60,134 nucleotides of DNA from a virus. Lineage: Duplodnaviria; Caudoviricetes. The stretch spans positions 1-60,134 of the IMG/VR virus record IMGVR_UViG_3300028025_004184; one strand, written 5' to 3'. How positions within the stretch are numbered: the stretch's first letter is position 1; every line of letters begins with the position of its first letter. The position numbers were made by a program, and so were the translations under genes. The notes beneath the pieces were generated by a model that saw only the letters and a list, made by a program, of their open reading frames with translations, was not told the origin of the DNA and searched no databases. This document shows positions 1-60,134 of the stretch, one piece after another.

Positions 1-131
1 AGGATAGCCATATTAATCTGGTCTAGTTGCGATCTTAAGTTTTTAGCCTCTTCACTTGTCCAGCCATAAAACTCAACGTAAACATCTAATTTCTTTTCGA
101 TTGTTTCAACTTTTGCTTGTAAATCTTTCAT
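1..131 (-). CDS. hypothetical early protein, truncated by the window edge (MKDLQAKVETIEKKLDVY...)
   Basis: ATG at 131 with AAAGGA RBS, sigma70-like promoter upstream, frame open to position 1. Confidence 0.6.
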   Translation of the reverse strand, partial: MKDLQAKVETIEKKLDVYVEFYGWTSEEAKNLRSQLDQINMAI

Positions 132-169
132 ATAATTTCCTTTGTTTTGTTGTTCGTTTCCTTAAAGAG

Positions 170-198
170 ATATTACCAGAAATGAAATAATGCGTCAA
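170..198 (-). promoter_or_regulatory. sigma70-type promoter
   Basis: TTGACG-N17-TAATAT on the minus strand with TG extended -10. Confidence 0.65.
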
Positions 199-231
199 CA
201 ACAAAGTGACAATCTCCTAACTTTTTTATAG

Positions 232-245
232 CACCCTCATATAAT
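232..245 (+). promoter_or_regulatory. variant of the phage late-promoter motif upstream of ncRNA A
   Basis: CACCCTCATATAAT, one mismatch to CACCCTTATA. Confidence 0.4.
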
Positions 246-269
246 GAGGATAAAGACTCGCATTGACTT

Positions 270-643
270 TAGTCGGGACCGTGAAAAAAAGCAGACCTTA
301 GACCTTTTAAGCTCTGTCAGCGTATGCCCCTGAGATAGCATAACTTGTCATCGTGGGATAATGAGACAAGCGGAATGCCCCTAAATCAATGACAATTTAC
401 GCCAAGGTTGATGAAACGAGACTAGTTGGCACAGACTTTGCAAGGAAAGTGTTGAGTACTTGGAAAGGCATAAAACGGCATGTCAAGCAATGACAGCTTA
501 GTTCTTTTGCGCCCTATTGTCAAATTAAAATCATTTATAAAGGAAAACAGCCTAGGCATAACCTAAGCTGTTTTAAAGGTAGGATAAGACTCGCCACCAG
601 CGTTTTGACGGCCTGAAAGGGCCTCTGGTGACTTGCCCGACTA
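270..643 (+). ncRNA. putative structured ncRNA A (family unidentified)
   Basis: Closing helix TAGTCGGG (270-277)/CCCGACTA (636-643), several internal hairpins, no long ORF, motifs shared with 40699-40960. Confidence 0.55.
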
Positions 644-651
644 GTAGTGTA

Positions 652-744
652 TTAGTTGATCTCGAAGGCTTTGAGCAAAAGCTCTGATCTTGAGATTATG
701 TTAAGTGTTATTAAAAGTATCACTAAGCCTATGTAATTTCTCAT
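652..744 (-). CDS. 30-aa hydrophobic peptide (MRNYIGLVILLITLNIISRSELLLKAFEIN)
   Basis: AAGGGG RBS and sigma70-like promoter at 766-794; below the ORF track cutoff. Confidence 0.45.
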   Translation of the reverse strand: MRNYIGLVILLITLNIISRSELLLKAFEIN

Positions 745-765
745 ATTATCCCCTTGCTTAAAACA

Positions 766-794
766 ATATTACATCACAACGCATCAAAATACAA
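766..794 (-). promoter_or_regulatory. sigma70-type promoter
   Basis: TTGTAT-N17-TAATAT. Confidence 0.5.
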
Positions 795-863
795 TAGCCA
801 AACAAAATAAAGTTTTGTCAAGCCATTTATTTGCAATCTTGAAAATAATTCCCTTGACAAGCA

Positions 864-1092
864 TTGGCACGAGTCTTGCATTAGCAAAGCCAATTACCAG
901 CGTATATTCTTGCAAAGAAAATGTTTTGGCATGGCTTTTGCGTTATTGCATTGCTTTCCAGAAATGCTATAATAAGTTAACACCAGCGAAACAAGGCAAG
1001 TTGGATAAAAGAGCCTGACAGTAATCAAGATTAGGGGAAAAGCAAGCAAAAAAAAATAGGCAAGAAACTTGCATCTGCAAGGCCCATGCCAA
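864..1092. promoter_or_regulatory. cluster of sigma54 (-24/-12) consensus sites
   Basis: TTGGCACGAGTCTTGCA 864-880 +, TTGGCATGGCTTTTGCG 926-942 +, TAGGCAAGAAACTTGCA 1057-1073 +, TTGGCATGGGCCTTGCA 1076-1092 -; all GG-N10-GC. Confidence 0.65.
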
Positions 1093-1095
1093 GCT

Positions 1096-1117
1096 AAAAA
1101 AGCTCCCCGAAGGGAGC
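1096..1117 (-). terminator. intrinsic terminator
   Basis: GCTCCC-TTCG-GGGAGC then T6 on the minus strand, just after ORF 1133-1378. Confidence 0.8.
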
Positions 1118-1132
1118 GTAGCGACTGGAGAG

Positions 1133-1378
1133 TTAAACCATCGCCATAGCTGATTTTAGCACGTTGGGCTTAAGGATAGCGTCTGTTAGCATTTGGAGTT
1201 GATTCTTGTCTTCAAGTTCCATGCCAAAGTGGTTGAACAGCATATCATTGACCAGATCAGTCTCGTTGCCTCGCCACCCAAGTTCGTCAAGCTCATAGTC
1301 AAGGTCTGAAAACATTGCCAAGAATTGTTGGCGTTGTTGCTTGTTTAGTCTCTTAAGTATTTGTAATAAATAAATCAT
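1133..1378 (-). CDS. hypothetical early protein
   Basis: ORF with AGAGGA RBS. Confidence 0.7.
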   Translation of the reverse strand: MIYLLQILKRLNKQQRQQFLAMFSDLDYELDELGWRGNETDLVNDMLFNHFGMELEDKNQLQMLTDAILKPNVLKSAMAMV

Positions 1379-1400
1379 GTTGATCCTCTTTGTTTAGTAA

Positions 1401-1598
1401 TTAAATCTTGTTTACTAGCCAGTAAAAACTCTTATTTTGCTCTTCAATATCTTTGCTAGGCTTTGTTACTGGAATGTCCACCATGTTTGATTGATGGTCA
1501 TCAGCCAAAACTTGATAATTACCATCTGAAAGTAAAACAAGCCTGACATAATCCTTTTGAGAAATTGAATATTCTTTTTTAAGTGTAGCGTAGTTCAT
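1401..1598 (-). CDS. hypothetical early protein
   Basis: ORF with AAGGGG RBS and its own promoter. Confidence 0.7.
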   Translation of the reverse strand: MNYATLKKEYSISQKDYVRLVLLSDGNYQVLADDHQSNMVDIPVTKPSKDIEEQNKSFYWLVNKI

Positions 1599-1629
1599 TT
1601 ATTTCCCCTTTGTTTTTTCGTCCTATGTC

Positions 1630-1657
1630 ATTGTACCACACTGACAGGTAGCGTCAA
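1630..1657 (-). promoter_or_regulatory. sigma70-type promoter
   Basis: TTGACG-N16-TACAAT with TG extended -10. Confidence 0.6.
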
Positions 1658-1660
1658 GCT

Positions 1661-1933
1661 TTATTTGTTAAGCTCATCTAGTTCGTCCTGTAGGTTAAAC
1701 TTTTGCTTTCTCAGCTCATAAAACTTAATTTGTAGCAGTCTAGTGGTTTCCGAGAAAGATGGCATGTCCTTTGAAGGCATTGGAAAAAAATCTCTCTCGT
1801 AAAGCCCCATGGCATTTAATATCTTTTGAATGGCATCTAGTTCGTGCTGTAGTCTTGCGATATTACACTGCAACGTGCTTTTCTTTTGCACTTGTGACAT
1901 GTTTAGTATAAACTCTTTTGTTGGCGTTTGCAT
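1661..1933 (-). CDS. hypothetical early coiled-coil protein
   Basis: ORF with AAGGGG RBS and its own promoter. Confidence 0.7.
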   Translation of the reverse strand: MQTPTKEFILNMSQVQKKSTLQCNIARLQHELDAIQKILNAMGLYERDFFPMPSKDMPSFSETTRLLQIKFYELRKQKFNLQDELDELNK

Positions 1934-1966
1934 TGTGTTCCCCTTGTTGTTGTCTTGATATACCTC

Positions 1967-1994
1967 ATTGTATCACACTGCATTAATTCTGCAA
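1967..1994 (-). promoter_or_regulatory. sigma70-type promoter
   Basis: TTGCAG-N16-TACAAT; shares CAGTGTG-TACAATGA with the 1630-1657 promoter. Confidence 0.55.
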
Positions 1995-2175
1995 CTTCAA
2001 TGACTTAGACGTTTCCTCCAGTGTTATCAACAACTTAGCAGGATAAAATCTTTAGAATAAACTGCTAAAGCATTGTAAACACACTTTTTGCTAAGCTAAG
2101 CTATTGAATTTCAAAGATTCTTTGATTTTATGTTTTTTGCTATAATTTAGGAGTGAGATAAACAAAGGGGAGAAT

Positions 2176-2295
2176 ATGAAAGAATATTTTGTTATCTTTG
2201 ATGCGAATGATAAAGTGATTGCCTATGTTGACCGTAAAGGTCTAAACGATTGGCTTGAAAATGTAGAAGGTGAGTGGTATTACACTATGGCATAA
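2176..2295 (+). CDS. 39-aa protein (MKEYFVIFDANDKVIAYVDRKGLNDWLENVEGEWYYTMA)
   Basis: AAGGGGAG RBS; TGcTATAAT extended -10 at 2138-2146; below the ORF track cutoff. Confidence 0.6.
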   Translation: MKEYFVIFDANDKVIAYVDRKGLNDWLENVEGEWYYTMA

Positions 2296-2398
2296 TAATT
2301 GCATAAGCAAGAACCATGCCAAGGAAGGCAAGGCTTCTGGCACGAAGCTTGCAAGTGCAAGATCAATGCCAAGCCAACCCATGCAAGGCTGATGCCAA
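2287..2398. promoter_or_regulatory. second cluster of sigma54 consensus sites
   Basis: Sites at 2287-2303 +, 2306-2322 -, 2337-2353 + (CTGGCACGAAGCTTGCA), 2356-2372 -, 2382-2398 -. Confidence 0.7.
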
Positions 2399-2418
2399 GC
2401 CGGAGCCAGCCAAGGGCA

Positions 2419-2431
2419 GGGGGGGGGGGGG
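2419..2431 (+). repeat. G13 homopolymer
   Basis: 13 consecutive G. Confidence 0.9.
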
Positions 2432-2495
2432 ATTAGAGTGTGGAGATGGATGTGAATATGCTTCACAATATATTTCCCACTTTATAGTTAGTCTG

Positions 2496-2726
2496 TCACA
2501 ACAATTCTAGCTCAAGGCTACTTAGCTCATCAATCACTGACCAGTCGCTAGGATAAAGATATACGGTACGCCCATCCTCATTATTCGACACAATCACAGC
2601 TGGGTAGTAAATATCCTCTCCAGACGCTCTAGCTTCGGCCACAATCCTAACTATGTAGGTATCCTCGTTCCAAGGGTCATACAGGGAATGCTTGATCTTA
2701 TAGACCCTATTAACCTGCAATTTCAT
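2496..2726 (-). CDS. small protein, C-terminus SSLELELL
   Basis: Member of a chain of overlapping ORFs. Confidence 0.75.
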   Translation of the reverse strand: MKLQVNRVYKIKHSLYDPWNEDTYIVRIVAEARASGEDIYYPAVIVSNNEDGRTVYLYPSDWSVIDELSSLELELL

Positions 2727-2938
2727 AGCAGCTCCACTTCCAAGGAGGTGAGCTTAACGACGTTATCCCAGTATGAGGGGGTAATAGCCACTATGCCGTA
2801 GTTATAGCCACTATCTGAGCTTAACTTACATTTGTAGGATTCGCTAAGACTATCTTCAATTTTATTAAGGGTATAGACTATGTATATGTCAATAGGTATG
2901 AGATCTTGCCAGACTTTATAATAAGTATTTAATTCCAT
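2723..2938 (-). CDS. small protein, C-terminus TSLEVELL
   Basis: ATGA overlap; resembles 2496-2726. Confidence 0.75.
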   Translation of the reverse strand: MELNTYYKVWQDLIPIDIYIVYTLNKIEDSLSESYKCKLSSDSGYNYGIVAITPSYWDNVVKLTSLEVELL

Positions 2939-3156
2939 TAATAAAGCTCCGCTTCCAGACTGGACAGCCTTCGTATCTCTACGTCATAGAAATAATAGCC
3001 CATTGGTATTAGAACCATTACTCCACCAAATGCGAACTCAATGTCAAAGTATCTATCATAGGAAAAGCCATATATGTAATTACAAGCAGTTATCCTAACT
3101 ACTTCGTCATTCATCCAGAACATATCATTCTCTTTAGTGTCTGGAGGAAAGCTCAC
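2938..3156 (-). CDS. small protein, C-terminus SSLEAELY
   Basis: Overlapping start/stop codons. Confidence 0.7.
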   Translation of the reverse strand: MSFPPDTKENDMFWMNDEVVRITACNYIYGFSYDRYFDIEFAFGGVMVLIPMGYYFYDVEIRRLSSLEAELY

Positions 3157-3353
3157 CCAAGTTCCTTTCCAAGAAGGGTTTTCCTGAATGTTAGCTCATC
3201 TTCTAAAGCCTTGACTTCCGTATAATACTCAGAACTCCACATAGCGTACATATCAAGCAATGTCTCTAAGTCATCAGTTTCTAATTGCATTATAGCACTT
3301 CTGTATTTAGAATAACTGCTTTCCGAGTCCTGTGTTTTTAAAGAAATGGACAT
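3153..3353 (-). CDS. small protein, C-terminus TLLGKELG
   Basis: ORF in the chain; true start may be further downstream. Confidence 0.65.
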   Translation of the reverse strand: MSISLKTQDSESSYSKYRSAIMQLETDDLETLLDMYAMWSSEYYTEVKALEDELTFRKTLLGKELG

Positions 3354-3552
3354 GCTTCTCAGCTCTCTTGTATTCTGGAGTATTATGGACTTGCCTATAA
3401 TCTCCGTATAATCGTTGGGTTAAAATTCTAGCATTAACGTCTTCAGTTATCTTATATGCTTTATCTAAAAGCATAAATTCCACACACTTATCAAATAGTA
3501 TTGTACTGGCTTCTTCGATTGACATCGTATTCCAGTTGGGTAATGTCGTCAA
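3307..3552 (-). CDS. small protein, C-terminus TGLGKQLF
   Basis: ATGA overlap. Confidence 0.7.
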   Translation of the reverse strand: MTTLPNWNTMSIEEASTILFDKCVEFMLLDKAYKITEDVNARILTQRLYGDYRQVHNTPEYKRAEKHVHFFKNTGLGKQLF

Positions 3553-3737
3553 TTCAATTCTTTTCCTAGTAGGGTAGAGTTTAGTCTGTCACGTATAAGC
3601 TTCGCTTCTTCCATAGCGTCTATAATCTCAATTGCTGTCATTCCAGATACTCTGTCTTCTAGAGTTTGCATATCTAGATCGCAAAATCCATTAGATACAA
3701 GGTGATGAACTAGCCAATCTTGTTGTTTCTGACTCAT
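3549..3737 (-). CDS. small protein, C-terminus TLLGKELN
   Basis: AAGGA RBS. Confidence 0.7.
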   Translation of the reverse strand: MSQKQQDWLVHHLVSNGFCDLDMQTLEDRVSGMTAIEIIDAMEEAKLIRDRLNSTLLGKELN

Positions 3738-3738
3738 A

Positions 3739-4095
3739 CTAATCCTTTATGGTTACAGTAAATCCTACAAGCTTACCGTCTTTCATCTTCTTTTTAACAC
3801 TAAATGAGCCACCTTGCAAGTGAGTATTTAATAAAACTCCTCTGCCCGGTAGGTATGGCCCAAGTTCCACGTTAGTCTCAGTGTCACCTACCATGTCAAA
3901 CGTCCTATCAATAGTATTAAAAGGATTTAGAGGGTCTTTTGGCGTTACATCCACTGTCTCACCTGTGGCAGGATCTAGCTCAACTACCTTACTTCCTGCG
4001 AAGAATTGGCAGTCTCCGATGAAGATTACCCCGCTTTGAATGCTGCCTTTGAGATCCACTTTATTTTTTCTTGATTTTTTAGTTTTATTTGTCAT
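3739..4095 (-). CDS. hypothetical protein
   Basis: AAGGAG RBS, ATGA overlap. Confidence 0.75.
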   Translation of the reverse strand: MTNKTKKSRKNKVDLKGSIQSGVIFIGDCQFFAGSKVVELDPATGETVDVTPKDPLNPFNTIDRTFDMVGDTETNVELGPYLPGRGVLLNTHLQGGSFSVKKKMKDGKLVGFTVTIKD

Positions 4096-4301
4096 AGCAA
4101 CTCCTTAATTAGGGATGGAGGGTCGAGTATTAGCGACTTCCTCAGTACAGTATATCCATCTTTATCAATATTTTTAAATACATAGCCTTCAGACTCACAA
4201 TACTCACAGAAGGCCATATAGCGTTTGAAGAACTCTGACCATATAACCTGACCTTCTACCAGATTATCCAGCTCTAATCCAACGGTCTTTTTCTTAGACA
4301 T
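4092..4301 (-). CDS. small protein, C-terminus PSLIKELL
   Basis: ORF in the chain. Confidence 0.7.
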   Translation of the reverse strand: MSKKKTVGLELDNLVEGQVIWSEFFKRYMAFCEYCESEGYVFKNIDKDGYTVLRKSLILDPPSLIKELL

Positions 4302-4576
4302 GATAATTTACCCTTAATGGTAGTGTTACTTGTAGTAATTTCAATGGATTCCTCTAATGCTTGCTCAGAAAGCTTCTTTCCAACGTGCTCTTTTAGGAAA
4401 TCCTCGAAGTCTGATGTCAAATATCTTTGATTTAGAACAGCTTGCTCATATTCAAAGGTAACAAGCCAGCGTTCTATCCAATCTTCCATGGCTCTTTCAC
4501 GCATTTCTGTACAGTTCCAGTGTTTTTGGTCTGTCATCTGTGCAATTTTACGTAATTCCTTCAAGGCATCTTTCAT
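4274..4576 (-). CDS. hypothetical protein
   Basis: ORF in the chain. Confidence 0.7.
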   Translation of the reverse strand: MKDALKELRKIAQMTDQKHWNCTEMRERAMEDWIERWLVTFEYEQAVLNQRYLTSDFEDFLKEHVGKKLSEQALEESIEITTSNTTIKGKLSCLRKRPLD

Positions 4577-4813
4577 TTATCTCAATTCTGCCAGCAATGG
4601 TTGATGTTTTTCTATATTATCCACAAAATCTTGGTATTGTCGCATAGTGCTCGGACTTACTAGGTAGATATAAGCGTCTTCTCTGTCATAATACCCAGAA
4701 GCATCCCATAAATAGGCTATATTATCTGGAATATATAGCTGACACTGGACTTCTTTTCCAGAAAAATAGATGTGTCGTAGGTTCTCAGTTGTTATCTTTA
4801 GCATATCTGTCAC
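4577..4813 (-). CDS. small protein, C-terminus QPLLAELR
   Basis: ORF abutting the next gene. Confidence 0.65.
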   Translation of the reverse strand: MTDMLKITTENLRHIYFSGKEVQCQLYIPDNIAYLWDASGYYDREDAYIYLVSPSTMRQYQDFVDNIEKHQPLLAELR

Positions 4814-5198
4814 TTTTTATCTAGTTGCCTATACTTTTATCTGTCACTAGCACAGGAATTTTGCTACACCTTCAAATTGGTATGTGTCACTCTTCTGAGT
4901 CTTCAGAAAGCCCAAAATTGGCTGGTCCGAAGTTTTGTAGATTATAATGCATTACTATTGCCTTTGCAAGCTCGTTAGCATTGTGACGGACTAATTCCTC
5001 GTTGCCTGAGAAATCCCATAGAACTAGCTCGGTTATCATAACCCCAACTGGCATTATTAGTCTCTTTTGTTTTTTTAACGCATTACGCTTAGTTTTTTGT
5101 TTTCTCATGCTACTACTTAAGGGGGTTATATCACAAATCAGGAGATTTGAAAAGGTAGGACTTTCAGGTGCGATTTTGATGCAGGAAGCAACAAAGAG

Positions 5199-5208
5199 CA
5201 CCCTTATA
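5199..5208 (+). promoter_or_regulatory. putative phage late promoter
   Basis: CACCCTTATA at the start of the plus-strand block, 4 nt before an ATG. Confidence 0.6.
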
Positions 5209-5212
5209 AGAT

Positions 5213-5470
5213 ATGGGAAAAGCAAAGAAAGATGAATATAATGAAGAAACCTTATCAGGATTGCTAACTGGAGCATTTGAGGCTATACTTCCAGAAAGGA
5301 AGGAAAGAGATAAAACTCCAGAAGAGCTTCGTGATGAGGAGTTGAAGTATGAGCTTAGAAAATCCGCATTAGGTAAAACTGCCGGATGGGGAGACTATAA
5401 GTTTAATTGGGAAGAAGAAAGAGATAAAAAACTAAACTTACCTGTAAAGCCTAGAAAGTATAAAGATTAG
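5213..5470 (+). CDS. hypothetical charged protein
   Basis: First ORF of the plus-strand block. Confidence 0.7.
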   Translation: MGKAKKDEYNEETLSGLLTGAFEAILPERKERDKTPEELRDEELKYELRKSALGKTAGWGDYKFNWEEERDKKLNLPVKPRKYKD

Positions 5471-5472
5471 AT

Positions 5473-5727
5473 ATGAAAAAGAAAAGATGGTCTAGCTTAA
5501 AAGAAAAGCTTTCTTGTAATAGTCCGAAGAGAACCTCTGGCGAAAATAAGTCTTGGGTTGTTAAGGGTTGTGAAGGCGGAGAAGAGAAGATCGTAAGATT
5601 TGGCGATCCTAACATGCCAGATAAGTCATATGTCGCAGAACGTAGAAAAAATTTTCGTGCTCGCCACAACTGTGACGAGAAAAAATCAAAACTTAAGGCT
5701 GGTTACTGGTCTTGTAAAAAGTGGTAA
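5473..5727 (+). CDS. small basic phage protein
   Basis: VRFGDPNM...RRKNFRARHNC...AGYWSCKKW, a pattern I recall from many phage head modules. Confidence 0.75.
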   Translation: MKKKRWSSLKEKLSCNSPKRTSGENKSWVVKGCEGGEEKIVRFGDPNMPDKSYVAERRKNFRARHNCDEKKSKLKAGYWSCKKW

Positions 5728-5730
5728 TCA

Positions 5731-6540
5731 ATGTCTAGTGTAAGAAAAAAAGCTCTTGAAGATTTTGCTAAAGATGTGGAAAGAGGGATACCTCTAGCAG
5801 AGGATTACGTTGGAAAAACAGGCGATATTTATGATGACGCACTTCGAGCTAGAAATTTAGCGGAAGAATCATTGGCTCAAAAAGTATTGGATAATACTTC
5901 TATACCTATTCCGGATAGAAACGCTCCATTGTCTAAAAAAGAAGACTTCCTAAATCAAATGCTGCAAGGTCAGTACCCAGAATTAAAAAAGCAAGTGCAA
6001 TTTAAAGATATGCAGGGTAATCTTGGGTTATATGATAAAGGTAATATATATCTTAATAAAGAAATGGCAAAAAATAGAAGCCCTCAAAAATTAGTGGCCG
6101 ATACTTTCCATGAAGGCGGTCACGCATACGACGATGTTAAAAAACTTGTAACTCCTGATCAAGTTGAGGATTTTAATAAAGAACTTAGAAAATTAAAAGC
6201 TTCCGGCTTTGATTTAAAAAATGCTGATCCAGCGCAGATATATGAACTTATTGCCAATAAGCATCATGCTCAAGTACCAAATTTACGTGAAGGTACTTTT
6301 GGTCTAGGTGCTCTTAAGTCATATCTAAAGTCTGGCACATTTAAAGCTTTACCATTCGTTGGTCCAGCAATTGGTGCAGCTGCTGCCTTATCTTCTGGAG
6401 ACGCATCTGCTGCAGTTCCAATTCTTTCAGAGGCTGAGTCTTTAGGCCCTGAAAAAGGTTCTGAAGATTATGAGATTGAGAATCCACAAAGAAATCCAGA
6501 AGCTAGACGAGCTGCTTTAGAAAAGTTAATGAGGAAGTAG
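5731..6540 (+). CDS. putative zincin metallopeptidase-domain protein with shared C-terminal tag
   Basis: GLYDKGNIYLN...FHEGGHAY (HExxH); C-terminal hydrophobic segment and ARRAALEKL. Confidence 0.65.
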   Translation: MSSVRKKALEDFAKDVERGIPLAEDYVGKTGDIYDDALRARNLAEESLAQKVLDNTSIPIPDRNAPLSKKEDFLNQMLQGQYPELKKQVQFKDMQGNLGLYDKGNIYLNKEMAKNRSPQKLVADTFHEGGHAYDDVKKLVTPDQVEDFNKELRKLKASGFDLKNADPAQIYELIANKHHAQVPNLREGTFGLGALKSYLKSGTFKALPFVGPAIGAAAALSSGDASAAVPILSEAESLGPEKGSEDYEIENPQRNPEARRAALEKLMRK

Positions 6541-6541
6541 C

Positions 6542-7630
6542 ATGGCAGAAGATAATGTAGGAAAGAAACTATTAAAACAAACTGATGTTCTAAATAAAGA
6601 TACTTCAGCAAAAATTCAAGCATTAAAAGAAATAAGAAATACTCAAGATTTTAAATATGGAAATTTAGCAAAAGCTTTAAAAGAAGAAATTTTAAATACA
6701 ATTCCAGAAGGATCTATTACAGCTAAAGATTTTTCTAAAATTGATAAAGCTATTAAAGAAATCCCAGAAAATGAAATTCTAGATCTGTATAATAGATTTA
6801 CAAGTTTGCCGGATGAAGAAAGACGTAAATATAGAATAGGTTCTGGGGCTTTCAAAAACGCTTATCAATTACCAGATTCTGATATTGTACTTAAAACTAG
6901 TCCGGCAGAGAAAAATCTTAATATTTTAGAAAAAGATTATTTAACTCATAAAATTACAAACAAACTTGGAAAAAGAGGAGATATAGAAACTCCTATGCTT
7001 GTAAAATCTCCAGATAAAGAGGCAGTTTTAATGCAGAGGAGACTTGTAACCCCTGATGATATTTTAAAATTTAAGAACGCCGCTGGAGATTCTGGAATAA
7101 CTAAAATTAATCCAGAATTTTATGATAAAGCTTCTTTTGGTGGAGGACTTCAAGGAGAGATAGATAATTTAATTAAGGGATATACACCAACTTCTATGCC
7201 AGAAGATGTCCATGCAGGAAATGTAGGAATAGATCCAGTTACAAATAAAATGAAAATTTTTGATACTTTAGGCTCTGTAGATGCGATGGATGTTGTAGAA
7301 AAAAAAGCTACTAGACTTTCTAATATACTTAATAATTTAAAGAAACCTACTATTTATCGCTCAATTCCTATCATTGGTCCAGCTGCTGGATTAGGACTAG
7401 CTGCTATGTCTGGAGATGCGTCTGCTGGCATTCCTATTTTATCAGAAGCTGACGAATTAGGAAATCCCGATGAAGAAAAAGCAATGCTTCGTGATATTAA
7501 TCAAAAAAATAGAGAGAAGAAAATACTCCAAGCTATTCCAGAACAAAATCGTGTAGCTGTAGAAAAAGATCTAGAGGATCAAAGACTTGGGGTTAGACGT
7601 TCTGCAATAGAGGACTTATTAAGGAAATAA
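6542..7630 (+). CDS. putative protein-kinase-like fold protein with shared C-terminal tag
   Basis: IGSGAFKNAY (Gly loop), IVLK (catalytic Lys), DVHAGNV (catalytic loop), KIFD (DFG equivalent). Confidence 0.7.
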   Translation: MAEDNVGKKLLKQTDVLNKDTSAKIQALKEIRNTQDFKYGNLAKALKEEILNTIPEGSITAKDFSKIDKAIKEIPENEILDLYNRFTSLPDEERRKYRIGSGAFKNAYQLPDSDIVLKTSPAEKNLNILEKDYLTHKITNKLGKRGDIETPMLVKSPDKEAVLMQRRLVTPDDILKFKNAAGDSGITKINPEFYDKASFGGGLQGEIDNLIKGYTPTSMPEDVHAGNVGIDPVTNKMKIFDTLGSVDAMDVVEKKATRLSNILNNLKKPTIYRSIPIIGPAAGLGLAAMSGDASAGIPILSEADELGNPDEEKAMLRDINQKNREKKILQAIPEQNRVAVEKDLEDQRLGVRRSAIEDLLRK

Positions 7631-7631
7631 T

Positions 7632-8414
7632 ATGGCAGAAGATAATAAAAAAAATAGTTTAGCGTCATTAGCAGCATATTCAGCTGCTCTTAGAGAATTA
7701 TATGATTCTACCCCGGACAGATTAAGCAAGGCCTCTGCAGGAGAATTTAGCGATATTATAAATAAAGCTGTAGCAAATGATGCTATGAAAAAAGCTAATA
7801 TAACGCCATATACTCCAGAAGAGTATTCCAAATTCAAAACATTTTTATCAAAGGATAAGGAATCTGGCTATGCTATTAAGCCCGGTTCCATGACTGATGC
7901 CGGTAAGGATGAGTTAATTTCCGTATTTTCTAATAAAAGAGGTAGAGGTCCGGGGATACTAGAACATGCGGTAGATGTCGGAGGAGCTAAGCAATTAGAT
8001 GCTTTTGACATAAACAATAAACTACCTAGCTTATACGGTAAAGAATTTAATGAAACTTATAGATATAAATTTGATCCGCAATACGCCCCTGCTGATTGGA
8101 ATTATGAAAAAGTAGGAACTCCGGATGTTATAGGAATGCAGTTAGATCCAGAAAAAGCTGCTATCAGAACTGGTCGTCAAGTAGGAAAATCTATTGCTAA
8201 ATTTGGACTCCCAGCATTGGCATTAGGTGCGGCATCTGCCTCCGAATCTCCAGAGCAAGCTTTGATGGACATGATAATACCCGGTGGAGTAGAATCTGTG
8301 GGATCTGCAGATGATGATGCTATTATGAGAGGCGAAGCTCAGGGATATAAAAATTATCAAAATAGCCCTGCTGCTAAGGCTAGACGAGCTGCATTAGAAA
8401 AGTTAGGAAAATAA
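7632..8414 (+). CDS. putative GNAT-like domain protein with shared C-terminal tag
   Basis: LISVFSNKRGRG...LDAFD...LPSLYGKEF resembles GNAT motifs A/B; ends ARRAALEKLGK. Confidence 0.5.
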   Translation: MAEDNKKNSLASLAAYSAALRELYDSTPDRLSKASAGEFSDIINKAVANDAMKKANITPYTPEEYSKFKTFLSKDKESGYAIKPGSMTDAGKDELISVFSNKRGRGPGILEHAVDVGGAKQLDAFDINNKLPSLYGKEFNETYRYKFDPQYAPADWNYEKVGTPDVIGMQLDPEKAAIRTGRQVGKSIAKFGLPALALGAASASESPEQALMDMIIPGGVESVGSADDDAIMRGEAQGYKNYQNSPAAKARRAALEKLGK

Positions 8415-8433
8415 TATAGCCAAAAAGATAGAT

Positions 8434-9375
8434 ATGAAAATAAAAAAAATACAAGTACCATACCAGCCTGATTATAATGAACCTACTGAAGTACCCTATC
8501 AGTCTGGGTATAGCATTCCAGTAACATCTAAGAGACTTCCTAGTAAAGAAGATGTTAACTATCTTCAGAATCTAGTAAAAGAAGGAAGAAATCAAGAAGC
8601 TGAGAATTTTATCAATAAAGCGGTCTTACCCTATGAAGTAGAAGGGCTGCATCCGGGAATTTCAACTAGAAACTATATTGCAAATGCACTTCATCAGTCT
8701 ATACTAAATAGAAATCCATACTTAGATAATTATACTCCTGAAGGTCAATCTGCACATTTACCAGATATAGTATATCCCGGATTAAAAGATTTAAAAGAAA
8801 AATTAAATCTTTCTAATGAACTTGAACATCTATACAGCAGCTCTTATACTCCAATTGATTCTAAAGTTCCAAATAGAAAGCCGGGAAGTATAAAACTTGA
8901 TACCATGTCTGATTCTTATCTTGATGACGTATTACATGAATATGCACATTCTGTTGACGACATATTTAATAATGCAAAAAAAGGAAAGTGGAAAGAAGGA
9001 AGTACTGAGCTTAAAGCCATTCAGAATTTTGTTAAAAATAATCCTAAATTGAAAAAACTATATGAGAGTCCTGTTAAAGAAACTACACGAAGGGAAGATA
9101 CACCTCTATCAGCATCTAATATATTTGATAAACAAGAATATTCTCCAATTAGAAGAGTTCCTAATTTTCAAGAATATGATCCTAAAACAGGAGATTTTGG
9201 TTCTGATATTATAGAGTCTCCTATAGATAAGTATAAAGAAGTTGGTGGAGAGCATCATATTGAAAGACCATTCTCTCTTGAGAATTTTAATAATTTTAAT
9301 AGAGGTGATCTTAAAGACATAGTGGATACTCCAGCTCCCTCTAAATTCCCTAAAATAAAGAAATTAATTGGATAA
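8434..9375 (+). CDS. putative zincin metallopeptidase-domain protein
   Basis: LHEYAHSVD (HExxH); YPGLK and downstream HH parallel 5731-6540. Confidence 0.55.
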   Translation: MKIKKIQVPYQPDYNEPTEVPYQSGYSIPVTSKRLPSKEDVNYLQNLVKEGRNQEAENFINKAVLPYEVEGLHPGISTRNYIANALHQSILNRNPYLDNYTPEGQSAHLPDIVYPGLKDLKEKLNLSNELEHLYSSSYTPIDSKVPNRKPGSIKLDTMSDSYLDDVLHEYAHSVDDIFNNAKKGKWKEGSTELKAIQNFVKNNPKLKKLYESPVKETTRREDTPLSASNIFDKQEYSPIRRVPNFQEYDPKTGDFGSDIIESPIDKYKEVGGEHHIERPFSLENFNNFNRGDLKDIVDTPAPSKFPKIKKLIG

Positions 9376-9385
9376 CACCCTTATA
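9376..9385 (+). promoter_or_regulatory. putative phage late promoter
   Basis: CACCCTTATA, intergenic. Confidence 0.6.
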
Positions 9386-9445
9386 TAGTAATAGTAATTA
9401 CTTAGATACCAATAGGCTCTAAGTGCTTGACTTATAAGGACATTC

Positions 9446-9784
9446 ATGAAAAAATATCTAGACGCTATCCCAGCATCACTTCTATTGATTTTCTCCATAA
9501 TTATTAATTTTAAATCTGAAAGCATAGGTGTAGCAGTTGGCTTAATAGCCTCAGCTTTTCTATTTGGTTATCAACAATATTTGCTTAGAACTGAGCAGCC
9601 TGATATTTTAGGTGAGCTTGAAAAGCTTCGTAAAGAAACTGACGCAAGAGTTTTAAATATCCAAACAAAAGCAGAGACTGAGCTTACTCAACTTCGTGAT
9701 GATGTTGCTAAGTTTAGCTTAACTATGGCCAGAGTTCCGGGAATTATGGAAAGACCTAAAGATAAACCTAAAATACAATTTTAA
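9446..9784 (+). CDS. membrane protein (2 TM plus coiled coil)
   Basis: Two N-terminal hydrophobic segments; AAGGA RBS. Confidence 0.7.
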   Translation: MKKYLDAIPASLLLIFSIIINFKSESIGVAVGLIASAFLFGYQQYLLRTEQPDILGELEKLRKETDARVLNIQTKAETELTQLRDDVAKFSLTMARVPGIMERPKDKPKIQF

Positions 9785-9792
9785 AGGCTATT

Positions 9793-10137
9793 ATGAGCGT
9801 TTATCACGAGTTAGATAATTTAGAAATTGAAAGACTTAGAAAAAAAATTGTAGAGCTTGAGCTAGAGTTATCTAAAGCACATTCTCTTTTACAAGACAAT
9901 GACTTATTTGAAGAATTGCCAAGTACTTCTGACGAAGAGGTAATATGCGTTAACGAGATTCACAAGTTAAGAGTTGCATCAGACAACGGCATTCTTACGC
10001 TAGAAGATGTGAAAATTCTAGACCTTTTAGTTAAGAATTTATTAGCTATTAGAGGTAAGCCAGCTGAAGAAAAGAAAGACAGAAAAAAAGGTGCTAAGAG
10101 TGTAGCTGAGCTTCTTAGCATTGTTGATAAAAAATGA
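9793..10137 (+). CDS. possible terminase small subunit
   Basis: Helical protein overlapping the terL start; call rests on position only. Confidence 0.4.
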   Translation: MSVYHELDNLEIERLRKKIVELELELSKAHSLLQDNDLFEELPSTSDEEVICVNEIHKLRVASDNGILTLEDVKILDLLVKNLLAIRGKPAEEKKDRKKGAKSVAELLSIVDKK

Positions 10138-11618
10138 GTGAAAAAAAAGAACGACCTATTTCACGAGAAGAAGCTATTACCCAATTATGGGAGCATGGCG
10201 TTCTAGATTATAAACTTACCGAGCCTCAGAAAATAATTAAGAAAGGTATTCTAGAAGATAAGAGTAAGATCAGTGTTGTCATGTGTGCTCGTCGTCTTGG
10301 TAAAAGTTATCTAGCACTTTCCATGGCGATAGAGGCTTGCCTAAAGACTCCAGATACTATTGTCAAATATGTATTCCCTAAACAAAAAGCTGCTAAGAAA
10401 AATATCCTTCCAATTATGAAAACTATTCTAGAGGACTGTCCAAAGTCTCTGCGTCCTGTGTTTATGGCTGCTGATCTTTTGTATAAATTTCCTAATGGTA
10501 GTGAGTTGCAAATGGCAGGTTCTGATAATGGCAACATAGAAAATATTCGAGGTGGTAACTCCAGTTTGAATATCGTAGATGAGGCTGGATTCTGCGATGA
10601 TTTAACATACGCTGTTAGATCAGTATTAGCTCCTACAACTAAGTTAACGCATGGTAGAACTATACTAGTATCTACTCCATCTCGTTACGAAGATCATGAA
10701 TTTGTTCAGGACTGGGCTTTAAAATATCAAGCAGAAGGCCGTATTAGAGTCTTTACTATTTTTGATAACCCACAGTTTACAGAAGCTATTATTAAAGACG
10801 CTCTAGATGATTATCCAGACGGTGAAAAAGATCCCGGATTTCGTCGTGAGTATATGTGTGAGATTGTACGCAGCGCAGATACATCTATTTTACCATCATT
10901 TAGCTCAGATGTTGAAAGAGTAATTGTAAGATCTGACTATCCTAGACCAGTATTCTATGATGCATACGTTTCTATGGATATCGGGGGATCAGATTTAACC
11001 GCTGTAGTTTTTGGGTATTACGACTATCTAAATGCCACTACAGTGATAGAAGATGAGCTTATTTTTGGAAAAGAAGTAAATACTAGGCTAGTTGCTGAAG
11101 CTATAAGAAAAAAAGAAGAAGAGCTTTGGAGAAATTCTATAGATGAGAGCATTATTCCTCCATACCTAAGAATTGCCGATAACAATAACTTAATTATGTT
11201 AACTGACTTACAAAGAGATCACGGTATAACATTCATCCCAACAAGAAAAGATAACAGAGAAGCGGCTATTAATGCACTAGACGTAGGATTATCCCAACAT
11301 AAGGTAATTATTCACCCAAAGTGTACACATACCTTGTATCACATGAAATTTGCAAGATGGGATAAGAATAGAAGAAATTTTCTTAAGCTCAAAGACTCTC
11401 CCTCTGGCCAAATTAAAGGCGGTCACGCAGATGCTCTTGCCGCAATCATATACTTACACAGAAATATTATTAAAAGTAAAAATCCTTATCCAGTTGGGTA
11501 TGGCGATATTTCTGGTTCTGGAGTTTTCGCATCTCAGCTAAAAAAAGATGAGCAAAAAGATAAGTCTATGAAATCTTGGCTTTCTGGTATGGTGTGGAAG
11601 AGGCCTAGCGGTAAGTAA
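10134..11618 (+). CDS. terL: terminase large subunit
   Basis: ARRLGKS Walker A, IVDEAG Walker B, VSTP coupling motif, FRREYMCE, SMDIGGSD nuclease Asp. Confidence 0.95.
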   Translation: MSEKKERPISREEAITQLWEHGVLDYKLTEPQKIIKKGILEDKSKISVVMCARRLGKSYLALSMAIEACLKTPDTIVKYVFPKQKAAKKNILPIMKTILEDCPKSLRPVFMAADLLYKFPNGSELQMAGSDNGNIENIRGGNSSLNIVDEAGFCDDLTYAVRSVLAPTTKLTHGRTILVSTPSRYEDHEFVQDWALKYQAEGRIRVFTIFDNPQFTEAIIKDALDDYPDGEKDPGFRREYMCEIVRSADTSILPSFSSDVERVIVRSDYPRPVFYDAYVSMDIGGSDLTAVVFGYYDYLNATTVIEDELIFGKEVNTRLVAEAIRKKEEELWRNSIDESIIPPYLRIADNNNLIMLTDLQRDHGITFIPTRKDNREAAINALDVGLSQHKVIIHPKCTHTLYHMKFARWDKNRRNFLKLKDSPSGQIKGGHADALAAIIYLHRNIIKSKNPYPVGYGDISGSGVFASQLKKDEQKDKSMKSWLSGMVWKRPSGK

Positions 11619-11648
11619 TTGATAATTCAATGCATTAATATGATATAG

Positions 11649-11658
11649 CACCCTTACA
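11649..11658 (+). promoter_or_regulatory. putative phage late promoter
   Basis: CACCCTTACA upstream of the portal gene. Confidence 0.6.
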
Positions 11659-11682
11659 TATTAGAAAAGTAAAGGAATTTAC

Positions 11683-13842
11683 ATGGCTTATTTTGATAAA
11701 GACGAGTATTTTGCAGCTAGTGACGATGAGACACTTGTCTTATATTTGCAAAAAAAATCAGACGCTTGGTTTAATTCCTTAATTTCTACAGACTACTTAG
11801 ATAAGATTAAAAGAAGCTGGCAAGCCTATTATGGATTTTATTATGAAGGTGGCCACGCCATTACTTTCGGTGGAGAAACTGGAGAGCTAGTAAATTTGCC
11901 AATGAACCATTACGGTAACATTGCAAGCCATATTCTTACTATGGTAACAGCTACTAGACCATCTTTTCAAGCAAGATCTGTTAACACTGATGTAAAATCT
12001 CAAATACAAACAAACTTAGCGAATGGTTTGTTAGAATATTACATGAGGGACAAAAGACTTGAGCAAGATCTTAAGAGAGCTGTTGAATATGCTATTATCA
12101 TGGGTTCCGGCTATATTAAAATGGAGTGGAATGCCACTACTGGTGAGATATATGACTTTATTGAGCCAGAATATAAGCCACTTGTTGATGAAAGTGGAGA
12201 AATTCAGTATGATGTTGACGGACAGCCTGTATATGAAACTGACGAAAATGGCGAGAAAGTTGAGCTTAGAGCAGGAGTTCCACTATATAGCGGTGACATC
12301 ATTTTTAATGTTATGTCGCCTTTTGATGTAGTATTTGATCCAACTAAGTCAGATAGTAACCATGACTGGCAGCTTTGCCGTAGTTTTAAAAATAAATATG
12401 ATCTAATCGCTAAATATCCTGAGTTTTCTGATAAAATCAAAGCTCTTAAAACAAAGTCTGATCTTAACACTACTCGCATAACTATGTCAGCTTACGATGA
12501 GACTACGGATGTTCCGGTATATGAATTTTTTCACAGACCAACAGAGTCTCTTCCTAAAGGGCGTTATGTTCTTTATCTAGACTCTGATATTGTACTAGAA
12601 GATACTGTGCTAGTTTATAAGCACCTGCCAATTTTTAGAATTGCTAGTAGAGATATCCTAGGTACTCCGTTCAGCTACACAGCAATGTTCGATTTACTTC
12701 CAATTCAAGACGCAGTTAACTCTCTGTACTCTACAATCATGACCAATCAGAATACTTTTGGTGTTCAGAATGTCTATGTAGAAAGAGGTTCTGATGTTCA
12801 AATGGAGCAAGTTGCTGATGGGTTAAATTTTATCCAAGGTAATCCGGGATTCCAACCTCCTAAAGCTTTAAACTTAACATCTACACCAGCTGAAATATTT
12901 AATTTTTTGAAAATGCTAGAGTCATCGATGGAGACTATATCAGGCGTAAATTCTGTCGCACGAGGTAATCCAGAGTCTCAGCTTAAATCGGGTAATGCCC
13001 TAGCATTAATTCAATCTCAAGCTCTGCAGTTTATTTCTGGGCTACAGCAATCGTATATCCAACTGATTGAAGATGTTGGAACTAATGTTGTGGAGCTTCT
13101 TAAAACTTTTGCTAAGACTCCTAGAGTTGCGGCAATTGCTGGTAAGTCTAATGTAACTTATATGAAAGAGTTTACATCAGATGATTTAAGTTCTATTACA
13201 AGAGTAATTGTAGACGCTGGTAACGCACTAGCTCAAACTACAGCTGGTCGTGTTGAAATGGCCAGTCAAATGATGCAAATGGGTATTATTACTACTCCTG
13301 AGCATTATATATCTGTTATTAATACAGGTAAATTAGAAACTATGACTGAAGGTCAAAACAAGGAGTTGTTGCTTGTTAGAGCTGAAAGAGAACGCCTTGT
13401 GGACGGTACAACTCCCGTGGTGGCTGTACTTACTGATTCTCATTCATTGCATATTAGAGAGCATAAGGCTGTTCTCGCAGATCCTGATTTACGTATGGAT
13501 GCGGAGCTTGTTCAACGAACGCTTGCGCATATTCAAGAGCACATTAACATCCTCTCTGATCCTAATGTTGCTAATATTCTTACTATGTTAGGAGAGCAGC
13601 CACTAGGCCCTCCTATGGGAACTCCTCCAGCTCCGGGCACAGTAGCTCCAGAGCAACCAATGCAACAAGGTCAAGAGCAGATACCTCCTTTATTAGAAAA
13701 TCCTCAAGCTCAGAGCGTTGCAGCAACTGCTAATCAAGGGCCTCTGCCATCTCCTGCGCAACCTGCAGGTGTTTCTCAAGGAGTACTGCCTCCTCAACCA
13801 ACAACGCCAGAACAGCTGGCTGCAAATAACTTAGGAGCATAA
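11683..13842 (+). CDS. portal protein (P22-like)
   Basis: Follows terL; GSGYIKMEW, SPFDVVFDP, METISGVNSVARG; Pro/Gln-rich tail. Confidence 0.88.
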   Translation: MAYFDKDEYFAASDDETLVLYLQKKSDAWFNSLISTDYLDKIKRSWQAYYGFYYEGGHAITFGGETGELVNLPMNHYGNIASHILTMVTATRPSFQARSVNTDVKSQIQTNLANGLLEYYMRDKRLEQDLKRAVEYAIIMGSGYIKMEWNATTGEIYDFIEPEYKPLVDESGEIQYDVDGQPVYETDENGEKVELRAGVPLYSGDIIFNVMSPFDVVFDPTKSDSNHDWQLCRSFKNKYDLIAKYPEFSDKIKALKTKSDLNTTRITMSAYDETTDVPVYEFFHRPTESLPKGRYVLYLDSDIVLEDTVLVYKHLPIFRIASRDILGTPFSYTAMFDLLPIQDAVNSLYSTIMTNQNTFGVQNVYVERGSDVQMEQVADGLNFIQGNPGFQPPKALNLTSTPAEIFNFLKMLESSMETISGVNSVARGNPESQLKSGNALALIQSQALQFISGLQQSYIQLIEDVGTNVVELLKTFAKTPRVAAIAGKSNVTYMKEFTSDDLSSITRVIVDAGNALAQTTAGRVEMASQMMQMGIITTPEHYISVINTGKLETMTEGQNKELLLVRAERERLVDGTTPVVAVLTDSHSLHIREHKAVLADPDLRMDAELVQRTLAHIQEHINILSDPNVANILTMLGEQPLGPPMGTPPAPGTVAPEQPMQQGQEQIPPLLENPQAQSVAATANQGPLPSPAQPAGVSQGVLPPQPTTPEQLAANNLGA

Positions 13843-13843
13843 T

Positions 13844-13891
13844 ATGGCTAAATGTGGATCAAAAAAAGGTAAAGGAAAAAAAGGGAAGTAG
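13844..13891 (+). CDS. 15-aa basic micropeptide MAKCGSKKGKGKKGK
   Basis: AGGAG RBS; fills the gap between the portal stop and the next ATG. Confidence 0.5.
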   Translation: MAKCGSKKGKGKKGK

Positions 13892-13892
13892 C

Positions 13893-14399
13893 ATGCCAGC
13901 TAAAAGTGATTTTGGTCATAAAAATTGCTTAGAATGCGGTAATGTTATTATTCATAAGATAAAAAGAGATATAGAACGTAAAAAGTTTTGCTCACAGACC
14001 TGTATGGGAACTTATTATGGAAGAAAAAGACCATTAGATCACATGAATAAAATGTGGGTTTTAGGATGTAGTCCAGAAGCTAATGCTAAAAAGGGGCGTA
14101 AAGGAGAAAACCACCCTCAATATAAAAAGGATAGAAGCCAAGTTAAGAGTAAACGCTCTAGATATGAAAATACTGTTTGGACTAGAAGTGTTTTTGAAAA
14201 AGATGATTTTACTTGTCAGGATTGTGGACAACGTGGTGGAAAATTACAAGCCGACCACATAAAACCATACTGCATTTGCTCTGAGGATGAGAAATGGAAT
14301 TTAGAAAATGGAAGAACTTTATGTGTAGCATGTCATAAGAAAACAGATACTTATGGAATTAAAATGGTACATAAATTAAGAAAGGAAAAAGAACAATGA
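13893..14399 (+). CDS. HNH endonuclease
   Basis: CQDCG...ADHIKP...NGRTLCVACHKK plus N-terminal CxxC/CSxxC; ATG 13893 preferred over GTG 13854. Confidence 0.9.
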   Translation: MPAKSDFGHKNCLECGNVIIHKIKRDIERKKFCSQTCMGTYYGRKRPLDHMNKMWVLGCSPEANAKKGRKGENHPQYKKDRSQVKSKRSRYENTVWTRSVFEKDDFTCQDCGQRGGKLQADHIKPYCICSEDEKWNLENGRTLCVACHKKTDTYGIKMVHKLRKEKEQ

Positions 14400-14569
14400 G
14401 TGCTAAGTCAAAAGCTCAATTTCGCTTTATGAAAGCAGCGGAAAATAATCCTGAGTTTGCAAAAAAAGTTGGGATTGAACCAGATGTAGCTGCGGAGTTT
14501 ACCAAAGGTAATGTTGGTAAAAAAAGATTTGCTAAACTTAAGGAAAAAGTAGATGGAAAAAAGAAGTAA
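14396..14569 (+). CDS. 57-aa phage head-module protein (MSAKSKAQFRFMKAAENNPEFAKKVGI...)
   Basis: AAGGA RBS, ATGA overlap; below the ORF track cutoff. Confidence 0.75.
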   Translation: MSAKSKAQFRFMKAAENNPEFAKKVGIEPDVAAEFTKGNVGKKRFAKLKEKVDGKKK

Positions 14570-14747
14570 AAAAACTTTAGAAGATTATTACACAGAAGAT
14601 CTTTTAAAAGACCCTTATAGAGAAGTTAACCTAGAAGATATGTCTATGGCAGAAGATCCAGAAGCTATGGCTAGAGCTGTGGGTAAACAAAAAAAGCAAA
14701 AAGCTTATTTTGAAAGATTAAAGCAAAAGCTAGATAGAGGGATGTAA
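14553..14747 (+). CDS. small head-module protein
   Basis: AAGGA RBS. Confidence 0.7.
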   Translation: MEKRSKKTLEDYYTEDLLKDPYREVNLEDMSMAEDPEAMARAVGKQKKQKAYFERLKQKLDRGM

Positions 14748-14947
14748 TGAGCGACGCTAATAAAAAAGCTAGAAGACCTGCGGGATATAAGCCTTTTTGG
14801 GAAAGCGACGAGGAAGAACAGCCTGTAGAACAGCCTAAGCCATCTTATGATTGGTCTGCTCTAAAAAGTAGAGTCCTTGGAGACAAGACAGCTGCTGAAG
14901 TAGCAGAAGAAGAAACCAGAAAATTAAAAGAAAGATACGGTAGATAA
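14747..14947 (+). CDS. small head-module protein
   Basis: TAATG overlap, GAGGG RBS. Confidence 0.7.
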   Translation: MSDANKKARRPAGYKPFWESDEEEQPVEQPKPSYDWSALKSRVLGDKTAAEVAEEETRKLKERYGR

Positions 14948-15018
14948 TAGTAATACCAGACTTATCCCAATAATGGGACAGTCATTTTAGGCTCATACAA
15001 ACAGCCGAAAGGAAAGTT

Positions 15019-15975
15019 ATGTCAGACGAAGTATCAATGTCAGAAGAAGTTTCTCAAGAAGTTTCAGGCCAAGAAGGTGCTGAAGAAGTATCTGCTGGTT
15101 CAGAAGAAGGCTCTAGTGAAGCGCAATTACAGAGTGCTGTAGAAGATGCTATTGCTAGTGGAGCTTCTAAGAAAGAAGTTCAGAATCTAATTAAAGAGTT
15201 CCAACTAAAAGTAAACGGTAAAGTTATCAATAAGCAAATTGACTTATCTGATGAGAACAATCTCAGAAATGAACTTCAACTTGCTGCTGCTGCTCGTCAA
15301 TCTATGCAGGAAGCCGCTAACCTTAAAAAAATGTATGAAAAAGAAGTTGGCCGTCTTAGACAGAATCCGTGGGAAGTTCTACAAGAGCTTGGATTAGATC
15401 CAGATGAACTTGCTGAACTACGCATTCAACAACGTATCGAAGAGATGAAAAAATCTCCTGAGCAATTAGAGAAAGAAAGAATCCAGTTGGAGCTACAATC
15501 TGCTCGTGAAGAAGCTCGTCGTCTTAAAGAAGAACGTGACGCAACTCAGTTTGAACAGCTTAAAGAACAAGCTGCTGCTCAGATTGAATCAGAAATTGAA
15601 CAGGCTTTAGACTCTCATAAAACACTTCCAAAATCTAGACACATTGTTAAGCGTATTGCAGATTCTATGCTATGGGCTATGAACAATGGTTTTGATGACG
15701 TAAGTGCTGAAGACGTTATGCCTCTTGTTGAAAAAGAATGGCGTGATGAAATGAGCAGACTAATGGATGACTCTCCAGAAGATATCCTTGAGCAACTTAT
15801 CGGTCAAAGAAATATCGAAAGACTAAGAGCTAAGAGACTTAATGCTATGAACACTTCCAATATTAAGACAGCTTCTTCTGTAAAATCTACAGCTGGATCT
15901 GTTCAGAAAAAGGATGATGCTCCAAAGCAAAAGATTAAGCAACGTGATTTCTTCCGCCAATTGGGACGTAAATAA
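15019..15975 (+). CDS. capsid scaffolding protein
   Basis: Acidic N-terminus, LKVNG motif, coiled coil, directly upstream of the capsid gene. Confidence 0.8.
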   Translation: MSDEVSMSEEVSQEVSGQEGAEEVSAGSEEGSSEAQLQSAVEDAIASGASKKEVQNLIKEFQLKVNGKVINKQIDLSDENNLRNELQLAAAARQSMQEAANLKKMYEKEVGRLRQNPWEVLQELGLDPDELAELRIQQRIEEMKKSPEQLEKERIQLELQSAREEARRLKEERDATQFEQLKEQAAAQIESEIEQALDSHKTLPKSRHIVKRIADSMLWAMNNGFDDVSAEDVMPLVEKEWRDEMSRLMDDSPEDILEQLIGQRNIERLRAKRLNAMNTSNIKTASSVKSTAGSVQKKDDAPKQKIKQRDFFRQLGRK

Positions 15976-16025
15976 TTAAAATTACTAGGGTGTTATTATA
16001 TAAGTATGTGTAATACTTAAAATAG

Positions 16026-16035
16026 CACCCTTATA
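16026..16035 (+). promoter_or_regulatory. putative phage late promoter
   Basis: CACCCTTATA upstream of the capsid gene. Confidence 0.6.
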
Positions 16036-16162
16036 CATTAGCTGGTGTATTTAGTACAGACGATGCCTCCAAATATCCAAGGACTTTGGACAAGCTAGTT
16101 AGGAAGAATATAACTAAGTTATAAACAAACTAACAAAACTTAACGTAGAAAAAAGGAAATTT

Positions 16163-17431
16163 ATGGCTATTGAATCAACAAACACCGTATCGACACTTGA
16201 CGGTCATTTTAAAGAAGTGTACGCATCAAAAATTAGAGATCTAGTACCTGAAGGTATGAAAATGCTTAAGCTTGCTGAGTTCTCAGCAGCTGAGAAACTT
16301 CTTGGTAATCTCTATCACCAACCAGTTGTTCTAGGTCTTGAGCACGGCTTCACATACGGCGGATCTGCTGGTGATGCTTTCATCCTTAACGCAGCTGTTG
16401 CTTCTCCTAACCGTGATGCACAAGTTAAAGGTCATGAGCTAGTTCTAGTATCTGCTATTTCAGTAGGTGCTGCTTCTCGTTCTATCTCTTCTAAAGCTGC
16501 TTTCGAGCAAGAAACTAAACGTCTTGTTCAGAACATGCTTAAGTCAACTCAAATCCGTATGGAAATCCAACTTATGTACGGTGGATCTGGTATTGCTAAA
16601 GTTGCAATTGTTGATACTGTTAATAACATTCTAACTATCTGTGGTTCTGAATGGGCTGCTGGTATTTGGTCTGGTTCTAAAAACGCTGCTCTTGAAATCC
16701 GCTCTCAATCAGGTGCTCTTCGTGGTACTTGTAACGTAGTTAAGCCAAACCTTAAAGATCAAACTATTGAAGTAGATCTTATTCCGAGTTTAGTTAGTGG
16801 TAATCCAGATTCTGAAAATTCTGCTGCTGATGTTATTTACTTCAAGGGCGCATATAATAAAGAATTTGCTGGTCTCCATAAAATCATTACAAATGATCAA
16901 ACTCTTTTCAATATCGACGCATCTGAGTTCGACCTTTTCAAAGGTAACGTAGTAACCGTCGGTACTTCTGAAGCTTCAAAAGCTTTCATTTCTTTCGATA
17001 AAGTTGAAGAAGCTGTAGCTCTTTGTATGGAAAAAGGTCTTACTGAAGAAGACGTTGTTTGTCTTGTAAATCCTAAGCACTGGAACAAGTTAATGACTGA
17101 GCAAGCTGCTAAGCGTCAGTATGATAGCTCTTACTCTTCTGAGAAAATGGAAAATGGAGCTAAGTCTCTAGTTTTCTACGGCCAGAATGGTAAAATCGAA
17201 ATTCATGCTTCACTTTTCGTAAAAGAAGGTTTTGCTTATATCTTCCCACCTGCAGAACTTGAGCGTATCGGCTCTTCTGATATCACTTTTGAGCGTCCGG
17301 GCTTTCCGGGTAAGTTCTTCCGTGAAATGGAATCTGCTAATGGTTACGAACTTCGTGCTTACTCTGACCAAGCTTTATTCACTTCTGCTCCGGGTAAAAT
17401 GGCTGTTCTTAAGTATATCAAAACAGCTTAA
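16163..17431 (+). CDS. major capsid protein
   Basis: Position after scaffold, 422 aa, high-expression codon bias, strong terminator after it. Confidence 0.85.
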   Translation: MAIESTNTVSTLDGHFKEVYASKIRDLVPEGMKMLKLAEFSAAEKLLGNLYHQPVVLGLEHGFTYGGSAGDAFILNAAVASPNRDAQVKGHELVLVSAISVGAASRSISSKAAFEQETKRLVQNMLKSTQIRMEIQLMYGGSGIAKVAIVDTVNNILTICGSEWAAGIWSGSKNAALEIRSQSGALRGTCNVVKPNLKDQTIEVDLIPSLVSGNPDSENSAADVIYFKGAYNKEFAGLHKIITNDQTLFNIDASEFDLFKGNVVTVGTSEASKAFISFDKVEEAVALCMEKGLTEEDVVCLVNPKHWNKLMTEQAAKRQYDSSYSSEKMENGAKSLVFYGQNGKIEIHASLFVKEGFAYIFPPAELERIGSSDITFERPGFPGKFFREMESANGYELRAYSDQALFTSAPGKMAVLKYIKTA

Positions 17432-17454
17432 TTTTAACATTCTTTTAAAATTAG

Positions 17455-17484
17455 AAAAGCCTCCGTTCTGGAGGCTTTTTTTTT
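17455..17484 (+). terminator. intrinsic terminator
   Basis: AAAAGCCTCC-GTTCT-GGAGGCTTTT followed by T tract. Confidence 0.9.
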
Positions 17485-17649
17485 GATAAACCCTCAACAA
17501 GCAAGGGAGAAACTCATTGAGGGTGTGTATTTTTTGAGGAAAGGGGGAGTAACCTCTTTTGTAGAATACCAATTATTTACAAACATGTCAATAAAATATA
17601 TTATATATAATTTCAAGTACTTAATTTAATAATGCACATTTACCTAAAA

Positions 17650-17659
17650 CACCCTTATA
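17650..17659 (+). promoter_or_regulatory. putative phage late promoter
   Basis: CACCCTTATATTACAG, also present at 28351. Confidence 0.65.
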
Positions 17660-17686
17660 TTACAGATACTTTCAAAGAGGAAGCTA

Positions 17687-18151
17687 ATGCCTAAAATATT
17701 AACCGTGGGAACTGAAGAGTTTGAATTTCCACTAGAAGGTGAAAATCCGGGATATGGGTCTGAAATTACGGATTGGGCTGAAGCTGTATCAACCGCACTT
17801 GCATCTGTAGAAAAACCAAATGATATCTCAACAACAACTAAAACTATAGGAAATTCTATTGGAACTTTTCCAATACCTAACTTCTCTTTTCCAACATCTG
17901 AAGTTATTGCTATTGATTGTAAGTACTTTGTTAAAAGAACTTCCAATGCCACTGCATACACTGAAGTTGGTTATATAGAAGGTTACTATGATGGCAACTG
18001 GGGTATTTCTATTAGAACTACTGGAGATGCTAAGATATTATTATCAATAGATTCTACAGGACAAATGAACTATACACTTACTGCAAGTGATATTTTATCT
18101 GGAACCTATACTGGTTCTATTACATTTGAAGCTAAAGTTATAAATAAGTAA
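17687..18151 (+). CDS. virion structural protein
   Basis: Beta-rich domain paralogous to the C-termini of 18168-19439 and 24465-28307. Confidence 0.65.
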   Translation: MPKILTVGTEEFEFPLEGENPGYGSEITDWAEAVSTALASVEKPNDISTTTKTIGNSIGTFPIPNFSFPTSEVIAIDCKYFVKRTSNATAYTEVGYIEGYYDGNWGISIRTTGDAKILLSIDSTGQMNYTLTASDILSGTYTGSITFEAKVINK

Positions 18152-18167
18152 TTAGGAGTTATAAGTC

Positions 18168-19439
18168 ATGTCAACTAAAAAAACCCGATTTATTAAAGGC
18201 ATAATTTTAGCCCCAGATAATGTCGCTTTAGATGGAGTTGAAGGTGAATTAAAAGTTGACACAAGTGGTAAGCTAAAAGCTACACTTGGCTCTGCAGAAA
18301 GAGAAATTGCAACTCTAGATCAATCCCAAACACTTGCTAATAAAACTCTCACCTCTCCAGTTATAAATACTGGGGTTAGTGGGACTGCTATCGACACTGA
18401 TTTAACATCTGTGTCTGCTTCCCATGATACGCTTCCATCTGCTAAGGCTGTTAAGGATTATGTTGATGCTCAGGTTGGCTCTAAAGATCAAGCTAATGAA
18501 ATTTTAACAAACCCTTCTATTAGTGGCACGGTAGGAGAATCTGTTCAAGATGTTTTAGAAGAGCATGAAGATAGATTAGACGATCTAGTAACTCTATCCG
18601 GAGTTGCAGCAAATGCTGAGAATCTCGGTACATTTACTGGAGCAACAATTCCAGATGATTCTACTGTAAAAGCTGCTTTACAGGCTATAGAAACGGCTCA
18701 CGAAGAAGTTGATCAAAATGTTAACGATCTTATCACGTTATCTGGTGTGGCTGAAAATGCTACAAGCTTAGGTACATTTACAGGCACAACTATTCCAGAT
18801 AGTTCTACAGTAAAAGGTGCTTTACAGTCAGTTGAAACAAGCTTTGAATCTCATACTTCTTCGAAAATTCAGCATGGAGTTACAAGCGATTTGGTTGGTA
18901 AAGACGATAACCAAACCTTAACAGAAAAAACAATAAATGCCGACAATAACACTATTTCCAATTTACAAGTTGGCAATTTAAAGGCTGGAGTTTTAGATAC
19001 TGACTTAACTTCTGTGTCTGCTCTTGATGATACATTACCATCTGCTAAGGCAGTTAAGACTTACGCAGATTCTTTAGTTCCAGCACATATATCTAATGAA
19101 GTATCCTTTACTCTTGTTAATAATCAACAATCTAGTGCAGCAAGCATTACAGGACTTGTTTTTAGCCCGTCTACTTATCGTAGTGCTAAAGTTGAGTATG
19201 CTATTTATAGACAAACAGATTCTGCTTCTACGGGAGTTGCTCAAGTTGGACAGTTAAGACTTGTGTATAATTCACAACAATCTACTTGGTTACTGTCTGA
19301 TGACTTCTCAGGTCAAAATTCTGGAATTGAGTTTAGTGTAACATCTCTTGGTCAAATTCAGTATAAGTCCTCAAATATATTGGGAGCAAACTATTCTGGA
19401 ACTTTAAAATATTCAATTAGAAAAACTTTTGGAATTTAA
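18168..19439 (+). CDS. fibre-like structural protein with internal repeats
   Basis: Duplicated DTDLTSVSA..DTLPSAKAVK and DL.TLSGVA.NA..LGTFTG.TIPD. Confidence 0.7.
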   Translation: MSTKKTRFIKGIILAPDNVALDGVEGELKVDTSGKLKATLGSAEREIATLDQSQTLANKTLTSPVINTGVSGTAIDTDLTSVSASHDTLPSAKAVKDYVDAQVGSKDQANEILTNPSISGTVGESVQDVLEEHEDRLDDLVTLSGVAANAENLGTFTGATIPDDSTVKAALQAIETAHEEVDQNVNDLITLSGVAENATSLGTFTGTTIPDSSTVKGALQSVETSFESHTSSKIQHGVTSDLVGKDDNQTLTEKTINADNNTISNLQVGNLKAGVLDTDLTSVSALDDTLPSAKAVKTYADSLVPAHISNEVSFTLVNNQQSSAASITGLVFSPSTYRSAKVEYAIYRQTDSASTGVAQVGQLRLVYNSQQSTWLLSDDFSGQNSGIEFSVTSLGQIQYKSSNILGANYSGTLKYSIRKTFGI

Positions 19440-19490
19440 TATAGCAATTTAAAATAATCATATAACTTATCTGGAAAATGGAAGGATAAA

Positions 19491-22400
19491 ATGTCAAATC
19501 AAAGCTTTAAAGTAAAATCTGGTCTTACCTTAACACCTGTAGACGTAACTACGCTAGTAAATCCACAAGCTGGAGATATTGCGTGTGATAGCAGTGACAA
19601 TAATAAAATTAAACGCTGGGATGGAGCTAGTTGGGTCCAAGTAGGATCTGGCGGAGTTGGCGGATTAGACTTTCTTTTCACACAAGACTTTGAAGAAGCA
19701 ACTCTATTAGACTTTACCCAAGTCGGCTTATCCTTAGATACTGTAGATAATTTGCACGGCAAAGTGTCTGCAAAATTAACGCATGATGCTAGTGTTAACC
19801 AGTATGTTAAGCAAGCTGTGGATGTAGATCCTAAGTTCCGTGGTAAAAATGCTACTGTCCAGTTAACAGTAAAATCAGCGGCATCTGCTGGTAATGTCGT
19901 CTTAAAAATTACTGACGAGACTGGCAGTACAGACCTTGTTGTATCAGAGCAATTACAATTATCAAATAATGCTGGCGGAGCATCTAGTTCTGTTAGCTTT
20001 GACATTCCAGAAACATGCCTAAGCCTTTCATATACAATTACTGCATTGCCAGAAGCTGGGTCTCCGGTTACTATTATCGATGATGTGTATTGTGCGCTAA
20101 CTGCCAGTAACATGTTTCAGAGTGGTGTGGTGCAAGAAGCGGATAGTTCAATTAGAGTGGACACTATTAATGGTTTTGGTAGTTCTAGTACGGCAATTAG
20201 AAGATTTTTAAATCAAATAGAGAGCACTGGGTCTGATATAGTATATGTGGATTCTCCAACAAAAGGGGCCTCTTTTACAGTACAGTCAGATGGTGTGTAC
20301 AGTATTTCTTATACTGATGCTACTAATAATGTTGGTGGTATTATTATTTTAAAAAATCCTACATATCCTGTAACAGGTACTTATACAGCTACGTTAGCTA
20401 GTTTTAAAAATAACGTACTAGCTAACTCTTTTAACAGCTATACCAACAACTCAGATACTAACATATCTTGGACAGGAGAATTAAGTGCTGGGGATGTTAT
20501 AGTTCCATTTTCTGATGGGGCTAATCCGGGTGTAGCTAATAGATCTAGATTTACAATAAGTAAGCAAGGCTCTTTAAAACAAGTAACTGTAAACTCTGAT
20601 CAAAAAATCACTATTCCAACTTCAGAATTAATGTTAGACACTAGTACTTCTAGAGGAACAGGATCAGAATCTTTTATTGTTCAATTTGAAAATATTTCAA
20701 AATTAAGGGGTGATGCTTTTGAAGTAAGTAATGCAAACGGTACTAGCATTACTGTTAAGAAGAATGGTATCTTAAATATAACTGCTTCTGTATATCGAGT
20801 AGCTTCTTCTGAACTATATCTTACTAAAAATCAAGCAACTAGAACTACATTTCCATTGGTATCAGAAATATTAGCAAATATTTCTAAAAGTGTCAATGAA
20901 GGTGGAGCAGACAGTATTTCTTGGAGTGGTAGCGTAGTTTCTGGAGATGTAATAAGATTGGCTGCCGATAGTGCACCATCTGCATCAGGTGCTAATATTA
21001 CATCATTTTTCAATCTTTATTTTCAAGAACAAGATATATCTGTTTCTGTAACCAATACTCTACCACAGTTTAGTGAAAGCGATAGTTCTATTAGAATGGA
21101 TACAGCTAATGGTTATGGATCTACTGCTACTAAAGTTAGAAGACTTAGTAATACGAGAGATAATCTTGGAACTGATATACAATACAATCCAAATAATGAT
21201 GAGGGTGTAAACGGTGCTAGTTTTAAAATATTAACTAGTGGTATTTATCATATAAGTTATAGTGAATCTTTACCTGCAGCCGCTGCAACCAATCCATTTG
21301 GTATTTCTAAGAATGCATCTTCTCTTATTACAAATATAACATCATTATCTTCTCCGGAAGTACTTATTATCTCTAATCCACAAAGTAGTGGTATTGCTAA
21401 TGGAACGGCAGTATCTTGGTCTGGGTATCTAATGGCAGATGATATAATTAGACCCCATACTAATGGTGGAGTTGCTTCAATCAATTCAAATGTAACTTTT
21501 ACAATTTCTAAAGTAGGTAAACCTAATGTAACTGGAGTAGATGTAACTCCGTTTGTTAACATACCACAGCCTGATACACAAAGCTCTTATTTATACACAA
21601 ATACATCTTTCTCATCTAGTAATCCTGTAACTGGTTCTTTAACTAGATCTGTAAGCTCTGGCATTTTTTCTTACAACTCATCTACAGGTACTTATACTGT
21701 TCTTAAGAAGGGCTTATTTAATTTAGCTTATAGCAACTCTGCTGTTGGAGCTAATATTACAGCTACAGTTATTATATTAGATGGTAATGCTGTTGCATAT
21801 AATAACACACAATCAACTGCTACAGCTAGTAATAGTTGCTCTTATACAGAGATACTACTTCCCGGTCAACAATTTTATTTCAGACCTTCTACTAATGCTG
21901 CAAATAATCACTCTATTTCTGTAACTGCAGAAGCTACTTCTGACCAAGTTCTCACACAGACTGAGACTTTTAGCACAGATACGGCAACTCTTGCATATAG
22001 CTCTAGCTATACACTATCTACGCTTCAGAATGCTCCAGTAGGGACTTATATTACGTTTACATATGCAGGAGGAAGTAATACAAGAACGCAGACAACCTTG
22101 AATAATAGACCTACTCAGACTGATGCTGAAATGAATGCAAATGGGATTTTACTATACACTAGAGGTTATACTTCACCTAGTACAGCGGCTCAACCAGTAG
22201 CGATTGCTATTCAAATTGGTAAAGGAATGAAAGGAAAAAGTTTAGATTTATATAAAAGTGCTGGTAAAACTACAACTGGTAGTTTAGATTTTATGAATAA
22301 TACGGCTTCTTCTAGAATTGGAATACAGCACAAAGAGTATAATGAATCAACTGGAATTATTATTATAGATGCAGGAGACACCTATTCTTCATCCTTTACT

Positions 22401-22937
22401 TCTTCTACTTTTGTATTTTCAGATCTCACAACGCAATCTTCTGGCTATCTCGTAATCAATGCAAGCAAGAACCCTGCGCTTACTGGAGTAAATTCTAACA
22501 TAGTAGCGGCTAGAGCATTGAGTACAACTGGAGTTGCAGTGTCTGGTGGAACTGACGCACTAGTAACAATTGGATCTTCTGATACAACCATACTTAGCAA
22601 TATGTCTATAAATTCTGGTAATAGCTCATTTATTATTCCTGAAACTGGCATATACTCTGCAAAGGCAGCGATTCAATTTATCTCTGCGAGTTCTGCAGCA
22701 GCTGCAATTTTTTCTATTAAAGTATATAAAAATGGAGCATATCACTCTACTATTGCTAGTAAGACTATAGACGCTACTGTTACTGCAAAACAAGGTTTAC
22801 AAGGCTGCGATGAAATTAGATGTCAAAAAGGCGATTATCTCCAGTTTTATGTAAACAAGTCAGCTGGTACTGGTAGTACTTCTACTACATCAGGTGAGTG
22901 CTTCTTAAGTGTCCTTAAATTAGGTGGAGTAAATTAA
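19491..22937 (+). CDS. tail fibre / receptor-binding protein
   Basis: Ser/Thr/Gly-rich; repeated DSSIR.DT.NG.GS..T..RR modules; C1q-like C-terminal pattern. Confidence 0.7.
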   Translation: MSNQSFKVKSGLTLTPVDVTTLVNPQAGDIACDSSDNNKIKRWDGASWVQVGSGGVGGLDFLFTQDFEEATLLDFTQVGLSLDTVDNLHGKVSAKLTHDASVNQYVKQAVDVDPKFRGKNATVQLTVKSAASAGNVVLKITDETGSTDLVVSEQLQLSNNAGGASSSVSFDIPETCLSLSYTITALPEAGSPVTIIDDVYCALTASNMFQSGVVQEADSSIRVDTINGFGSSSTAIRRFLNQIESTGSDIVYVDSPTKGASFTVQSDGVYSISYTDATNNVGGIIILKNPTYPVTGTYTATLASFKNNVLANSFNSYTNNSDTNISWTGELSAGDVIVPFSDGANPGVANRSRFTISKQGSLKQVTVNSDQKITIPTSELMLDTSTSRGTGSESFIVQFENISKLRGDAFEVSNANGTSITVKKNGILNITASVYRVASSELYLTKNQATRTTFPLVSEILANISKSVNEGGADSISWSGSVVSGDVIRLAADSAPSASGANITSFFNLYFQEQDISVSVTNTLPQFSESDSSIRMDTANGYGSTATKVRRLSNTRDNLGTDIQYNPNNDEGVNGASFKILTSGIYHISYSESLPAAAATNPFGISKNASSLITNITSLSSPEVLIISNPQSSGIANGTAVSWSGYLMADDIIRPHTNGGVASINSNVTFTISKVGKPNVTGVDVTPFVNIPQPDTQSSYLYTNTSFSSSNPVTGSLTRSVSSGIFSYNSSTGTYTVLKKGLFNLAYSNSAVGANITATVIILDGNAVAYNNTQSTATASNSCSYTEILLPGQQFYFRPSTNAANNHSISVTAEATSDQVLTQTETFSTDTATLAYSSSYTLSTLQNAPVGTYITFTYAGGSNTRTQTTLNNRPTQTDAEMNANGILLYTRGYTSPSTAAQPVAIAIQIGKGMKGKSLDLYKSAGKTTTGSLDFMNNTASSRIGIQHKEYNESTGIIIIDAGDTYSSSFTSSTFVFSDLTTQSSGYLVINASKNPALTGVNSNIVAARALSTTGVAVSGGTDALVTIGSSDTTILSNMSINSGNSSFIIPETGIYSAKAAIQFISASSAAAAIFSIKVYKNGAYHSTIASKTIDATVTAKQGLQGCDEIRCQKGDYLQFYVNKSAGTGSTSTTSGECFLSVLKLGGVN

Positions 22938-22939
22938 TT

Positions 22940-23347
22940 ATGATACATGTATTAATAAAAAAACAAGATCAAGTTACTAACATGGGCTTATTCCAATCAA
23001 TGGAGGAGGCTCAGTCTTGGCTTGATAAGCATGAAAAGTCTGGAACATTTGGACAAAAAGCTCAGCAAATAGAGCAGCAGGTAGAGATCTCTCCAGCTGT
23101 TATAGATGAGGAAGGTAATGAAATTTCTCCTGCTGTAACTGAAATGCAACTTGTAGACATTCAAGGTTATGTTGCAGAAGTTCAGGACATTTCTGAAAAA
23201 ATTAGTCAAGAGAAAATTAATGAAGAATCTCTTAAGCTACTAGCTGATACTGACTGGATGATTATTAGAGAGTTAGACTGCGGAATTGCTTGTCCAGCGG
23301 AGATTAAACAGGCTAGAGCAGAAGCTCGTGCCAAGATTGTAAGATAA
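22940..23347 (+). CDS. tail fibre assembly-type protein
   Basis: LADTDWMIIRE...ARAEARAKI, located after a fibre gene. Confidence 0.6.
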   Translation: MIHVLIKKQDQVTNMGLFQSMEEAQSWLDKHEKSGTFGQKAQQIEQQVEISPAVIDEEGNEISPAVTEMQLVDIQGYVAEVQDISEKISQEKINEESLKLLADTDWMIIRELDCGIACPAEIKQARAEARAKIVR

Positions 23348-23832
23348 TGTACAGGCTCATTGTTAAAAAAGATAATGATGAGCAAGTGCATGAGTTTGAA
23401 AGTGCTGAGTTAGCACAGTTATACAGAGATTATCATTTAGCTTTTGGACAATGGAATGGTATAGTAAAATGGGTTGAAGAGGCTCATCTTACGGAAGAAC
23501 AAAAGATATTTATAATAGATGAAAAAACAGAACTTATAAATGGAAATATTGTAAGATTCTATAAGTTATCTGAGGGATTAGAACTAAAAATAGAAGAAGC
23601 TGACATAGGGTCTCTAAAGCAAGTTTGGAACATATTTAGAGATAAAAGAAATAAGCTACTTTTATTTACGGACTGGACGCAGTTAGCTGATTGTCCACTG
23701 AGTATGGAAGACAGAAAAGACTATAGAAACTATAGGTCTTATTTAAGAGTGCTTCCATCCCTGCATAATGACGATTCTGTTCTTTATGCAAAAGTTTATG
23801 GATTTGATGACTGGAAAAGAGGGAAGAGATAG
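23347..23832 (+). CDS. tail fibre assembly chaperone
   Basis: RDKRNKLL..TDWTQLADCPL...YRSYLRVLP. Confidence 0.75.
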   Translation: MYRLIVKKDNDEQVHEFESAELAQLYRDYHLAFGQWNGIVKWVEEAHLTEEQKIFIIDEKTELINGNIVRFYKLSEGLELKIEEADIGSLKQVWNIFRDKRNKLLLFTDWTQLADCPLSMEDRKDYRNYRSYLRVLPSLHNDDSVLYAKVYGFDDWKRGKR

Positions 23833-24104
23833 TGGATAAGATTAAGCAACTTCAAGATAAACTAACTGAATGGTGCGTTAAAAAAGGAATCCCTGTCCCA
23901 ATTCTTAGAGATGCTGTTAGTCAAAAACCGTCTGCATCTTTCACATTACTGGTAGTATCTTCTGGTATTGTTATATTTGGCTTACTAAATAAAATGGCCA
24001 AACTGGTAGACGGTGTGGATATTGACAATGCGTTACAATTTTTTTATGCATGCGCAGGATTATATTTTGGTAGAAAATTAACTTCAGATAAAAAAGAGGA
24101 ATAG
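23832..24104 (+). CDS. holin-like membrane protein
   Basis: Two hydrophobic segments, GLYFGRK, charged C-terminus. Confidence 0.5.
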   Translation: MDKIKQLQDKLTEWCVKKGIPVPILRDAVSQKPSASFTLLVVSSGIVIFGLLNKMAKLVDGVDIDNALQFFYACAGLYFGRKLTSDKKEE

Positions 24105-24105
24105 T

Positions 24106-24462
24106 ATGGGAGCTGTTTTAGATATTATACGACAGAAAGAAATTTTAGAGCAGTCAGAGCCAATTAATATGGACTGGACTTCTCCTTCTTTTTCTCTTGA
24201 TGACAGGGAAGATGAGTTTTCTATAAATGTTTTTTATGAAAATGGTGTAGCATTTAGTGGCCAACTAGTGCTGCAAGTATCTGCAGATAACATTAACTTT
24301 GCGGATATTAGTGAATCTATCCAAAGCGTTACAGACTCTTCAGGTTTCCACATGTGGGATATTGCGGGATCTGGAGCGTTATACGCTAGAGTGAAAGTGG
24401 TAGTTAGTGGCGGATCAGTTGATATTACTAGAATTTTCTACGCTGGAAAACAAAGGCATTAA
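24106..24462 (+). CDS. virion structural protein
   Basis: LQVSADNINF...YARV beta-sandwich-like pattern. Confidence 0.55.
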   Translation: MGAVLDIIRQKEILEQSEPINMDWTSPSFSLDDREDEFSINVFYENGVAFSGQLVLQVSADNINFADISESIQSVTDSSGFHMWDIAGSGALYARVKVVVSGGSVDITRIFYAGKQRH

Positions 24463-24464
24463 TC

Positions 24465-27400
24465 ATGGCAAATACAGTTATACGATTAGGTTATATAAGC
24501 ATATCAACAGGATCTGGAGCTGGATTTGAGGAGTATGCATCATTAAGTGCGTTTCCATTAATTGGACAGAGTGAGGTTATTTACGTAGCTTTAGATACTA
24601 ATAAGACTTACAGATGGTCTGGAACTGTATATGTGGAGATCTCTCCTTCGGAAGTAATTTCTGTTAATGGTGAAGTCGGAGCTGTAGAGCTAGATAAAAC
24701 TGATATTGGTCTTGGCAATGTAGATAATACTTCTGACGCAGATAAGCCAATTAGTACAGCAACTCAAGCCGAGTTAGACTTAATCACTGATGTAAATTGG
24801 ACTGGCGATTATGATAATGGAGTAACCTACACTGTTGGTGATGGCGTAATGTTCAATGGTGCTTCGTTCAGAATGATCGTATCAATTGGAGCAGCAGGTT
24901 ATAATCCAGCAGCTTACCCAGCAAATTGGCTTCAAGTTACAGATTACCTTTCAGCTAACGATATCGGTTTAGAAAATGTAGATAATACATCAGATGCGGA
25001 CAAGCCTATAAGCGACGCTACGCAAACTGCTCTAGATGGTAAAGTTGATGTAGTTGGCGATACCATGACTGGAGATTTAATTATAGATAATGGATTTGGA
25101 GGAACTCATACTGTATCTGCTGAAGGTAGTTACATAGCAACTGCAGATGTTACATCTGAATATACTAGACTTGGATACTTTACAAATCTTGCTCCAGTTG
25201 GATCTACTTTTCAAAAATATAGCGATGGTGGTATAGGATATTTGAATTTAGGGGAGTCTGATTACTCTACGGGTCTTCAAAAAACTATTGATATACAGTT
25301 AACTGGTATCGAGATGACGCAGACTCCAGATGGGTCTCCTGCAACTCCAATTATGCCAATAAATCCGGGTCATGTAACAGTTAAGAAATACGTAGATGAA
25401 CAAGACGCTTTAAAAGAAGATCTTGCAAATAAATCTACAGATGGAACTTTAGCTTCTGATTCTGATACTCTTTATCCTTCCCAGAAAGCTGTGAAGACAT
25501 ACGCAGACTCAGTAGCATCTCAGATTCAATCAAGCCTTGATGCATCTACTTATTATCATGAGCTTCATGTTAATTATGACTATACTGGAGCAACCTCTGA
25601 TGGATCTCCTTATAAACCATTTAAAACAACTCAAGCTGCTGTAAATGCAGCGCAGTTACAAAATATTGGCGGTAATACTGCAATTCTAATTCATTTAAAA
25701 AATGATCTTACTATGGTAGAGAATATCGTAGTTAATAATGCAGTGTCAAATTTATACATTATGCCAGCTGTTAGAAATAACACTTCATCTGGTCCTTTTA
25801 AAATTATCGGTAGCTTAACAATTAGCGGATCTCAAACTAATAGAGTTAGAGTTCAGGATATTGAATTTGCTCCAACTTCTGGGTATGCGTTAACGATTAA
25901 CGATACAAATGGAAGGCACTTATTTGAGAATTGTGCATTTGTAAATGGATCTCTTCCGGGACAAGCGGGAACTGGTGTAACTTTAATTAGTACTTATAAG
26001 AACTTTATTGAATTTGTAGACTGTACTATAGAAGGTGTTTTTAACATTGATGGAACTCCTTCGGCAGGAACAACTGTAACAATGTATAGGTGTAAACTTA
26101 CTTATGCGAATGTTATTGTAAATAGCGCAAACGTATCGGTTGGAATGTATGATACTTATGGATTGTATGGACTTACTCACACAGCTGGTGCACTAGCTAT
26201 TACTGGATTGTGGGGAGCTATTGGCTTTTTTAACTCTACAGCAAATGTATCTGCCACTAACTTTATAAGTTTATCCAATGTATCTCTTCAAAAATATGAT
26301 CTAAGTTTTGTTCCTTTAAATAAAACAGGAACTTGCTTTTATCAATTAATGAACGTACATCGTGGAGAAACAGCCGATGTATTAAATGGAACTAGAACAG
26401 TTTATGGCCCAACAGCTACAGACGCTGGTTATAAAATGGGCGTATCGGGTAATTGGTCTCCAGCTGTATCCAATGTGGCTGGTGCGTTAGATCAACTTGC
26501 TGCTAATAAAATATCATCATCTGAGAAAGGTGCTGCTAATGGCGTAGCTCCATTAAATGGCTCTTCTAAAATTGACGCTACTTACTTGCCAAGTTACGTA
26601 GATGACGTTGTAGAAGTTGCTAACTATGCTGCACTTCCCGGAACAGGTGAAACTGGAAAAATTTACATTACATTAGATACAAATCTATGCTATAGATGGT
26701 CTGGATCAGTGTATGTAGAAGTATCTCCTGCACCAGTTACATCAGTTAATGGAAAAACAAACGCTGTAACTCTAAATGCTGTTGATATACCATTTTCTCC
26801 AACTTTAACAATATTCTCTGATGATGTTCAAGCTGCGATTGAAGAAGTGCAGACTAATGCTATGGCTAGTACTGCGGCTATTTTTGAAGACACAAAAGAG
26901 CCTACAGGATTTGTTAATAGAGCTGAGTCTACTACATCATTCTCAGATTTAGATAGAAAGTTTACAATTACTCCAGTCTCCCCTTCTTTTAGCTTTTATA
27001 TTAAAGGTGAGAAATTTACTAAAACTGTGGCGCAAGAACTAACTATTCCTAATCTTGCTGGAAATCATTATATTTATTTTAACGCTGCTGGAGAACTAGA
27101 ATCTACTCAAGTTTTTAGTAGTGATATAATTGAAAGTTACGCTTTTGTGTCAATTATTTACTGGAATACAGATACAAATACGCACGTATATTATGCTGAA
27201 GAAAGACATGGCATAACTATGGATGGTGCGACACATTCATACCTACATACTACTTTTGGATCTAGATATCTATCAGGACTTGCTTTACAAAACTTCACAG
27301 CTGATGGTAACGGAAGTTTAGACGCTCATGCTCAGTTTACTGCAGATGAAGGATCTATAAGAGATGAAGATATTCTACTTTCTAGTGTTGCTCAAACTGA

Positions 27401-28307
27401 AATTCCTATATTATTCAGACAAGGGCAGCTTTGGAGAAAGAAAACTGCTGATGCATTTCCAGTTATCTATAGCGGGACTGCTGGATATACAGGTGCAAGT
27501 GGAAGACTTCCATATAATCAGTATATCGCAGGTGCTTGGCAGTTAACAGAAGTAGCTACAGCTAATTATGTCTTAGTTCATTTTTTTGCAACTAATGATA
27601 AAGAAAATCCAATAGTTGGTATTCAGGGTATTGCTGAATATAATAATGCTCCTCAAGCAAAAGCAGCTGCCAGTTCAGAAATTACAAGCTTAACTGGCTT
27701 ACCTTTTGCTGAATTTGTTGCAATTGGTACTGTTCTATTCCAAACTAACTCATATACAAATACTCCAGATGCTCGTGTTATAAGTGTAAATGGTGGGAGT
27801 TATATTGATTTTAGAGGAACGCAGCTTTATACGCCAGCTGGTACTGCCACTACACACAGCTTATTATCTGGGTTAACTAACGATGATCATATCCAATATC
27901 ATACAGATGCTAGAGGAGATATTAGATACTATACTAAATCTCAGGTAGATAGTCTTATATCTGGGGTATCTTCTCCGGGAGATATTGATGAGACATCTTT
28001 CAGCATATCCAACTCTCAAGCATTGCCTGATGGCATCCATAATTTAACCTTCTCAAACGCTGTAGTAAGATCTTTTGAAGTGTTAGCTTCTGTAGAAATT
28101 AATGCAACTGCGCCATTATTTGAAGTGTTTAAAATTCAAGGTGTGCAAAAAGGCTCAGAATGGGATATATCTGTTAGTAGCTCTGGAGATGTGTCCGGTG
28201 TACAATTTAGCATAAACTCATCTGGTCAGATGCAATATACTTCGGAAAACTACACTGGTTTTGTATCTGGTACGATTAAATTCAGGGCCTTAACTACTTC
28301 TGTGTAA
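24465..28307 (+). CDS. mosaic tail fibre protein
   Basis: GL.NVDNTSDADKPIS twice, G.IY..LDTN..YRWSG.VYVE twice, central beta-helix-like region, DDHIQY. Confidence 0.75.
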   Translation: MANTVIRLGYISISTGSGAGFEEYASLSAFPLIGQSEVIYVALDTNKTYRWSGTVYVEISPSEVISVNGEVGAVELDKTDIGLGNVDNTSDADKPISTATQAELDLITDVNWTGDYDNGVTYTVGDGVMFNGASFRMIVSIGAAGYNPAAYPANWLQVTDYLSANDIGLENVDNTSDADKPISDATQTALDGKVDVVGDTMTGDLIIDNGFGGTHTVSAEGSYIATADVTSEYTRLGYFTNLAPVGSTFQKYSDGGIGYLNLGESDYSTGLQKTIDIQLTGIEMTQTPDGSPATPIMPINPGHVTVKKYVDEQDALKEDLANKSTDGTLASDSDTLYPSQKAVKTYADSVASQIQSSLDASTYYHELHVNYDYTGATSDGSPYKPFKTTQAAVNAAQLQNIGGNTAILIHLKNDLTMVENIVVNNAVSNLYIMPAVRNNTSSGPFKIIGSLTISGSQTNRVRVQDIEFAPTSGYALTINDTNGRHLFENCAFVNGSLPGQAGTGVTLISTYKNFIEFVDCTIEGVFNIDGTPSAGTTVTMYRCKLTYANVIVNSANVSVGMYDTYGLYGLTHTAGALAITGLWGAIGFFNSTANVSATNFISLSNVSLQKYDLSFVPLNKTGTCFYQLMNVHRGETADVLNGTRTVYGPTATDAGYKMGVSGNWSPAVSNVAGALDQLAANKISSSEKGAANGVAPLNGSSKIDATYLPSYVDDVVEVANYAALPGTGETGKIYITLDTNLCYRWSGSVYVEVSPAPVTSVNGKTNAVTLNAVDIPFSPTLTIFSDDVQAAIEEVQTNAMASTAAIFEDTKEPTGFVNRAESTTSFSDLDRKFTITPVSPSFSFYIKGEKFTKTVAQELTIPNLAGNHYIYFNAAGELESTQVFSSDIIESYAFVSIIYWNTDTNTHVYYAEERHGITMDGATHSYLHTTFGSRYLSGLALQNFTADGNGSLDAHAQFTADEGSIRDEDILLSSVAQTEIPILFRQGQLWRKKTADAFPVIYSGTAGYTGASGRLPYNQYIAGAWQLTEVATANYVLVHFFATNDKENPIVGIQGIAEYNNAPQAKAAASSEITSLTGLPFAEFVAIGTVLFQTNSYTNTPDARVISVNGGSYIDFRGTQLYTPAGTATTHSLLSGLTNDDHIQYHTDARGDIRYYTKSQVDSLISGVSSPGDIDETSFSISNSQALPDGIHNLTFSNAVVRSFEVLASVEINATAPLFEVFKIQGVQKGSEWDISVSSSGDVSGVQFSINSSGQMQYTSENYTGFVSGTIKFRALTTSV

Positions 28308-28350
28308 ACTACTTTAAGTGATTTTAAGTAGTTATAAATACTAGGATTAA

Positions 28351-28360
28351 CACCCTTATA
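28351..28360 (+). promoter_or_regulatory. putative phage late promoter
   Basis: CACCCTTATA, intergenic. Confidence 0.65.
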
Positions 28361-28375
28361 TTACAGAGGTTTTTA

Positions 28376-29212
28376 ATGTCAGATAACAAAAATTCTCAAT
28401 ATGATCCGGGGCTGATTGTTAAGGAAGTCCATGACTTTTATGGAAAATCTCTTAGAGTATCAGATTCTAGATCAGTTGTTGATAAATTTTATACACATTT
28501 TAGAGTTTCTTACACTGATGCTAATCTACCATCAGAGGTATCATATTTTAGAGGAACTCAAGCTCACAAGACAACTATAGGTTGTATCTCAGACGATAAC
28601 GCCTCTCTACAAAACTCATACATAAAGTTATACTCTGCGCCAGATAATAAGCCATTCTACTTATGGTTTAATGTTGACGAGCTTGGAACTGATCCAAATA
28701 TTGCAGACTCTACTGGTATTGAAATACCCATACAAAGCAACGATGACGCATCAGTTATTGCAGTAGCTATGTCTTTAGTTATAAATACTCTGCATAGGTC
28801 TGATTTTATAGCATCTAGAACTCACTCTGTAATAGAGATCGCTTCTGTAGGACTTGGTACTGTTACTAGCTCTTCAGATTTTGGAACAGACTTTGTAATA
28901 TCTAACTCTGTTGGAAAACAAGAGTTAATAAGTCATATCCAGATTTCTTACGAGAATCAACATCCTATTTACAAAGGTCAAGTATTAAAGAATTACATAT
29001 TCAATGTTTTTTCTGGGCAATTTGAATTAAAAGAAGATCTTACGAATGTTGTTCCAGAAGTTGTATGGGATGAGATCTCTACAACATTCCCAATGGAAAA
29101 TCAAGAGCTATATTCTTATAAAAATAATTCCGTTTTAGTTCAACATATGTTAGTGACTTATGCCGACTCTACAAAAAAGGCTATAGTCGCTATTCAAAAA
29201 ACAAGGTACTAG
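28376..29212 (+). CDS. virion structural protein
   Basis: FYLWFNV motif echoes FAAWFNI/YRVWFDK in 35643-40256. Confidence 0.6.
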   Translation: MSDNKNSQYDPGLIVKEVHDFYGKSLRVSDSRSVVDKFYTHFRVSYTDANLPSEVSYFRGTQAHKTTIGCISDDNASLQNSYIKLYSAPDNKPFYLWFNVDELGTDPNIADSTGIEIPIQSNDDASVIAVAMSLVINTLHRSDFIASRTHSVIEIASVGLGTVTSSSDFGTDFVISNSVGKQELISHIQISYENQHPIYKGQVLKNYIFNVFSGQFELKEDLTNVVPEVVWDEISTTFPMENQELYSYKNNSVLVQHMLVTYADSTKKAIVAIQKTRY

Positions 29213-29398
29213 ATGGGCTGGAAATTTGATCCTTTCGCAATGGATATTGTCTGGGTTACATCAGTTACTATTGTTGAAAATGTTGGAGATATAGATATGG
29301 GAACTATGGATAGCGATATTGCTATTGACTTAGGTTCCAGAGAGGACAGCCCTTCGGGGATTGACCAAGGTTTGAGAGTTTACGATGGCGATATTTAA
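29213..29398 (+). CDS. small structural protein
   Basis: ORF in operon. Confidence 0.55.
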   Translation: MGWKFDPFAMDIVWVTSVTIVENVGDIDMGTMDSDIAIDLGSREDSPSGIDQGLRVYDGDI

Positions 29399-29762
29399 AG
29401 CACCTAAATTAACTACTGCTCAAAGAAATACCCTAGTATTAGAGGTAAGTGAATTGGTCTATGATTTAGATCAAAAAGCCTTTTATGGAGGAGATGGTAG
29501 TGCTCAAGGTGGATTTCTAGTAGGTGCTACGTCAGGGTTTATTGTTGAAAAAGTTGAATTAACTCAACAGAATGTAGATGACAAATTTGTGACGCTTGCG
29601 CAGACACCCTTAATTCCTAGTGCAGTCATAGTTGTTCCAGAGGGAGGAATAGCTCAGGTAAATGGAATTGATTTCCAGATAGAAGGGAATAAGCTACTTT
29701 GGAGTGGACTAGGGCTGGATAATTTTTTAGACGAAAACGATGTGCTGCTAGTGCAGTACTAA
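29385..29762 (+). CDS. structural protein (fibre-associated)
   Basis: TTAQRN...ELVYDLD...GDG fibre N-terminal motif; GIDF.I.GN.L.W C-terminal module. Confidence 0.6.
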   Translation: MAIFKAPKLTTAQRNTLVLEVSELVYDLDQKAFYGGDGSAQGGFLVGATSGFIVEKVELTQQNVDDKFVTLAQTPLIPSAVIVVPEGGIAQVNGIDFQIEGNKLLWSGLGLDNFLDENDVLLVQY

Positions 29763-29781
29763 ACTCAAAAGGGAGAGTAAC

Positions 29782-32451
29782 ATGGCTCAACAAATTAAAA
29801 AGAAGTTTATCGGCCAAGATCAGGTTGATGGATCTAAGGTAAAACTTCTTAAAGACCAGTCTTTACGTGGTCAAAAACAAGATGGTTCTGATGTAGAACT
29901 ATTAAAACTAGATGGTAGCGACAAGCTAGTATCTGATGGGCAAGAAATTGCTTTTAAATCACAAGTAGATGCTGAACAAGCTCGTGCTGAAGGTGAAGAA
30001 TCTCGTATTGAGGGATTACTTTCTCAAGAAGTTTCTGACCGTCAATCTGAAGTTTCTCGTGTAGAAGGTCTTCTTTCTGATGAAGAAGCTGCTCGCATCG
30101 CTGGTGACTTAGATCTTCAAGGTCAAATGGATTCTGAAGAATCAGCTCGTATTTCAGCAGATCAAACTCTTCAATCTAATTTAGATTCTGAAGTTTCTCG
30201 TGCTGAAGGAGAAGAGTCCCGCATTGAAGGTAAAGTAGATCAAGAAATCTCTGATCGTCAATCTGCAATATCAACTGAAGAAGCTGCTCGTATTGCTGGT
30301 GATGCAAGTACTTTAGCATCTGCTAATGAGTACACAGATGGAGAAATTGAGACACTTAGTCAGTCAGTTAATTCACAACTTGAGCAAGAAATTGCTGATA
30401 GAGAAGCTGCTGATCAAAACTTACAATCTCAAGTTAATACTGAAAAAGGTCGTATTGATGCAATTTTATCAGCATCTCAAGCTGATAAAGATAGCTTTGC
30501 TGAAATCGTTGATTTAATCAATTCAGTAGATACTGAGAATGATTCAGCTTTCGCTTCTTACGTTCTTTCTAATAATGCTGCTCTAGCCCAAGAAGTTTCT
30601 GATAGACAGTCTGGAGATCAAACTCTTCAGTCTAACATTGACTCAGAAGAATCTCGTGCTATGGGTGTTGAATCTGACCTCCAATCTCAAATTGATTCTG
30701 AGGAATCAAGAGCTATGGGAGTTGAGTCTAGCTTACAAAGTCAAATTGACGCTGAAGAGTCTAGAGCTATGGGCGTTGAATCTGATCTTCAAAGCCAGAT
30801 TGATACAGAAGAGTCTCGTGCTATGTCTGCAGAATCTGCACTTAGCGGAAGAGTTTCCACTCTTGAAGCAGATGCTGTAACTAAGACTTATGTTGATACA
30901 CACGATGGTCTTTTACAAACAGCTATTACTGCTGAAGAAACAGCGAGAATTGCTGGAGATGCTGCTCTAATGTCTACTATCGAAAATCTCGATGGTTATG
31001 CACTAGACGTTCGTGATGATTTAGACGCTGAAATTGCTGCAAGAATTGCTGGTGACTTAGATCTTCAAGGTCAAATTGACAGTGAAGAAGCTGCTCGTAT
31101 CGCTGCTGTTTCTGCTGAGCAAACTGCTCGTGAAGCTGCGGATTCTACAGAGCAAGCTGCTCGTATTGCTGGTGATGATGCTTTACAAGCTTCTTTAACT
31201 CAAGAAATTTCTGATCGTCAATCTGCAGTATCTGCTGAAGCTTCTGCTAGAGAATCTGCTGATACTACGCTTCAATCTAATATTGACGCTGAAGAATCTC
31301 GTGCTATGGGCGAAGAGTCTCGCATTGAGTCTAAATTTGATGGAATGATGTCTGATGAGCAAACTGCTAGAGAAGCTGCTGACACTGTACTTCAAGGCAA
31401 TATTGATGTTGAAAAAGGTCGTATTGATGCTATTCTTTCTGCTTCTGAAGCAGACAAAGATAGTTTTGCTGAAATCGTTCAGTTGATTAACTCTGTTGAT
31501 ACTGAAAATGATCAAGCTTTTGCTGGATATGTTCTTTCTAATAATCAAGCTCTTGCTGATGAAGTATCTGCTAGAGAAGCTGCTGACACTGTACTTCAAG
31601 GTCAGATTGATGCAGAAGTAGCAAGAGCTACTGAAGCTGAGGGATTTTTACAGGATGATATAATAACAGAAACACAAGCTAGACAAGCTGCTATTTCTAA
31701 TGTTATGCAGCAGACAGACGAGAATTTTATTATGAAAAATTCTCAGAACAGAGCCAGTGGTGAAGAGGATATGTATGGTACATATGTTGGAAATGATCTA
31801 ACATTTGAAATGGGTAGATATTCTGGAGGTACTTCTGGATCAGGTACAGTACTTTTTAGTGGAAATAGCTTATCCAGTGAACTTAAGTTAATGGCAAAAA
31901 ATCAAAATGGAGATTTTGTTTCCTATTCTAGATTACAACCGAGTAACTGGATTGTTAGCGATTACATGGGATCTAATAATGTTCAGATTGCTCCGGGAGT
32001 TATACACGTACAACAAGGTAATAAGCATTTAGATTTTAGTAATTTTGACGTAGGTCAAATTGAAATTCTAAATTTTGAAGATTATTCTCCTGTGATGCCT
32101 ACTTTAGCAGGTAGTTTAGTTGTTAAAGCTTATGTTGATCAAGAAGTTTCTGATCTTTCTAGTCGTTTAGACGCTATTGAGTCTGAAACGGATGGTCCTT
32201 TCTTTGAAAAACAAAAGTTTATTATCGATGAAGCTTCTGAACTTAGCTCTATTGAGTTAAGCCACGAGTGTATCGAAAACTCACTTGTTGTTTGCGTCGG
32301 TCGTCTAATGGCTCACAAAGATGAAGATTACTCAGTATCTGTTGTTGGCGGTAAAACCGTTCTAACATGGATGGGTGATTTTGCTCAAGGTGGATCTGAA
32401 GGCATCGAGAATGGTGATGTAATTTTTGTTACATTCGCTAGAGAAGTCTAA
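29782..32451 (+). CDS. long coiled-coil fibre protein
   Basis: Many EEAARIAGD and EESRA repeats plus an internal duplication. Confidence 0.75.
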   Translation: MAQQIKKKFIGQDQVDGSKVKLLKDQSLRGQKQDGSDVELLKLDGSDKLVSDGQEIAFKSQVDAEQARAEGEESRIEGLLSQEVSDRQSEVSRVEGLLSDEEAARIAGDLDLQGQMDSEESARISADQTLQSNLDSEVSRAEGEESRIEGKVDQEISDRQSAISTEEAARIAGDASTLASANEYTDGEIETLSQSVNSQLEQEIADREAADQNLQSQVNTEKGRIDAILSASQADKDSFAEIVDLINSVDTENDSAFASYVLSNNAALAQEVSDRQSGDQTLQSNIDSEESRAMGVESDLQSQIDSEESRAMGVESSLQSQIDAEESRAMGVESDLQSQIDTEESRAMSAESALSGRVSTLEADAVTKTYVDTHDGLLQTAITAEETARIAGDAALMSTIENLDGYALDVRDDLDAEIAARIAGDLDLQGQIDSEEAARIAAVSAEQTAREAADSTEQAARIAGDDALQASLTQEISDRQSAVSAEASARESADTTLQSNIDAEESRAMGEESRIESKFDGMMSDEQTAREAADTVLQGNIDVEKGRIDAILSASEADKDSFAEIVQLINSVDTENDQAFAGYVLSNNQALADEVSAREAADTVLQGQIDAEVARATEAEGFLQDDIITETQARQAAISNVMQQTDENFIMKNSQNRASGEEDMYGTYVGNDLTFEMGRYSGGTSGSGTVLFSGNSLSSELKLMAKNQNGDFVSYSRLQPSNWIVSDYMGSNNVQIAPGVIHVQQGNKHLDFSNFDVGQIEILNFEDYSPVMPTLAGSLVVKAYVDQEVSDLSSRLDAIESETDGPFFEKQKFIIDEASELSSIELSHECIENSLVVCVGRLMAHKDEDYSVSVVGGKTVLTWMGDFAQGGSEGIENGDVIFVTFAREV
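30636..30838 (+). repeat. ~54-nt coding tandem repeat, about 4 copies (ID.EESRAMGVES.LQSQ)
   Basis: Visible in DNA and protein. Confidence 0.8.
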
Positions 32452-32461
32452 TTAATTCTAC

Positions 32462-32490
32462 GGGAGGGGAGAAATCCCCTCTCTTTTTTT
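32462..32490 (+). terminator. intrinsic terminator
   Basis: GGGAGGGGA-GAAA-TCCCCTCTC then T7. Confidence 0.85.
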
Positions 32491-32532
32491 GTGCGGTAAT
32501 TCTGCTGAAACGCACACAGCAAAGGAAAAAAT

Positions 32533-33933
32533 ATGGCTAATATATATGTAAAAAAAGATGGCTCTGGAGACAGTGTCACAATTCAAGGTGGTATCCAGTT
32601 AGCACAGGTTGGAGATATTGTAAATATCGAAGCTGGTACGTTTGATGAGAACTTAGATCTTTGGAAAGGCGTTACCCTCATGGGTGCTGGAATGGAATCT
32701 ACTATTGTCACTGGTGCTATTAGATCTGCAATAACTTCAAAGACTTTTACTTGGACACTCGGTGCTACTACTCTTACTATTTTCGGTGCTGGTAACAACA
32801 CTAGTCAATATGAAGTTGGTAGAATCGTATCAGGTACAGGTATTCCTGCAAACACTAGAATTGTTTCTAAAACAAGCACAACTTTAGTAATTTCTGCAGC
32901 TACAACTCAAGCAACTACAACTGCAAGATCTGTTGCTATGACTCTGCAAAACGATGCCACTATAAGAATGAGAGGTGTCGGTCCTAAATTAGAAAACTTG
33001 AAAGTGGTCGGATTTGACGGGGCTTCTCCGGGAGGTGAGTTTCCAGCAATTTATTTTAAAAACGCAGGACTTGGATCTGTTCCTTGTACTCAGTTTTCAG
33101 TTAAAAACTGTGAAATTGAAGCTAAGGGAGAGGGTGCACTTCTTAGTGATTACATCAATACTGTAGGAAATGGAACTGTAGAGGGATGTATTATTTCTGG
33201 AAAAACTTTTACTGGAAGTGTTCCGGGGATTGGAAATCAATACACAGTTGCTAACGTCCCAAGAGCTTTAGTTTTTTTTGCAAGTCCTAACTTGCCAATT
33301 ACATTCAAAAATAACACTATTACAGCTACAACAGGTGGGATTGCCAGCACTGGTCTTCCTTCTTATAATACAGCTGTTACAATCGATGCTTCGTCAAGTA
33401 CTGTAACTGGGAACACCTTTAACGGTGTTTTTGGTACTGGATTTGCATTACGTTGTAGAAATGTTATGACAATTGAAGATAACATTAACTACTCTATTGC
33501 TCCGTATACAAATAACGGATACTATTTTGGAGCTTCAGGATCTGAACAAGTTGGAATGAATGTTGGAACTAACATTACAATAAGTCAAGAACTAGTTGCA
33601 GTAAGTGTTGTGGCTGGTCAACCGTTAGAAGTAGAAATGAGCAAGAATATTCTAAAGAGTATGACGCAAGTTTCTTCTAGTCCCACTTTTTCTAATGATG
33701 CAAACTGGGGAATGGTAAGTTACGTATTTAAGCACACTACGTCTTCAAAGAGACTAGTTGCTTCTTTTACAGACTTTACTGAACCTAAGAGTGTAAGTCT
33801 TAAGTCTGGAATGGTGTCGGGAGATCAATATCAACTTCATAAGATTATTATATCTACTCCTTCTAGGACGCTATTAGTACTTAAGAGAAGTGATATTTCT
33901 GACGCATCTAGTTTTGATTTTACTTTAGCTTAG
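32533..33933 (+). CDS. pectin-lyase-like beta-helix protein (possible tailspike/depolymerase)
   Basis: IYVKKDGSGD..TIQ.GI..A..GD.V.I.AGTFDE cap and parallel beta-helix periodicity. Confidence 0.65.
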   Translation: MANIYVKKDGSGDSVTIQGGIQLAQVGDIVNIEAGTFDENLDLWKGVTLMGAGMESTIVTGAIRSAITSKTFTWTLGATTLTIFGAGNNTSQYEVGRIVSGTGIPANTRIVSKTSTTLVISAATTQATTTARSVAMTLQNDATIRMRGVGPKLENLKVVGFDGASPGGEFPAIYFKNAGLGSVPCTQFSVKNCEIEAKGEGALLSDYINTVGNGTVEGCIISGKTFTGSVPGIGNQYTVANVPRALVFFASPNLPITFKNNTITATTGGIASTGLPSYNTAVTIDASSSTVTGNTFNGVFGTGFALRCRNVMTIEDNINYSIAPYTNNGYYFGASGSEQVGMNVGTNITISQELVAVSVVAGQPLEVEMSKNILKSMTQVSSSPTFSNDANWGMVSYVFKHTTSSKRLVASFTDFTEPKSVSLKSGMVSGDQYQLHKIIISTPSRTLLVLKRSDISDASSFDFTLA

Positions 33934-33938
33934 TAAGT

Positions 33939-33969
33939 GGAAGGGGAGAAATCCCCTTCTTTCTATTTT
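33939..33969 (+). terminator. intrinsic terminator
   Basis: GGAAGGGGA-GAAA-TCCCCTTCT then T-rich tail. Confidence 0.8.
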
Positions 33970-34004
33970 ATAACTCTTTAATATTATTAAAATCACTATA
34001 AAAA

Positions 34005-34014
34005 CACCCTTACT
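34005..34014 (+). promoter_or_regulatory. putative phage late promoter
   Basis: CACCCTTACT just after a terminator. Confidence 0.55.
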
Positions 34015-34040
34015 TAATGTAGCATAAGGAGCTATAAACT

Positions 34041-34424
34041 ATGGAAAAGAAAGCAAAAGCTAAGTCTGAAATGCTAAAAGAACTTTCTAAGGAAATGTCT
34101 GATGACATGTATTCTCCGATGAAAGACATGATTGGCAAAAAAGGGCTTAAGAAAGTTTCTGTAATGTCTGACTCTCCGCAAGGTCTTGAAAAAGGCCTCT
34201 CTATGGCAGAAAAGCTTATGAAGCTTAAGTCTAAGCAGGGTGGCGAATCTGAGATGGAAGATGAGTCTTCTTGTGAAATGTGCAAAGGCAAAGGCTGCCG
34301 TGCTTGTGAATCAGAAGAAAGTGAATCTCCAGAGATGATGGCTGCGGATGAAGTTTCTGAGATGTCAGAAGACGAAATGATGGCTATGTACGATTTGCTA
34401 AAAGAAAAACTGGGCAAAGCCTAA
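34041..34424 (+). CDS. acidic Met/Glu-rich protein with CxxCxGxGC
   Basis: AAGGAG RBS. Confidence 0.75.
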   Translation: MEKKAKAKSEMLKELSKEMSDDMYSPMKDMIGKKGLKKVSVMSDSPQGLEKGLSMAEKLMKLKSKQGGESEMEDESSCEMCKGKGCRACESEESESPEMMAADEVSEMSEDEMMAMYDLLKEKLGKA

Positions 34425-34436
34425 AAGAGGGCTTAG

Positions 34437-35639
34437 ATGAGCAGTATTCTTAAAACCGGGGACTTAATACGCAGTATTAAGCGTCGAGCATTCATACCTT
34501 CTAGTCAAGAAACTTTCACGGATGAAGATCTGTTAGAGATGGCTACAGAGGAAGTGAATCTTGGATTAGTCCCACTAATAGAAAGAATGCATGAAGAGCA
34601 TTTGGTCTATTATATAGAAGTAGAGCTAGAGTTAAATAAGAAAAGATACCCTATTCCAGCAAGAGCGCATGGTAACAAGCTAAGAGACGTTGCGCTTGTT
34701 GATGAGAATGATAATGTTTTCGAAATGCACAGATACTCAATAAATGAGCTATCTGACTTTTCAAACACAACTGCTTACATTAACGCTCGTGGATTCTATT
34801 TAGAAAACAATGACGTCCTTTTAACAAACTTCCAGACTAATATCGGTCAAAAACTTAGACTATACTTTTATATGAGGCCTAATGTCCTTGTACTAGAAAG
34901 TATGGGAGCTTCTATTCTATCTATCTCAGATGAGGTAGAGGATAACCAGATTTCTCCAGTTTCTGGGTCTATGACTAGTCTAGTACCTTCTGGATCAAAA
35001 ACAATTATTACATCAAGTAATCATGGGCTACCATCAAATTCCAAGGTTAGAATTTCTTCAACAGGATTTACTATAGATGGCAATGTTTATGCGGTTTCTA
35101 TTATTGATGCAAATACTTTTAGTATTGGGGCTACTATCCCTTCTACTGGAACTTCCGGTACATTCACTCTAAGTATAGATGTAAAGAAACTTAGTTTAGA
35201 CTCTTTTCCAAAAAAGTTTAATCTAGCAACATCTACTCATTTTGATTTTGTTCAGCATATCTCGCCAAACAAGATAATGTATTACGATATCCCTGTTAAT
35301 AAAAAAGATGACTCAGTGTTTACAATTAGCTTCCCTGCAGATGCGTTCTCTGAGCTTCCAGTTGGATCTCACGTTACAGTTGCTGAAGACAGTATTGTGC
35401 CAAATATCCCTACTGAGCTTCATCCTATTTTAGCTCAGCGTGTAGCTGTTTCTTGTTTAGAGGCTATGGGTGATGAGGCTAATAAGCAGTCTGCTGAAAG
35501 AAAACTAGCGGCTATGGAAAAAGACGCAGGAACATTCTTAGACAATCGAGTTGAGGGTGCTCAACAAAAAATAAAATCTAGACATTCTCCATTAGTAAAT
35601 ACATTAAATACTTTAGGAAGACGAAATAGAAGGTGGTAA
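34437..35639 (+). CDS. tail tubular protein A / head-tail adaptor-like
   Basis: N-terminal LIRSIKRR helix and C-terminal IPTELHPIL; position before a nozzle-like gene. Confidence 0.6.
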   Translation: MSSILKTGDLIRSIKRRAFIPSSQETFTDEDLLEMATEEVNLGLVPLIERMHEEHLVYYIEVELELNKKRYPIPARAHGNKLRDVALVDENDNVFEMHRYSINELSDFSNTTAYINARGFYLENNDVLLTNFQTNIGQKLRLYFYMRPNVLVLESMGASILSISDEVEDNQISPVSGSMTSLVPSGSKTIITSSNHGLPSNSKVRISSTGFTIDGNVYAVSIIDANTFSIGATIPSTGTSGTFTLSIDVKKLSLDSFPKKFNLATSTHFDFVQHISPNKIMYYDIPVNKKDDSVFTISFPADAFSELPVGSHVTVAEDSIVPNIPTELHPILAQRVAVSCLEAMGDEANKQSAERKLAAMEKDAGTFLDNRVEGAQQKIKSRHSPLVNTLNTLGRRNRRW

Positions 35640-35642
35640 TTC

Positions 35643-38600
35643 ATGGCGGTACTAACGATCAAACGAGGACTAGTAACTTCGCCAAATGAATTAGCTCTGC
35701 CTGATGGGGCACTTTCTGTAGCCGATAACTGCGTTATTGACTCTGATAATATCATAGAGCCTAGAAGAGGATTTTCTGAGTTTGGAAATAAAACAGATGA
35801 GTCTGATTCTGTTGTAAAACAGTTAATGACCTACAAGGGTCGAATAATTAGACATTTCGATAGCAAGCTAAGTTTTGACTCAAACGGTAATGGATCATTT
35901 CTAAACTTCGATGGCTCATACTCTGAACTAGTATCTAGGCTAAGAATAAAATACTTCGAGCTTAACTCCAATCTATACTTTACGACAAACGAAGGTATTA
36001 AGAAAATATCGGCTAAATCGGCTGATGACTTTTCAACTAATGCTGACTATATTACTAACGCTGGAGGAGTAAAAGCAGTAGGTCTTGAGGCTAAACTTGT
36101 TCCAAATGTGGCTGGGTTTTTACCAGCTCAGTCTAAAGTTGCGTATAAGGTGCTATGGGCTAGAAAAGACGCTAATGGTAATATCATAAGAGGCGTTCCC
36201 AGCTCTAGAAAAGTTATAACCAATACCTCAACCGATGTTAATACTGGAGAATCATTTACAGTTACAGTGTATGACGCTGGTGCTGGTATTCATAAATCAT
36301 TCGATTCTACTTCTAGCATATCTAGTGGAGTTCAGACTACATTCTTAGCTGCTGCAGTAAATATTACAGACAATACAATCGCACTAACTACTGGCGCAAC
36401 CGATCACAATTATCAAACAAATGATTTAGTAAAGCTAGTACAAAATGGAACTGATGCATTACCTACAGGACTTTCTGCTGGTAACTACTATGTAATTAGA
36501 GTAGATACTAATAAGATTAAACTAAAGACAACTCCTACTGGAACAGAAGTGGATATTACTGCGACTGGAGTTAGTGGTATAATTGAAAGCACTAATGTTG
36601 GAAAAACAATTACAATAACTTCTCATGGATACGAAGATGGAGATAAAGTTAGGCTTTATGGAGTGTTGCCAAATGAACTTGATACTACTAAGACCTATTA
36701 TATAGTAAATAAGACAACCGATACATTCCAGTTATCTCTTACCTCTGGCGGAGCTGCAATTTACTTAACTAAAAAAGTTGGAACAGCTAATATCTACAGT
36801 GGCTTATCTAGTAATGACTTCTTTCTGTTTGATTCACCAACAAATAAATTTGCTGCATGGTTTAATATATCTGGAGAAGATGTTTCTCCAACAAGTAGTC
36901 TTTTACTTGGTCGTCAACTTATAGAAGTTCCTATCTATAAAATAGCTATAAAGAATAAGATAAACTATGCTTCAAAAATAGCAGAGTCTCTTTACACAAT
37001 ATCAGATATTGAAGTAGAGGTTGGCACTGAAGTTGTTACTGTTACTAACCGAGATGGCGGAGATGTGTTGGATGCTAGTCAGGGCGGTATGGATGTAACA
37101 TACGCTGCAGTATCTAAAATTTATGACGGTAGAACAGCTATAGGAACTCCTGCGAATGTACAGATTACTGCCATAGTTCCGGGGGAAATAGCTAGTAAAG
37201 ACTATTTTTATGAGGTGTATAGGACAGCTGTAGTAACTGTTCAGACTGGTCTAGCGCTAAATGATATAGATCCGGGAGAAGAGTTTCAAAAGATATTTGA
37301 GTCTCCAGTTTCTACAAATGGGACCATTCCTTCAGAAGTAGTATTTGATGATACCTTACCAGAAACTTTTAGAGAGGGTGGAGCATACCTTTACACTAAC
37401 CCAGTAACAGGTGAGGGCGTACTTCAGGCAAACGAAGCTCCTCCGATATCACACGATGTCGCTATTTTTAAAGGGTCTGCATTTTACGCAAACACTAAAG
37501 AGCGTCATAGATTACAATTTAATATACTATCTGTATCTCAGTACACATCGGGTGTATCTAAGTTATTTATTGGTAATTCTACAAAAATGAATACTTACAC
37601 TTTTGTAGGAAAAAATGAAATTTTAAAATTTACAGCTAAGAAAAAAAGTGAAACTACCGAAAGTTCTTACTTTGATATAATGTCAGCTCAAAATAAAATA
37701 AAATATAGAGTTTGGTTTGATAAAGGAGGATCTACTCCTCCTGATCAAGATAATTGTTTATTGCTTAAAGTTCCAATGCAGACTTATGAAGATACCATTC
37801 AGGGTTCTGTAGACGCTTTTGTTGAGGCTTTTTTTGATATTAATGATTTTTCAATAACAAATATTAATCATGAGTTTAACTCTCTTGATGATGTAAATAG
37901 TTCTACAGAGACAATCACTATTCCAGCTCATGGATTTTTAGATGGTGATACTGTAACCTTTTCTGGGACATCTCCAACAAATATTACTAATGACACTGTT
38001 TATTATATAGTAGATAAAACTGCTGATACCTTTAAAGTATCGCTATCTAGTGGAGGAACTCCTGTGGATATTACTGCTATTGCAGGAACTTCTAGGGTGG
38101 CACAAACAACCGTTATTGTAACTTACGCTGACAATGGTGACGCAGATCCCGTAGTTCAATCTTCTCCAGCTACCGGTTGGATTTCTCCTACTATAATTCA
38201 AGAAGGTGATGGAGAGAATGCTTCAAATAATGAAGTACTATTATCAGGACTCGCTTCTCAATCCTTATCTATTGAAGACACAGCTAGATCTTTAGAGAAA
38301 GTCATAAACAAAGACCCTACTTCTCCAGTAAATGCATTTTATTTATCAGGCTTAAATGACCTTCCCGGATTGTTATTACTGGAATCTAGGTCTCTTCTGG
38401 ATGACCCATTCTACCTAGCTTTTAATGAAGAGTTTACAGACTCTCTAGGTAATCCAATAGCAGTATTTGAACCTAGTTTGCCAGTAGCGAAAACAATTAC
38501 TAGCATTGTAACTTCTACTCCTGAAGCTGTGTTTTATACAACCCCTGTTTTGCATGGATTATCTTTAAATCAAGAAGTTTATGCATACGTAGACGCTACC

Positions 38601-40256
38601 ATTGACTCAGTAAAAAATCCTACTATAATAGGTAAGAAGTTGGTGTCTGGAATACCTTCCACCACATCGTTCAAATTATCTGGTGTTTCTTCAGCATCTC
38701 TTTCAGCTTTTCAACAAGCTATTGTATTTCCAGCTGATGTGGTTTCTGATAACTCTGTAAATCCAAATAGAGTGTATTTTTCCAAGATTTACCAACCAGA
38801 GGCTGTGCCTCTTGTCAACTATATTGATATTGGAGCAAGAGATAAGAAGATTCAAAGAATCATCGCACTTAGAGATAGTTTAGCTGTTCTAAAAGAAGAG
38901 GGTGTGTACATCATATCAGGGCCTTCTGCTCCTAACTTCTCAGTGAGGCTTTGTGACTCCTCTGCGTTAACTTTCGCACCAGACACGGCTGTTAACTTGA
39001 ACAACCTTGTGTACGTACTAACGAGCCAAGGTGTGGTTACTGTTTCAGAAACAGGTATCCAAGTTATGTCAAGAAATATTGAGAACAAGATACAGGAAGT
39101 GACTACTTCCAAGTTTGATTATAAAATGATGAGCTGGGGACTGTCTTCAGAGTCTGACAGATGTTACATTCTATGGCTTCCAGAAAAGACAACAAACCAA
39201 TATGCAACACAAGCATATAGGTATAATACATTTACTAGAGCTTGGACTAGATGGACAAAGCCAGCTAATTGTGGAGTTGTAAATCCCGCAGATGACAAGA
39301 TGTACCTTGGAGACTCGTCAGGAAGACCTTATGTTCTTCAAGAAAGAAAGAATTTTGAAAGACAAGATCACGCAGACAGAGAGATCATAAAGAGCATACA
39401 GCCTGATGGAGTTAGTGGAACTACTCATACCCTATCATCAGCTTCTGAAATAGCTATTGGTGATGTTATGACTCAGATACAGTACTTAGATATAAATAAA
39501 TTTAATAGATTCTTAAAGAAACTAGATAGGGATAGGTTCTCTTCATCCCCTGATAAATATATAACTCTAAAGGCAGTAGCAGGAGACAGCTTAGGACTTA
39601 AGCTTCAAGAAGTTGAAGCCAAACTACTATCGGATGGGATTATAATAACTCCTAGCAGCTCTGGATCAGATGTAGCAGCAGATATTGCTAATAACTTTAA
39701 CGCAATTGTTACAGTTTTAAACGATCCTCTTACCTTGAATAATTACAAAGACTACAAGTATGTTGAAGACGCACTAACCTACGAAGTACTCATAGTTGGA
39801 GTGAATGTAGGAACTAACTCTGTTACTACTAAGTCACAGAATAAGTTTGTAGCTGGGGATGTGTCCATATTCAAAGGAATACAGTGCATTGTTCAGTACG
39901 CTCCGCAACACTTTGGAAAACCAGAGGCTACTAAGCAGATATCAGAAGGAACGCTAATATTCGACCAGAATAACTTCTGGGGCGGATCTGTTGCCTATTC
40001 TTCAGACAGATCTTACGACTTCTCTAGTATAGAATTTTCAGGAAGAGGACCGGGATACTGGGACGGATACAACTGGGCTAATGCTACTTTTGGTGGAGAA
40101 GGTAATGAAGTTCCTGTGAGAACTTTACTTCCAATTGACAAGTCAAGATGTAGGTACTTGCATGTGCAATTTACCCACATTAACGCAAGAGAACAGTGGA
40201 AACTAATTGGAGTTTCTTTACAGCCTAGAGAAGTGTCTACTAGAGGGTACAGATAA
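35643..40256 (+). CDS. tail tubular protein B / nozzle (P22 gp10 or T7 gp12-like)
   Basis: GL..SPN.L.LP.GAL..ADN...I..RRG N-terminus, NRVYFSK...PEAVP propeller, RYLHVQF C-terminus. Confidence 0.7.
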   Translation: MAVLTIKRGLVTSPNELALPDGALSVADNCVIDSDNIIEPRRGFSEFGNKTDESDSVVKQLMTYKGRIIRHFDSKLSFDSNGNGSFLNFDGSYSELVSRLRIKYFELNSNLYFTTNEGIKKISAKSADDFSTNADYITNAGGVKAVGLEAKLVPNVAGFLPAQSKVAYKVLWARKDANGNIIRGVPSSRKVITNTSTDVNTGESFTVTVYDAGAGIHKSFDSTSSISSGVQTTFLAAAVNITDNTIALTTGATDHNYQTNDLVKLVQNGTDALPTGLSAGNYYVIRVDTNKIKLKTTPTGTEVDITATGVSGIIESTNVGKTITITSHGYEDGDKVRLYGVLPNELDTTKTYYIVNKTTDTFQLSLTSGGAAIYLTKKVGTANIYSGLSSNDFFLFDSPTNKFAAWFNISGEDVSPTSSLLLGRQLIEVPIYKIAIKNKINYASKIAESLYTISDIEVEVGTEVVTVTNRDGGDVLDASQGGMDVTYAAVSKIYDGRTAIGTPANVQITAIVPGEIASKDYFYEVYRTAVVTVQTGLALNDIDPGEEFQKIFESPVSTNGTIPSEVVFDDTLPETFREGGAYLYTNPVTGEGVLQANEAPPISHDVAIFKGSAFYANTKERHRLQFNILSVSQYTSGVSKLFIGNSTKMNTYTFVGKNEILKFTAKKKSETTESSYFDIMSAQNKIKYRVWFDKGGSTPPDQDNCLLLKVPMQTYEDTIQGSVDAFVEAFFDINDFSITNINHEFNSLDDVNSSTETITIPAHGFLDGDTVTFSGTSPTNITNDTVYYIVDKTADTFKVSLSSGGTPVDITAIAGTSRVAQTTVIVTYADNGDADPVVQSSPATGWISPTIIQEGDGENASNNEVLLSGLASQSLSIEDTARSLEKVINKDPTSPVNAFYLSGLNDLPGLLLLESRSLLDDPFYLAFNEEFTDSLGNPIAVFEPSLPVAKTITSIVTSTPEAVFYTTPVLHGLSLNQEVYAYVDATIDSVKNPTIIGKKLVSGIPSTTSFKLSGVSSASLSAFQQAIVFPADVVSDNSVNPNRVYFSKIYQPEAVPLVNYIDIGARDKKIQRIIALRDSLAVLKEEGVYIISGPSAPNFSVRLCDSSALTFAPDTAVNLNNLVYVLTSQGVVTVSETGIQVMSRNIENKIQEVTTSKFDYKMMSWGLSSESDRCYILWLPEKTTNQYATQAYRYNTFTRAWTRWTKPANCGVVNPADDKMYLGDSSGRPYVLQERKNFERQDHADREIIKSIQPDGVSGTTHTLSSASEIAIGDVMTQIQYLDINKFNRFLKKLDRDRFSSSPDKYITLKAVAGDSLGLKLQEVEAKLLSDGIIITPSSSGSDVAADIANNFNAIVTVLNDPLTLNNYKDYKYVEDALTYEVLIVGVNVGTNSVTTKSQNKFVAGDVSIFKGIQCIVQYAPQHFGKPEATKQISEGTLIFDQNNFWGGSVAYSSDRSYDFSSIEFSGRGPGYWDGYNWANATFGGEGNEVPVRTLLPIDKSRCRYLHVQFTHINAREQWKLIGVSLQPREVSTRGYR

Positions 40257-40666
40257 TGCCAAAATTATCGGATATTAGAAGAATTGTTCCTGAAGACTAC
40301 GAAGAAGAATTTCAAGAGTCAGCTGAACTAATAGCTGGCTCTTATAATGAATTTGCTGACGAAGTGTATCAGCTAGTTAATGGTGGACTTGACTTTGATA
40401 ACTTAGCTAGGGCCTCTATTAGCATAGACATAACTTTTGACGCTTCTGGTAATCCTGTTGGAAATGCCAGTATTTCATGCAAACTTGCGTACGTGTCTAT
40501 GGTCCATATTGGAAAGATTCAAAATCTAACCAATAAGTCAGCTAGGATAACTCAAGTTCCCTATATAGACTGGACCTACTCCGGAGGAGGAATTGTTAAG
40601 ATTCTTTACGGAGTTGGATTTACAGCTGGTTCTAAATATAGACTAATATTAGAGCTTATTCAATAG
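40256..40666 (+). CDS. tail-associated structural protein
   Basis: TAATG overlap; LVNGGLDFDNL motif. Confidence 0.6.
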   Translation: MPKLSDIRRIVPEDYEEEFQESAELIAGSYNEFADEVYQLVNGGLDFDNLARASISIDITFDASGNPVGNASISCKLAYVSMVHIGKIQNLTNKSARITQVPYIDWTYSGGGIVKILYGVGFTAGSKYRLILELIQ

Positions 40667-40698
40667 TTTACATAGCTTTACCTATATAGAGCATTAAT

Positions 40699-40960
40699 CT
40701 CTTTTCAATAAAACCAACTCCTTAGTGTGCTTTTAGCTATTTGGGGTGAGGGCTTGGGCTTTTAACCTGAATGTATCTTTTCTACAAAGTTCCAAACTTC
40801 CAATAACTTTGCTTGACTCTCTGGCTTTCCGCTAGGTACTTAGTGGTTTTGCGACACCTAGTCGAGTATTTCGTTTCCTACACCGGCTCGTATATCGGAC
40901 TCGCTTGTAAGTCCTCTATTTCACGGTCCAAAAGAGCAAAAAGAGAAGAAATTAATCTTC
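40699..40960 (-). ncRNA. putative structured ncRNA B, related to 270-643
   Basis: ORF-free gap with its own promoter; GGACCGTGAAA, three hairpins, CGGAAAGCC-N6-TCAA as in ncRNA A. Confidence 0.55.
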
Positions 40961-40966
40961 CTTGCT

Positions 40967-40995
40967 AATATACCATAACTTTTATATACTTGCAA
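40967..40995 (-). promoter_or_regulatory. sigma70-type promoter firing into the noncoding gap
   Basis: TTGCAA-N17-TATATT with TG extended -10. Confidence 0.6.
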
Positions 40996-41032
40996 CTGTG
41001 TGCTAATCTGTATAGGTAAAAGGATGATTTAA

Positions 41033-41042
41033 CACCCTTATA
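41033..41042 (+). promoter_or_regulatory. putative phage late promoter
   Basis: CACCCTTATA upstream of internal virion genes. Confidence 0.65.
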
Positions 41043-41059
41043 ATACAGAGGAATTAACT

Positions 41060-43441
41060 ATGGGAATGCGTTCAAATACAAATCAAGTTGGTCAAGGAAT
41101 GGGCACAGCCCTGACTGAGGAAGAAAAGAGAAAGCAGGAACAAGAACAAGCTCCACAGCCTCAAATCCAACAAACAACATCCGCAGCTCCTCGCATCGGA
41201 GAAGCTCAGGCAACAGCCATGAAAGCGGCTCCAAAAGAGCAGAAAGCTGGAACTGGTACTTTCGCTAATCTTAAAAGTTATATACAGGCTGCTCAGGGCG
41301 GAGGTCAGCAAAGAATTGCTCAGGCCGCAACGCAAAAAGTTCAGAATGTGGCAACTGGTGCTCAGAAGGGTATCCAGCAAGCTCAGAACGTATTTGGAAA
41401 AAAAGTAGAGGCAGGAAGTTTGTCTGGAATAGCTGCTCCGGGAGGAGTAGAGGCGGTTGGAAAAGAAGCCCAAGATATTATTAACGCAGCTAGAAAGGTT
41501 ACATATCAAGCTCCACAGCCAGCTACTGCACCTGCTACTCAGGCCACGGCTCCTGCCACAACAGCTGCAACAGCTCCTTCAGGTGAACAACCACAGCAGT
41601 CAGTTGTAGAACCCACAGTTGCTCAAGCTCAACAGTATTTTACTCCAGAACAGCAAAAGCGTTTTGCAGACATTATTAACGCACAATATGGTGGCCCAGC
41701 ATCTTTACAAGAAGCTGGACTTTATAGCGACATTGCTAAAAAAGCCAGAACAGCTCAAGAAGCAATTGGTCAAACTCAGACAGCCGCTGGAAGAGAGCAG
41801 TTGTTAAGAAATATCTTCAGCCAAGGTAGAGATTATACTAGAGGGCAATCTAAGCTAGATGCTTTACTTTTAAACACATCTCAGCAAGGTGTTGGAGAAT
41901 TACAGAGTCAGGCAAAGCAAGCAGGTAACATTCAGCAGCAAGCAGAACAAGCGCAGACACAATCTGCAAATGAAGCAGCTCAGAGAGCTAAAGAAATTTC
42001 AGATGTGCAACAAGCTTCTAGAAAAGCATTTTTAGAAGGTAGAACTGCTGAAGAAGCAGCTACTGAAACTAGAATGGACAAGCTTATAAAAGATCCAGCA
42101 TTAGATGCTTCTGGAAATAAAATACCTAAACTAGATATGGAAGGAAAGCCTATAGTAGATGCAGCTGGTAATCCAGTTTATCAAACTCAGTGGGACCAGC
42201 TTCCAGAATATTTTAGAGATATTATTAGAAATAAAGAAGCTAATAACAAAGCTATGCAAGCAGAGGCGTTTGCAAATTTAGACTCGTCAACTGGACTCAA
42301 TGAAGCAGGATATAAAAAAGCTCAGGCTAATCTCAAGGCTCAGCAAATAGCATTAGAAAATGCTAAAAATATTAATATGTATAGAGCTATAGGTGGATTG
42401 GCTCCTGATGAAAATGTGGATGAAAAAATTAAAATAGCTCAGCAAAATTTAGATGCTGCAAAATCTGACTTAGCTGGCTACTCAGATTATTTAAAACAGC
42501 GTAAAGATATCCAGAATATGAGCATGAAGCAGCTTAGATTAAGCCCTGAAGAAGCGGCTATTCTGGGGGTATCTTCTGGTGAAGGATTTTATAATGAACT
42601 GCCAACATTAATAAAAGACGTTAACGCAGAAAGATCAAGATTAATTACAAAAGATGAATTTGCTAGACAACAAGCATTAGCACAGTTAGCAGGTACAGAT
42701 ATTTCAAGAGCTTTACAAAAAGATTTAATGTACACAGACGCAGAAAAAGCAGGATCTCAGACATTAAGTAGTTCTTTAGATACTCAAGCAATAAGAAACG
42801 CTCTTAATGAAGCACAAACAAAATTTAAAGAAAGTGCAGAGGCCGCTAATTTAACTGGAAGTGGTAAAAAGAAAGTGTCCAGAGGTAACTGGGCGGGAAC
42901 AAGAACTAAAACATATACAGCTTCACAAGAAGGTAATGTTGCAGATATGTTGCGTCAAGCAGGATATGATGTTTCTGCAGAAAGTCCTGAAGCAGCTAAA
43001 TCATTGCTAACAGATAAAGAAGCTTTAGCTAATTATTTAGGAGCAACAGATACTTCTAGAGGAGATTCTGGGAGTATGTGGGCAGAAGGTGCTGCAAGAA
43101 CAGGAACAGGAGCTGCTATAGGAGCTGCTCTTGGATCATATGTTCCGGTTATAGGAACAGGTGTAGGAGCCGCTATAGGTAGTATGTATGGATCTATTCT
43201 TGGAGGAAATTCTACTCTTTCTAATGTAGTAGGAAATCTAGGTGGAGGTAGAATGAGTGATTCTGCCATGGCAGAAGTAGGTAAAGGTACTGCGAAAGAA
43301 TTAGCAATAAAAGATTTATATAATAAATATAATAAATATTTAGCTGGACAAGGATTTGAAAATAGAGCTAATATAGTAGACTCTGATATTACATCAGCTA
43401 GATCTGCTGCGCTTCAAGATTTATTACGTAGACAAGGCTAA
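41060..43441 (+). CDS. internal virion / ejection protein
   Basis: Ala/Gln-rich helical protein with C-terminal glycine zipper; position after tail genes. Confidence 0.65.
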   Translation: MGMRSNTNQVGQGMGTALTEEEKRKQEQEQAPQPQIQQTTSAAPRIGEAQATAMKAAPKEQKAGTGTFANLKSYIQAAQGGGQQRIAQAATQKVQNVATGAQKGIQQAQNVFGKKVEAGSLSGIAAPGGVEAVGKEAQDIINAARKVTYQAPQPATAPATQATAPATTAATAPSGEQPQQSVVEPTVAQAQQYFTPEQQKRFADIINAQYGGPASLQEAGLYSDIAKKARTAQEAIGQTQTAAGREQLLRNIFSQGRDYTRGQSKLDALLLNTSQQGVGELQSQAKQAGNIQQQAEQAQTQSANEAAQRAKEISDVQQASRKAFLEGRTAEEAATETRMDKLIKDPALDASGNKIPKLDMEGKPIVDAAGNPVYQTQWDQLPEYFRDIIRNKEANNKAMQAEAFANLDSSTGLNEAGYKKAQANLKAQQIALENAKNINMYRAIGGLAPDENVDEKIKIAQQNLDAAKSDLAGYSDYLKQRKDIQNMSMKQLRLSPEEAAILGVSSGEGFYNELPTLIKDVNAERSRLITKDEFARQQALAQLAGTDISRALQKDLMYTDAEKAGSQTLSSSLDTQAIRNALNEAQTKFKESAEAANLTGSGKKKVSRGNWAGTRTKTYTASQEGNVADMLRQAGYDVSAESPEAAKSLLTDKEALANYLGATDTSRGDSGSMWAEGAARTGTGAAIGAALGSYVPVIGTGVGAAIGSMYGSILGGNSTLSNVVGNLGGGRMSDSAMAEVGKGTAKELAIKDLYNKYNKYLAGQGFENRANIVDSDITSARSAALQDLLRRQG

Positions 43442-43443
43442 GA

Positions 43444-43800
43444 ATGTCAAGTTTATACGCTCAATTTGTTAAAGAAACTGTTAATTGGGACACTTTAGAA
43501 GACGAAGACAGCTTTACAACTTATGAGATTCAGTCTGTTGGTCCAGTTAAGTGTTTAAAAGTTATAGAGATGTATGTTGCTCCATATGCTAGAGGTAAAG
43601 ATAAGTGGAGAGATTTAATGATTAAAATTGAAGAAATTGCCAGACAAGAAAAATGTAAGACAATTTCTGCACAGATAAGTAAAAGTACTTCAGAATTTAC
43701 ACAACAAAGAACTGCGCACTTATGCAGGTTGTTTGGAATGCAACATTCGTATGAAGATGTATATCAGATAGTTTATAATAGAGGTGTCAAATATGAGTAA
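43444..43800 (+). CDS. GNAT-fold protein
   Basis: IEMYVAPYARGK resembles GNAT motif A; such genes often lie next to podovirus core genes. Confidence 0.55.
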   Translation: MSSLYAQFVKETVNWDTLEDEDSFTTYEIQSVGPVKCLKVIEMYVAPYARGKDKWRDLMIKIEEIARQEKCKTISAQISKSTSEFTQQRTAHLCRLFGMQHSYEDVYQIVYNRGVKYE

Positions 43801-44653
43801 GAACGCTGGAAAAAGTGAAATGTCAGATGCTACAGCATTGATGCGAGATAACATAGCTCGTCTTGAGGCAATCGGCATTCCTACCATAGAAGCTCAAAAA
43901 ATTGCACTACAAAGTCCAGAGTTAGTAGGATTATTAGAAGCTGAGCAGTTGGGACCATCTGCCATGCAGGGAGTTCAAGAAGATCCTAGACTTAAAGCAG
44001 CTCAAATGGCAGTTTTAGAGGAATATGCTAATACTGGAAATAGAGGTGGATTAGATGCTGCATCAAGACTTAATATAGAACAAGGATTAGGAAGAGTAGC
44101 AGGATCTGAACAGGCTAGGCTTCAAACTATCGAAGAAGATCCTACTTTAGGTCAAGGTCAGAAATTAGCCCTTAAAGAGAAGGCAATACAAAATGCTGGT
44201 CAGGCTGGAAGAGATATTGCATTACAAACAGCTGCTCAAGCTCAACAAGCTAAAATGGCAGCATTAGGACAACAAGGAAGTATGGCCTCTCAAATGTCTC
44301 AACAACAACTTGCATTAGCTGGACAAAAGGCTTCTGCAGCAGACGTTATAAATCAGTTTAATACACAAAACAGACAAAATACAAATCAATTTAATGCTCA
44401 AAATAGAATTGCAACACAAAGAGGAACAGAGGCTACAAAAAATCAACAACAACTTTATAATACAGGACTTATTCAGCAGCAATTTCAAAATGAAATGGCA
44501 AGAGCTACGGGAATCACCGGTCAACAATCTAATCTTGCTAATTTATATGGACAACAAGCAGCCTCAGCTCAACAAGCTCAACAAGCTCAGACAGGAGCAC
44601 TACTTAACTTAGGTGGTACACTTGGAGCAGCAGCTTTAACAAAAGGGAAGTAG
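43784..44653 (+). CDS. internal virion / DNA ejection protein
   Basis: Gln/Ala-rich, NQFN repeats, C-terminal GALLNLGGTLGAAAL; likely start at ATG 43793. Confidence 0.65.
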   Translation: MSNMSKNAGKSEMSDATALMRDNIARLEAIGIPTIEAQKIALQSPELVGLLEAEQLGPSAMQGVQEDPRLKAAQMAVLEEYANTGNRGGLDAASRLNIEQGLGRVAGSEQARLQTIEEDPTLGQGQKLALKEKAIQNAGQAGRDIALQTAAQAQQAKMAALGQQGSMASQMSQQQLALAGQKASAADVINQFNTQNRQNTNQFNAQNRIATQRGTEATKNQQQLYNTGLIQQQFQNEMARATGITGQQSNLANLYGQQAASAQQAQQAQTGALLNLGGTLGAAALTKGK

Positions 44654-44654
44654 T

Positions 44655-45926
44655 ATGGCAATGTTTCCATTTATAAAAACAGAAGAAGATGATAACTTAT
44701 TGCAGGAAATTCCTCAGTCTCCAAGCTATGAAGATTCTATTAGAGGAATAGCTGGATACCAACCAGAAGAAGCTCCAATGGCTTCTACTTCTCCAGACAT
44801 TACAACTGCACCAACTGCACCAACTGCTCCAACTAAACTAGCTGATCTGTTGCCAGCAAAGGCTGAAACTGATACGTCAAAAACTCCAGAAGCTCCTATG
44901 TCTGCTCAAGATAAGCTATTGAAAGAGTACTTACAGTTATTTGGTAAAGATACAACAGATGAGTTGAAGTCTGCTAGAGATCGTGATAGGATGCTTAAGA
45001 TAGGCGGATCTATCGGAGATGCACTAGCTACTTACATTAATGCACAGGGACAAATGAATGCTAAGGTTCCGGGAGTACAGGTTCAGCAAGGTGCTGGATT
45101 AGGGAAAGTGGCTGATATGTTTGCCACAGCTCCGGAGATTCAAAGCGATATTGCTACTAGAAGAGAAGCTTTGATGAATCAATATAAGCAATTAGCTATG
45201 CAACAAATGTCTGAAGCAAAAAGAGAATCAGCTGCTAAAATTGCAGAAAATAGAAATAAAACAATACTAGAAGCAGCTCAAATTGGTGCAAGTGGAAGAA
45301 GTGATTTAGCTGAAATAGGCAGAGAAAATAAAAAAAATGAATTAATTGATAAAAATACTATAAAATTAAAGTCAGATCTTACTGAATCTCAAGCGGTAGC
45401 TACAACTATCTCTAATGTAGAGAAGTTACTAGGGTTTAATTTAGATGATGTAGATTTAGAGACAGGTACAGTTAAAGGAAAACCTGTAGATATTCCGGGA
45501 GTTAATATTCCCGGTAAAGGCAGGACTACTTTTTACTCTTCAGCAGCTAGAGAACTTGATGATACTATGAGCAACCTTTTTAACGTAGAATTAAAAAATA
45601 GATCTGGTGTTTCAGTTACTCCTCCAGAATTACAAGCACTAAAAAAAGAATTTAGTGAGGGTAAATTTAATACCGAGGAAGAAAAATTAAAAGCATTAAA
45701 AAGATTTAAACAAGCTCTTAAGACAGCCTTCAGAAATATAGAAGCTGGATATTCAAAAGAAGTGATTTCTGAATATCAAGATAGAGGGGGATTTACATCT
45801 GATAGACTTGGTAAAACTTCTGAAAAAACAACTAAAAAGGCTGCTGCAGGAGATATAGTTACTGTAAAAGGTAAAAAATATAAAGTTGCAGAAGATGGCG
45901 ATTCTTTAATTCCAGTAGGTCAATAA
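44655..45926 (+). CDS. internal virion / ejection protein
   Basis: Helical; NRSGVSVTPPE motif; position. Confidence 0.6.
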   Translation: MAMFPFIKTEEDDNLLQEIPQSPSYEDSIRGIAGYQPEEAPMASTSPDITTAPTAPTAPTKLADLLPAKAETDTSKTPEAPMSAQDKLLKEYLQLFGKDTTDELKSARDRDRMLKIGGSIGDALATYINAQGQMNAKVPGVQVQQGAGLGKVADMFATAPEIQSDIATRREALMNQYKQLAMQQMSEAKRESAAKIAENRNKTILEAAQIGASGRSDLAEIGRENKKNELIDKNTIKLKSDLTESQAVATTISNVEKLLGFNLDDVDLETGTVKGKPVDIPGVNIPGKGRTTFYSSAARELDDTMSNLFNVELKNRSGVSVTPPELQALKKEFSEGKFNTEEEKLKALKRFKQALKTAFRNIEAGYSKEVISEYQDRGGFTSDRLGKTSEKTTKKAAAGDIVTVKGKKYKVAEDGDSLIPVGQ

Positions 45927-48049
45927 TGAAATTATCCGAATTAAATGAAAACGAATATGAAATAGAAACTCCAAAGAATGAAGAAGCTCCTCTTTCTTTG
46001 TCATCGTTGTCTGATAGTGATTATGAGATAGAAAGTCCAACTGAATCAAAAGAAACTTTACCGGAAGATGAAGTAACAGCACCTGCAATTGGGTATTTAG
46101 CTGGAAAAGCAACTCAGAGAGGTATTGAAAAAACTGGAGAATACGCCGAAAAAGGCTTAGAAAAAATAGCTCAAATGGGAGGAACTTCTCCAGAGCAACT
46201 TAAAGTTATTAAAGAAAATTTTCCAGCATTTAAAAATACAGATCCAATACAAGAGATGAATGATCTTTTAGCTCAAGCTAGAGGAACAAATACTAATATT
46301 AATGAAATGTACCAACAAGCTGAAAAGTTATTAGCTGATAAAAAAATAACTCCAGATCAATATAAAAATATAGTTCAAAATGCCATACTAGAAAGAGATG
46401 AATATGGTCAGCGAACATTTGCTAAACCTATATCTCAAAGTGAAATAAATAAAGCAGATACTAAAGTTTTAAATGATTTAAGAAAAGAAGCTGTTATAAA
46501 AGAACAAAAAATGTTAGATGAATTTGCTAAATTAAAAGCAGATGAAGCTATAAAAACAGCAGATTTTAATTATAAAATAACAAATGCTACAGATCAGCAA
46601 TTGCCAAGAAATATTGAATCTGAAATAAGAAAAAATACTATAGATAAAATTAAAACTAATCCACAAGAATTTGGTTTTAAAGGACTAGAGTCTGAGATTT
46701 TAGGAGATTATGATACTAGAATAAGTAAAGAAATTGCAGCACTACAGACTCCTTTAGCAAAAGAATTTCCATCATTACAAGGTAAATCTATAGTTCCAGC
46801 GGAAGAACGTGCTTTTCAAAAAATACTAAATATGCCTAGTAAGGCAGATATTTCTGGTAATAGATTACAAGAAATGTTAAGAGAATTTAGAGATCGTGGA
46901 TTTACAGAGCAAGGTCAGTTAAGTGAAAAGCCAGCGGTAGCAACAGCAACTCAAGTAAGAAAAAAAATATCAGAACTTTCTCCTGAAGCTGGAAGATTGA
47001 TGGAAGCTGAAAATGTTGAATTATCTAAACTAGAAGCTTTAGAAAATGCAGGATATATAAAAAGAGTTGGCGAAGGTACTAAAACAACAATTGATATGCC
47101 AGACTCTCAAATAAATAATATGGTTAAAGATCTAGCTACTTCTTATGATAAAGCTAGTCCAACAAATGTTATAGAAAATATAGAAGTTTTAAAAAAGTAT
47201 TTACCAGAAAATAAATTTAAGAAACTCCAAATAGCTGCATTAAAATTAGCAGAAAAGAAGGATGGAGGAATTGGTTATGTTAACGCTAATATAATCAATC
47301 AAATACTACAAAGTATAACTACTAGAAGCGTATCTAGAGCAGTTGCTACTTTACCCGAAGCTGTTAGTAATATGTTACCTAAAACTACAATGGTAGCAAA
47401 AGTTATAGGAAAAGGTGCGCTTAAAGCACTTCCAGCGGTAGGAGCCGGGATTGGTGGAATTGCCGCACAAGCTGCTGAAGAAGCTCTATCTCCAGAGACA
47501 TCAGGAGCACTACCTACAGAAGTAGAAACAGAAGATAGAAGAAATGCTCCAATCCCAGTAAATCCACAAGAAGCAGATAGAATTAAATCTACCTATTGGT
47601 TTGAAAAAGGATATACCCCAGAAGAACAAGTTCAAAAAGCAAGACTTGCCAGCTTTAGACAAGAGCTTCCAGATCAAGGTAGAATGGATGAAATGCCATC
47701 TCCTTACGCAAAGCCTGAAGTTAAGCAATATAAAGAACAAGTATTAGCTGCTAAAAAAGCAGGAGCATTGGCTCCAACTTATGTAGAAGCCCCTCTTAAG
47801 CAAGTTTTAAAAGCTGATAGTCCAGCTGAGATCTCATCTATTGCTCAGTCTATGCAAACTATGCCAGACAAAGCTTCGCAAGAGTATAGTCGTGTATTAA
47901 GCCAAATTGTTGATGCCCCAGCTTCTCAGAAGGAAGCTGTACTATTTGGATTAAATCAGCAACCAGCTTTCAGAGAGTTAGTGCGTAAACTTAAAGATCA
48001 GCAAAAGACAGAAGAAGAAACACCCTTAATGTTAAAAGGCCCTGCTTAA
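45926..48049 (+). CDS. large internal virion protein
   Basis: Helical; last large gene of the core cluster. Confidence 0.6.
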   Translation: MKLSELNENEYEIETPKNEEAPLSLSSLSDSDYEIESPTESKETLPEDEVTAPAIGYLAGKATQRGIEKTGEYAEKGLEKIAQMGGTSPEQLKVIKENFPAFKNTDPIQEMNDLLAQARGTNTNINEMYQQAEKLLADKKITPDQYKNIVQNAILERDEYGQRTFAKPISQSEINKADTKVLNDLRKEAVIKEQKMLDEFAKLKADEAIKTADFNYKITNATDQQLPRNIESEIRKNTIDKIKTNPQEFGFKGLESEILGDYDTRISKEIAALQTPLAKEFPSLQGKSIVPAEERAFQKILNMPSKADISGNRLQEMLREFRDRGFTEQGQLSEKPAVATATQVRKKISELSPEAGRLMEAENVELSKLEALENAGYIKRVGEGTKTTIDMPDSQINNMVKDLATSYDKASPTNVIENIEVLKKYLPENKFKKLQIAALKLAEKKDGGIGYVNANIINQILQSITTRSVSRAVATLPEAVSNMLPKTTMVAKVIGKGALKALPAVGAGIGGIAAQAAEEALSPETSGALPTEVETEDRRNAPIPVNPQEADRIKSTYWFEKGYTPEEQVQKARLASFRQELPDQGRMDEMPSPYAKPEVKQYKEQVLAAKKAGALAPTYVEAPLKQVLKADSPAEISSIAQSMQTMPDKASQEYSRVLSQIVDAPASQKEAVLFGLNQQPAFRELVRKLKDQQKTEEETPLMLKGPA
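48021..48030 (+). promoter_or_regulatory. possible late promoter inside the end of a CDS
   Basis: CACCCTTAAT about 30 nt before the holin-like gene. Confidence 0.4.
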
Positions 48050-48058
48050 AGGAATGTT

Positions 48059-48334
48059 ATGCAAGAGCAATTAGACAAAATTGAAGAAAAAGTTGACAGA
48101 ATTGAGTCTAAGATATCTAACATAGATGTTACTCTTGCTAAGCAAGAAGTAAACTTAGCTGAACATATGAGAAGAACTGAGTTGAATGAAATAGCGGTTG
48201 AAAAAATAAGAGAAACATTAGTTCCCATAAACAAACACGTAAATATGTTAGAAGGTGTTTTTAAATTTTTTGGACTAATATCTATTTTATTAGGAATTGT
48301 AGTTTCTTTATTAAAACTAATTAGTTTGATGTAA
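48059..48334 (+). CDS. holin/XhlA-like membrane protein
   Basis: Coiled coil plus a single C-terminal TM segment. Confidence 0.55.
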   Translation: MQEQLDKIEEKVDRIESKISNIDVTLAKQEVNLAEHMRRTELNEIAVEKIRETLVPINKHVNMLEGVFKFFGLISILLGIVVSLLKLISLM

Positions 48335-48956
48335 AATATTCAAAAATTAAGTTTCTAGTATGTGTAGCTTTTTTTCTACAAACTTTAATAATAGTAGTAG
48401 CATGAAGCCCTAATTCTTGTGCCGCAATAGACGCTGATTGATAAATCACTCCAGTATTAATACAAATAACAGGCTTGCATCCATGACCTCTGAGTTTTCT
48501 AGTTTCAGATATCTTTTTCTTAGTTCCCTCTGACCTTAGTTTTCCATACATTGGGTTATTAATACCTTTTACCTTTTCTGATGTTTTTCTTTTTGATTCT
48601 TCACTTCTCTTCTTGCCATACATCGGATTTCCTTTGCCAGAATATAAAACAGATCTATATTTTATAGTAGACTCTTGAGCTTTAAATCCCCACGCACCCT
48701 CTCCACCATTAGTAAGATTTGCTTCACAATAACCTAAAGATTTATACAGCTTTATTAATTCAACTTCTTTTTTATAAGCTTCTTTTTGAGTTAAATTTTT
48801 TAAAATTATTTGAACTTTATAACCAATTTTAGAAATGCTTTTCCAGTATTTGTTCCTACTCTTTTTCTGAAAAGCTCTATCCCCACTACCTTTCCCTATA
48901 TAAAATGGAGTATTATTATCAATTCTTATGTGTCTATAAATATAATACTTATTCAT
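48321..48956 (-). CDS. GIY-YIG homing endonuclease with NUMOD3/NUMOD1-type repeats
   Basis: YYIY...FYIGKG..R, NLTNGGEG, NPMYGK twice, KPVICINTG. Confidence 0.9.
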   Translation of the reverse strand: MNKYYIYRHIRIDNNTPFYIGKGSGDRAFQKKSRNKYWKSISKIGYKVQIILKNLTQKEAYKKEVELIKLYKSLGYCEANLTNGGEGAWGFKAQESTIKYRSVLYSGKGNPMYGKKRSEESKRKTSEKVKGINNPMYGKLRSEGTKKKISETRKLRGHGCKPVICINTGVIYQSASIAAQELGLHATTIIKVCRKKATHTRNLIFEYFTSN

Positions 48957-49149
48957 ACATAATTAGGCTTATTTCTTAATACAAAAAGCTTTCACTTTAA
49001 ATGACTTACTTTCTAGAGCAACAAGCTTCTCAATAGCTTGCATGCATGTTATGTTAGATTTAAAATCCTGAGTTTTAAGCTGGACTTCACCTGACAAAGA
49101 AAAATAGTAAAAAAATAAAACGTACATTATAGTAATTCCTTTTCAAGGC

Positions 49150-49584
49150 TTAAAAATTTACACTTATTGCATGAGTAATAATCCCAAATGATACTAGGTT
49201 ATCAACCACAATTTGGTAATCATCTGTTGTAATCACAGGTATCTTAATATCTAGTCCGATAACTGGAGTAAACCCAGCGACTGACGGAGGAACAATTCCA
49301 CGTTTTTGAAAAGTATTAAAATTAGTATTATACCCACCTATCATAAAATCAGTGTACTCACCAACTTTAAAGCTAGATATTGGTCCAACAATATTCCCAC
49401 AAGCCGAATCTTTACCCTTAAGAATACCTATCTTAGCCTTATCGCTTCCAGCCATAGCTATAACGTATTCGTTATGTATAGTTCCAACATTATTTATAGT
49501 ATTACAATAATTTAACTTAGGAGCCATGTAGTGATGTGTTATTCCGCCGTAAATCAGGGATATCATACTTTTCCTCCATGCCAC
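49150..49584 (-). CDS. hypothetical beta-rich protein
   Basis: ORF ending in Phe. Confidence 0.6.
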   Translation of the reverse strand: MAWRKSMISLIYGGITHHYMAPKLNYCNTINNVGTIHNEYVIAMAGSDKAKIGILKGKDSACGNIVGPISSFKVGEYTDFMIGGYNTNFNTFQKRGIVPPSVAGFTPVIGLDIKIPVITTDDYQIVVDNLVSFGIITHAISVNF

Positions 49585-49665
49585 TATAAAGTTTGTGACA
49601 TGCCAAAAATCCTAGCATGAAGAAAAGGAAAGCACAACATATAAAAGTTCCCCAAGTCATATCTT

Positions 49666-50229
49666 TCATGATCCTACAATCCAATGTTTTTCATTAGCTT
49701 TATACTTCGGAAGTTCTTCTTGCTCAAATAAAGCCTTATCTAAAAACCTAATTCTATACTGTGGATAAAGCATAAGATAGCCATCATTTGTCTGAATGGC
49801 GTGTAACTGTTTCCAGTGAGTAGGGTGGCGAGAAAACCCCTCTCCAACAAAATCTATAGTAAAAAGATACTTTCCAGACTTGGCTGGTATCATATCAGGC
49901 TTAACTTCACACTCAGCGTACCTAAGAGTTTCCATAACAAAAAAGTCAATGTCATCGCTTACACAGTCCCACATCTGAGCGTCTTGAAGGTTTATAAGCC
50001 CATTAAACTCGTCCTCTCTAAAGGTTATGGCATGTGCCGGTAGTCCAGTAAAAAGAGCACCATTGTCCAATAAAATGCTAAATTGCAAAGCTTGGTTTTG
50101 TCTAGCCCTTACAGACACTAAATGTCCAGCCGTTTTGCCATAGAAGTTAGAGTCATCATTAAATAAGAACCTATTCCAAACATACACACGAATTGGAGGC
50201 AAGTTAGCGTTACTCATCCCCAAACCCAC
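49666..50229 (-). CDS. hypothetical phage protein
   Basis: Long ORF; probable start MSNANLPP at 50217. Confidence 0.75.
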   Translation of the reverse strand: MGLGMSNANLPPIRVYVWNRFLFNDDSNFYGKTAGHLVSVRARQNQALQFSILLDNGALFTGLPAHAITFREDEFNGLINLQDAQMWDCVSDDIDFFVMETLRYAECEVKPDMIPAKSGKYLFTIDFVGEGFSRHPTHWKQLHAIQTNDGYLMLYPQYRIRFLDKALFEQEELPKYKANEKHWIVGS

Positions 50230-51143
50230 TTAGGTTTACCACTCAACACTACCATAGAGTCTAGCGTGAATTGTTTTGGTTTAATCGCTAAGCTAGGGGC
50301 CTCAAACTGAGCGTTTAGCAAAGCTTCATCCAGTACACTGTGTAAGCCCCTAGCTCCTAATCCCTTCTCAATAGCCTTCTGCGCTATGATGTTAATAGCA
50401 CTATCTTCTACCACAAGCTCAATACCTTCGCTCAAAAACCACTCTTTAAACGAGTTTAGAATAGACCCCTTAGAGTCACGTAGGATCTTCCTGTAATCGT
50501 CAAATTTAAGCTCCTGAAGCTGTGTGATAACCGGGAATCTTCCAAGAAACTCAGGTATCATGCCAAAGTCCGTTAAACTCTGCACACTTGACGACTCTAG
50601 CCCTATAAAAGCACCAGAGCATATAAACATAATATCTTTAGTGTTCATCTTCTTATCATACTCGCCATTCTGAGAGTATTTAGAAATATATGGAACATCA
50701 CTACCTTCCAGTAGTTTTAGAAGTGACTGCTGCACTCCAAGACCATTAACATCTGGTCCATTTCCGTCATTAGATTTTTTACGAAGCTTATCTATCTCAT
50801 CGATGTATATAATAGACTTTGAGGCCTTATACTCGTTGCCTTCGCATATACCCAGTAAGTCTGTTATAAGTTCTTCTACACTTCTTCCCTGATATCCAGA
50901 GGAAGTGAACTGAGTTGCGTCACTTGTCAAAAAGTTAACGCCTAGTATTTGAGCCAGTATGGACACTAGATATGTCTTGCCACACCCAGTAGGTCCGATT
51001 AATAGCACGTTAGACTTTTTAATAGTACTGCCGTTCATTCTTTTAAAATGGTTATAAGCGGCCACAGACAAGGCTCTTTTAGTTTTCTCATGACCGATAA
51101 CGTACTCATCTAGCTGCTTTTTAATTTCTTCTGGAGTTTTCAT
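50214..51143 (-). CDS. clpX: ClpX-like AAA+ ATPase lacking the N-terminal Zn domain and IGF loop
   Basis: LDEYVIGH, KSNVLLIGPTGCGKT, IYIDEIDK, GVQQSLLKLLEG, PEFLGRF, GARGL. Confidence 0.9.
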   Translation of the reverse strand: MKTPEEIKKQLDEYVIGHEKTKRALSVAAYNHFKRMNGSTIKKSNVLLIGPTGCGKTYLVSILAQILGVNFLTSDATQFTSSGYQGRSVEELITDLLGICEGNEYKASKSIIYIDEIDKLRKKSNDGNGPDVNGLGVQQSLLKLLEGSDVPYISKYSQNGEYDKKMNTKDIMFICSGAFIGLESSSVQSLTDFGMIPEFLGRFPVITQLQELKFDDYRKILRDSKGSILNSFKEWFLSEGIELVVEDSAINIIAQKAIEKGLGARGLHSVLDEALLNAQFEAPSLAIKPKQFTLDSMVVLSGKPKWVWG

Positions 51144-51145
51144 TC

Positions 51146-51700
51146 TTAGTCTTCACTCTGAGTAATTAAGTCTTCAATTGTAGTGTTGTCCAGCTCTTCA
51201 ACATTGCTATTGTACTGAACGTCTTCAAAAGACTCTAGCTGCAATCCTTTAGCCGCATTGTTCTGAATGTCGTATCTTCTTTTATAATCATCAGAGTTTA
51301 TTTCTCTCTGCTCCCAAAAGTCATACGCCATATTGCCAAGCGACTTACTTTTCTTGTTAAAGTCTTCAATAGCAGTCTCAACTTCCATTGGATAGAACCC
51401 ATTCTGATCAAAGAACTTTACGTTCTCTTTTTTCTTTGAAAGCTTCTTAGCTTTTTTAAAAAGTCTGGTAGATTCTTGATCTGTGTTGAAAGTTCCGTGA
51501 ACAAACTCTTTGTAGTAATTGTTTAGAAAATCTTTCTCATTGTCATCTAAAGCACGTATTACCTTCTCACCATGTTCGTTAACTACTCCAGAAAGATAGG
51601 AAGCTTCTATAAACTCCTGCCTCTGAACTCTCGCACCTTTTTTATTCAGGTACTGAAAGTTTTTTTTGTGCTTTTTTACTTTGCCAGTGTTGCTTGTCAT
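51146..51700 (-). CDS. hypothetical protein
   Basis: ORF in operon. Confidence 0.75.
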   Translation of the reverse strand: MTSNTGKVKKHKKNFQYLNKKGARVQRQEFIEASYLSGVVNEHGEKVIRALDDNEKDFLNNYYKEFVHGTFNTDQESTRLFKKAKKLSKKKENVKFFDQNGFYPMEVETAIEDFNKKSKSLGNMAYDFWEQREINSDDYKRRYDIQNNAAKGLQLESFEDVQYNSNVEELDNTTIEDLITQSED

Positions 51701-52031
51701 ATTGTTTCGCAGCCTTTAAAATATCTTGGTTAACTTCAAAAATACCCTCTTTGATCATATAATACCGCTGATGGTTTTTTCGGTAATCTGGAAAGTGTTT
51801 TCCAAATGTTTGGAAGAAGGTTATTTTCTTAGCCTTCTTCTTAACTTGATCAACTCTCCAGATAGATCTATATACGTAGAATATTAAATAATTTGGTACA
51901 GCCTGAGTTCCAGATTCGATACTTAGATCCTGTATAAAACTTAACACATCTCTATTATCTTCTCTCTGCTTTCTTTGGTCTCTAGGCTTTTCTTCAATTA
52001 ATTTCAATAACTCTTCAATAGATTTTGGCAT
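51642..52031 (-). CDS. hypothetical protein, possibly DNA-binding
   Basis: ORF with AAGG RBS; basic and aromatic composition. Confidence 0.7.
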   Translation of the reverse strand: MPKSIEELLKLIEEKPRDQRKQREDNRDVLSFIQDLSIESGTQAVPNYLIFYVYRSIWRVDQVKKKAKKITFFQTFGKHFPDYRKNHQRYYMIKEGIFEVNQDILKAAKQYDKQHWQSKKAQKKLSVPE

Positions 52032-52038
52032 AGCTACC

Positions 52039-52809
52039 TTAAAAAGTCAAACTAACTTTTTTGTTTCTTACTTCAATAAACTTTCTAGCATGTGAGAAGT
52101 TTTCTTTCTTAACATCTCTAGAGAACTTGATATCAATAGGAGCTGGAAGCAATGGACATGCCGAGAACACTACATTAATGATACCGAATGGAGTAGAAAC
52201 TTCTTCTGTGATCTCATCTTCAATAAGAGCTTTATCACATGTAACATCAGCTACTTGATCAGCTTGTCCAGTTTTTACAGCGTTCTCTCCAAAGCTCCAA
52301 AGCTCATTAACGATAGAGGCTTCGTAGTCTTTTAGAGGAATACCGATTCGTTTAGCAGCAGCTTTGTTCATGCCAGACAATACTTGATGAATTAGATCAA
52401 GTCTAGAATCTAGTTCTCCGGGAACTTGCCCAGACAGTCCTGAGATTGCACCTCTGTGACTCATCAATGTTCCAGATGGAGTGATGTATCGAATACCGAG
52501 TTGCTGAACTACTTGATAGCCCATAGATGCAGCTGATAGTGTAATTGTGTGAACAGGAATCTTTAGTGACTTAATTGTATCAATAAATCTTAGACCGTCC
52601 GCAACAGATCCACCCGGAGTGTCTAGAACTAAATAAAGCTTATTTGAAGACGTAGACTTAGCAAATACTTCCATGATCTTTTTAGCAACATACAGTCCAG
52701 TAAATGGCTGGTTAAAAACTACACTATTATCTTTAGTAAGTGTAATTTGTGCATTTTTAGCGAAGGCAGTATTGCAAATTAAAGCAATAATCATAATTAA
52801 TTTTAACAT
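52039..52809 (-). CDS. ClpP/crotonase-fold serine protease with signal peptide
   Basis: LDTPGGSV..G, AASMG (Ser), LMSHR (His); N-terminal MLKLIMIIALICNTAFA. Confidence 0.8.
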   Translation of the reverse strand: MLKLIMIIALICNTAFAKNAQITLTKDNSVVFNQPFTGLYVAKKIMEVFAKSTSSNKLYLVLDTPGGSVADGLRFIDTIKSLKIPVHTITLSAASMGYQVVQQLGIRYITPSGTLMSHRGAISGLSGQVPGELDSRLDLIHQVLSGMNKAAAKRIGIPLKDYEASIVNELWSFGENAVKTGQADQVADVTCDKALIEDEITEEVSTPFGIINVVFSACPLLPAPIDIKFSRDVKKENFSHARKFIEVRNKKVSLTF

Positions 52810-52886
52810 GAACTCTCCAATAATAAAAAAACAAACGTAACTGTTTGTGATAAAGTTGTAACATATTTTGTAAGAAAAAACAATAT

Positions 52887-53204
52887 TTATTTCTTACACT
52901 CTCCAATTAATACTACTCCGTCCAAAAATCCTCCTCTTTCCAAGAACTTAGCTTCTCTTTTTTCGAAGATTAGGTCGGTTATATTTTGCTTAACTGCTAT
53001 GGCTCTGATAACTTCAAGCACATCTGCCAACTCTTCTGCAAGGTCAGATATGGACTCTGCACCAGCCACTTCGTTAGCTTCCTCTACGATCTTATTCTTC
53101 AATAATTGGAGCATCTCATCATCAGACGCTTTCCTAGTATTAAGAGTTTCACCTCTTTTAGAATATACATACTCTACTATCTTGTCACGAACTAATTTTT
53201 CCAC
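52887..53204 (-). CDS. all-alpha NTP pyrophosphohydrolase (HisE/MazG superfamily)
   Basis: KLVRDKI, K..EEA.E, EELADVLEV, RGGF. Confidence 0.85.
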   Translation of the reverse strand: MEKLVRDKIVEYVYSKRGETLNTRKASDDEMLQLLKNKIVEEANEVAGAESISDLAEELADVLEVIRAIAVKQNITDLIFEKREAKFLERGGFLDGVVLIGECKK

Positions 53205-53347
53205 TAAAGTAACTCCCTTCCAAGAGCAGTTTTCTGCAACTCTTTCTCCAATTCACGATCTTCTAACAGTTCCTTCGCTTCTTCTATTGATATAAGACCT
53301 GACTCTAATAGAATAAGCATTAATTGAACTTTACTGTCAAAACTCAT
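53204..53347 (-). CDS. 47-aa protein, C-terminus TALGRELL
   Basis: MSFDSKVQLMLILLESGLISIEEAKELLEDRELEKELQKTALGRELL; overlaps both neighbours; below the ORF track cutoff. Confidence 0.7.
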   Translation of the reverse strand: MSFDSKVQLMLILLESGLISIEEAKELLEDRELEKELQKTALGRELL

Positions 53348-53757
53348 TTCTTATTCTCTCTTCTAGCCAATGCCCTATCACCTCTTTCAGCCAAGCTCTT
53401 AGATTTATGGCAAATCCAGCATATGCTCTGAACATTGTCCTCTTCACAAAACATTCTAGTTATCACCTTATTCCAATCCTTATTCTTACCAGAGTCTTCA
53501 ACTGGAATAACTGGCTCAATATGATCAACATCCATTCTACCAGCTATAGCTGTTGGATAGTCATTTCTTATAGACTCTATAGATCTTTTTCCAGTATAAA
53601 TTATTTGCTTGCATAAAGGGCATTTATGAAGCTCAGGGCCTATCTTAGTCTTTTTCTTTGCCCTTAATATTGGAGGCCACTGCTTTGTCAACTTTCTTAA
53701 TGCCGACATTATTTTTGATTCGAATTTCTTGTCCACTAGGTTTCTCCGGTTTAACAC
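53344..53757 (-). CDS. HNH-family nuclease
   Basis: CPLC...DVDHIEPV...NVQSICWICHKSKS. Confidence 0.8.
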   Translation of the reverse strand: MLNRRNLVDKKFESKIMSALRKLTKQWPPILRAKKKTKIGPELHKCPLCKQIIYTGKRSIESIRNDYPTAIAGRMDVDHIEPVIPVEDSGKNKDWNKVITRMFCEEDNVQSICWICHKSKSLAERGDRALARRENKK

Positions 53758-54064
53758 TTACTACTTCTACTTTAGGATCAGGATACCTAACCAGCTTATC
53801 TTTTATAGCCGTAAGACCATAGTCTTGTAACATATTAAAAGCACTAACCTGTGGTAGCATTTTTCCATAGAACGGACTTCTAAACCAGTCCCCAACTAGC
53901 ACTATATATAATTGCTTATTATCTAGCTCTACCAAGGTTCCACTATTATTGGACAATATCGTAGCCTTAACTGGAGTTACCCAGTCTTTTTTTGTGGCAT
54001 CAGCAGCATTGCTGTTTACAACATCATCCAGTGTAATTCTAATTCCTCTAACTAATTTACTCAA
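53645..54064 (-). CDS. hypothetical protein
   Basis: ORF; overlaps the HNH 5' end, so one start is uncertain. Confidence 0.5.
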   Translation of the reverse strand: MSKLVRGIRITLDDVVNSNAADATKKDWVTPVKATILSNNSGTLVELDNKQLYIVLVGDWFRSPFYGKMLPQVSAFNMLQDYGLTAIKDKLVRYPDPKVEVVSVKPEKPSGQEIRIKNNVGIKKVDKAVASNIKGKEKD

Positions 54065-54233
54065 CTTCTACCTCGCAATAATCTTCTTCGTTTCCGCTAA
54101 TTCTCATATAATATTCAGTCTGATCTACTGAGATGCATCCACACTTACAAGTAACATACTCTCCGGGATATCTGGAGCTTATTATATCTGCACAGTTATT
54201 ACATCTAAGTTTAACAGGCTCAAAATAAGTCAT
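54057..54233 (-). CDS. 58-aa zinc-ribbon protein (RCNNCAD...TCKCGCISVD)
   Basis: CxxC/CxC; GAGG RBS; below the ORF track cutoff. Confidence 0.7.
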   Translation of the reverse strand: MTYFEPVKLRCNNCADIISSRYPGEYVTCKCGCISVDQTEYYMRISGNEEDYCEVEVE

Positions 54234-54511
54234 TTCTTCCTCACTGATCTATACCCACAAGCTGACTCACATAAGTCTAAATATCCCATAGGTAACTCTG
54301 TTGTCTTTACTGAAGCTCCGCACTTAGGACATTCTCTTTCTACCACTTTCTTAACAAACTTTTCAGGCTTAGTAATCTTAACATCTTTTTCTTTTTCTTT
54401 CAACAATTTTTTTAGTTTAGCAACCTCTTGCTTGAGATCCTTTATTTGACGCTCCATCTCATATTCTATTTCTAAGTTAGCTTTTCGTTTTCTTCCCATT
54501 AGATACCTCAA
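54230..54511 (-). CDS. coiled-coil plus zinc-ribbon protein
   Basis: CPKCG...CESACG. Confidence 0.7.
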   Translation of the reverse strand: MRYLMGRKRKANLEIEYEMERQIKDLKQEVAKLKKLLKEKEKDVKITKPEKFVKKVVERECPKCGASVKTTELPMGYLDLCESACGYRSVRKK

Positions 54512-54704
54512 GTAAGTATATTTATGATCTATCTTTACTTTTCTTTGACTTCATATACCTTTCCATCAATATAAACAATATTTGTTTTAAGACTGGTTTT
54601 TGACACAAACTCTTCAACTATGATCCATCCAGTCACGCCTAACATTATCACAAAGCTTATGTAAAATCCAATTAAAAAACTATTCATACATTTTATAAAT
54701 CTCA

Positions 54705-54914
54705 TCATTTACTCATTTCTTGAATAAGCTTATCTAAGTATATTTTAGCTTTTTTCAAATCCTCAATACCATTCTTTTCTTTATATCTCCAGACGTATTT
54801 GATTATATTACCCTCTAAGAAGTTCATTTCCTGATCTATGATTACGTCCCAGCATTCTAATTTACCACGCTTATTGTATCTAACTGGCTTTTCTACATCT
54901 TCTACTTTTTTCAT
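54705..54914 (-). CDS. DUF3310 family protein (T7 gp1.7-like)
   Basis: V.KP.RY...GNIIKYVWRYKEKNGIEDLKKA..YL. Confidence 0.85.
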   Translation of the reverse strand: MKKVEDVEKPVRYNKRGKLECWDVIIDQEMNFLEGNIIKYVWRYKEKNGIEDLKKAKIYLDKLIQEMSK

Positions 54915-55147
54915 AGCACAACCTCGTCTGCAGCTTGGTTTAGATAATCCTTTACTTCTTTCTCACTTAAAGCCATCCACTCACATATATCCTCTATTTT
55001 CTCGTCACATACATATAACATACATACAAACCACTTAACTCCACCAATGTGAATTAGTCCGTCCATAGCTAATCTTACCTCAGACTTGGTAGGAATGCCA
55101 TAAATGAATCTGTGAATTTTAAAAATAATTTTAGCTATTTTTTTCAT
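54911..55147 (-). CDS. hypothetical protein, possible HTH
   Basis: IEDICEWMALSEKEVKDYL. Confidence 0.6.
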   Translation of the reverse strand: MKKIAKIIFKIHRFIYGIPTKSEVRLAMDGLIHIGGVKWFVCMLYVCDEKIEDICEWMALSEKEVKDYLNQAADEVVL

Positions 55148-55473
55148 CGTAAAAAAAAGTTTAGAATTTGGTCTACCATTAAAAACATTTCTGCACCATG
55201 CTCTCCAAATATCTCAGCGCAAACCTCTTCCATTTGATCTGCGGTTAGGCTAGAGGAGTTTATACTGCAACACATTACATAAGCATGCATAAGCTCGTGC
55301 CTAACATACTCTGGAGATAATTCAGATAGCTTAAAAAAAATCTCATGCTCTTTTGTGTATGTAATAGCGTGACTATCTCTTCCGTGTAGTCTATGATAGG
55401 TAGAAGTTGCTTGAGCGTAGATTTTCCAATCTACACCCTTTATCTTAACTGTAAGAAACTTAGACTTTTTCAT
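55144..55473 (-). CDS. small HExxH metallopeptidase-like protein
   Basis: VRHELMHAY...EEVC. Confidence 0.65.
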   Translation of the reverse strand: MKKSKFLTVKIKGVDWKIYAQATSTYHRLHGRDSHAITYTKEHEIFFKLSELSPEYVRHELMHAYVMCCSINSSSLTADQMEEVCAEIFGEHGAEMFLMVDQILNFFLR

Positions 55474-55670
55474 TTTAATCTCTTAATTATATCTTCCTCT
55501 TCACCATCAAGATTAGCTCTAATATACTCTCCAATTACTAATCCGTCAACCCAATAGAAATCCTTGTTCATTTCTATAATAGGTTTTGCAAAACTTAATG
55601 CATCATTCTTATCTTCAAAGCTCTTGAATTTTGGAGTACCGTCGTCTACGTATAACACCGTGTATTTCAC
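55470..55670 (-). CDS. hypothetical protein
   Basis: ORF in operon. Confidence 0.6.
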   Translation of the reverse strand: MKYTVLYVDDGTPKFKSFEDKNDALSFAKPIIEMNKDFYWVDGLVIGEYIRANLDGEEEDIIKRLK

Positions 55671-56476
55671 TTCTTACCTTTACTTGCGTTATAGGCTCTC
55701 ATAGCATCAGTTACTTTAGCATTACCTTTAGCAAATTTAGCAAGAGTTTCTACAAAAAGCTCTTCCATACTAAGTACATCAAATTGATTATATTTCTTCA
55801 TACATTCCCAAGCTTTTCTATTACCTTTCATACATTGATCCCATAGATCCCATCCGGGAAATTGCTTATGCGATTGTTTTTTATATTTTCTATTGAAACG
55901 CTCAGTCATGTAAGCTAAGCTATACCAAGGAAGTCTTAAGTGCCTTTTAGCAATCTTCTTAGTATCTATAGTCTTATACTCATCTGGAACTGGAAGTTTA
56001 TGCTCTGCAATTCTATTATTTATTTCTCCATAATCAAATCCATCACCATTTTGCCAAATAATAATATCGGACTCACTCATTAACTTAACTAATGGTTTTA
56101 ATAAATCTTTTTCATTCATTAAATTCTTTTCATTTCCACGCTGATCTTTATAAAAAATCTCCTTTTCTCCAATCCATTTAGCTGACCAAGAAAGAATGGC
56201 TCCATCTTCAATCATCATATTATAACTAAGATTTTGTTGCCAAACACCCCAATGCCACGATTTCTTAGGCTTTGTTTCAATATCTACTAATAAAACTCTA
56301 GGAAGTTCTTTTTCTACATCTAAAGCATAAACGTCAATTGCATGCTTAATAGAATCTGGAGATCTAGTATAATTAAATCTAATTCTAAATTTCTTTGCAA
56401 TTTCAAATCTGGAATAACCTTTCTTGTAATGAGTAAGTACAAAAGTTATTTCCGTAGTGCTCCATTCTTTTTTCAC
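55667..56476 (-). CDS. DEDD/RNase H-like 3'-5' exonuclease with N-terminal HTH-like region
   Basis: LVDIET, NGDGFD, IDT, YNQFDV. Confidence 0.85.
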   Translation of the reverse strand: MKKEWSTTEITFVLTHYKKGYSRFEIAKKFRIRFNYTRSPDSIKHAIDVYALDVEKELPRVLLVDIETKPKKSWHWGVWQQNLSYNMMIEDGAILSWSAKWIGEKEIFYKDQRGNEKNLMNEKDLLKPLVKLMSESDIIIWQNGDGFDYGEINNRIAEHKLPVPDEYKTIDTKKIAKRHLRLPWYSLAYMTERFNRKYKKQSHKQFPGWDLWDQCMKGNRKAWECMKKYNQFDVLSMEELFVETLAKFAKGNAKVTDAMRAYNASKGKK

Positions 56477-56772
56477 TCCAACTCCTTTAATAATCCAGTT
56501 TTTTTACTAATCTCATATTCATGATAGTAACTCTCAACCATCTTACCATGACTCATATTACGAGGTAAACAAAAATATGTATATGGTCTAGAGTTTCTAG
56601 CAATTAAAATTATTTCGAACTCCGTGTCGTTAATCATTACAAACTCGCCAACTTTAAATCTAGGTTTTTTTAATTTCCTATAAATCCAATAATAAGCTTG
56701 TGTCAACTTCTCTGTGTGTAGAAGAATAATATTGATTATAAGCAATACTGCGACTATTATCATTATTACCAT
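56473..56772 (-). CDS. membrane-anchored small protein, C-terminus TGLLKELE
   Basis: N-terminal TM segment; PRFKVGEFV. Confidence 0.7.
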   Translation of the reverse strand: MVIMIIVAVLLIINIILLHTEKLTQAYYWIYRKLKKPRFKVGEFVMINDTEFEIILIARNSRPYTYFCLPRNMSHGKMVESYYHEYEISKKTGLLKELE

Positions 56773-56899
56773 TATAGCTTATGTCCCAATAAAATTAACG
56801 TAGATATCAGCGTTATTGCTTGTATCAGCACCTGCGCAAACTGTAGCTTAGATTGTAGCTTTTGCAACTTAATTCTTTCCAAATGATAGTCTTCTGGTC

Positions 56900-57289
56900 T
56901 CATGGCATGAAAAACCTTTTACCACTCTTAGGTGGCACTATTTGACAATGTACCCATGTTGTAGTTACAGAGAAGTCTTCAAACCAAAGACCAATGTTAC
57001 CACAAAACTCTTCGTTGTTTTTAATCCATCTCTGGAGATCTTTAATATCTTTACAAACTAAGTCACAAGCCTCTCCAGACAAATGCTTGCTTTTCATTGG
57101 AATTTGTGACTTATCAGTTATACCTTTATCTTTGTATATTCTTAGATGATCCTCTAGTGATCTGTAGCCAGAACTAATGCTTAATGGCTTACCGTAAGCT
57201 TCTCTTAACTGAGAAACAATAGCGTGTAAATCTTGCAAGTTTTCCCAGTGGTCTGCTGGAATTTTTAGTAGCTCTCTAAGTTCAATCAC
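56900..57289 (-). CDS. peptidase M15 family protein (endolysin candidate)
   Basis: ISSGYRS, SKHLSGEACD, WVH. Confidence 0.85.
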   Translation of the reverse strand: MIELRELLKIPADHWENLQDLHAIVSQLREAYGKPLSISSGYRSLEDHLRIYKDKGITDKSQIPMKSKHLSGEACDLVCKDIKDLQRWIKNNEEFCGNIGLWFEDFSVTTTWVHCQIVPPKSGKRFFMP

Positions 57290-57290
57290 A

Positions 57291-57881
57291 CTAACCTCTT
57301 AACGGATGATCTTCTGGAAACTCTTGCTGCATAATTTCAAGATTCTTTCCATACTTAAGCCAGTATATGCCATTTTCACCTTTTATAAAGCTATCAACCT
57401 TAGCAATGGCCCAATAAAGTATATTGAACTTTCCCCACTTTGTCAATATAAAGTGTCTATCCACTAATGGAACTGAGAATGCAAACCTATACAGCTGATC
57501 CATATTATTCTGCCACAGATAATTCCTGTGTTTACCTTTTATTTCAAGTAACTGCTTAATTGTAGAAATAAGGCTAAACTTAGGAATTGGGTATGGAGAG
57601 AAACTCCATCCGTTAAGATGACTTTGCTTTAGAAATCCCAAAGAAGCCATTCCTAGAATCTCATCTCTTGATATTGGAGGAGAAAACTTAGCAGGACTTC
57701 TTAGCAGAACTCCATTACCTCTACAGCTGTCGAAACACACTTTGAGCATAGACATATCTAATTCAAGCCCATACTTCTCTGCATAAGCCGTATATATCCA
57801 GCCGTTATTGCTTGGTATAATATTTCTGTCCTTAACTGGCTTGTCGTGATATCGTCCCCACATGTCAATGTAATTATTCAA
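57291..57881 (-). CDS. hypothetical protein
   Basis: AAGGAG RBS, long ORF. Confidence 0.75.
   Translation of the reverse strand: MNNYIDMWGRYHDKPVKDRNIIPSNNGWIYTAYAEKYGLELDMSMLKVCFDSCRGNGVLLRSPAKFSPPISRDEILGMASLGFLKQSHLNGWSFSPYPIPKFSLISTIKQLLEIKGKHRNYLWQNNMDQLYRFAFSVPLVDRHFILTKWGKFNILYWAIAKVDSFIKGENGIYWLKYGKNLEIMQQEFPEDHPLRG

Positions 57882-60134: not shown

Follow-up and report, generated by a model that had tools for sequence, protein, structure and literature searches.

A New Structured RNA Family Occurring as Two Diverged Paralogues in Uncultured Freshwater Phages

Two Paralogous Loci in a Phage Genome

Two loci on opposite strands of a phage genome, here called A (plus strand) and B (minus strand), were found to be true structural homologues, that is, two diverged paralogous genes of one RNA family, which is carried by uncultured freshwater phages and occurs twice per genome in the lineage of the phage studied. 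We are highly confident that the fold is real and selected and that the family is a new one. Both family and fold are new by comparison with Rfam 15 and by BLAST against GenBank phages, and this newness concerns the family, not the mechanism. An initial sequence-only reading of the genome had proposed that a family of structured phage RNAs is represented here by two copies whose junctions are conserved while their stems are swapped; this interpretation is supported by covariation in homologues from at least 23 viral records, and the observations behind it were partly confirmed, in that the local elements and their order hold, whereas a long-range closing helix and one further pairing do not.

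The window analyzed, i.e., the whole stretch of 60,134 nt, is the complete IMG/VR record IMGVR_UViG_3300028025_004184, which is linear and estimated to be 71% complete. According to Pfam and PHROGs, the phage encodes a T4-type large terminase (TerL), a P22-type portal, and internal-virion and tail-fibre-like proteins; ClpP- and AAA-type proteins and homing-endonuclease-like ORFs are also present. The best match of its TerL among 50,697 GenBank phage records, from a phage of the freshwater bacterium Silvanigrella, shows only 30% identity, suggesting that this GenBank collection contains no cultured relative, and the close relatives of the window phage are contigs of 79.6-84.7 kb. Locus A is located inside a 1-kb stretch without genes (132-1132), which has minus-strand genes on both sides, and points at three minus-strand genes (1133-1933). 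Locus B occupies a gap of 390 nt among the structural genes of the plus strand, flanked by 40256-40666 and 41060-43441, and is directed into the 3' ends of tail-region genes on that strand. Such an opposed gene layout facing A and B is kept in four related records (G001, G002, G004, and G005). No RNA-related proteins were detected when 48 ORFs, including those near A and B, were compared with Pfam and PHROGs, and a 136-aa neighbouring ORF used as search query retrieved only one relative.

Conserved Fold and Covariation

Two covariance models were used, R1, built from nine B-type sequences only, and the broader R2. R1 finds locus A at 266-387 on the plus strand with an E value of 0.0028-0.0052 (search space 80-146 kb), as well as the homologous loci L016, L112, L113, and L128. 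When R2 was run over the whole window with filters off, only two matches were obtained, locus B at 40814-40939 (E 1.1e-34) and locus A at 266-387 (E 1.7e-11), the next best having an E value of 0.19. The core shared by both loci (Table 1) consists of a long P1 with bulges, an internal loop with A opposite AANG, the 3-bp helix P1d, and a four-way junction made up of the conserved A-rich joining strand J1/2 (UGAAA(U/A)A, or U(G/U)AAA in the family definition), followed by P2, J2/3, P3, a single A, and P4. In the proposed family definition P4 is closed by C-G and U-A pairs, and both window loci fall within this definition.

Table 1. Coordinates and features of the two RNA loci in the window (A, plus strand; B, minus strand)
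Feature	Position	Strand	Remarks
Candidate promoter A	217-245	+	Perfect -10 TATAAT (240-245), weak -35-like CTAACT (217-222), 17-nt spacer; read by eye, missed by consensus scan
Predicted start of RNA A	near 252	+	
Conserved core A	262-390	+	R1 match, R2 match, compensatory changes in L111, L112, L113
A P1 outer	262-266/386-390	+	
A bulged C	267	+	
A P1b	268-272/381-385	+	
A bulge	273-274	+	
A P1c	275-277/378-380	+	
A internal loop	278/374-377	+	A278 opposite AAUG
A P1d	279-281/371-373	+	
A J1/2	282-290	+	UGAAAAAAA
A P2	291-317	+	
A J2/3	318-322	+	
A P3	323-327/338-342	+	Then single A343
A P4	344-349/365-370	+	
A kissing pseudoknot	329-357	+	P3-loop CCU (329-331) with P4-loop GGG (355-357)
A second domain (tentative)	401-467	+	P5 hairpin 401-410/422-430, P6 hairpin 436-445/459-467
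A 3' hairpins	546-630	+	546-556/562-572, then only a UUUU run; 595-600/625-630 around 610-614/619-623, GAAA loop
Promoter B	40967-40995	-	TTGCAA, 17-nt spacer, TGgTATATT (extended -10, sigma-70-type); kept in B-type relatives
Predicted start of RNA B	near 40961	-	
B 5' hairpin	40944-40961	-	GAAGA/UCUUC, loop UUAAUU
Core B	40939-40814	-	R2 match, E 1.1e-34
B P1a-closed domain	40776-40944	-	RNAalifold on 15 B-type sequences
B P1a	40944-40938/40782-40776	-	
B P1b	40937-40932/40821-40816	-	Bulge 40931
B P1c	40930-40928/40824-40822	-	
B internal loop	40927/40828-40825	-	A40927 opposite AAAG
B P1d	40926-40924/40831-40829	-	
B J1/2	40923-40915	-	UGAAAUAGA
B P2	40914-40910/40901-40897	-	
B P3	40890-40887/40866-40863	-	Then single A40862
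B P4	40861-40855/40838-40832	-	No linker back to P1d
B P5 hairpin	40812-40806/40790-40784	-	
B kissing pseudoknot	40845-40884	-	P3-loop GGU (40884-40882) with P4-loop ACC (40847-40845)
B 3' domain	40710-40767	-	Small hairpin 40767-40764/40760-40757; P6 40752-40745/40721-40714

All local elements named by the sequence-only reading are in place in locus A, namely TAGTCGGG (270-277), CCCGACTA (636-643), GGACCGTGAAA (276-286), the hairpins GCAGA/TCTGT (291-317), TATGC/GCATA (323-342), and CTTGTC/GACAAG (344-370), the last two separated by A343, then CGGAATGCC-N6-TCAA (371-389), and the further stems AACAGC/GCTGTT (546-572) and CACCAG/CTGGTG (595-630). The same element order is present on the minus strand from 40929 downward, and just two occurrences of GGACCGTGAAA, one on each strand, were counted in the record, compared to none for a reversed-pattern control. 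On the other hand, the closing helix suggested between 270-277 and 636-643 was not found in L111 and L112, which are relatives of the A type, and the conserved local P1 (268-272/381-385 plus 275-277/378-380) takes up its 5' arm; by our own estimate, 400 nt should contain about one 8-mer complement of this kind by chance. A pairing of GGCAU (467-471) with AUGCC (375-379), also suggested, has to be dropped as well, since L111 has ACGCC with GGCAT unchanged and no covariation was observed. The domain is thus closed by the local P1, and a loop-loop pseudoknot between P3 and P4 (see below) is added to the architecture.

The helices of the core are supported by extensive compensatory changes. In alignment A3, which comprises nine distinct B-type cores, all 252 stem cells are paired; double-sided changes occurred at nine of the 28 pairs and single-sided ones at none. 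The same helices plus P1a and P5 (59 pairs, 20 of them compensatory) were returned when RNAalifold was applied to 15 B-type sequences aligned with plain MAFFT and thus not fitted to any model. Alignments A5 and A6 were fitted to the covariance model, so that pairing in them is somewhat inflated: 98% of cells pair among 14 sequences, with double-sided changes at 19 of 28 pairs, and 93.4% of 605 stem cells pair among 23 distinct cores, with double-sided changes at 23 of 28 pairs vs. 8-14 in slid controls. For these 23 cores the covariation score is 0.60, compared to 0.04-0.09 when slid, and none of 500 shuffles reached 0.60. Identical duplicates (L003, L017, L022, L158, and others) and the later finds L291 and L292 were left out of the A6 counts, and MAFFT alignments of A vs. 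B or of all types together, in which P2 and P3 are misaligned, were also excluded.

Individual positions illustrate the same pattern. P1c is GG/CC in B, GGG/CCC in A, CC/GG in L113, and AAG/CUU in L128, and the first pair of P1d is C-G, A-U (L112, L239, and L291), or G-C (L113). Both the lone A and the strand AANG are retained in all 23 rows, an invariance which is partly by construction because many members were found via patterns demanding the conserved motifs; A, L111/L112, L113, L128, and L159 were found by BLAST or model search, i.e., without this motif bias, and still fit. Conserved G-U pairs (A3 columns 3/124, 8/119, and 85/102) would turn into A-C mismatches if the RNA were read from the other strand and therefore support the strand assigned to it. 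Folding energy is unremarkable (z-scores of -1.34 for 265-650 and +0.44 for locus B, no better than shuffles), so that the support for the fold rests on covariation.

A 3-bp kissing contact between the loops of P3 and P4 was found in both loci, CCU/GGG in A and GGU/ACC in B. Among B-type sequences, a U-to-C change in the P3 loop is always accompanied by an A-to-G change in the P4 loop, converting GGU/ACC to GGC/GCC in L011 and L020. The register is such that nucleotides 3-5 of the P3 loop are paired to the triplet preceding a conserved A-N-UAAG in the P4 loop, and eight triplet pairs were observed (GGU/ACC, GGC/GCC, CCU/GGG, CCC/GGG, CGU/ACG, CGG/CCG, GGA/UCC, and CAC/GUG). The covariance model does not contain this contact, which means that A6 was not fitted to it; 88.5% of 52 cells are paired between A6 columns 128-130 and 195-197 vs. 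25-59% when slid, with 16 double-change cells vs. 0-5. When the rows were tested without gaps, 15 of 21 were paired at all three positions at loop offset 2, compared to 0-6 of 21 at six other offsets, and the six failing rows show either a register shift of one (L113, L128, and L239) or a P3 misplaced by the model (L111, L183, and L159). Two possible intermolecular pairings between A and B, GUGG/CCAC between their P4 loops and GACUCGC in the A leader (254-260 and 587-593) with GCGAGUC in P2 of B, are chance-sized and show no covariation by inspection; given the offset test, the P4-loop triplets of A and B are better explained by the intramolecular contact between P3 and P4.

Flanking Domains and Transcript Ends

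The stem of the 5' hairpin of B covaries among B-type sequences (GGAGC/GCUCC, GGAGA/UCUCC, and GAGGG/CCCUU). At the other end, P6 covaries by inspection (AUCC/GGAU, UCGC/GCGA, and, in L128, UAACU/AGUUA), its loop CCAAAUAGCUAAAAGCAC is conserved, and UUUU (40713-40710) follows it directly. Judging from these sequence features, the 3' end of RNA B is likely at this UUUU, and together with the start predicted from the promoter, RNA B would extend from ~40961 to ~40710, about 250 nt. The second domain of A, with its P5 and P6 hairpins, is tentatively predicted by RNAalifold in the A-type trio, with support from few sequences; its P6 loop GAAAGUGUUGAGUA is conserved and recurs as a motif in L016, and the P6 loop of B is related to it. 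The stems of the A 3' hairpins change compensatorily in L111 and L112 (three sequences only), and a terminator scan called neither 546-572 nor 595-630. The 3' end of RNA A would lie somewhere between ~575 and ~650. A-type relatives carry CATTAT where locus A has its candidate -10 element. As to expression, the freshwater metatranscriptome X2 contains a 205-nt contig exactly on 40739-40943, which is no evidence of a discrete transcript because contigs carry no ends, strand, or level, and contigs of coding parts were found at similar depth. Two RNA-labelled public runs contained 5-7% of the sampled words, one of them probably being DNA, and the contigs obtained from public RNA runs were of low depth.

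Distribution in Phage Genomes

A two-box pattern retrieved 23 stretches from the viral collection, 10 of which are clear homologues and 13 G+C-rich chance matches. BLAST of locus A in five related records revealed A-type copies in G004 and G005 and, partly, in G002. Of 18 related records searched with R2, 12 gave a match, including all five that are at least 90% complete. Four near-complete relatives out of five (G001, G002, G004, and G005) resemble the window in carrying a pair of copies on opposite strands, 32-44 kb apart. A single true copy is present in G003, where a second match was a false positive in a coding region, and the distant G012 (TerL 44% identical) also has one. Motif scans combined with R2 added at least 10 further contigs of 46-58% G+C, and the family as a whole spans contigs of 42-58% G+C.

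A stricter pattern gave 57 stretches in a metagenome scan, 12 of which had strong R2 scores, and the borderline L077 (E 0.009, 65% G+C) was not counted. L165, L180, and L264 (E 0.005-0.05), together with L297 and L163, were considered false or doubtful and left out. In bacterial and archaeal genome contigs, none of 27 stretches retrieved by the same stricter pattern scored with R2, and no bacterial or prophage copy was found with this pattern, which demanded W in AAWG and would therefore miss members of the AAGG and AACG types. An unrelated 87-nt prophage coding sequence recurs among the pattern matches.

Comparison with Known RNAs

In agreement with the suggestion of the sequence-only reading that this is not a well-known RNA, no match to Rfam 15 (4227 models) was obtained at gathering threshold in the whole window, including both loci, or in 13 member loci (103,728 nt), and ARAGORN detected no tRNA or tmRNA genes in the 60,134 nt. 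Permissive Rfam searches (E up to 10) yielded two weak matches in window positions 1-1200, neither on 262-390 (ZEB2_AS1_4, a model without base pairs, at 467-546 with E 6.2, and ncS54 at 1049-1104), three weak matches in 40400-41300, none on 40814-40939, and a single irrelevant match in positions 400-1150 of L193. None of the four loci A, B, L193, and L287 matched any of the 50,697 GenBank phage records by BLASTN, and no description of this RNA was found in the searched part of the full-text literature.

Several known RNAs share some features with the family. In a kink-turn, a 3-nt bulge between two helices is followed by tandem sheared G-A and A-G pairs. The internal loop between P1d and P1c consists of one A opposite AANG, which allows a 3-nt bulge and one G-A pair, but the second position (columns 12/218 of the alignment of 23 cores) is always Watson-Crick (G-C, A-U, or C-G) instead of A-G, and the loop is k-turn-like at most. 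The prohead (packaging) RNA of phi29, a podovirus-like phage, is a stable structured RNA driven by a promoter and acting in trans within a machine; the RNAs described here are likewise phage-encoded, structured, and promoter-driven, but the Rfam model of that RNA gave no match, the fold is different, and the phages here encode an ordinary large terminase. GOLLD and ROOL RNAs are ~600-800 nt in length and often lie beside tRNA genes, whereas the RNAs here measure ~250-400 nt and tRNA genes are absent from the window; both are in Rfam, with no match here. GOLLD and ROOL have been described as ornate large phage-associated RNAs (10.1101/2024.12.08.627333). They resemble the present family as complex-folded orphan RNAs with no known protein partner, mostly from environmental or phage sequence. 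A four-way junction in which P4, the last arm, directly adjoins the closing helix is also reminiscent of the tRNA cloverleaf, but apart from the negative ARAGORN result the joining strands are 9, 5-7, 1, and 0 nt long, the loop contact is between P3 and P4 rather than between the first and last arms, and there is no CCA-type end.

Possible Function

Invariant unpaired junction nucleotides, a covarying tertiary contact, predicted own promoters, and the retention of two long-diverged paralogues are hallmarks of a specific job, and the RNA is also present in phage contigs of quite different G+C and gene content. To our knowledge, there are very few phage-encoded structured RNAs with known jobs. 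The main obstacle to study is that there is no cultured phage or host with the RNA; the ~125-nt core is small enough for probing, pull-down, cleavage and antitermination assays, and structure determination.

Based on promoter and gene arrangement, we give a probability of roughly 0.4 to the mechanism of a trans-acting, partner-binding RNA. Each copy would form its own transcription unit in the window's lineage, the RNA would act in trans as a stable folded molecule, and the conserved junction and internal-loop pocket may bind a specific partner, more probably a protein (with the RNA as scaffold or decoy) than a metabolite, with the two paralogues presumably expressed from different promoters. 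Such a trans-acting role is most likely in view of the own promoter of B, with its extended -10, and of the orientation of both copies against or into convergent genes, which means that they cannot be mRNA leaders in this lineage. Promoter-like hexamers were also read by eye upstream of L128, L183, L239, and L291. The genome position of the RNA varies (between early genes, in the tail-gene block, or directly upstream of TerL), which fits a self-contained trans-acting cassette. Against this reading, no partner protein was detected, since all-against-all BLASTP of the ORFs of 11 loci and the window revealed no protein family common to all RNA-bearing loci, and folding energies do not exceed those of shuffles. 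A more far-reaching and rather unlikely version would make the core the active site or high-affinity pocket of a new RNA class deployed in trans, be it a ribozyme, a sponge or decoy for a host defence component (signalling nucleotide or sensor protein), or an RNA-only processive antiterminator, with the paralogues timed by different promoters.

The main rival to the trans-acting reading, somewhat unlikely, is a cis-acting promoter-proximal leader that, after being transcribed, would act on its own polymerase or on the nascent transcript and would control the operon behind it by antitermination or otherwise, by analogy with the put RNAs of phage HK022. These RNAs (putL and putR), ~65-70 nt long and composed of two hairpins with a one-nucleotide spacer, mediate processive antitermination in cis. 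Like the present RNAs, they are phage-encoded, occur as two diverged copies in opposite orientation shortly after promoters, and keep structure more than sequence, and P3-A-P4 likewise forms two hairpins with one unpaired nucleotide between them. Outside the window's lineage, the RNA lies shortly behind promoter-like sites and was followed by co-directional genes in all eight contigs whose flanks were inspected, and in the four contigs scanned no intrinsic terminator was called ahead of the gene following the RNA. The downstream genes are diverse, including Erf (L211 and L283), RecT plus exonuclease (L287), exonuclease alone (L179), TerL (L291, with the RNA directly upstream), and small ORFs, as would suit a general elongation device. 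These contigs fit a cis leader at least as well as an RNA acting in trans. However, the promoter-proximal position before co-directional genes is not seen in the window or in G001, G002, G004, and G005, where neither copy has a co-directional gene to serve, and B probably ends in a hairpin plus UUUU while running into the 3' ends of plus-strand genes. The family core, with its four-way junction, internal loop, kissing pseudoknot, and further domains, is also far larger than a put RNA. A self-contained trans cassette explains both gene contexts, whereas a cis leader explains only the co-directional kind.

Less probable is a small-molecule aptamer, which might be a riboswitch-type sensor or a platform-free sponge for a metabolite or signalling nucleotide. 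The arms of purine and lysine riboswitches are tied together by loop-loop contacts, and the present RNAs similarly combine a multi-helix junction, conserved joining strands, and two neighbouring hairpins, probably parallel, whose loops form covarying Watson-Crick pairs; their invariant unpaired nucleotides cluster around the junction. A recurrent downstream gene class and an expression platform, as expected of a riboswitch, were not seen, downstream genes being diverse or absent and no terminator or anti-terminator being called. No Rfam riboswitch matched either, each copy appears to have its own promoter, nothing lies downstream in the window, and no candidate ligand can be inferred.

It is improbable that the RNA is self-cleaving or otherwise catalytic and processes the transcripts that contain it, as might be suggested by its location in phage intergenic regions and by its conserved internal loop beside a multi-way junction with a tertiary loop contact, a layout resembling that of twister-sister and hairpin ribozymes. 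No Rfam ribozyme matched either core even at E up to 10, the RNA is larger than typical small ribozymes, and there is no downstream mRNA in the window. A link to replication or recombination, either as primer or R-loop transcripts at origins or as an aid to single-strand-annealing recombinases, appears still more doubtful. Genes for Erf, RecT, or a PD-(D/E)XK exonuclease lie within ~1.5 kb of the RNA in four contigs of the ~40-kb type, the two copies are oppositely oriented, and A is located in a gene-free stretch with hairpin repeats nearby; however, primers and R-loops need neither a conserved four-way junction nor a kissing loop, B lies inside a tail-gene block, and no such association with recombinases is seen in the lineage of the window, while elsewhere it could be due simply to a location in the early region. 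A non-functional origin, such as a DNA-level repeat (protein-binding site or mobile-element remnant) or chance, with which the unexceptional folding energy would agree, is very improbable, as pairing is preserved through double-sided changes in the pseudoknot as well as at 23 of the 28 positions of the stems, G-U pairs are strand-specific, the family extends across contigs of different G+C content, and DNA repeats do not keep complementarity while their sequence changes.

Two minor observations concern the surroundings of locus A. Hairpin repeats are clustered near it, and a 34-aa ORF at 389-493 is lost in L111, indicating that the coding potential of this region is not conserved.

Genomic context of the RNA in other phages

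In a relative of the window's phage (L291), the RNA, at positions 293-413 of L291, lies between homologues of two window genes, the second of which encodes the large terminase TerL, whereas these genes adjoin in the window. It follows that the RNA gene moves as a cassette. In four phage contigs of the ~40-kb type (L211, L283, L287, and L179), genes encoding a single-strand-annealing recombinase or an exonuclease (Erf, RecT, or PD-(D/E)XK DUF3799) are no more than about 1.5 kb away from the RNA. Other phage-encoded ORFs of the window include homing-endonuclease-like genes (NUMOD3-type and HNH-type) as well as a ClpP-like protease and an AAA+ (ClpB/ClpX-like) ATPase.

Repeats and signals around locus A

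The leader of RNA A, the plus-strand copy of the family, is GGATAA(A)GACTCGC and recurs as a direct repeat about 335 nt away, the downstream copy immediately preceding the CACCAG/CTGGTG hairpin. This duplication, also present in two A-type relatives (L111 and L112), may point to a second start site or to a binding site that occurs twice. Within the gene-free stretch of locus A, a near-consensus sigma-70-type promoter (TTGCAT, 16-nt spacer, TATAAT) is directed into minus-strand genes; this site was absent from the output of the consensus promoter scan.

The window also carries a family of ~38-nt imperfect palindromes (GGCA-N5-CTTGCA-NN-TGCAAG-N5-TGCC), in full and half copies. With up to three mismatches, TGCAAGNNNNATGCCAAG had 14 matches against a chance expectation of 6 in the whole window, and 11 of these were grouped in 425-2400. 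Possible roles for these palindromes are as operators, iterons, or terminator hairpins. RNA A itself contains one of the half copies, in the linker between the tentative hairpins P5 and P6, and this copy is kept in A-type relatives. Immediately past the last hairpin repeat, a run of 13 G residues occupies a non-coding patch flanked by small genes.

Positions of features in the window
Feature	Position	Strand
Leader repeat of RNA A	247-261, 581-594	
Promoter-like site	946-973	+
Palindrome, full copies	1056-1093, 2286-2323, 2336-2373	
Palindrome, half copies	425-442, 863-880, 925-942, 1211-1228, 2382-2399	
G run	2419-2431	
Gene adjoining TerL	9793-10137	
TerL	10134-11618	
Other phage-encoded ORFs	48321-48956, 50214-51143, 52039-52809, 53344-53757	

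Accidental matches of the search pattern

An 87-nt stretch recurring in many prophage-type IMG/VR contigs (L164 and at least ~58 other loci) was rejected as a member of the family, being an unrelated, accidental match to the search pattern; it resembles the beginning of a gene for a small lipoprotein.

Follow-up and report, generated by a model that had tools for sequence, protein, structure and literature searches.

We analysed a window of 60,134 nucleotides, which is IMG/VR virus record IMGVR_UViG_3300028025_004184 (Duplodnaviria; Caudoviricetes) at its full length. This is a linear fragment with an estimated completeness of 71%. A search for DNA similarity to deposited phages gave none for the window. 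The nearest portal protein was that of a Silvanigrella phage (26% identical), whose partial genome does not carry the array described below. A search of a protein atlas with the phage ClpP, aimed at the host, returned viral clusters only, and a search of the window against Rfam (gathering thresholds) and for tRNAs gave no matches. Among RNA runs, none was listed as containing sequence of positions 1-8000.

The genes, promoters and sigma-54-type sites of the left end are presented in Table 1, where sites are counted from the T of TGGCA. All ten sites of the original prediction were located, each within 1 base of the position given for it, and the array with its three identically spaced pairs was confirmed. 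Two additional leftward sites were found: 2393, overlapping 2382, and the weak 877. There are approximately ten sites in 2 kb, mostly without genes, and half of them stand in face-to-face pairs. The three pairs have a common 18-base offset and the centre TTGCA-NN-TGCAA. The GG and GC doublets are exactly 10 bases apart in TGGCAC-N5-TTGCW, which is the spacing of the promoter element. In the cluster that contains pairs 2 and 3 (array B), the unpaired sites are all leftward and face the operon 1933->1133.

Sigma-70-type promoters had been predicted for the nearby genes as well. Two were given by a promoter consensus scan, and manual reading added three. A transcript from the promoter at 946-973 is predicted to meet pair 1 after approximately 75 nt. 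We found no intrinsic terminator between 2296 and 2495.

Table 1. Features at the left end of the window; fractions are bases matched out of 11, and L006 is one of the relatives.
Feature	Position	Strand	Remarks
Sigma-70-like promoter	198-170	-	Promoter consensus scan
Sigma-54-type site TTGGCACAGACTTTGCA	427..442	+	11/11; L006 counterpart at 981
Sigma-54-type site TTGGCACGAGTCTTGCA	865..880	+	11/11; pair-like L006 counterpart at 1426
Weak opposite partner of site 865	877..892	-	8/11
Sigma-54-type site TGGCATGGCTTTTGCG	927..942	+	9/11; immediately 5' of sigma-70-like promoter; L006 ~1535
Sigma-70-like promoter, TTGCAT-N16-TATAAT with TG extension	946..973	+	Manual reading; missed by consensus scan
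Pair 1, face-to-face	1058..1091	1058(+), 1076(-)	9/11 and 10/11; centre TTGCA-TC-TGCAA; L006 1666/1684
Intrinsic-terminator-like hairpin	1102..1117	-	Closes leftward three-gene operon 1933->1133
Three small leftward genes	1133..1933	-	81, 65 and 90 aa; no Pfam family; between both site clusters
Sigma-70-like promoter	1657-1630	-	Promoter consensus scan
Sigma-70-like promoter	1994-1967	-	Manual reading
Extended -10 promoter	2138-2146	+	Manual reading; serves 39-aa gene
39-aa gene	2176..2295	+	Own extended -10, strong ribosome-binding site; unrelated small genes here in relatives
Pair 2, face-to-face	2288..2321	2288(+), 2306(-)	10/11 and 9/11
Pair 3, face-to-face	2338..2371	2338(+), 2356(-)	11/11 and 10/11
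Overlapping leftward sites	2382..2408	-	2382 10/11, 26 bases from 2356; 2393 9/11
G13 run	2419..2431	+	Sole homopolymer G/C run of at least 8 in the contig; G8-G16 at the same place in relatives

Enrichment, flanks and spacing of the sites

Sites were scored by requiring GG-N10-GC and then counting the bases matched to TGGCAC-N5-TTGCA, with a maximum of 11. The first 2.5 kb of the 60-kb contig holds all three sites with 11/11, seven of the eight with at least 10/11 and 11 of the 17 with at least 9/11. These seven sites with at least 10/11 lie within 427-2400, that is in 3% of the contig. The predicted enrichment over shuffled controls was borne out: TGGCAC-N5-TTGC with up to 2 mismatches gave 49 matches, compared with 31.6 ± 5.2 in shuffled sequence, and none of 100 shuffles reached 49. 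With at most 1 mismatch there were 11 matches, nine of them inside 427-2397. When the whole genome was simulated (first-order Markov, n = 300), the mean number of sites with at least 10/11 was 0.42 (maximum 3), and the densest 2 kb held 1.3 sites with at least 9/11 on average (maximum 3), while 11 were observed. When the base composition of positions 1-2600 was used instead (n = 2000), the mean number with at least 10/11 was 0.055 and the maximum 2, compared with 7 observed.

To describe the flanks we used 756 distinct viral sites, selected solely for TGGCAY-N5-TTGCA. The extended sigma-54 consensus, which Barrios and colleagues are said to have derived in 1999, is reportedly mrNrYTGGCACGrNNNTTGCW. 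Among the 756 sites, TGGCA was preceded by T or C in 80%, the base after TGGCAY was G or A in 96% (C 1%, T 0%), the second base after TGGCAY was a purine in 79%, and the base after TTGC(A) was T or A in 78%. The flank preferences agree with this sigma-54 consensus at unselected positions. The flanks of the window's ten sites trend in the same way as those of the viral set.

The distances between neighbouring sites were restricted as well. Among the matches listed, face-to-face sites were separated by 2-5 bases in 41 of 69 distinct pairs (gaps of 2, 3, 4 and 5 in 13, 13, 8 and 7 pairs, respectively), back-to-back sites by 6-10 bases in 61 of 96 cases, with none closer than 6, and tandem sites by 9-13 bases (period 25-29) in 87 of 128 cases, with merely 4 below 9. 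Second spacing modes were present approximately 10 bases further out among these same matches. These zones of exclusion suggest joint occupancy of adjacent sites. Overlapping face-to-face pairs account for 62 of 125 clustered sites. We also considered whether the pairs could be hairpins, cruciforms or terminators and rejected this, as the N4-5 spacers are non-complementary, there is no co-variation and no T-run follows.

Occurrence of the arrangement in other phages

The position of array B is kept in the relatives L001, L006, L010 and L014. Among relatives the cores are intact, and the spacers, the number of sites and the upstream or adjoining genes change. Contig ends of relatives fall within repeat arrays and therefore are not readable as genome termini.

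The pair pattern was found at 33 viral loci, or 24 after removal of 9 near-duplicates, with 34-59% GC. Genes beside these pairs are unrelated (HNH, Zot, lysozymes, SAM lyase); a recurrent neighbour gene is absent across the 24 loci, and the widest family occurs in 6 of them. All-against-all blastp gave no protein family common to all 7 array genomes, the widest being DNA polymerase A in 5 of 7, with the reservation that blastp may miss small, fast-evolving proteins or remote relatives. DNA polymerase searches for two other array phages gave no close cultured relative. In 596 Gb of bacterial genomes the pair pattern was present at 2 loci. The first lies inside a dehydrogenase-like coding frame and is a coding coincidence; the second is a 7682-base contig of a Zot (filamentous) phage, which is also in IMG/VR. 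Judging by these genome comparisons, the pair architecture is general and phage-specific.

Arrays differ in size. G001, G008, G015, G019 and G024 have one cluster each, with 6 to more than 11 sites. In G015 there are at least five tandem 26-base units and in L060 four tandem pairs, in neither case with intervening genes. The cultured case is Pseudomonas phage phiMK with the Pakpunavirus group and relatives on P. putida and P. syringae. Cultured carriers include phiMK, PAK_P1 and JG004 on P. aeruginosa PAO1/PAK and Kassivere on P. putida KT2440, and these phages are reported to use LPS. A second phiMK 'cluster' near the right end was dropped, as it consists mostly of weak sites within coding sequence. 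PAK_P5 (Nankokuvirus) was considered as an array carrier and has no clear array; therefore the published PAK_P3 transcript maps are not relevant here.

The same data bear on whether the sites might serve a protein other than sigma-54 as its operators or iterons. Such a protein, encoded by the phage or by the host, would have a target resembling a -24/-12 element, and the quasi-palindromes would be its dimer sites. Lambda-type operators and origin iterons likewise form clusters of partly palindromic repeats within control regions, and arrays of this kind typically show palindromic pairs and phased repeats. The spacing modes approximately 10 bases apart, among the matches listed, would suggest face-specific contacts. 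Other repeats accompany some arrays, namely TCGGAA-N7-TTCCGA in G001 and G024, tandem repeats of 9 to 22 bases in G024, L060 and phiMK, and DnaA-box-like words in G008. However, lambda-type operators and iterons co-vary with their cognate phage protein and keep a fixed half-site spacing, and the array does neither. One 16-base motif with the same flanks is used at 34-59% GC by phages with no common protein, whereas a phage specificity would be expected to drift. Among the matches listed, the gap of 2-5 rotates the halves by approximately 100 degrees, and a rigid dimer would be intolerant of this. Further, many sites are unpaired or in tandem, and the genes that adjoin the window arrays differ among close relatives. 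We consider such operators improbable, and the original suggestion of operators for a phage protein was weakened by the spread of the motif through phages without a common protein and by the half-site gap of 2-5 among the listed matches.

Two palindromes were set aside. TCGGAA-N7-TTCCGA as a general companion of arrays was limited to two contigs, and the SrpA palindrome of phage K5 is a different motif in the accessible part of its description (PMC5945682).

Still less probable, in our opinion, is a structural element of replication, packaging or entry (an origin, a pac or terminal region, or an injection stop), in which sigma-54 would be architectural, would melt DNA or would be unused. Arrays do occupy the longest gene-free, repeat-rich regions, and several contigs break within them. 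Beside the G008 array there are 3-4 DnaA-box-like words at 11-base spacing, and iteron-like repeats adjoin the arrays in G001, L060 and phiMK. On the other hand, bases 1-2600 of the window contain neither a DnaA-box cluster nor a tandem repeat. At the 24 loci, DnaA-box words near pairs numbered 12, compared with 9.4 expected, and 4 of the 12 came from one locus. Breaks at repeats are to be expected as an artefact of assembly, and the non-complementary pair spacers disfavour a hairpin or cruciform.

Possible roles of host sigma-54

Sigma-54 is the sole bacterial sigma factor that binds DNA alone; its closed complexes are silent and need an ATPase to fire. Bacterial sigma-54 promoters, such as glnAp2, nifH and pspA, are single and lie upstream of a gene, with an activator site 80-150 bases further upstream. 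The phage sites are like these promoters in the GG and GC doublets 10 bases apart, the TGGCAC-N5-TTGCA core and the flank preferences. They differ in their packing, with approximately ten sites in 2 kb of which half belong to overlapping face-to-face pairs, in the scarcity of downstream genes, and in that neither an activator gene nor an NtrC-like site was found. We observed no match to PF00158 or PF04552 above the cut-off in any of 30 viral records. None of the 8 genomes scanned had an NtrC-like site (up to 2 mismatches) at 400 bases or less from its array; in 427-2400, allowing up to 3 mismatches gave a single one, which overlaps pair 1.

The motif is common to phages that have no common protein, and no phage gene for an activator or for sigma-54 was found; both points favour a factor supplied by the host over one supplied by the phage. 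The original interpretation stood in so far as the sites are real, non-random, kept in relatives and fitting at unselected flanks, and it lost ground in its operator idea. The array points to an undescribed phage use of host sigma-54, as far as can be told from sequence.

We tentatively propose that the array is a docking array for host sigma-54 which acts mainly by occupancy, a reading to which we give somewhat less than an even chance. The sites would be recognition elements for host sigma-54 (RpoN), either free or in RNA polymerase holoenzyme, and the dense array would be placed in the early control region of the phage. Host sigma-54 on the sites would form stable, silent closed complexes, and this occupancy would park or soak up scarce sigma-54 rather than drive ordinary gene-proximal promoters. 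The approximately ten sites per genome would be multiplied by phage replication, an amplification that we infer. A sink of this type would consist of many high-affinity sites packed without intervening targets, and the window has approximately ten in 2 kb; the arrangements found are pairs with an 18-base offset and 26-base tandems. A face-to-face pair is the tightest arrangement of two sites; from -24/-12 geometry, one pair may have room for two free sigma-54 molecules and not for two holoenzymes. The array may also act as a barrier at the limits of early transcription units: pair 1 adjoins the terminator of the leftward operon, and pairs 2 and 3, together with the G13 run, mark a convergent junction without an intrinsic terminator. 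Around pairs, strong sigma-70-like promoters within 400 bases fired away in 20 cases and toward the pair in 2 (24 distinct viral loci). Besides this position, docking by sigma-54 is favoured by the identity of the motif, its conservation amid turnover, the host origin of the factor that it suggests, the restriction of the architecture to phages, the packing rules among the matches listed, the grouping in arrays instead of lone pairs and the lack of NtrC-like enhancers near the 8 arrays. The decoy and roadblock ideas of the original prediction are consistent with the tight packing, with the near-absence of pairs from bacteria and with the missing activator gene.

Elongating polymerases dislodge promoter-bound polymerase ('sitting duck' interference), and this weakens the barrier part of the proposal. 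The sigma-54 regulon differs among hosts, so the benefit of draining it is questionable.

The same sites may instead be enhancer-dependent sigma-54 promoters, at which holoenzyme in closed complex would be fired by an activator of the host, or by one of the phage that has escaped recognition. This is the main rival reading, and we regard it as possible but rather unlikely. The sites would then form a second, condition-dependent promoter class for early operons and small RNAs, and the face-to-face pairs would be compact two-way promoters with outward starts approximately 20 bases apart. The complete consensus, flanks included, is in favour of promoters, and so is the orientation of unpaired sites. 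Of 43 site-promoter pairs in which the sigma-70-like promoter lies downstream of an unpaired site, 34 share one direction, and of 30 in which it lies behind the site, 25 have opposite directions, although these counts are not independent, the per-locus split is approximately 10 to 4, and tandem duplication by itself conserves orientation. In the window, sites 865 and 927 are in tandem with the promoter at 946-973, and the unpaired sites of array B are all directed toward the leftward operon. Site 427 precedes a stretch conserved without indels in one relative, L006, and a terminator-like hairpin at 548-574 which is present in the window only. In G024, site 3271(+) lies approximately 60 nt 5' of a gene start with a ribosome-binding site.

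Some of these observations count directly against occupancy. The orientation bias of unpaired sites argues against an orientation-blind sink, and the direction of the unpaired sites of array B and the resemblance of site 427, the conserved stretch and the hairpin to a small transcription unit argue against occupancy as such. The original remark that most sites lack a gene to be transcribed was only partly right: an open reading frame at promoter distance is lacking for the majority of window sites, but unpaired sites tend to co-orient with nearby outward sigma-70-like promoters and gene blocks.

There is also a precedent for promoters in a phage. The GenBank record of Pseudomonas phage YuA (NC_010116) annotates three '-24/-12 consensus' fragments with measured promoter activity. 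A single start site of sigma-54-like type, P015, is reported in the accessible part of PMC10914365, citing Ceyssens et al. 2008. YuA likewise relies on host sigma-54; however, its elements are single, dispersed before structural genes and at most 9/11 in our scan, with no arrays or pairs. Several findings stand against promoters as the main role. An activator gene is missing in 30 of 30 viral records, and 8 of 8 arrays have no nearby NtrC-like enhancer. In the overlapping pairs, which hold 62 of the 125 clustered sites, one polymerase would block the other. Pairs are essentially absent from bacteria, though real sigma-54 promoters are abundant there. The four tandem pairs of L060 and the at least five tandem units of G015 have no genes between them, and few window sites have an open reading frame at promoter distance.

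A possible capture device of sigma-54 sites

Binding that holds a scarce global factor has cellular parallels: datA titrates DnaA, and 6S RNA holds the sigma-70 holoenzyme. The proposed principle would be the same, that is, many high-affinity sites or a mimic; datA and 6S RNA are cellular and act on other factors, and the likeness is in the possible working and not in membership of one class. We know of no DNA sink for sigma-54, and none was found in the literature searched. In a wider form of the proposal, which we hold to be doubtful, many unrelated phages would carry a dedicated device of packed, helically phased sigma-54 sites, with the face-to-face pair, unused by bacteria themselves, as its hallmark. 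It would capture host sigma-54, perhaps as two free molecules per pair, and either drain the regulon or use closed complexes as barriers or as timers that sense copy number.

Phage dealings with sigma-54 are almost unstudied, and YuA was the single case found in the literature searched. We found no paper there that describes phage arrays of sigma-54 sites, and the element goes unmentioned in the accessible parts of a transcriptome paper on PAK_P4 (PMC5563952) and of a review on sRNAs (PMC12197685). What we describe is a recurrent, phage-restricted arrangement of sites with a spacing grammar of its own: dense arrays, pairs with a gap of 2-5 and 26-base tandems. If occupancy is its role, it would be a new principle of takeover. 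If the sites are promoters, many environmental phages would link their early expression to host signalling via activators that they do not encode. A capture device, if true, would be without precedent as a DNA sponge for a sigma factor and would represent a new class of elements by which phages take over their hosts. Cultured Pseudomonas phages carry the element, and therefore the choice between sink, barrier and promoter is open to bench work.

The Pseudomonas hosts of analogous arrays encode RpoN. One array-bearing phage contig was binned with a Burkholderiaceae genome, and that genome has a Sigma54_DBD match of 210 bits. A sigma-54-using host for the phage of the window, as originally hinted, is plausible.

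Sigma-54-type sites at the start of the contig

The window spans an entire IMG/VR virus record, which is linear (60,134 bases, GC content 36.6%), with an estimated completeness of 71% (CheckV). It encoded a P22/SU10-type portal, terminase, tail proteins, ClpP with an AAA+ partner and a fragment of DNA polymerase A. No DNA-level match was found among deposited phages, and the top match of its portal was 26% identical. Relatives from other samples were 70-85 kb long and, compared with the viral contig G026, approximately 21 kb were absent between the two ends of the window. Only the final ~90 residues of the family A DNA polymerase were present, in a 103-aa frame of its own close to the end of the contig; the remainder must sit in the missing segment, or the gene is split.

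The original prediction listed about ten sigma-54 (RpoN) sites, six of them in identically spaced pairs. All of these sites were present in the window, and we confirmed three equally spaced face-to-face pairs, each with an 18-base offset and the centre TTGCA-NN-TGCAA. For scoring, GG-N10-GC was obligatory and 11 consensus positions were counted. In a scan of the whole contig, the first 2.5 kb held 3 of 3 perfect sites, 7 of 8 at ≥10/11 and 11 of 17 at ≥9/11. Simulated genomes gave 0.42 sites at ≥10/11 (maximum 3, 300 runs), and simulations of local composition gave 0.055 sites per 2.6 kb (maximum 2, 2000 runs), versus 7 observed.

Features of the window and of Pseudomonas phage phiMK (phiMK positions refer to its own record)
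Feature	Position	Strand	Remark
DNA polymerase A fragment	59709-60020 and 3-131	-	
Hairpin	344-370 (within 236-426)		just upstream of site 427
Cluster A	sites 427, 865, 927; pair 1058/1076		unpaired sites all rightward
Hydrophobic 30-aa ORF	652-744	-	strong ribosome-binding site
Sigma-70-like promoter	946-973	+	adjoined by site 927
Terminator of three-gene operon	1117-1102	-	hairpin
39-aa gene	2138-2295 (promoter included)	+	extended -10 promoter of its own, strong ribosome-binding site
Cluster B	pairs 2288/2306, 2338/2356; sites 2382, 2393		unpaired sites all leftward
G13 run	2419-2431		sole G/C homopolymer ≥8 in the contig
ClpP-family protease and AAA+ ATPase	50214-52809	-	two genes apart
phiMK pair	12229-12262		unannotated 630-base gap between gp33 and gp34
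phiMK third site	12399		

The two site clusters flanked a leftward three-gene operon (1933->1133). A transcript from the sigma-70-like promoter in cluster A would reach the first pair after approximately 75 nt. The start of cluster B coincided with the stop codon of the 39-aa gene, and beyond the cluster came, in order, the G13 run and the 3' end of a leftward gene block (5276->2496). No intrinsic-terminator-like site was found at this convergent junction.

Relatives with 85-94% identical portals also had site clusters, equally far upstream of the portal gene. Side-by-side comparison showed that array B was kept in four of them (L001, L006, L010 and L014), with 2-5 sites each, always at least one face-to-face pair, leftward sites in surplus and a G8-G16 run in each; spacers, the number of sites and the small upstream gene varied. 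Sites of cluster A were retained in L006 and G033. Judged from these alignments, the pattern of conservation is that of a selected binding-site cluster and not of structured RNA.

Several smaller features were observed nearby. Immediately after array B, in the same spot as the G runs of the relatives, comes the G13 run, with conserved G-rich sequence beyond it. The run might serve as a spacer prone to slippage, provide a C-rich entry site for Rho on the leftward RNA, or form a G-quadruplex. The 39-aa gene lies amid leftward genes, in a slot that close relatives fill with unrelated small genes; the slot, with array B as its border, therefore resembles a cargo position of the moron type. A peptide similar to the hydrophobic 30-aa ORF was kept in L006. 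Further, the hairpin upstream of site 427 had a conserved loop, CGTGGGATAATG, and among four sequences compared, double changes at 3-4 pairs preserved pairing in L006, L491 and L012. Its G-U pairs favour the + strand, and it may be a small structured RNA.

Face-to-face pairs in viral and bacterial sequences

The pair pattern was detected at 33 IMG/VR loci, or 24 once 9 near-duplicates were removed. These had a GC content of 34-59% and unrelated neighbour genes, the genes of foreign contigs being crude ORF calls. In five records that were complete or almost so, the pair belonged to a single cluster of 6 to >11 sites. Scans of viral contigs for face-to-face, back-to-back and tandem doublets returned at least ~120 loci each, therefore such doublets are common there. 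Across 596 Gb of bacterial and archaeal genomes, a slightly broader pair pattern matched at 2 loci only. The first was rejected as a genuine bacterial pair, as it sits inside a dehydrogenase-like reading frame. The second was a Zot-encoding contig of 7,682 bases that IMG/VR also contains, binned with a sigma-54-encoding Burkholderiaceae genome.

Spacing between sites was restricted. Among the matches listed, face-to-face gaps were mostly 2-5 (41 of 69 distinct pairs), back-to-back gaps mostly 6-10 (61/96, none below 6) and tandem gaps mostly 9-13 (87/128, with 4 shorter), and each arrangement had a second mode ~10 bases further out. The tandem gaps correspond to a 26-29-base period, also present in the window (2356/2382) and in L006. 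Exclusion zones together with helical periodicity suggest that neighbouring sites would be occupied together, on defined helix faces.

In one viral contig, G015, an apparent direct terminal repeat of 127 bases (L086 1-127, L087 3874-4000), by which the record was classed as complete, was built from 26-base tandem units of the site; the repeat may therefore be an assembly artefact of the array and not a genome terminus. In G008, three to four DnaA-box-like words with 11-base spacing (29290-29335) directly adjoined an array (L058), with two further words at ~29630-29660; they are an origin-like feature of this one phage only. Several copies of the palindrome TCGGAA-N7-TTCCGA lay beside arrays in two contigs of ~44 kb (G001 42735-42870; G024 3120-3190); none of the other 482 loci contained it. 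Some regulator or activator might bind these copies.

Identity of the motif and possible modes of action

We analyzed the flanks of 756 distinct viral sites selected solely for TGGCAY-N5-TTGCA. The unselected positions followed the published sigma-54 consensus: a pyrimidine preceded TGGCA in 80%, G/A followed it in 96% (C 1%, T 0%), the next base was a purine in 79%, and T/A followed TTGC(A) in 78%. The viral sites, those of the window included, are probably sigma-54 recognition elements. No protein family was common to seven array-bearing genomes at the blastp level, and 0 of 30 viral records exceeded the cut-off for an enhancer-binding ATPase domain or a sigma-54 DNA-binding domain. That the motif is constant across composition and lineage, and that no protein travels with it, speaks for a conserved host partner. 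The 309-aa Clp-type AAA+ ATPase of the window was rejected as an enhancer-binding protein, with PF00158 at just 12 bits.

Sigma-54 binds DNA without core, forms stable closed complexes and has a low copy number. Judged by promoter geometry, a pair with an 18-base offset would not have room for two holoenzymes; two free sigma-54 molecules would make their -24 and -12 contacts on one pair without overlap. We tentatively suggest that the arrays may act by occupancy, as sink and barrier. Occupancy is favoured because the pair form is virtually absent in bacteria, the sites are maximally packed with long gene-free tandem runs, and the arrays are positioned at unit borders; further, no activator gene was found, nor any NtrC-like site near the arrays (0/8), and the test for NtrC sites was negative in the window. 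Of the strong sigma-70-like promoters located no more than 400 bases from a pair, 20 were directed away from the pair and 2 toward it.

The orientation of 63 unpaired clustered sites favours another reading, compatible with occupancy and in our view only somewhat less probable, in which the sites are poised promoters. Of the sigma-70-like promoters downstream, 34 of 43 were co-directional, and of those behind the sites 25 of 30 were opposite, but tandem copies inflate these counts; the split per locus was approximately 10 to 4. The stretch after site 427 was conserved in one relative, which also speaks for poised promoters. Another argument for them is the precedent of Pseudomonas phage YuA (PMC10914365); its own sigma-54-type sites are weak and dispersed, unlike the dense array of the window.

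A cultured example in Pseudomonas phage phiMK

One of the loci, L077, was 100% identical to Pseudomonas phage phiMK (Pakpunavirus, host P. aeruginosa PAO). Of 134 matching records, 119 covered most of the gp33-gp34 gap, with 91-100% identity. Among distant relatives that infect P. aeruginosa, P. putida and P. syringae, the sole stretch still aligning was the one containing the pair, with invariant cores (TTGGCA, TGC, GCA, TGCCA) and differing spacers. The locus comprised, in order, a TATAAT promoter, ~65 nt of conserved purine-rich sequence, the pair and an outward TTGACA-N17-TAGAAT promoter, a local grammar that resembles that of the window.

In the literature covered by our searches, YuA was the sole phage found with sigma-54-type promoters, and no paper was found that deals with sigma-54 sites in arrays or pairs or with a sink for sigma-54. 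New here are the restriction of the face-to-face pair to phages, the grammar of spacing, the statistics on orientation and the example from a cultured Pseudomonas phage.

The GGAGG-rich purine segment (L077 1930-2000; columns 133-197 of alignment A1, the Pseudomonas phage stretch around the pair) was near invariant in phiMK, XD2, Kassivere and phiK7A1; it is a small-RNA candidate, with numerous GGA motifs reminiscent of Rsm/Csr-binding RNAs.

Follow-up and report, generated by a model that had tools for sequence, protein, structure and literature searches.

What occupies the gap between two late transcription units of an uncultured phage, and from which strand is it read? The window, by which we mean the whole stretch of DNA analysed, is an IMG/VR virus contig of 60,134 nt with a completeness estimate of 71%. 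Pfam searches on its genes revealed a podovirus-like, lytic gene set. Genes run on the plus strand over 5.2-48.3 kb, a block of 43 kb, and on the minus strand elsewhere. The products recognised by Pfam and the two ORFs that flank the gap are the following:

Window, T4-type large terminase
Window, P22/SU10-type portal protein
Window, SU10 adaptor, a weak match under the cutoff
Window, ClpP and a ClpX-like AAA protein
Window, fragments of a D5-type primase and of a family A DNA polymerase
Window, HNH and NUMOD3 endonucleases
40256-40666, plus strand, 136-aa ORF on the left flank of the gap, stop codon at 40666
41060-43441, plus strand, 793-aa ORF on the right flank of the gap, ATG at 41060

A sequence-only reading of the window had described an ORF-free gap of about 390 bp at this place and had assigned to it an antisense, independently promoted structured RNA, here called B, with a paralog A elsewhere in the window. 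The gap is indeed there (40667-41059, 393 nt), and it sits between two late, plus-strand transcription units of the podovirus-like phage. The sole plus-strand ORF inside it (40813-40968, 51 aa, TTG start) was considered as a small protein and rejected; its variable columns are spread 9/9/13 over the three codon positions and most changes alter the residue. Since this ORF lacks a coding signature, B is not a protein gene. On the minus strand, only the antisense of the 136-aa ORF follows 3' of B, and the closest minus-strand ORF has 37 aa and a TTG start. A cis-regulatory riboswitch or leader would be expected in the 5' UTR of a gene read in its own direction, a position that B does not have. 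With no same-strand gene downstream, B is not a cis regulator.

The strand of the element can be read from its base pairs, because every G-U pair of a minus-strand RNA would turn into an A-C mismatch if the plus strand were the RNA. Across the B-type sequences (those of the window and its relatives, see below) there are 39 G-U cells versus 0 A-C cells, which bears out the antisense orientation. The minus-strand promoter proposed earlier, TTGCAA-N17-TATATT, was found by a promoter scan, with a TG preceding the -10 box:

40967-40995, minus strand, sigma-70-type promoter with -35 TTGCAA at 40995-40990, a 17-nt spacer and -10 TATATT at 40972-40967

By itself the scan performs at chance level (3 sites vs 2.5 +/- 1.5 in shuffles), and support for the promoter therefore comes from conservation. 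The TGn-extended -10 is kept in seven of eight B-type sequences, and the -35 box reads TTGCAA, TTGCCA or TTGTTA in five of six aligned gaps. A repeated plus-strand motif (41029-41048) adjoins the promoter. Transcription of B is predicted to start at about 40961-40959 and probably ends near 40710-40706, a 3' end that a terminator scan did not flag. Sequence comparison makes B a gene of its own, encoding a folded RNA of a predicted ~250 nt, roughly 40960 to 40708 on the minus strand. The transcript inferred in this way (about 40960-40708) overlaps neither flanking ORF, with the stop codon at 40666 on one side and the ATG at 41060 on the other.

Many metagenome runs contain a small share of the sampled words of the window. 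One metatranscriptome run yielded a 205-nt contig that lies wholly inside 40739-40943 and shows 11 differences. This contig is a weak hint of B expression; the same run has contigs on both flanking genes, the contigs are strandless and DNA carry-over is possible.

Single-sequence folding did not set B apart from shuffled sequences (z -0.49 for the minus and +0.09 for the plus strand; z -1.49 for A). Because the folding energy of B is no better than that of shuffles, the case rests on comparison between relatives. Searching with the products of both flanking ORFs led to five related viral contigs (L003 to L007). In each of them a 135-138-aa ORF, a gap and a large ORF follow one another in this order, so that the synteny of the gap holds in related phages. 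Gap length is 375-416 nt except in L006, where it reaches 1002 nt. Four of the five gaps align with the window for some 260 nt, and these four carry the ~250-nt element. Identity to the window amounts to 84-92% in the 129-nt core of B; the 136-aa ORF has 62-70% and the 793-aa ORF 52-61% (overall 52-73% for the flanking ORFs). L006 is the only one of the five without the RNA at the B locus; a gene for a DUF559 plus zinc-ribbon endonuclease stands behind the same promoter in its place. The absence of B at this locus indicates that the RNA is dispensable or replaceable. Cultured phages found by portal protein are distant only (best 26.5% identity), and the best match among them, CP017838.1, contains no copy of the RNA. 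A blastn search of the B region against GenBank phages gave no match, and the same was true for one diverse member of the family described below.

B is a structured RNA, as compensatory changes show. In the eight B-type sequences, 99.7% of 288 pair cells are paired. Ten of the 36 pairs are doubly changed, a number reached by 0 of 500 shuffles, and shifting the partner by 1-3 columns as a slid control lowered pairing to 31-41%. Within the core of B, 22 of the 31 variable columns fall in pairs. The consensus fold consists of the following parts:

40945-40960, minus strand, 5' hairpin GAAGA-UUAAUU-UCUUC, paired by RNAalifold, with AU to GC double changes in relatives
40938-40944, minus strand, 5' strand of outer P1 (UCUUUUU), U-rich, 3' of the 5' hairpin, pairing with 40782-40776
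40776-40782, minus strand, 3' strand of outer P1 (GAAAAGA), covarying with 40944-40938
40816-40937, minus strand, conserved core with P1, P2, the four-way junction and three hairpins
40937-40931 with 40822-40816, minus strand, inner P1 of the consensus fold
40929-40924 (GG-A-CCG) with 40831-40823 (CGG-AAAG-CC), minus strand, P2 with the internal loop A / AANG
Core of B, minus strand, four-way junction UGAAAUAG of the consensus fold, carrying H1, H2 and H3
40919-40892, minus strand, H1 of the consensus fold
40890-40863, minus strand, H2 of the consensus fold
40861-40832, minus strand, H3 of the consensus fold, abutting P2
40784-40812, minus strand, H4 (GCAAAGUU / AACUUUGU), inside outer P1, with five of eight pairs doubly changed among the eight sequences
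40767-40757, minus strand, small hairpin GGUU/AGCC by RNAalifold, in the 3' domain (40706-40767)
40755-40711, minus strand, long terminal stem ending UUUUA by RNAalifold, with double changes in the stem

Most of the fold that had been drawn from the window alone reappears here. On the minus strand the motifs GGACCGTGAAA (40929-40919) and CGGAAAGCC (40831-40823) are present. Each of the hairpins GGACT/AGTCC, CGAG/CTCG and CTAGGT/ACCTAG keeps its pairing through double changes in the relatives. The pairing of the hairpin GCAAAGTT/AACTTTGT (40812-40784) is likewise preserved by double changes. The one part that has to be redrawn is the closing helix: CTCTTTT had been paired with AAAAGAG (to 40705-40699), while covariation instead pairs 40944-40938 with 40782-40776. 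In this outer P1 (alignment pairs 53-222 to 59-216) two pairs are doubly changed, UA to AU and UA to CG. The 5' hairpin would stabilise the 5' end of the RNA.

Two details of the core concern its possible tertiary structure. GGU in the H2 loop is complementary to ACC in the H3 loop, and the pair becomes GGC/GCC in two of the eight B-type sequences, giving one covarying pair. Compared with shuffled loops this 3-nt complementarity is not above chance (133-301 of 500 for B-type sequences), and loop-loop pairing tested across the family gave no excess over shuffles. A loop-loop contact between H2 and H3 is thus weakly supported as a model. The sequence of P2 fits a three-base bulge (AAN) and one possible G-A pair, the second position being a Watson-Crick pair. 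A kink-turn consists of a three-base bulge followed by tandem sheared G-A pairs. By analogy, the asymmetric loop of P2, a single A opposite AANG, resembles half a kink-turn and could bend the helix.

We then looked at B beyond its immediate relatives. Members of the family are recognised by P1, by a P2 of 2+3 bp in which one A faces AANG, by the junction U(G/U)AAA and by an H3 that abuts the 3' strand of P2; B shows all of these. Searching viral contigs for the two junction motifs at a spacing of 70-100 nt returned 34 loci. Sorted by eye, these are nine B-type loci, ten diverse non-coding loci (nine distinct), one unclear locus (L144) and 14 matches in GC-rich coding DNA. A covariance-type comparison was made with a model built from B-type sequences only (R1), which was run on 25 of the 34 loci; the nine left out were seven duplicates and two near-identical B-type copies (L143, L153). 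R1 matched all seven B-type loci and all nine distinct diverse RNAs in unrelated phage contigs (E 1e-12 to 0.012). None of the eight coding matches was matched. L144 has both anchors in apparently non-coding DNA, yet R1 did not match it.

In the diverse RNAs P1 is made of unrelated sequences and its pairing is still kept. P2 also covaries in one of the members (AG / CU in L332). The family alignment of 25 distinct sequences has 93.1% of 768 cells paired and 26 of 33 pairs doubly changed, where these pair counts are biased towards the model structure, to which the alignments were fitted; slid controls gave 29-39% paired. The invariance of the two anchors is partly a matter of construction, as members were retrieved by these fixed motifs. 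A stricter pattern found 17 metagenome loci, all of which score at least 38.7 bits with the family model R2, and anchor-bearing decoys reach at most 22.5 bits. Member loci range from 41 to 57% in GC content. According to the labels of four runs, the family is present in freshwater, soil and subsurface metagenomes.

Other search routes added little. Scanning viral contigs for a 14-nt motif produced at least 116 loci, mostly chance matches, and an nhmmer profile over 123 gathered loci added one new member only. The strict two-anchor pattern had 0 matches in 185,579 species genomes. With the 3' anchor alone, ten loci were found in viral contigs, four of them already known and six new without a fit to the model.

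Is this family already catalogued? The whole window was compared at gathering scores with Rfam 15 (4227 models, including ribozyme, riboswitch, pRNA, GOLLD, ROOL and HEARO models), and 0 matches were obtained. At E up to 10 the B region returned solely HOTAIR_1 (13.5 bits, E 7.5), and the A region solely ZEB2_AS1_4 (E 3.4). Ten diverse members gave two irrelevant weak matches, and the bacterial copies gave a neighbouring tRNA plus weak unrelated matches. By these model comparisons the B family is uncatalogued, since neither B, nor A, nor ten diverse relatives find a match in Rfam 15. A search of the literature found no description of the RNA; passages of two 2026 preprints on the mining of non-coding elements contain nothing resembling it, and their supplements could list it. 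We rate B as a new family among the orphan structured phage RNAs, an already known kind. GOLLD (RF01998), ROOL (RF03087) and the T4 RNAs rnaC and rnaD are stand-alone structured RNA genes borne by phages, patchy in distribution and found comparatively. B shares with them that it is a patchily distributed, stand-alone orphan RNA carried by phages. It is far smaller than GOLLD or ROOL and matches none of their models, and unlike that group its family is seldom found beside tRNA genes (bacterial copy L225 only).

The second RNA of the window supports the family from a different side. The claim that A is a paralog of B is upheld by R1, which was trained on B-type sequences only and gives 16.5 bits (E 0.006) to positions 264-390 of the plus strand:

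264-390, plus strand, core of A, with the same plan of P1, P2, junction and H3 as in B

This score exceeds those of all 87 decoys that carry the same two anchor motifs, namely nine from viral contigs and 78 of 80 genome loci (the other two being real members). None of the nine viral-contig decoys was reported at E up to 10, and only five of the 80 pattern-bearing genome loci were scored at all, the best non-member with 15.1 bits. A global MAFFT alignment of A against B did not anchor the shared motifs, and a model-based alignment was used instead. A strong terminator-like hairpin followed by a T-run is found at about 548-580, a look-alike of a plus-strand motif that occurs three times precedes A, and a repeat flanks it (247-263 and 583-598).

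One complete relative (G010) likewise has two copies of the RNA, one B-type and one A-type. Comparing the A-type ortholog (L292:1501-1625) with A of the window, we counted 17 identical pairs, eight doubly changed pairs, 0 one-sided changes and eight pairs that are unaligned or broken. Three of the eight doubly changed pairs fall in P2. In the A-type copy of G010, H3 is as in the window and P2 is rebuilt, from GG-A-CCG / CGG-AAUG-CC in the window to CC-A-GCG / CGC-AAGG-GG in the ortholog. No further A-type copies were found beyond this one, and none was seen in a 95% complete relative (G007). As far as sequence and predicted fold can tell, A and B are diverged members of one family.

Five other phage contigs carry the RNA in ORF-free stretches of 0.5-1 kb, where it is co-oriented with small early-type genes. 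Given this co-orientation, the antisense placement of B is not a trait of the family. Outside the A-type and B-type sequences, four of 12 loci (G002, G003, G004, L302) have an ERF or RecT recombinase gene within about 1.2 kb; G002 and G003 are related to each other. In our reading a putative -10-like box often stands just upstream of P1 in other members. Six RNA-bearing phage records, compared by blastp at 1e-4, have no protein common to more than two of them.

What could such an RNA do? Changes in its helices are freely compensated, whereas the bases of the junction and the internal loop do not vary, and we infer from this that B is recognised by its shape. As no phage protein co-occurs with the RNA, the partner is probably not encoded by the phage. 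RNA-carrying phages without a common protein partner point to an RNA that acts alone or on a conserved host component. We see about an even chance that B is a stand-alone, trans-acting RNA, a decoy or aptamer recognised by shape, whose partner would be conserved among bacteria. Host RNA polymerase would transcribe B early from the host-type promoter. The folded RNA would then act in trans by binding a partner common to many bacteria, which could be a protein machine or a small molecule, with B as a decoy or sponge. Base pairing with the opposite-strand message would not be its mode of action; searching the window for an antisense target of the invariant H2 loop revealed none beyond chance.

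The closest architectural parallel to such a molecule is found among aptamers of the SAM-I riboswitch type (RF00162). Like B, these are closed by P1 and have a four-way junction with invariant junction bases and covarying helices; their bent helix and loop contact have possible counterparts in P2 and in the H2-H3 contact of B. Unlike them, B matches no Rfam aptamer and has no downstream gene on its strand. A precedent for this is the merRNA of Bdellovibrio, an aptamer without a downstream gene that may act as a ligand sponge.

The same conserved bases could be read as an active site. B would then be a new self-cleaving or otherwise catalytic RNA, in which the junction UGAAAUAG and the internal loop A / AANG do the chemistry, and in other phages, where the RNA is part of an operon transcript, it would process that transcript. 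Variable helices combined with invariant junction and loop bases across phages form a pattern typical of ribozymes as well as of aptamers, and the co-orientation of the RNA inside early gene strings in five other contigs would suit a processing role. Yet no ribozyme model of Rfam matches, even with the E limit raised to 10, B carries a promoter of its own and is followed by no gene that it could process, and no cleavage site can be named, while the invariance of the anchors is in part imposed by the search pattern. We therefore regard a catalytic B as unlikely.

A local role was considered as well. B is in fact antisense to a late operon, which counts against the trans-acting reading and makes a role at its own locus conceivable. 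B could be a cis-antisense or transcription-interference regulator of the tail-gene block that times or processes expression of the 793-aa gene, either because an early minus-strand transcript pairs with read-through late mRNA or because its promoter collides with late transcription. The position of B, antisense to the 43-kb plus-strand block and syntenic in all five relatives, speaks for this, as does the location of its promoter 65-93 nt upstream of the 793-aa ATG, next to the plus-strand motif. Such arrangements have precedents in oop of lambda and sar of P22, short transcripts from host-type promoters that lie opposite a phage operon and act by complementarity, overlapping their target. 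B resembles them in its short transcript, its host-type promoter and its opposition to a phage operon. It differs in that no ORF is overlapped by its predicted transcript, that its fold is what is conserved and that it has relatives co-oriented with their neighbouring genes. Selection keeps the pairing inside the RNA rather than its sequence, the predicted transcript reaches neither flanking ORF, and members elsewhere, including paralog A, occur in other contexts and orientations. A cis-antisense function thus seems improbable to us.

The copies in bacteria bring up a further explanation, in which B would belong to a small selfish or mobile element, for instance as its guide- or recognition-type RNA or as a homing target, and would move horizontally from phage to phage and into bacterial chromosomes. 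In species genomes, two of 80 fetched pattern-bearing loci are real members, and a model search of one bacterial order revealed five copies in four of 38 genomes. Three of the five RNA-carrying contigs bear housekeeping genes (lgt, lnt, purH, an HrpB-type helicase, tRNA-Val), and the tRNA-Val adjoins one of the copies; the other two contigs are short and have no housekeeping genes. For three of the five copies, the contig breaks off within 350 nt. A patchy distribution over phages without common proteins and over four of 38 genomes of one order would be expected of a mobile element. Direct repeats of 11 nt flank the bacterial copies L218 and L332 (0 of 200 shuffles each), and A is flanked by a repeat too; around the other three bacterial copies the repeats are shorter or inexact. 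The endonuclease gene that replaces the RNA in L006 and the HNH-type nuclease genes that adjoin it in L167 and L304 would also fit. Against this, no transposase, integrase, reverse transcriptase, TnpB or IscB was found beside any copy examined, none of 17 phage and metagenome members, B-type ones included, had significant flanking direct repeats, and neither HEARO nor other element RNAs in Rfam match. We consider a mobile-element RNA a rather doubtful interpretation.

The location of B inside the virion gene block recalls an assembly RNA. The pRNA of phi29 is encoded by the phage, transcribed from a host-type promoter and folded into a long helix of paired ends below a multi-helix junction with two complementary loops. 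Phi29-like phages have their own packaging ATPase system and protein-primed replication, and their pRNA pairs loop to loop between molecules. B shares the phage origin, the host-type promoter, the paired ends below a junction and a short loop complementarity, so that a phi29-pRNA-like, loop-paired ring working with the portal and packaging motor or in tail assembly might be envisaged; the long helix formed by its 5' and 3' ends and the GGU and ACC of the H2 and H3 loops, with one covarying position, would be the parts in question. However, the junction of B is four-way and not three-way, RF00044 does not match, and its loop pairing is a prediction whose complementarity is at chance level. The phage has a conventional terminase and portal and two paralogs of the RNA per genome, and the surroundings of other members are early recombination regions with ERF or RecT genes. 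The sequence-only reading had suggested a packaging RNA; one of the phi29 type does not agree with the T4-type terminase, the P22/SU10-type portal and the fragment of a family A DNA polymerase, and an assembly RNA of this type is very improbable.

A DNA-level or transcript-end element (terminator, insulator or origin) in place of a functional RNA, for which the position between two late transcription units and the hairpin-plus-T features could be cited, is hardly credible, because a multi-helix fold, ten doubly compensated pairs and invariant one-strand G-U pairs would be unexpected in it and the same fold recurs in quite different contexts. A role as replication origin, or as the replication primer raised earlier, finds no footing in the GC skew, which follows gene direction only and has no switch at 40.8 kb.

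Returning to the trans-acting RNA recognised by shape, we can tentatively extend the proposal to the family as a whole, with a probability clearly below even: its members may form a new class of RNAs that act in trans, pass between unrelated phages and one bacterial lineage, and work as stand-alone aptamers or decoys or else as new ribozymes. The pocket that receives the partner, itself shared by many bacteria, would be built from the invariant junction and internal loop. As an aptamer or decoy, the RNA would sequester, at an early stage of infection, either a signalling nucleotide or a conserved protein of host or defence origin, and the paralogs A and B would serve two targets or two times of infection. 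To our knowledge, phage-encoded structured RNAs of known function are very few, and each one that was solved revealed new biology. The core of B is compact (~125 nt) and its fold well supported, and synthetic RNA would allow a direct assay. Two diverged paralogs per genome and the repeated adjacency of ERF/RecT recombinase genes provide further handles.

Of 38 genomes from one bacterial order, 4 have contigs that carry members of the RNA family (G011:C47, G011:C109, G012:C393, G046:C19 and G048:C98), and one of these genomes harbors two copies. Housekeeping genes are present on three of the five contigs. One of the bacterial copies is convergent with a tRNA-Val gene, and three lie less than 350 nt from a contig end.

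Analysis of the flanking DNA revealed direct repeats of approximately 8-14 nt, some of them made imperfect by a mismatch or an indel, around all five bacterial copies (L218, L225, L330, L331 and L332). On one side they precede helix P1 by about 50-57 nt, and on the other they follow the core at a distance of about 92-98 nt. The repeats of L218 and L332 are exact 11-mers, which were equalled in none of 200 shuffles. In the window, ncRNA A, the paralog of ncRNA B, is flanked together with its terminator by the direct repeat AGGATAA(A)GACTCGC (247-263 and 583-598, + strand). Among phage and metagenome members, 17 were tested, and none had flanking repeats above chance.

In other phages, genes for single-strand annealing recombinases adjoin the RNA. 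In L163 and L167 this is an ERF gene located downstream. L164 has a RecT gene upstream of the RNA, and L302 has one downstream.

The B locus, which encodes ncRNA B on the minus strand, has lost the RNA in the related viral contig L006. Here (L006:1990-2991), the promoter is retained, as is the first half of the 5' hairpin. Beyond this point the locus contains a minus-strand ORF of 180 aa, with a DUF559 nuclease fold plus a zinc ribbon, and an unrelated stretch of about 340 nt that appears structured. This stretch matched neither the family model nor Rfam.

A candidate divergent member was found in L144, an IMG/VR contig of 36,548 nt. Both anchor motifs (the two junction motifs used in the searches) are present at positions 601-702, where the DNA is apparently non-coding and could plausibly form hairpins. 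This region was not matched by the model built from B-type sequences only, and L144 may be a divergent family member with a short H3 hairpin.

Three copies of the 20-nt motif TTAACACCCTTATAWTACAG are present on the + strand of the window, against 0.01 expected by chance, and each is situated shortly upstream of a gene start:

17646-17665, + strand, first copy, gene start at 17687
28347-28366, + strand, second copy, gene start at 28376
41029-41048, + strand, third copy, gene start at 41060

This motif probably serves as a late promoter of the phage or as a processing signal. A similar sequence that is one base longer lies ahead of ncRNA A, at about 228-246.

Elsewhere in the window, genes for a ClpX-like AAA ATPase and for a protease of the ClpP family lie in the minus-strand (early) block (50214-51143 and 52039-52809, - strand). 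Two genes are of the homing-endonuclease type: an HNH gene directly after the portal gene (13854-14399, + strand) and a NUMOD3-motif gene (48321-48956, - strand) where the + and - strand blocks switch.
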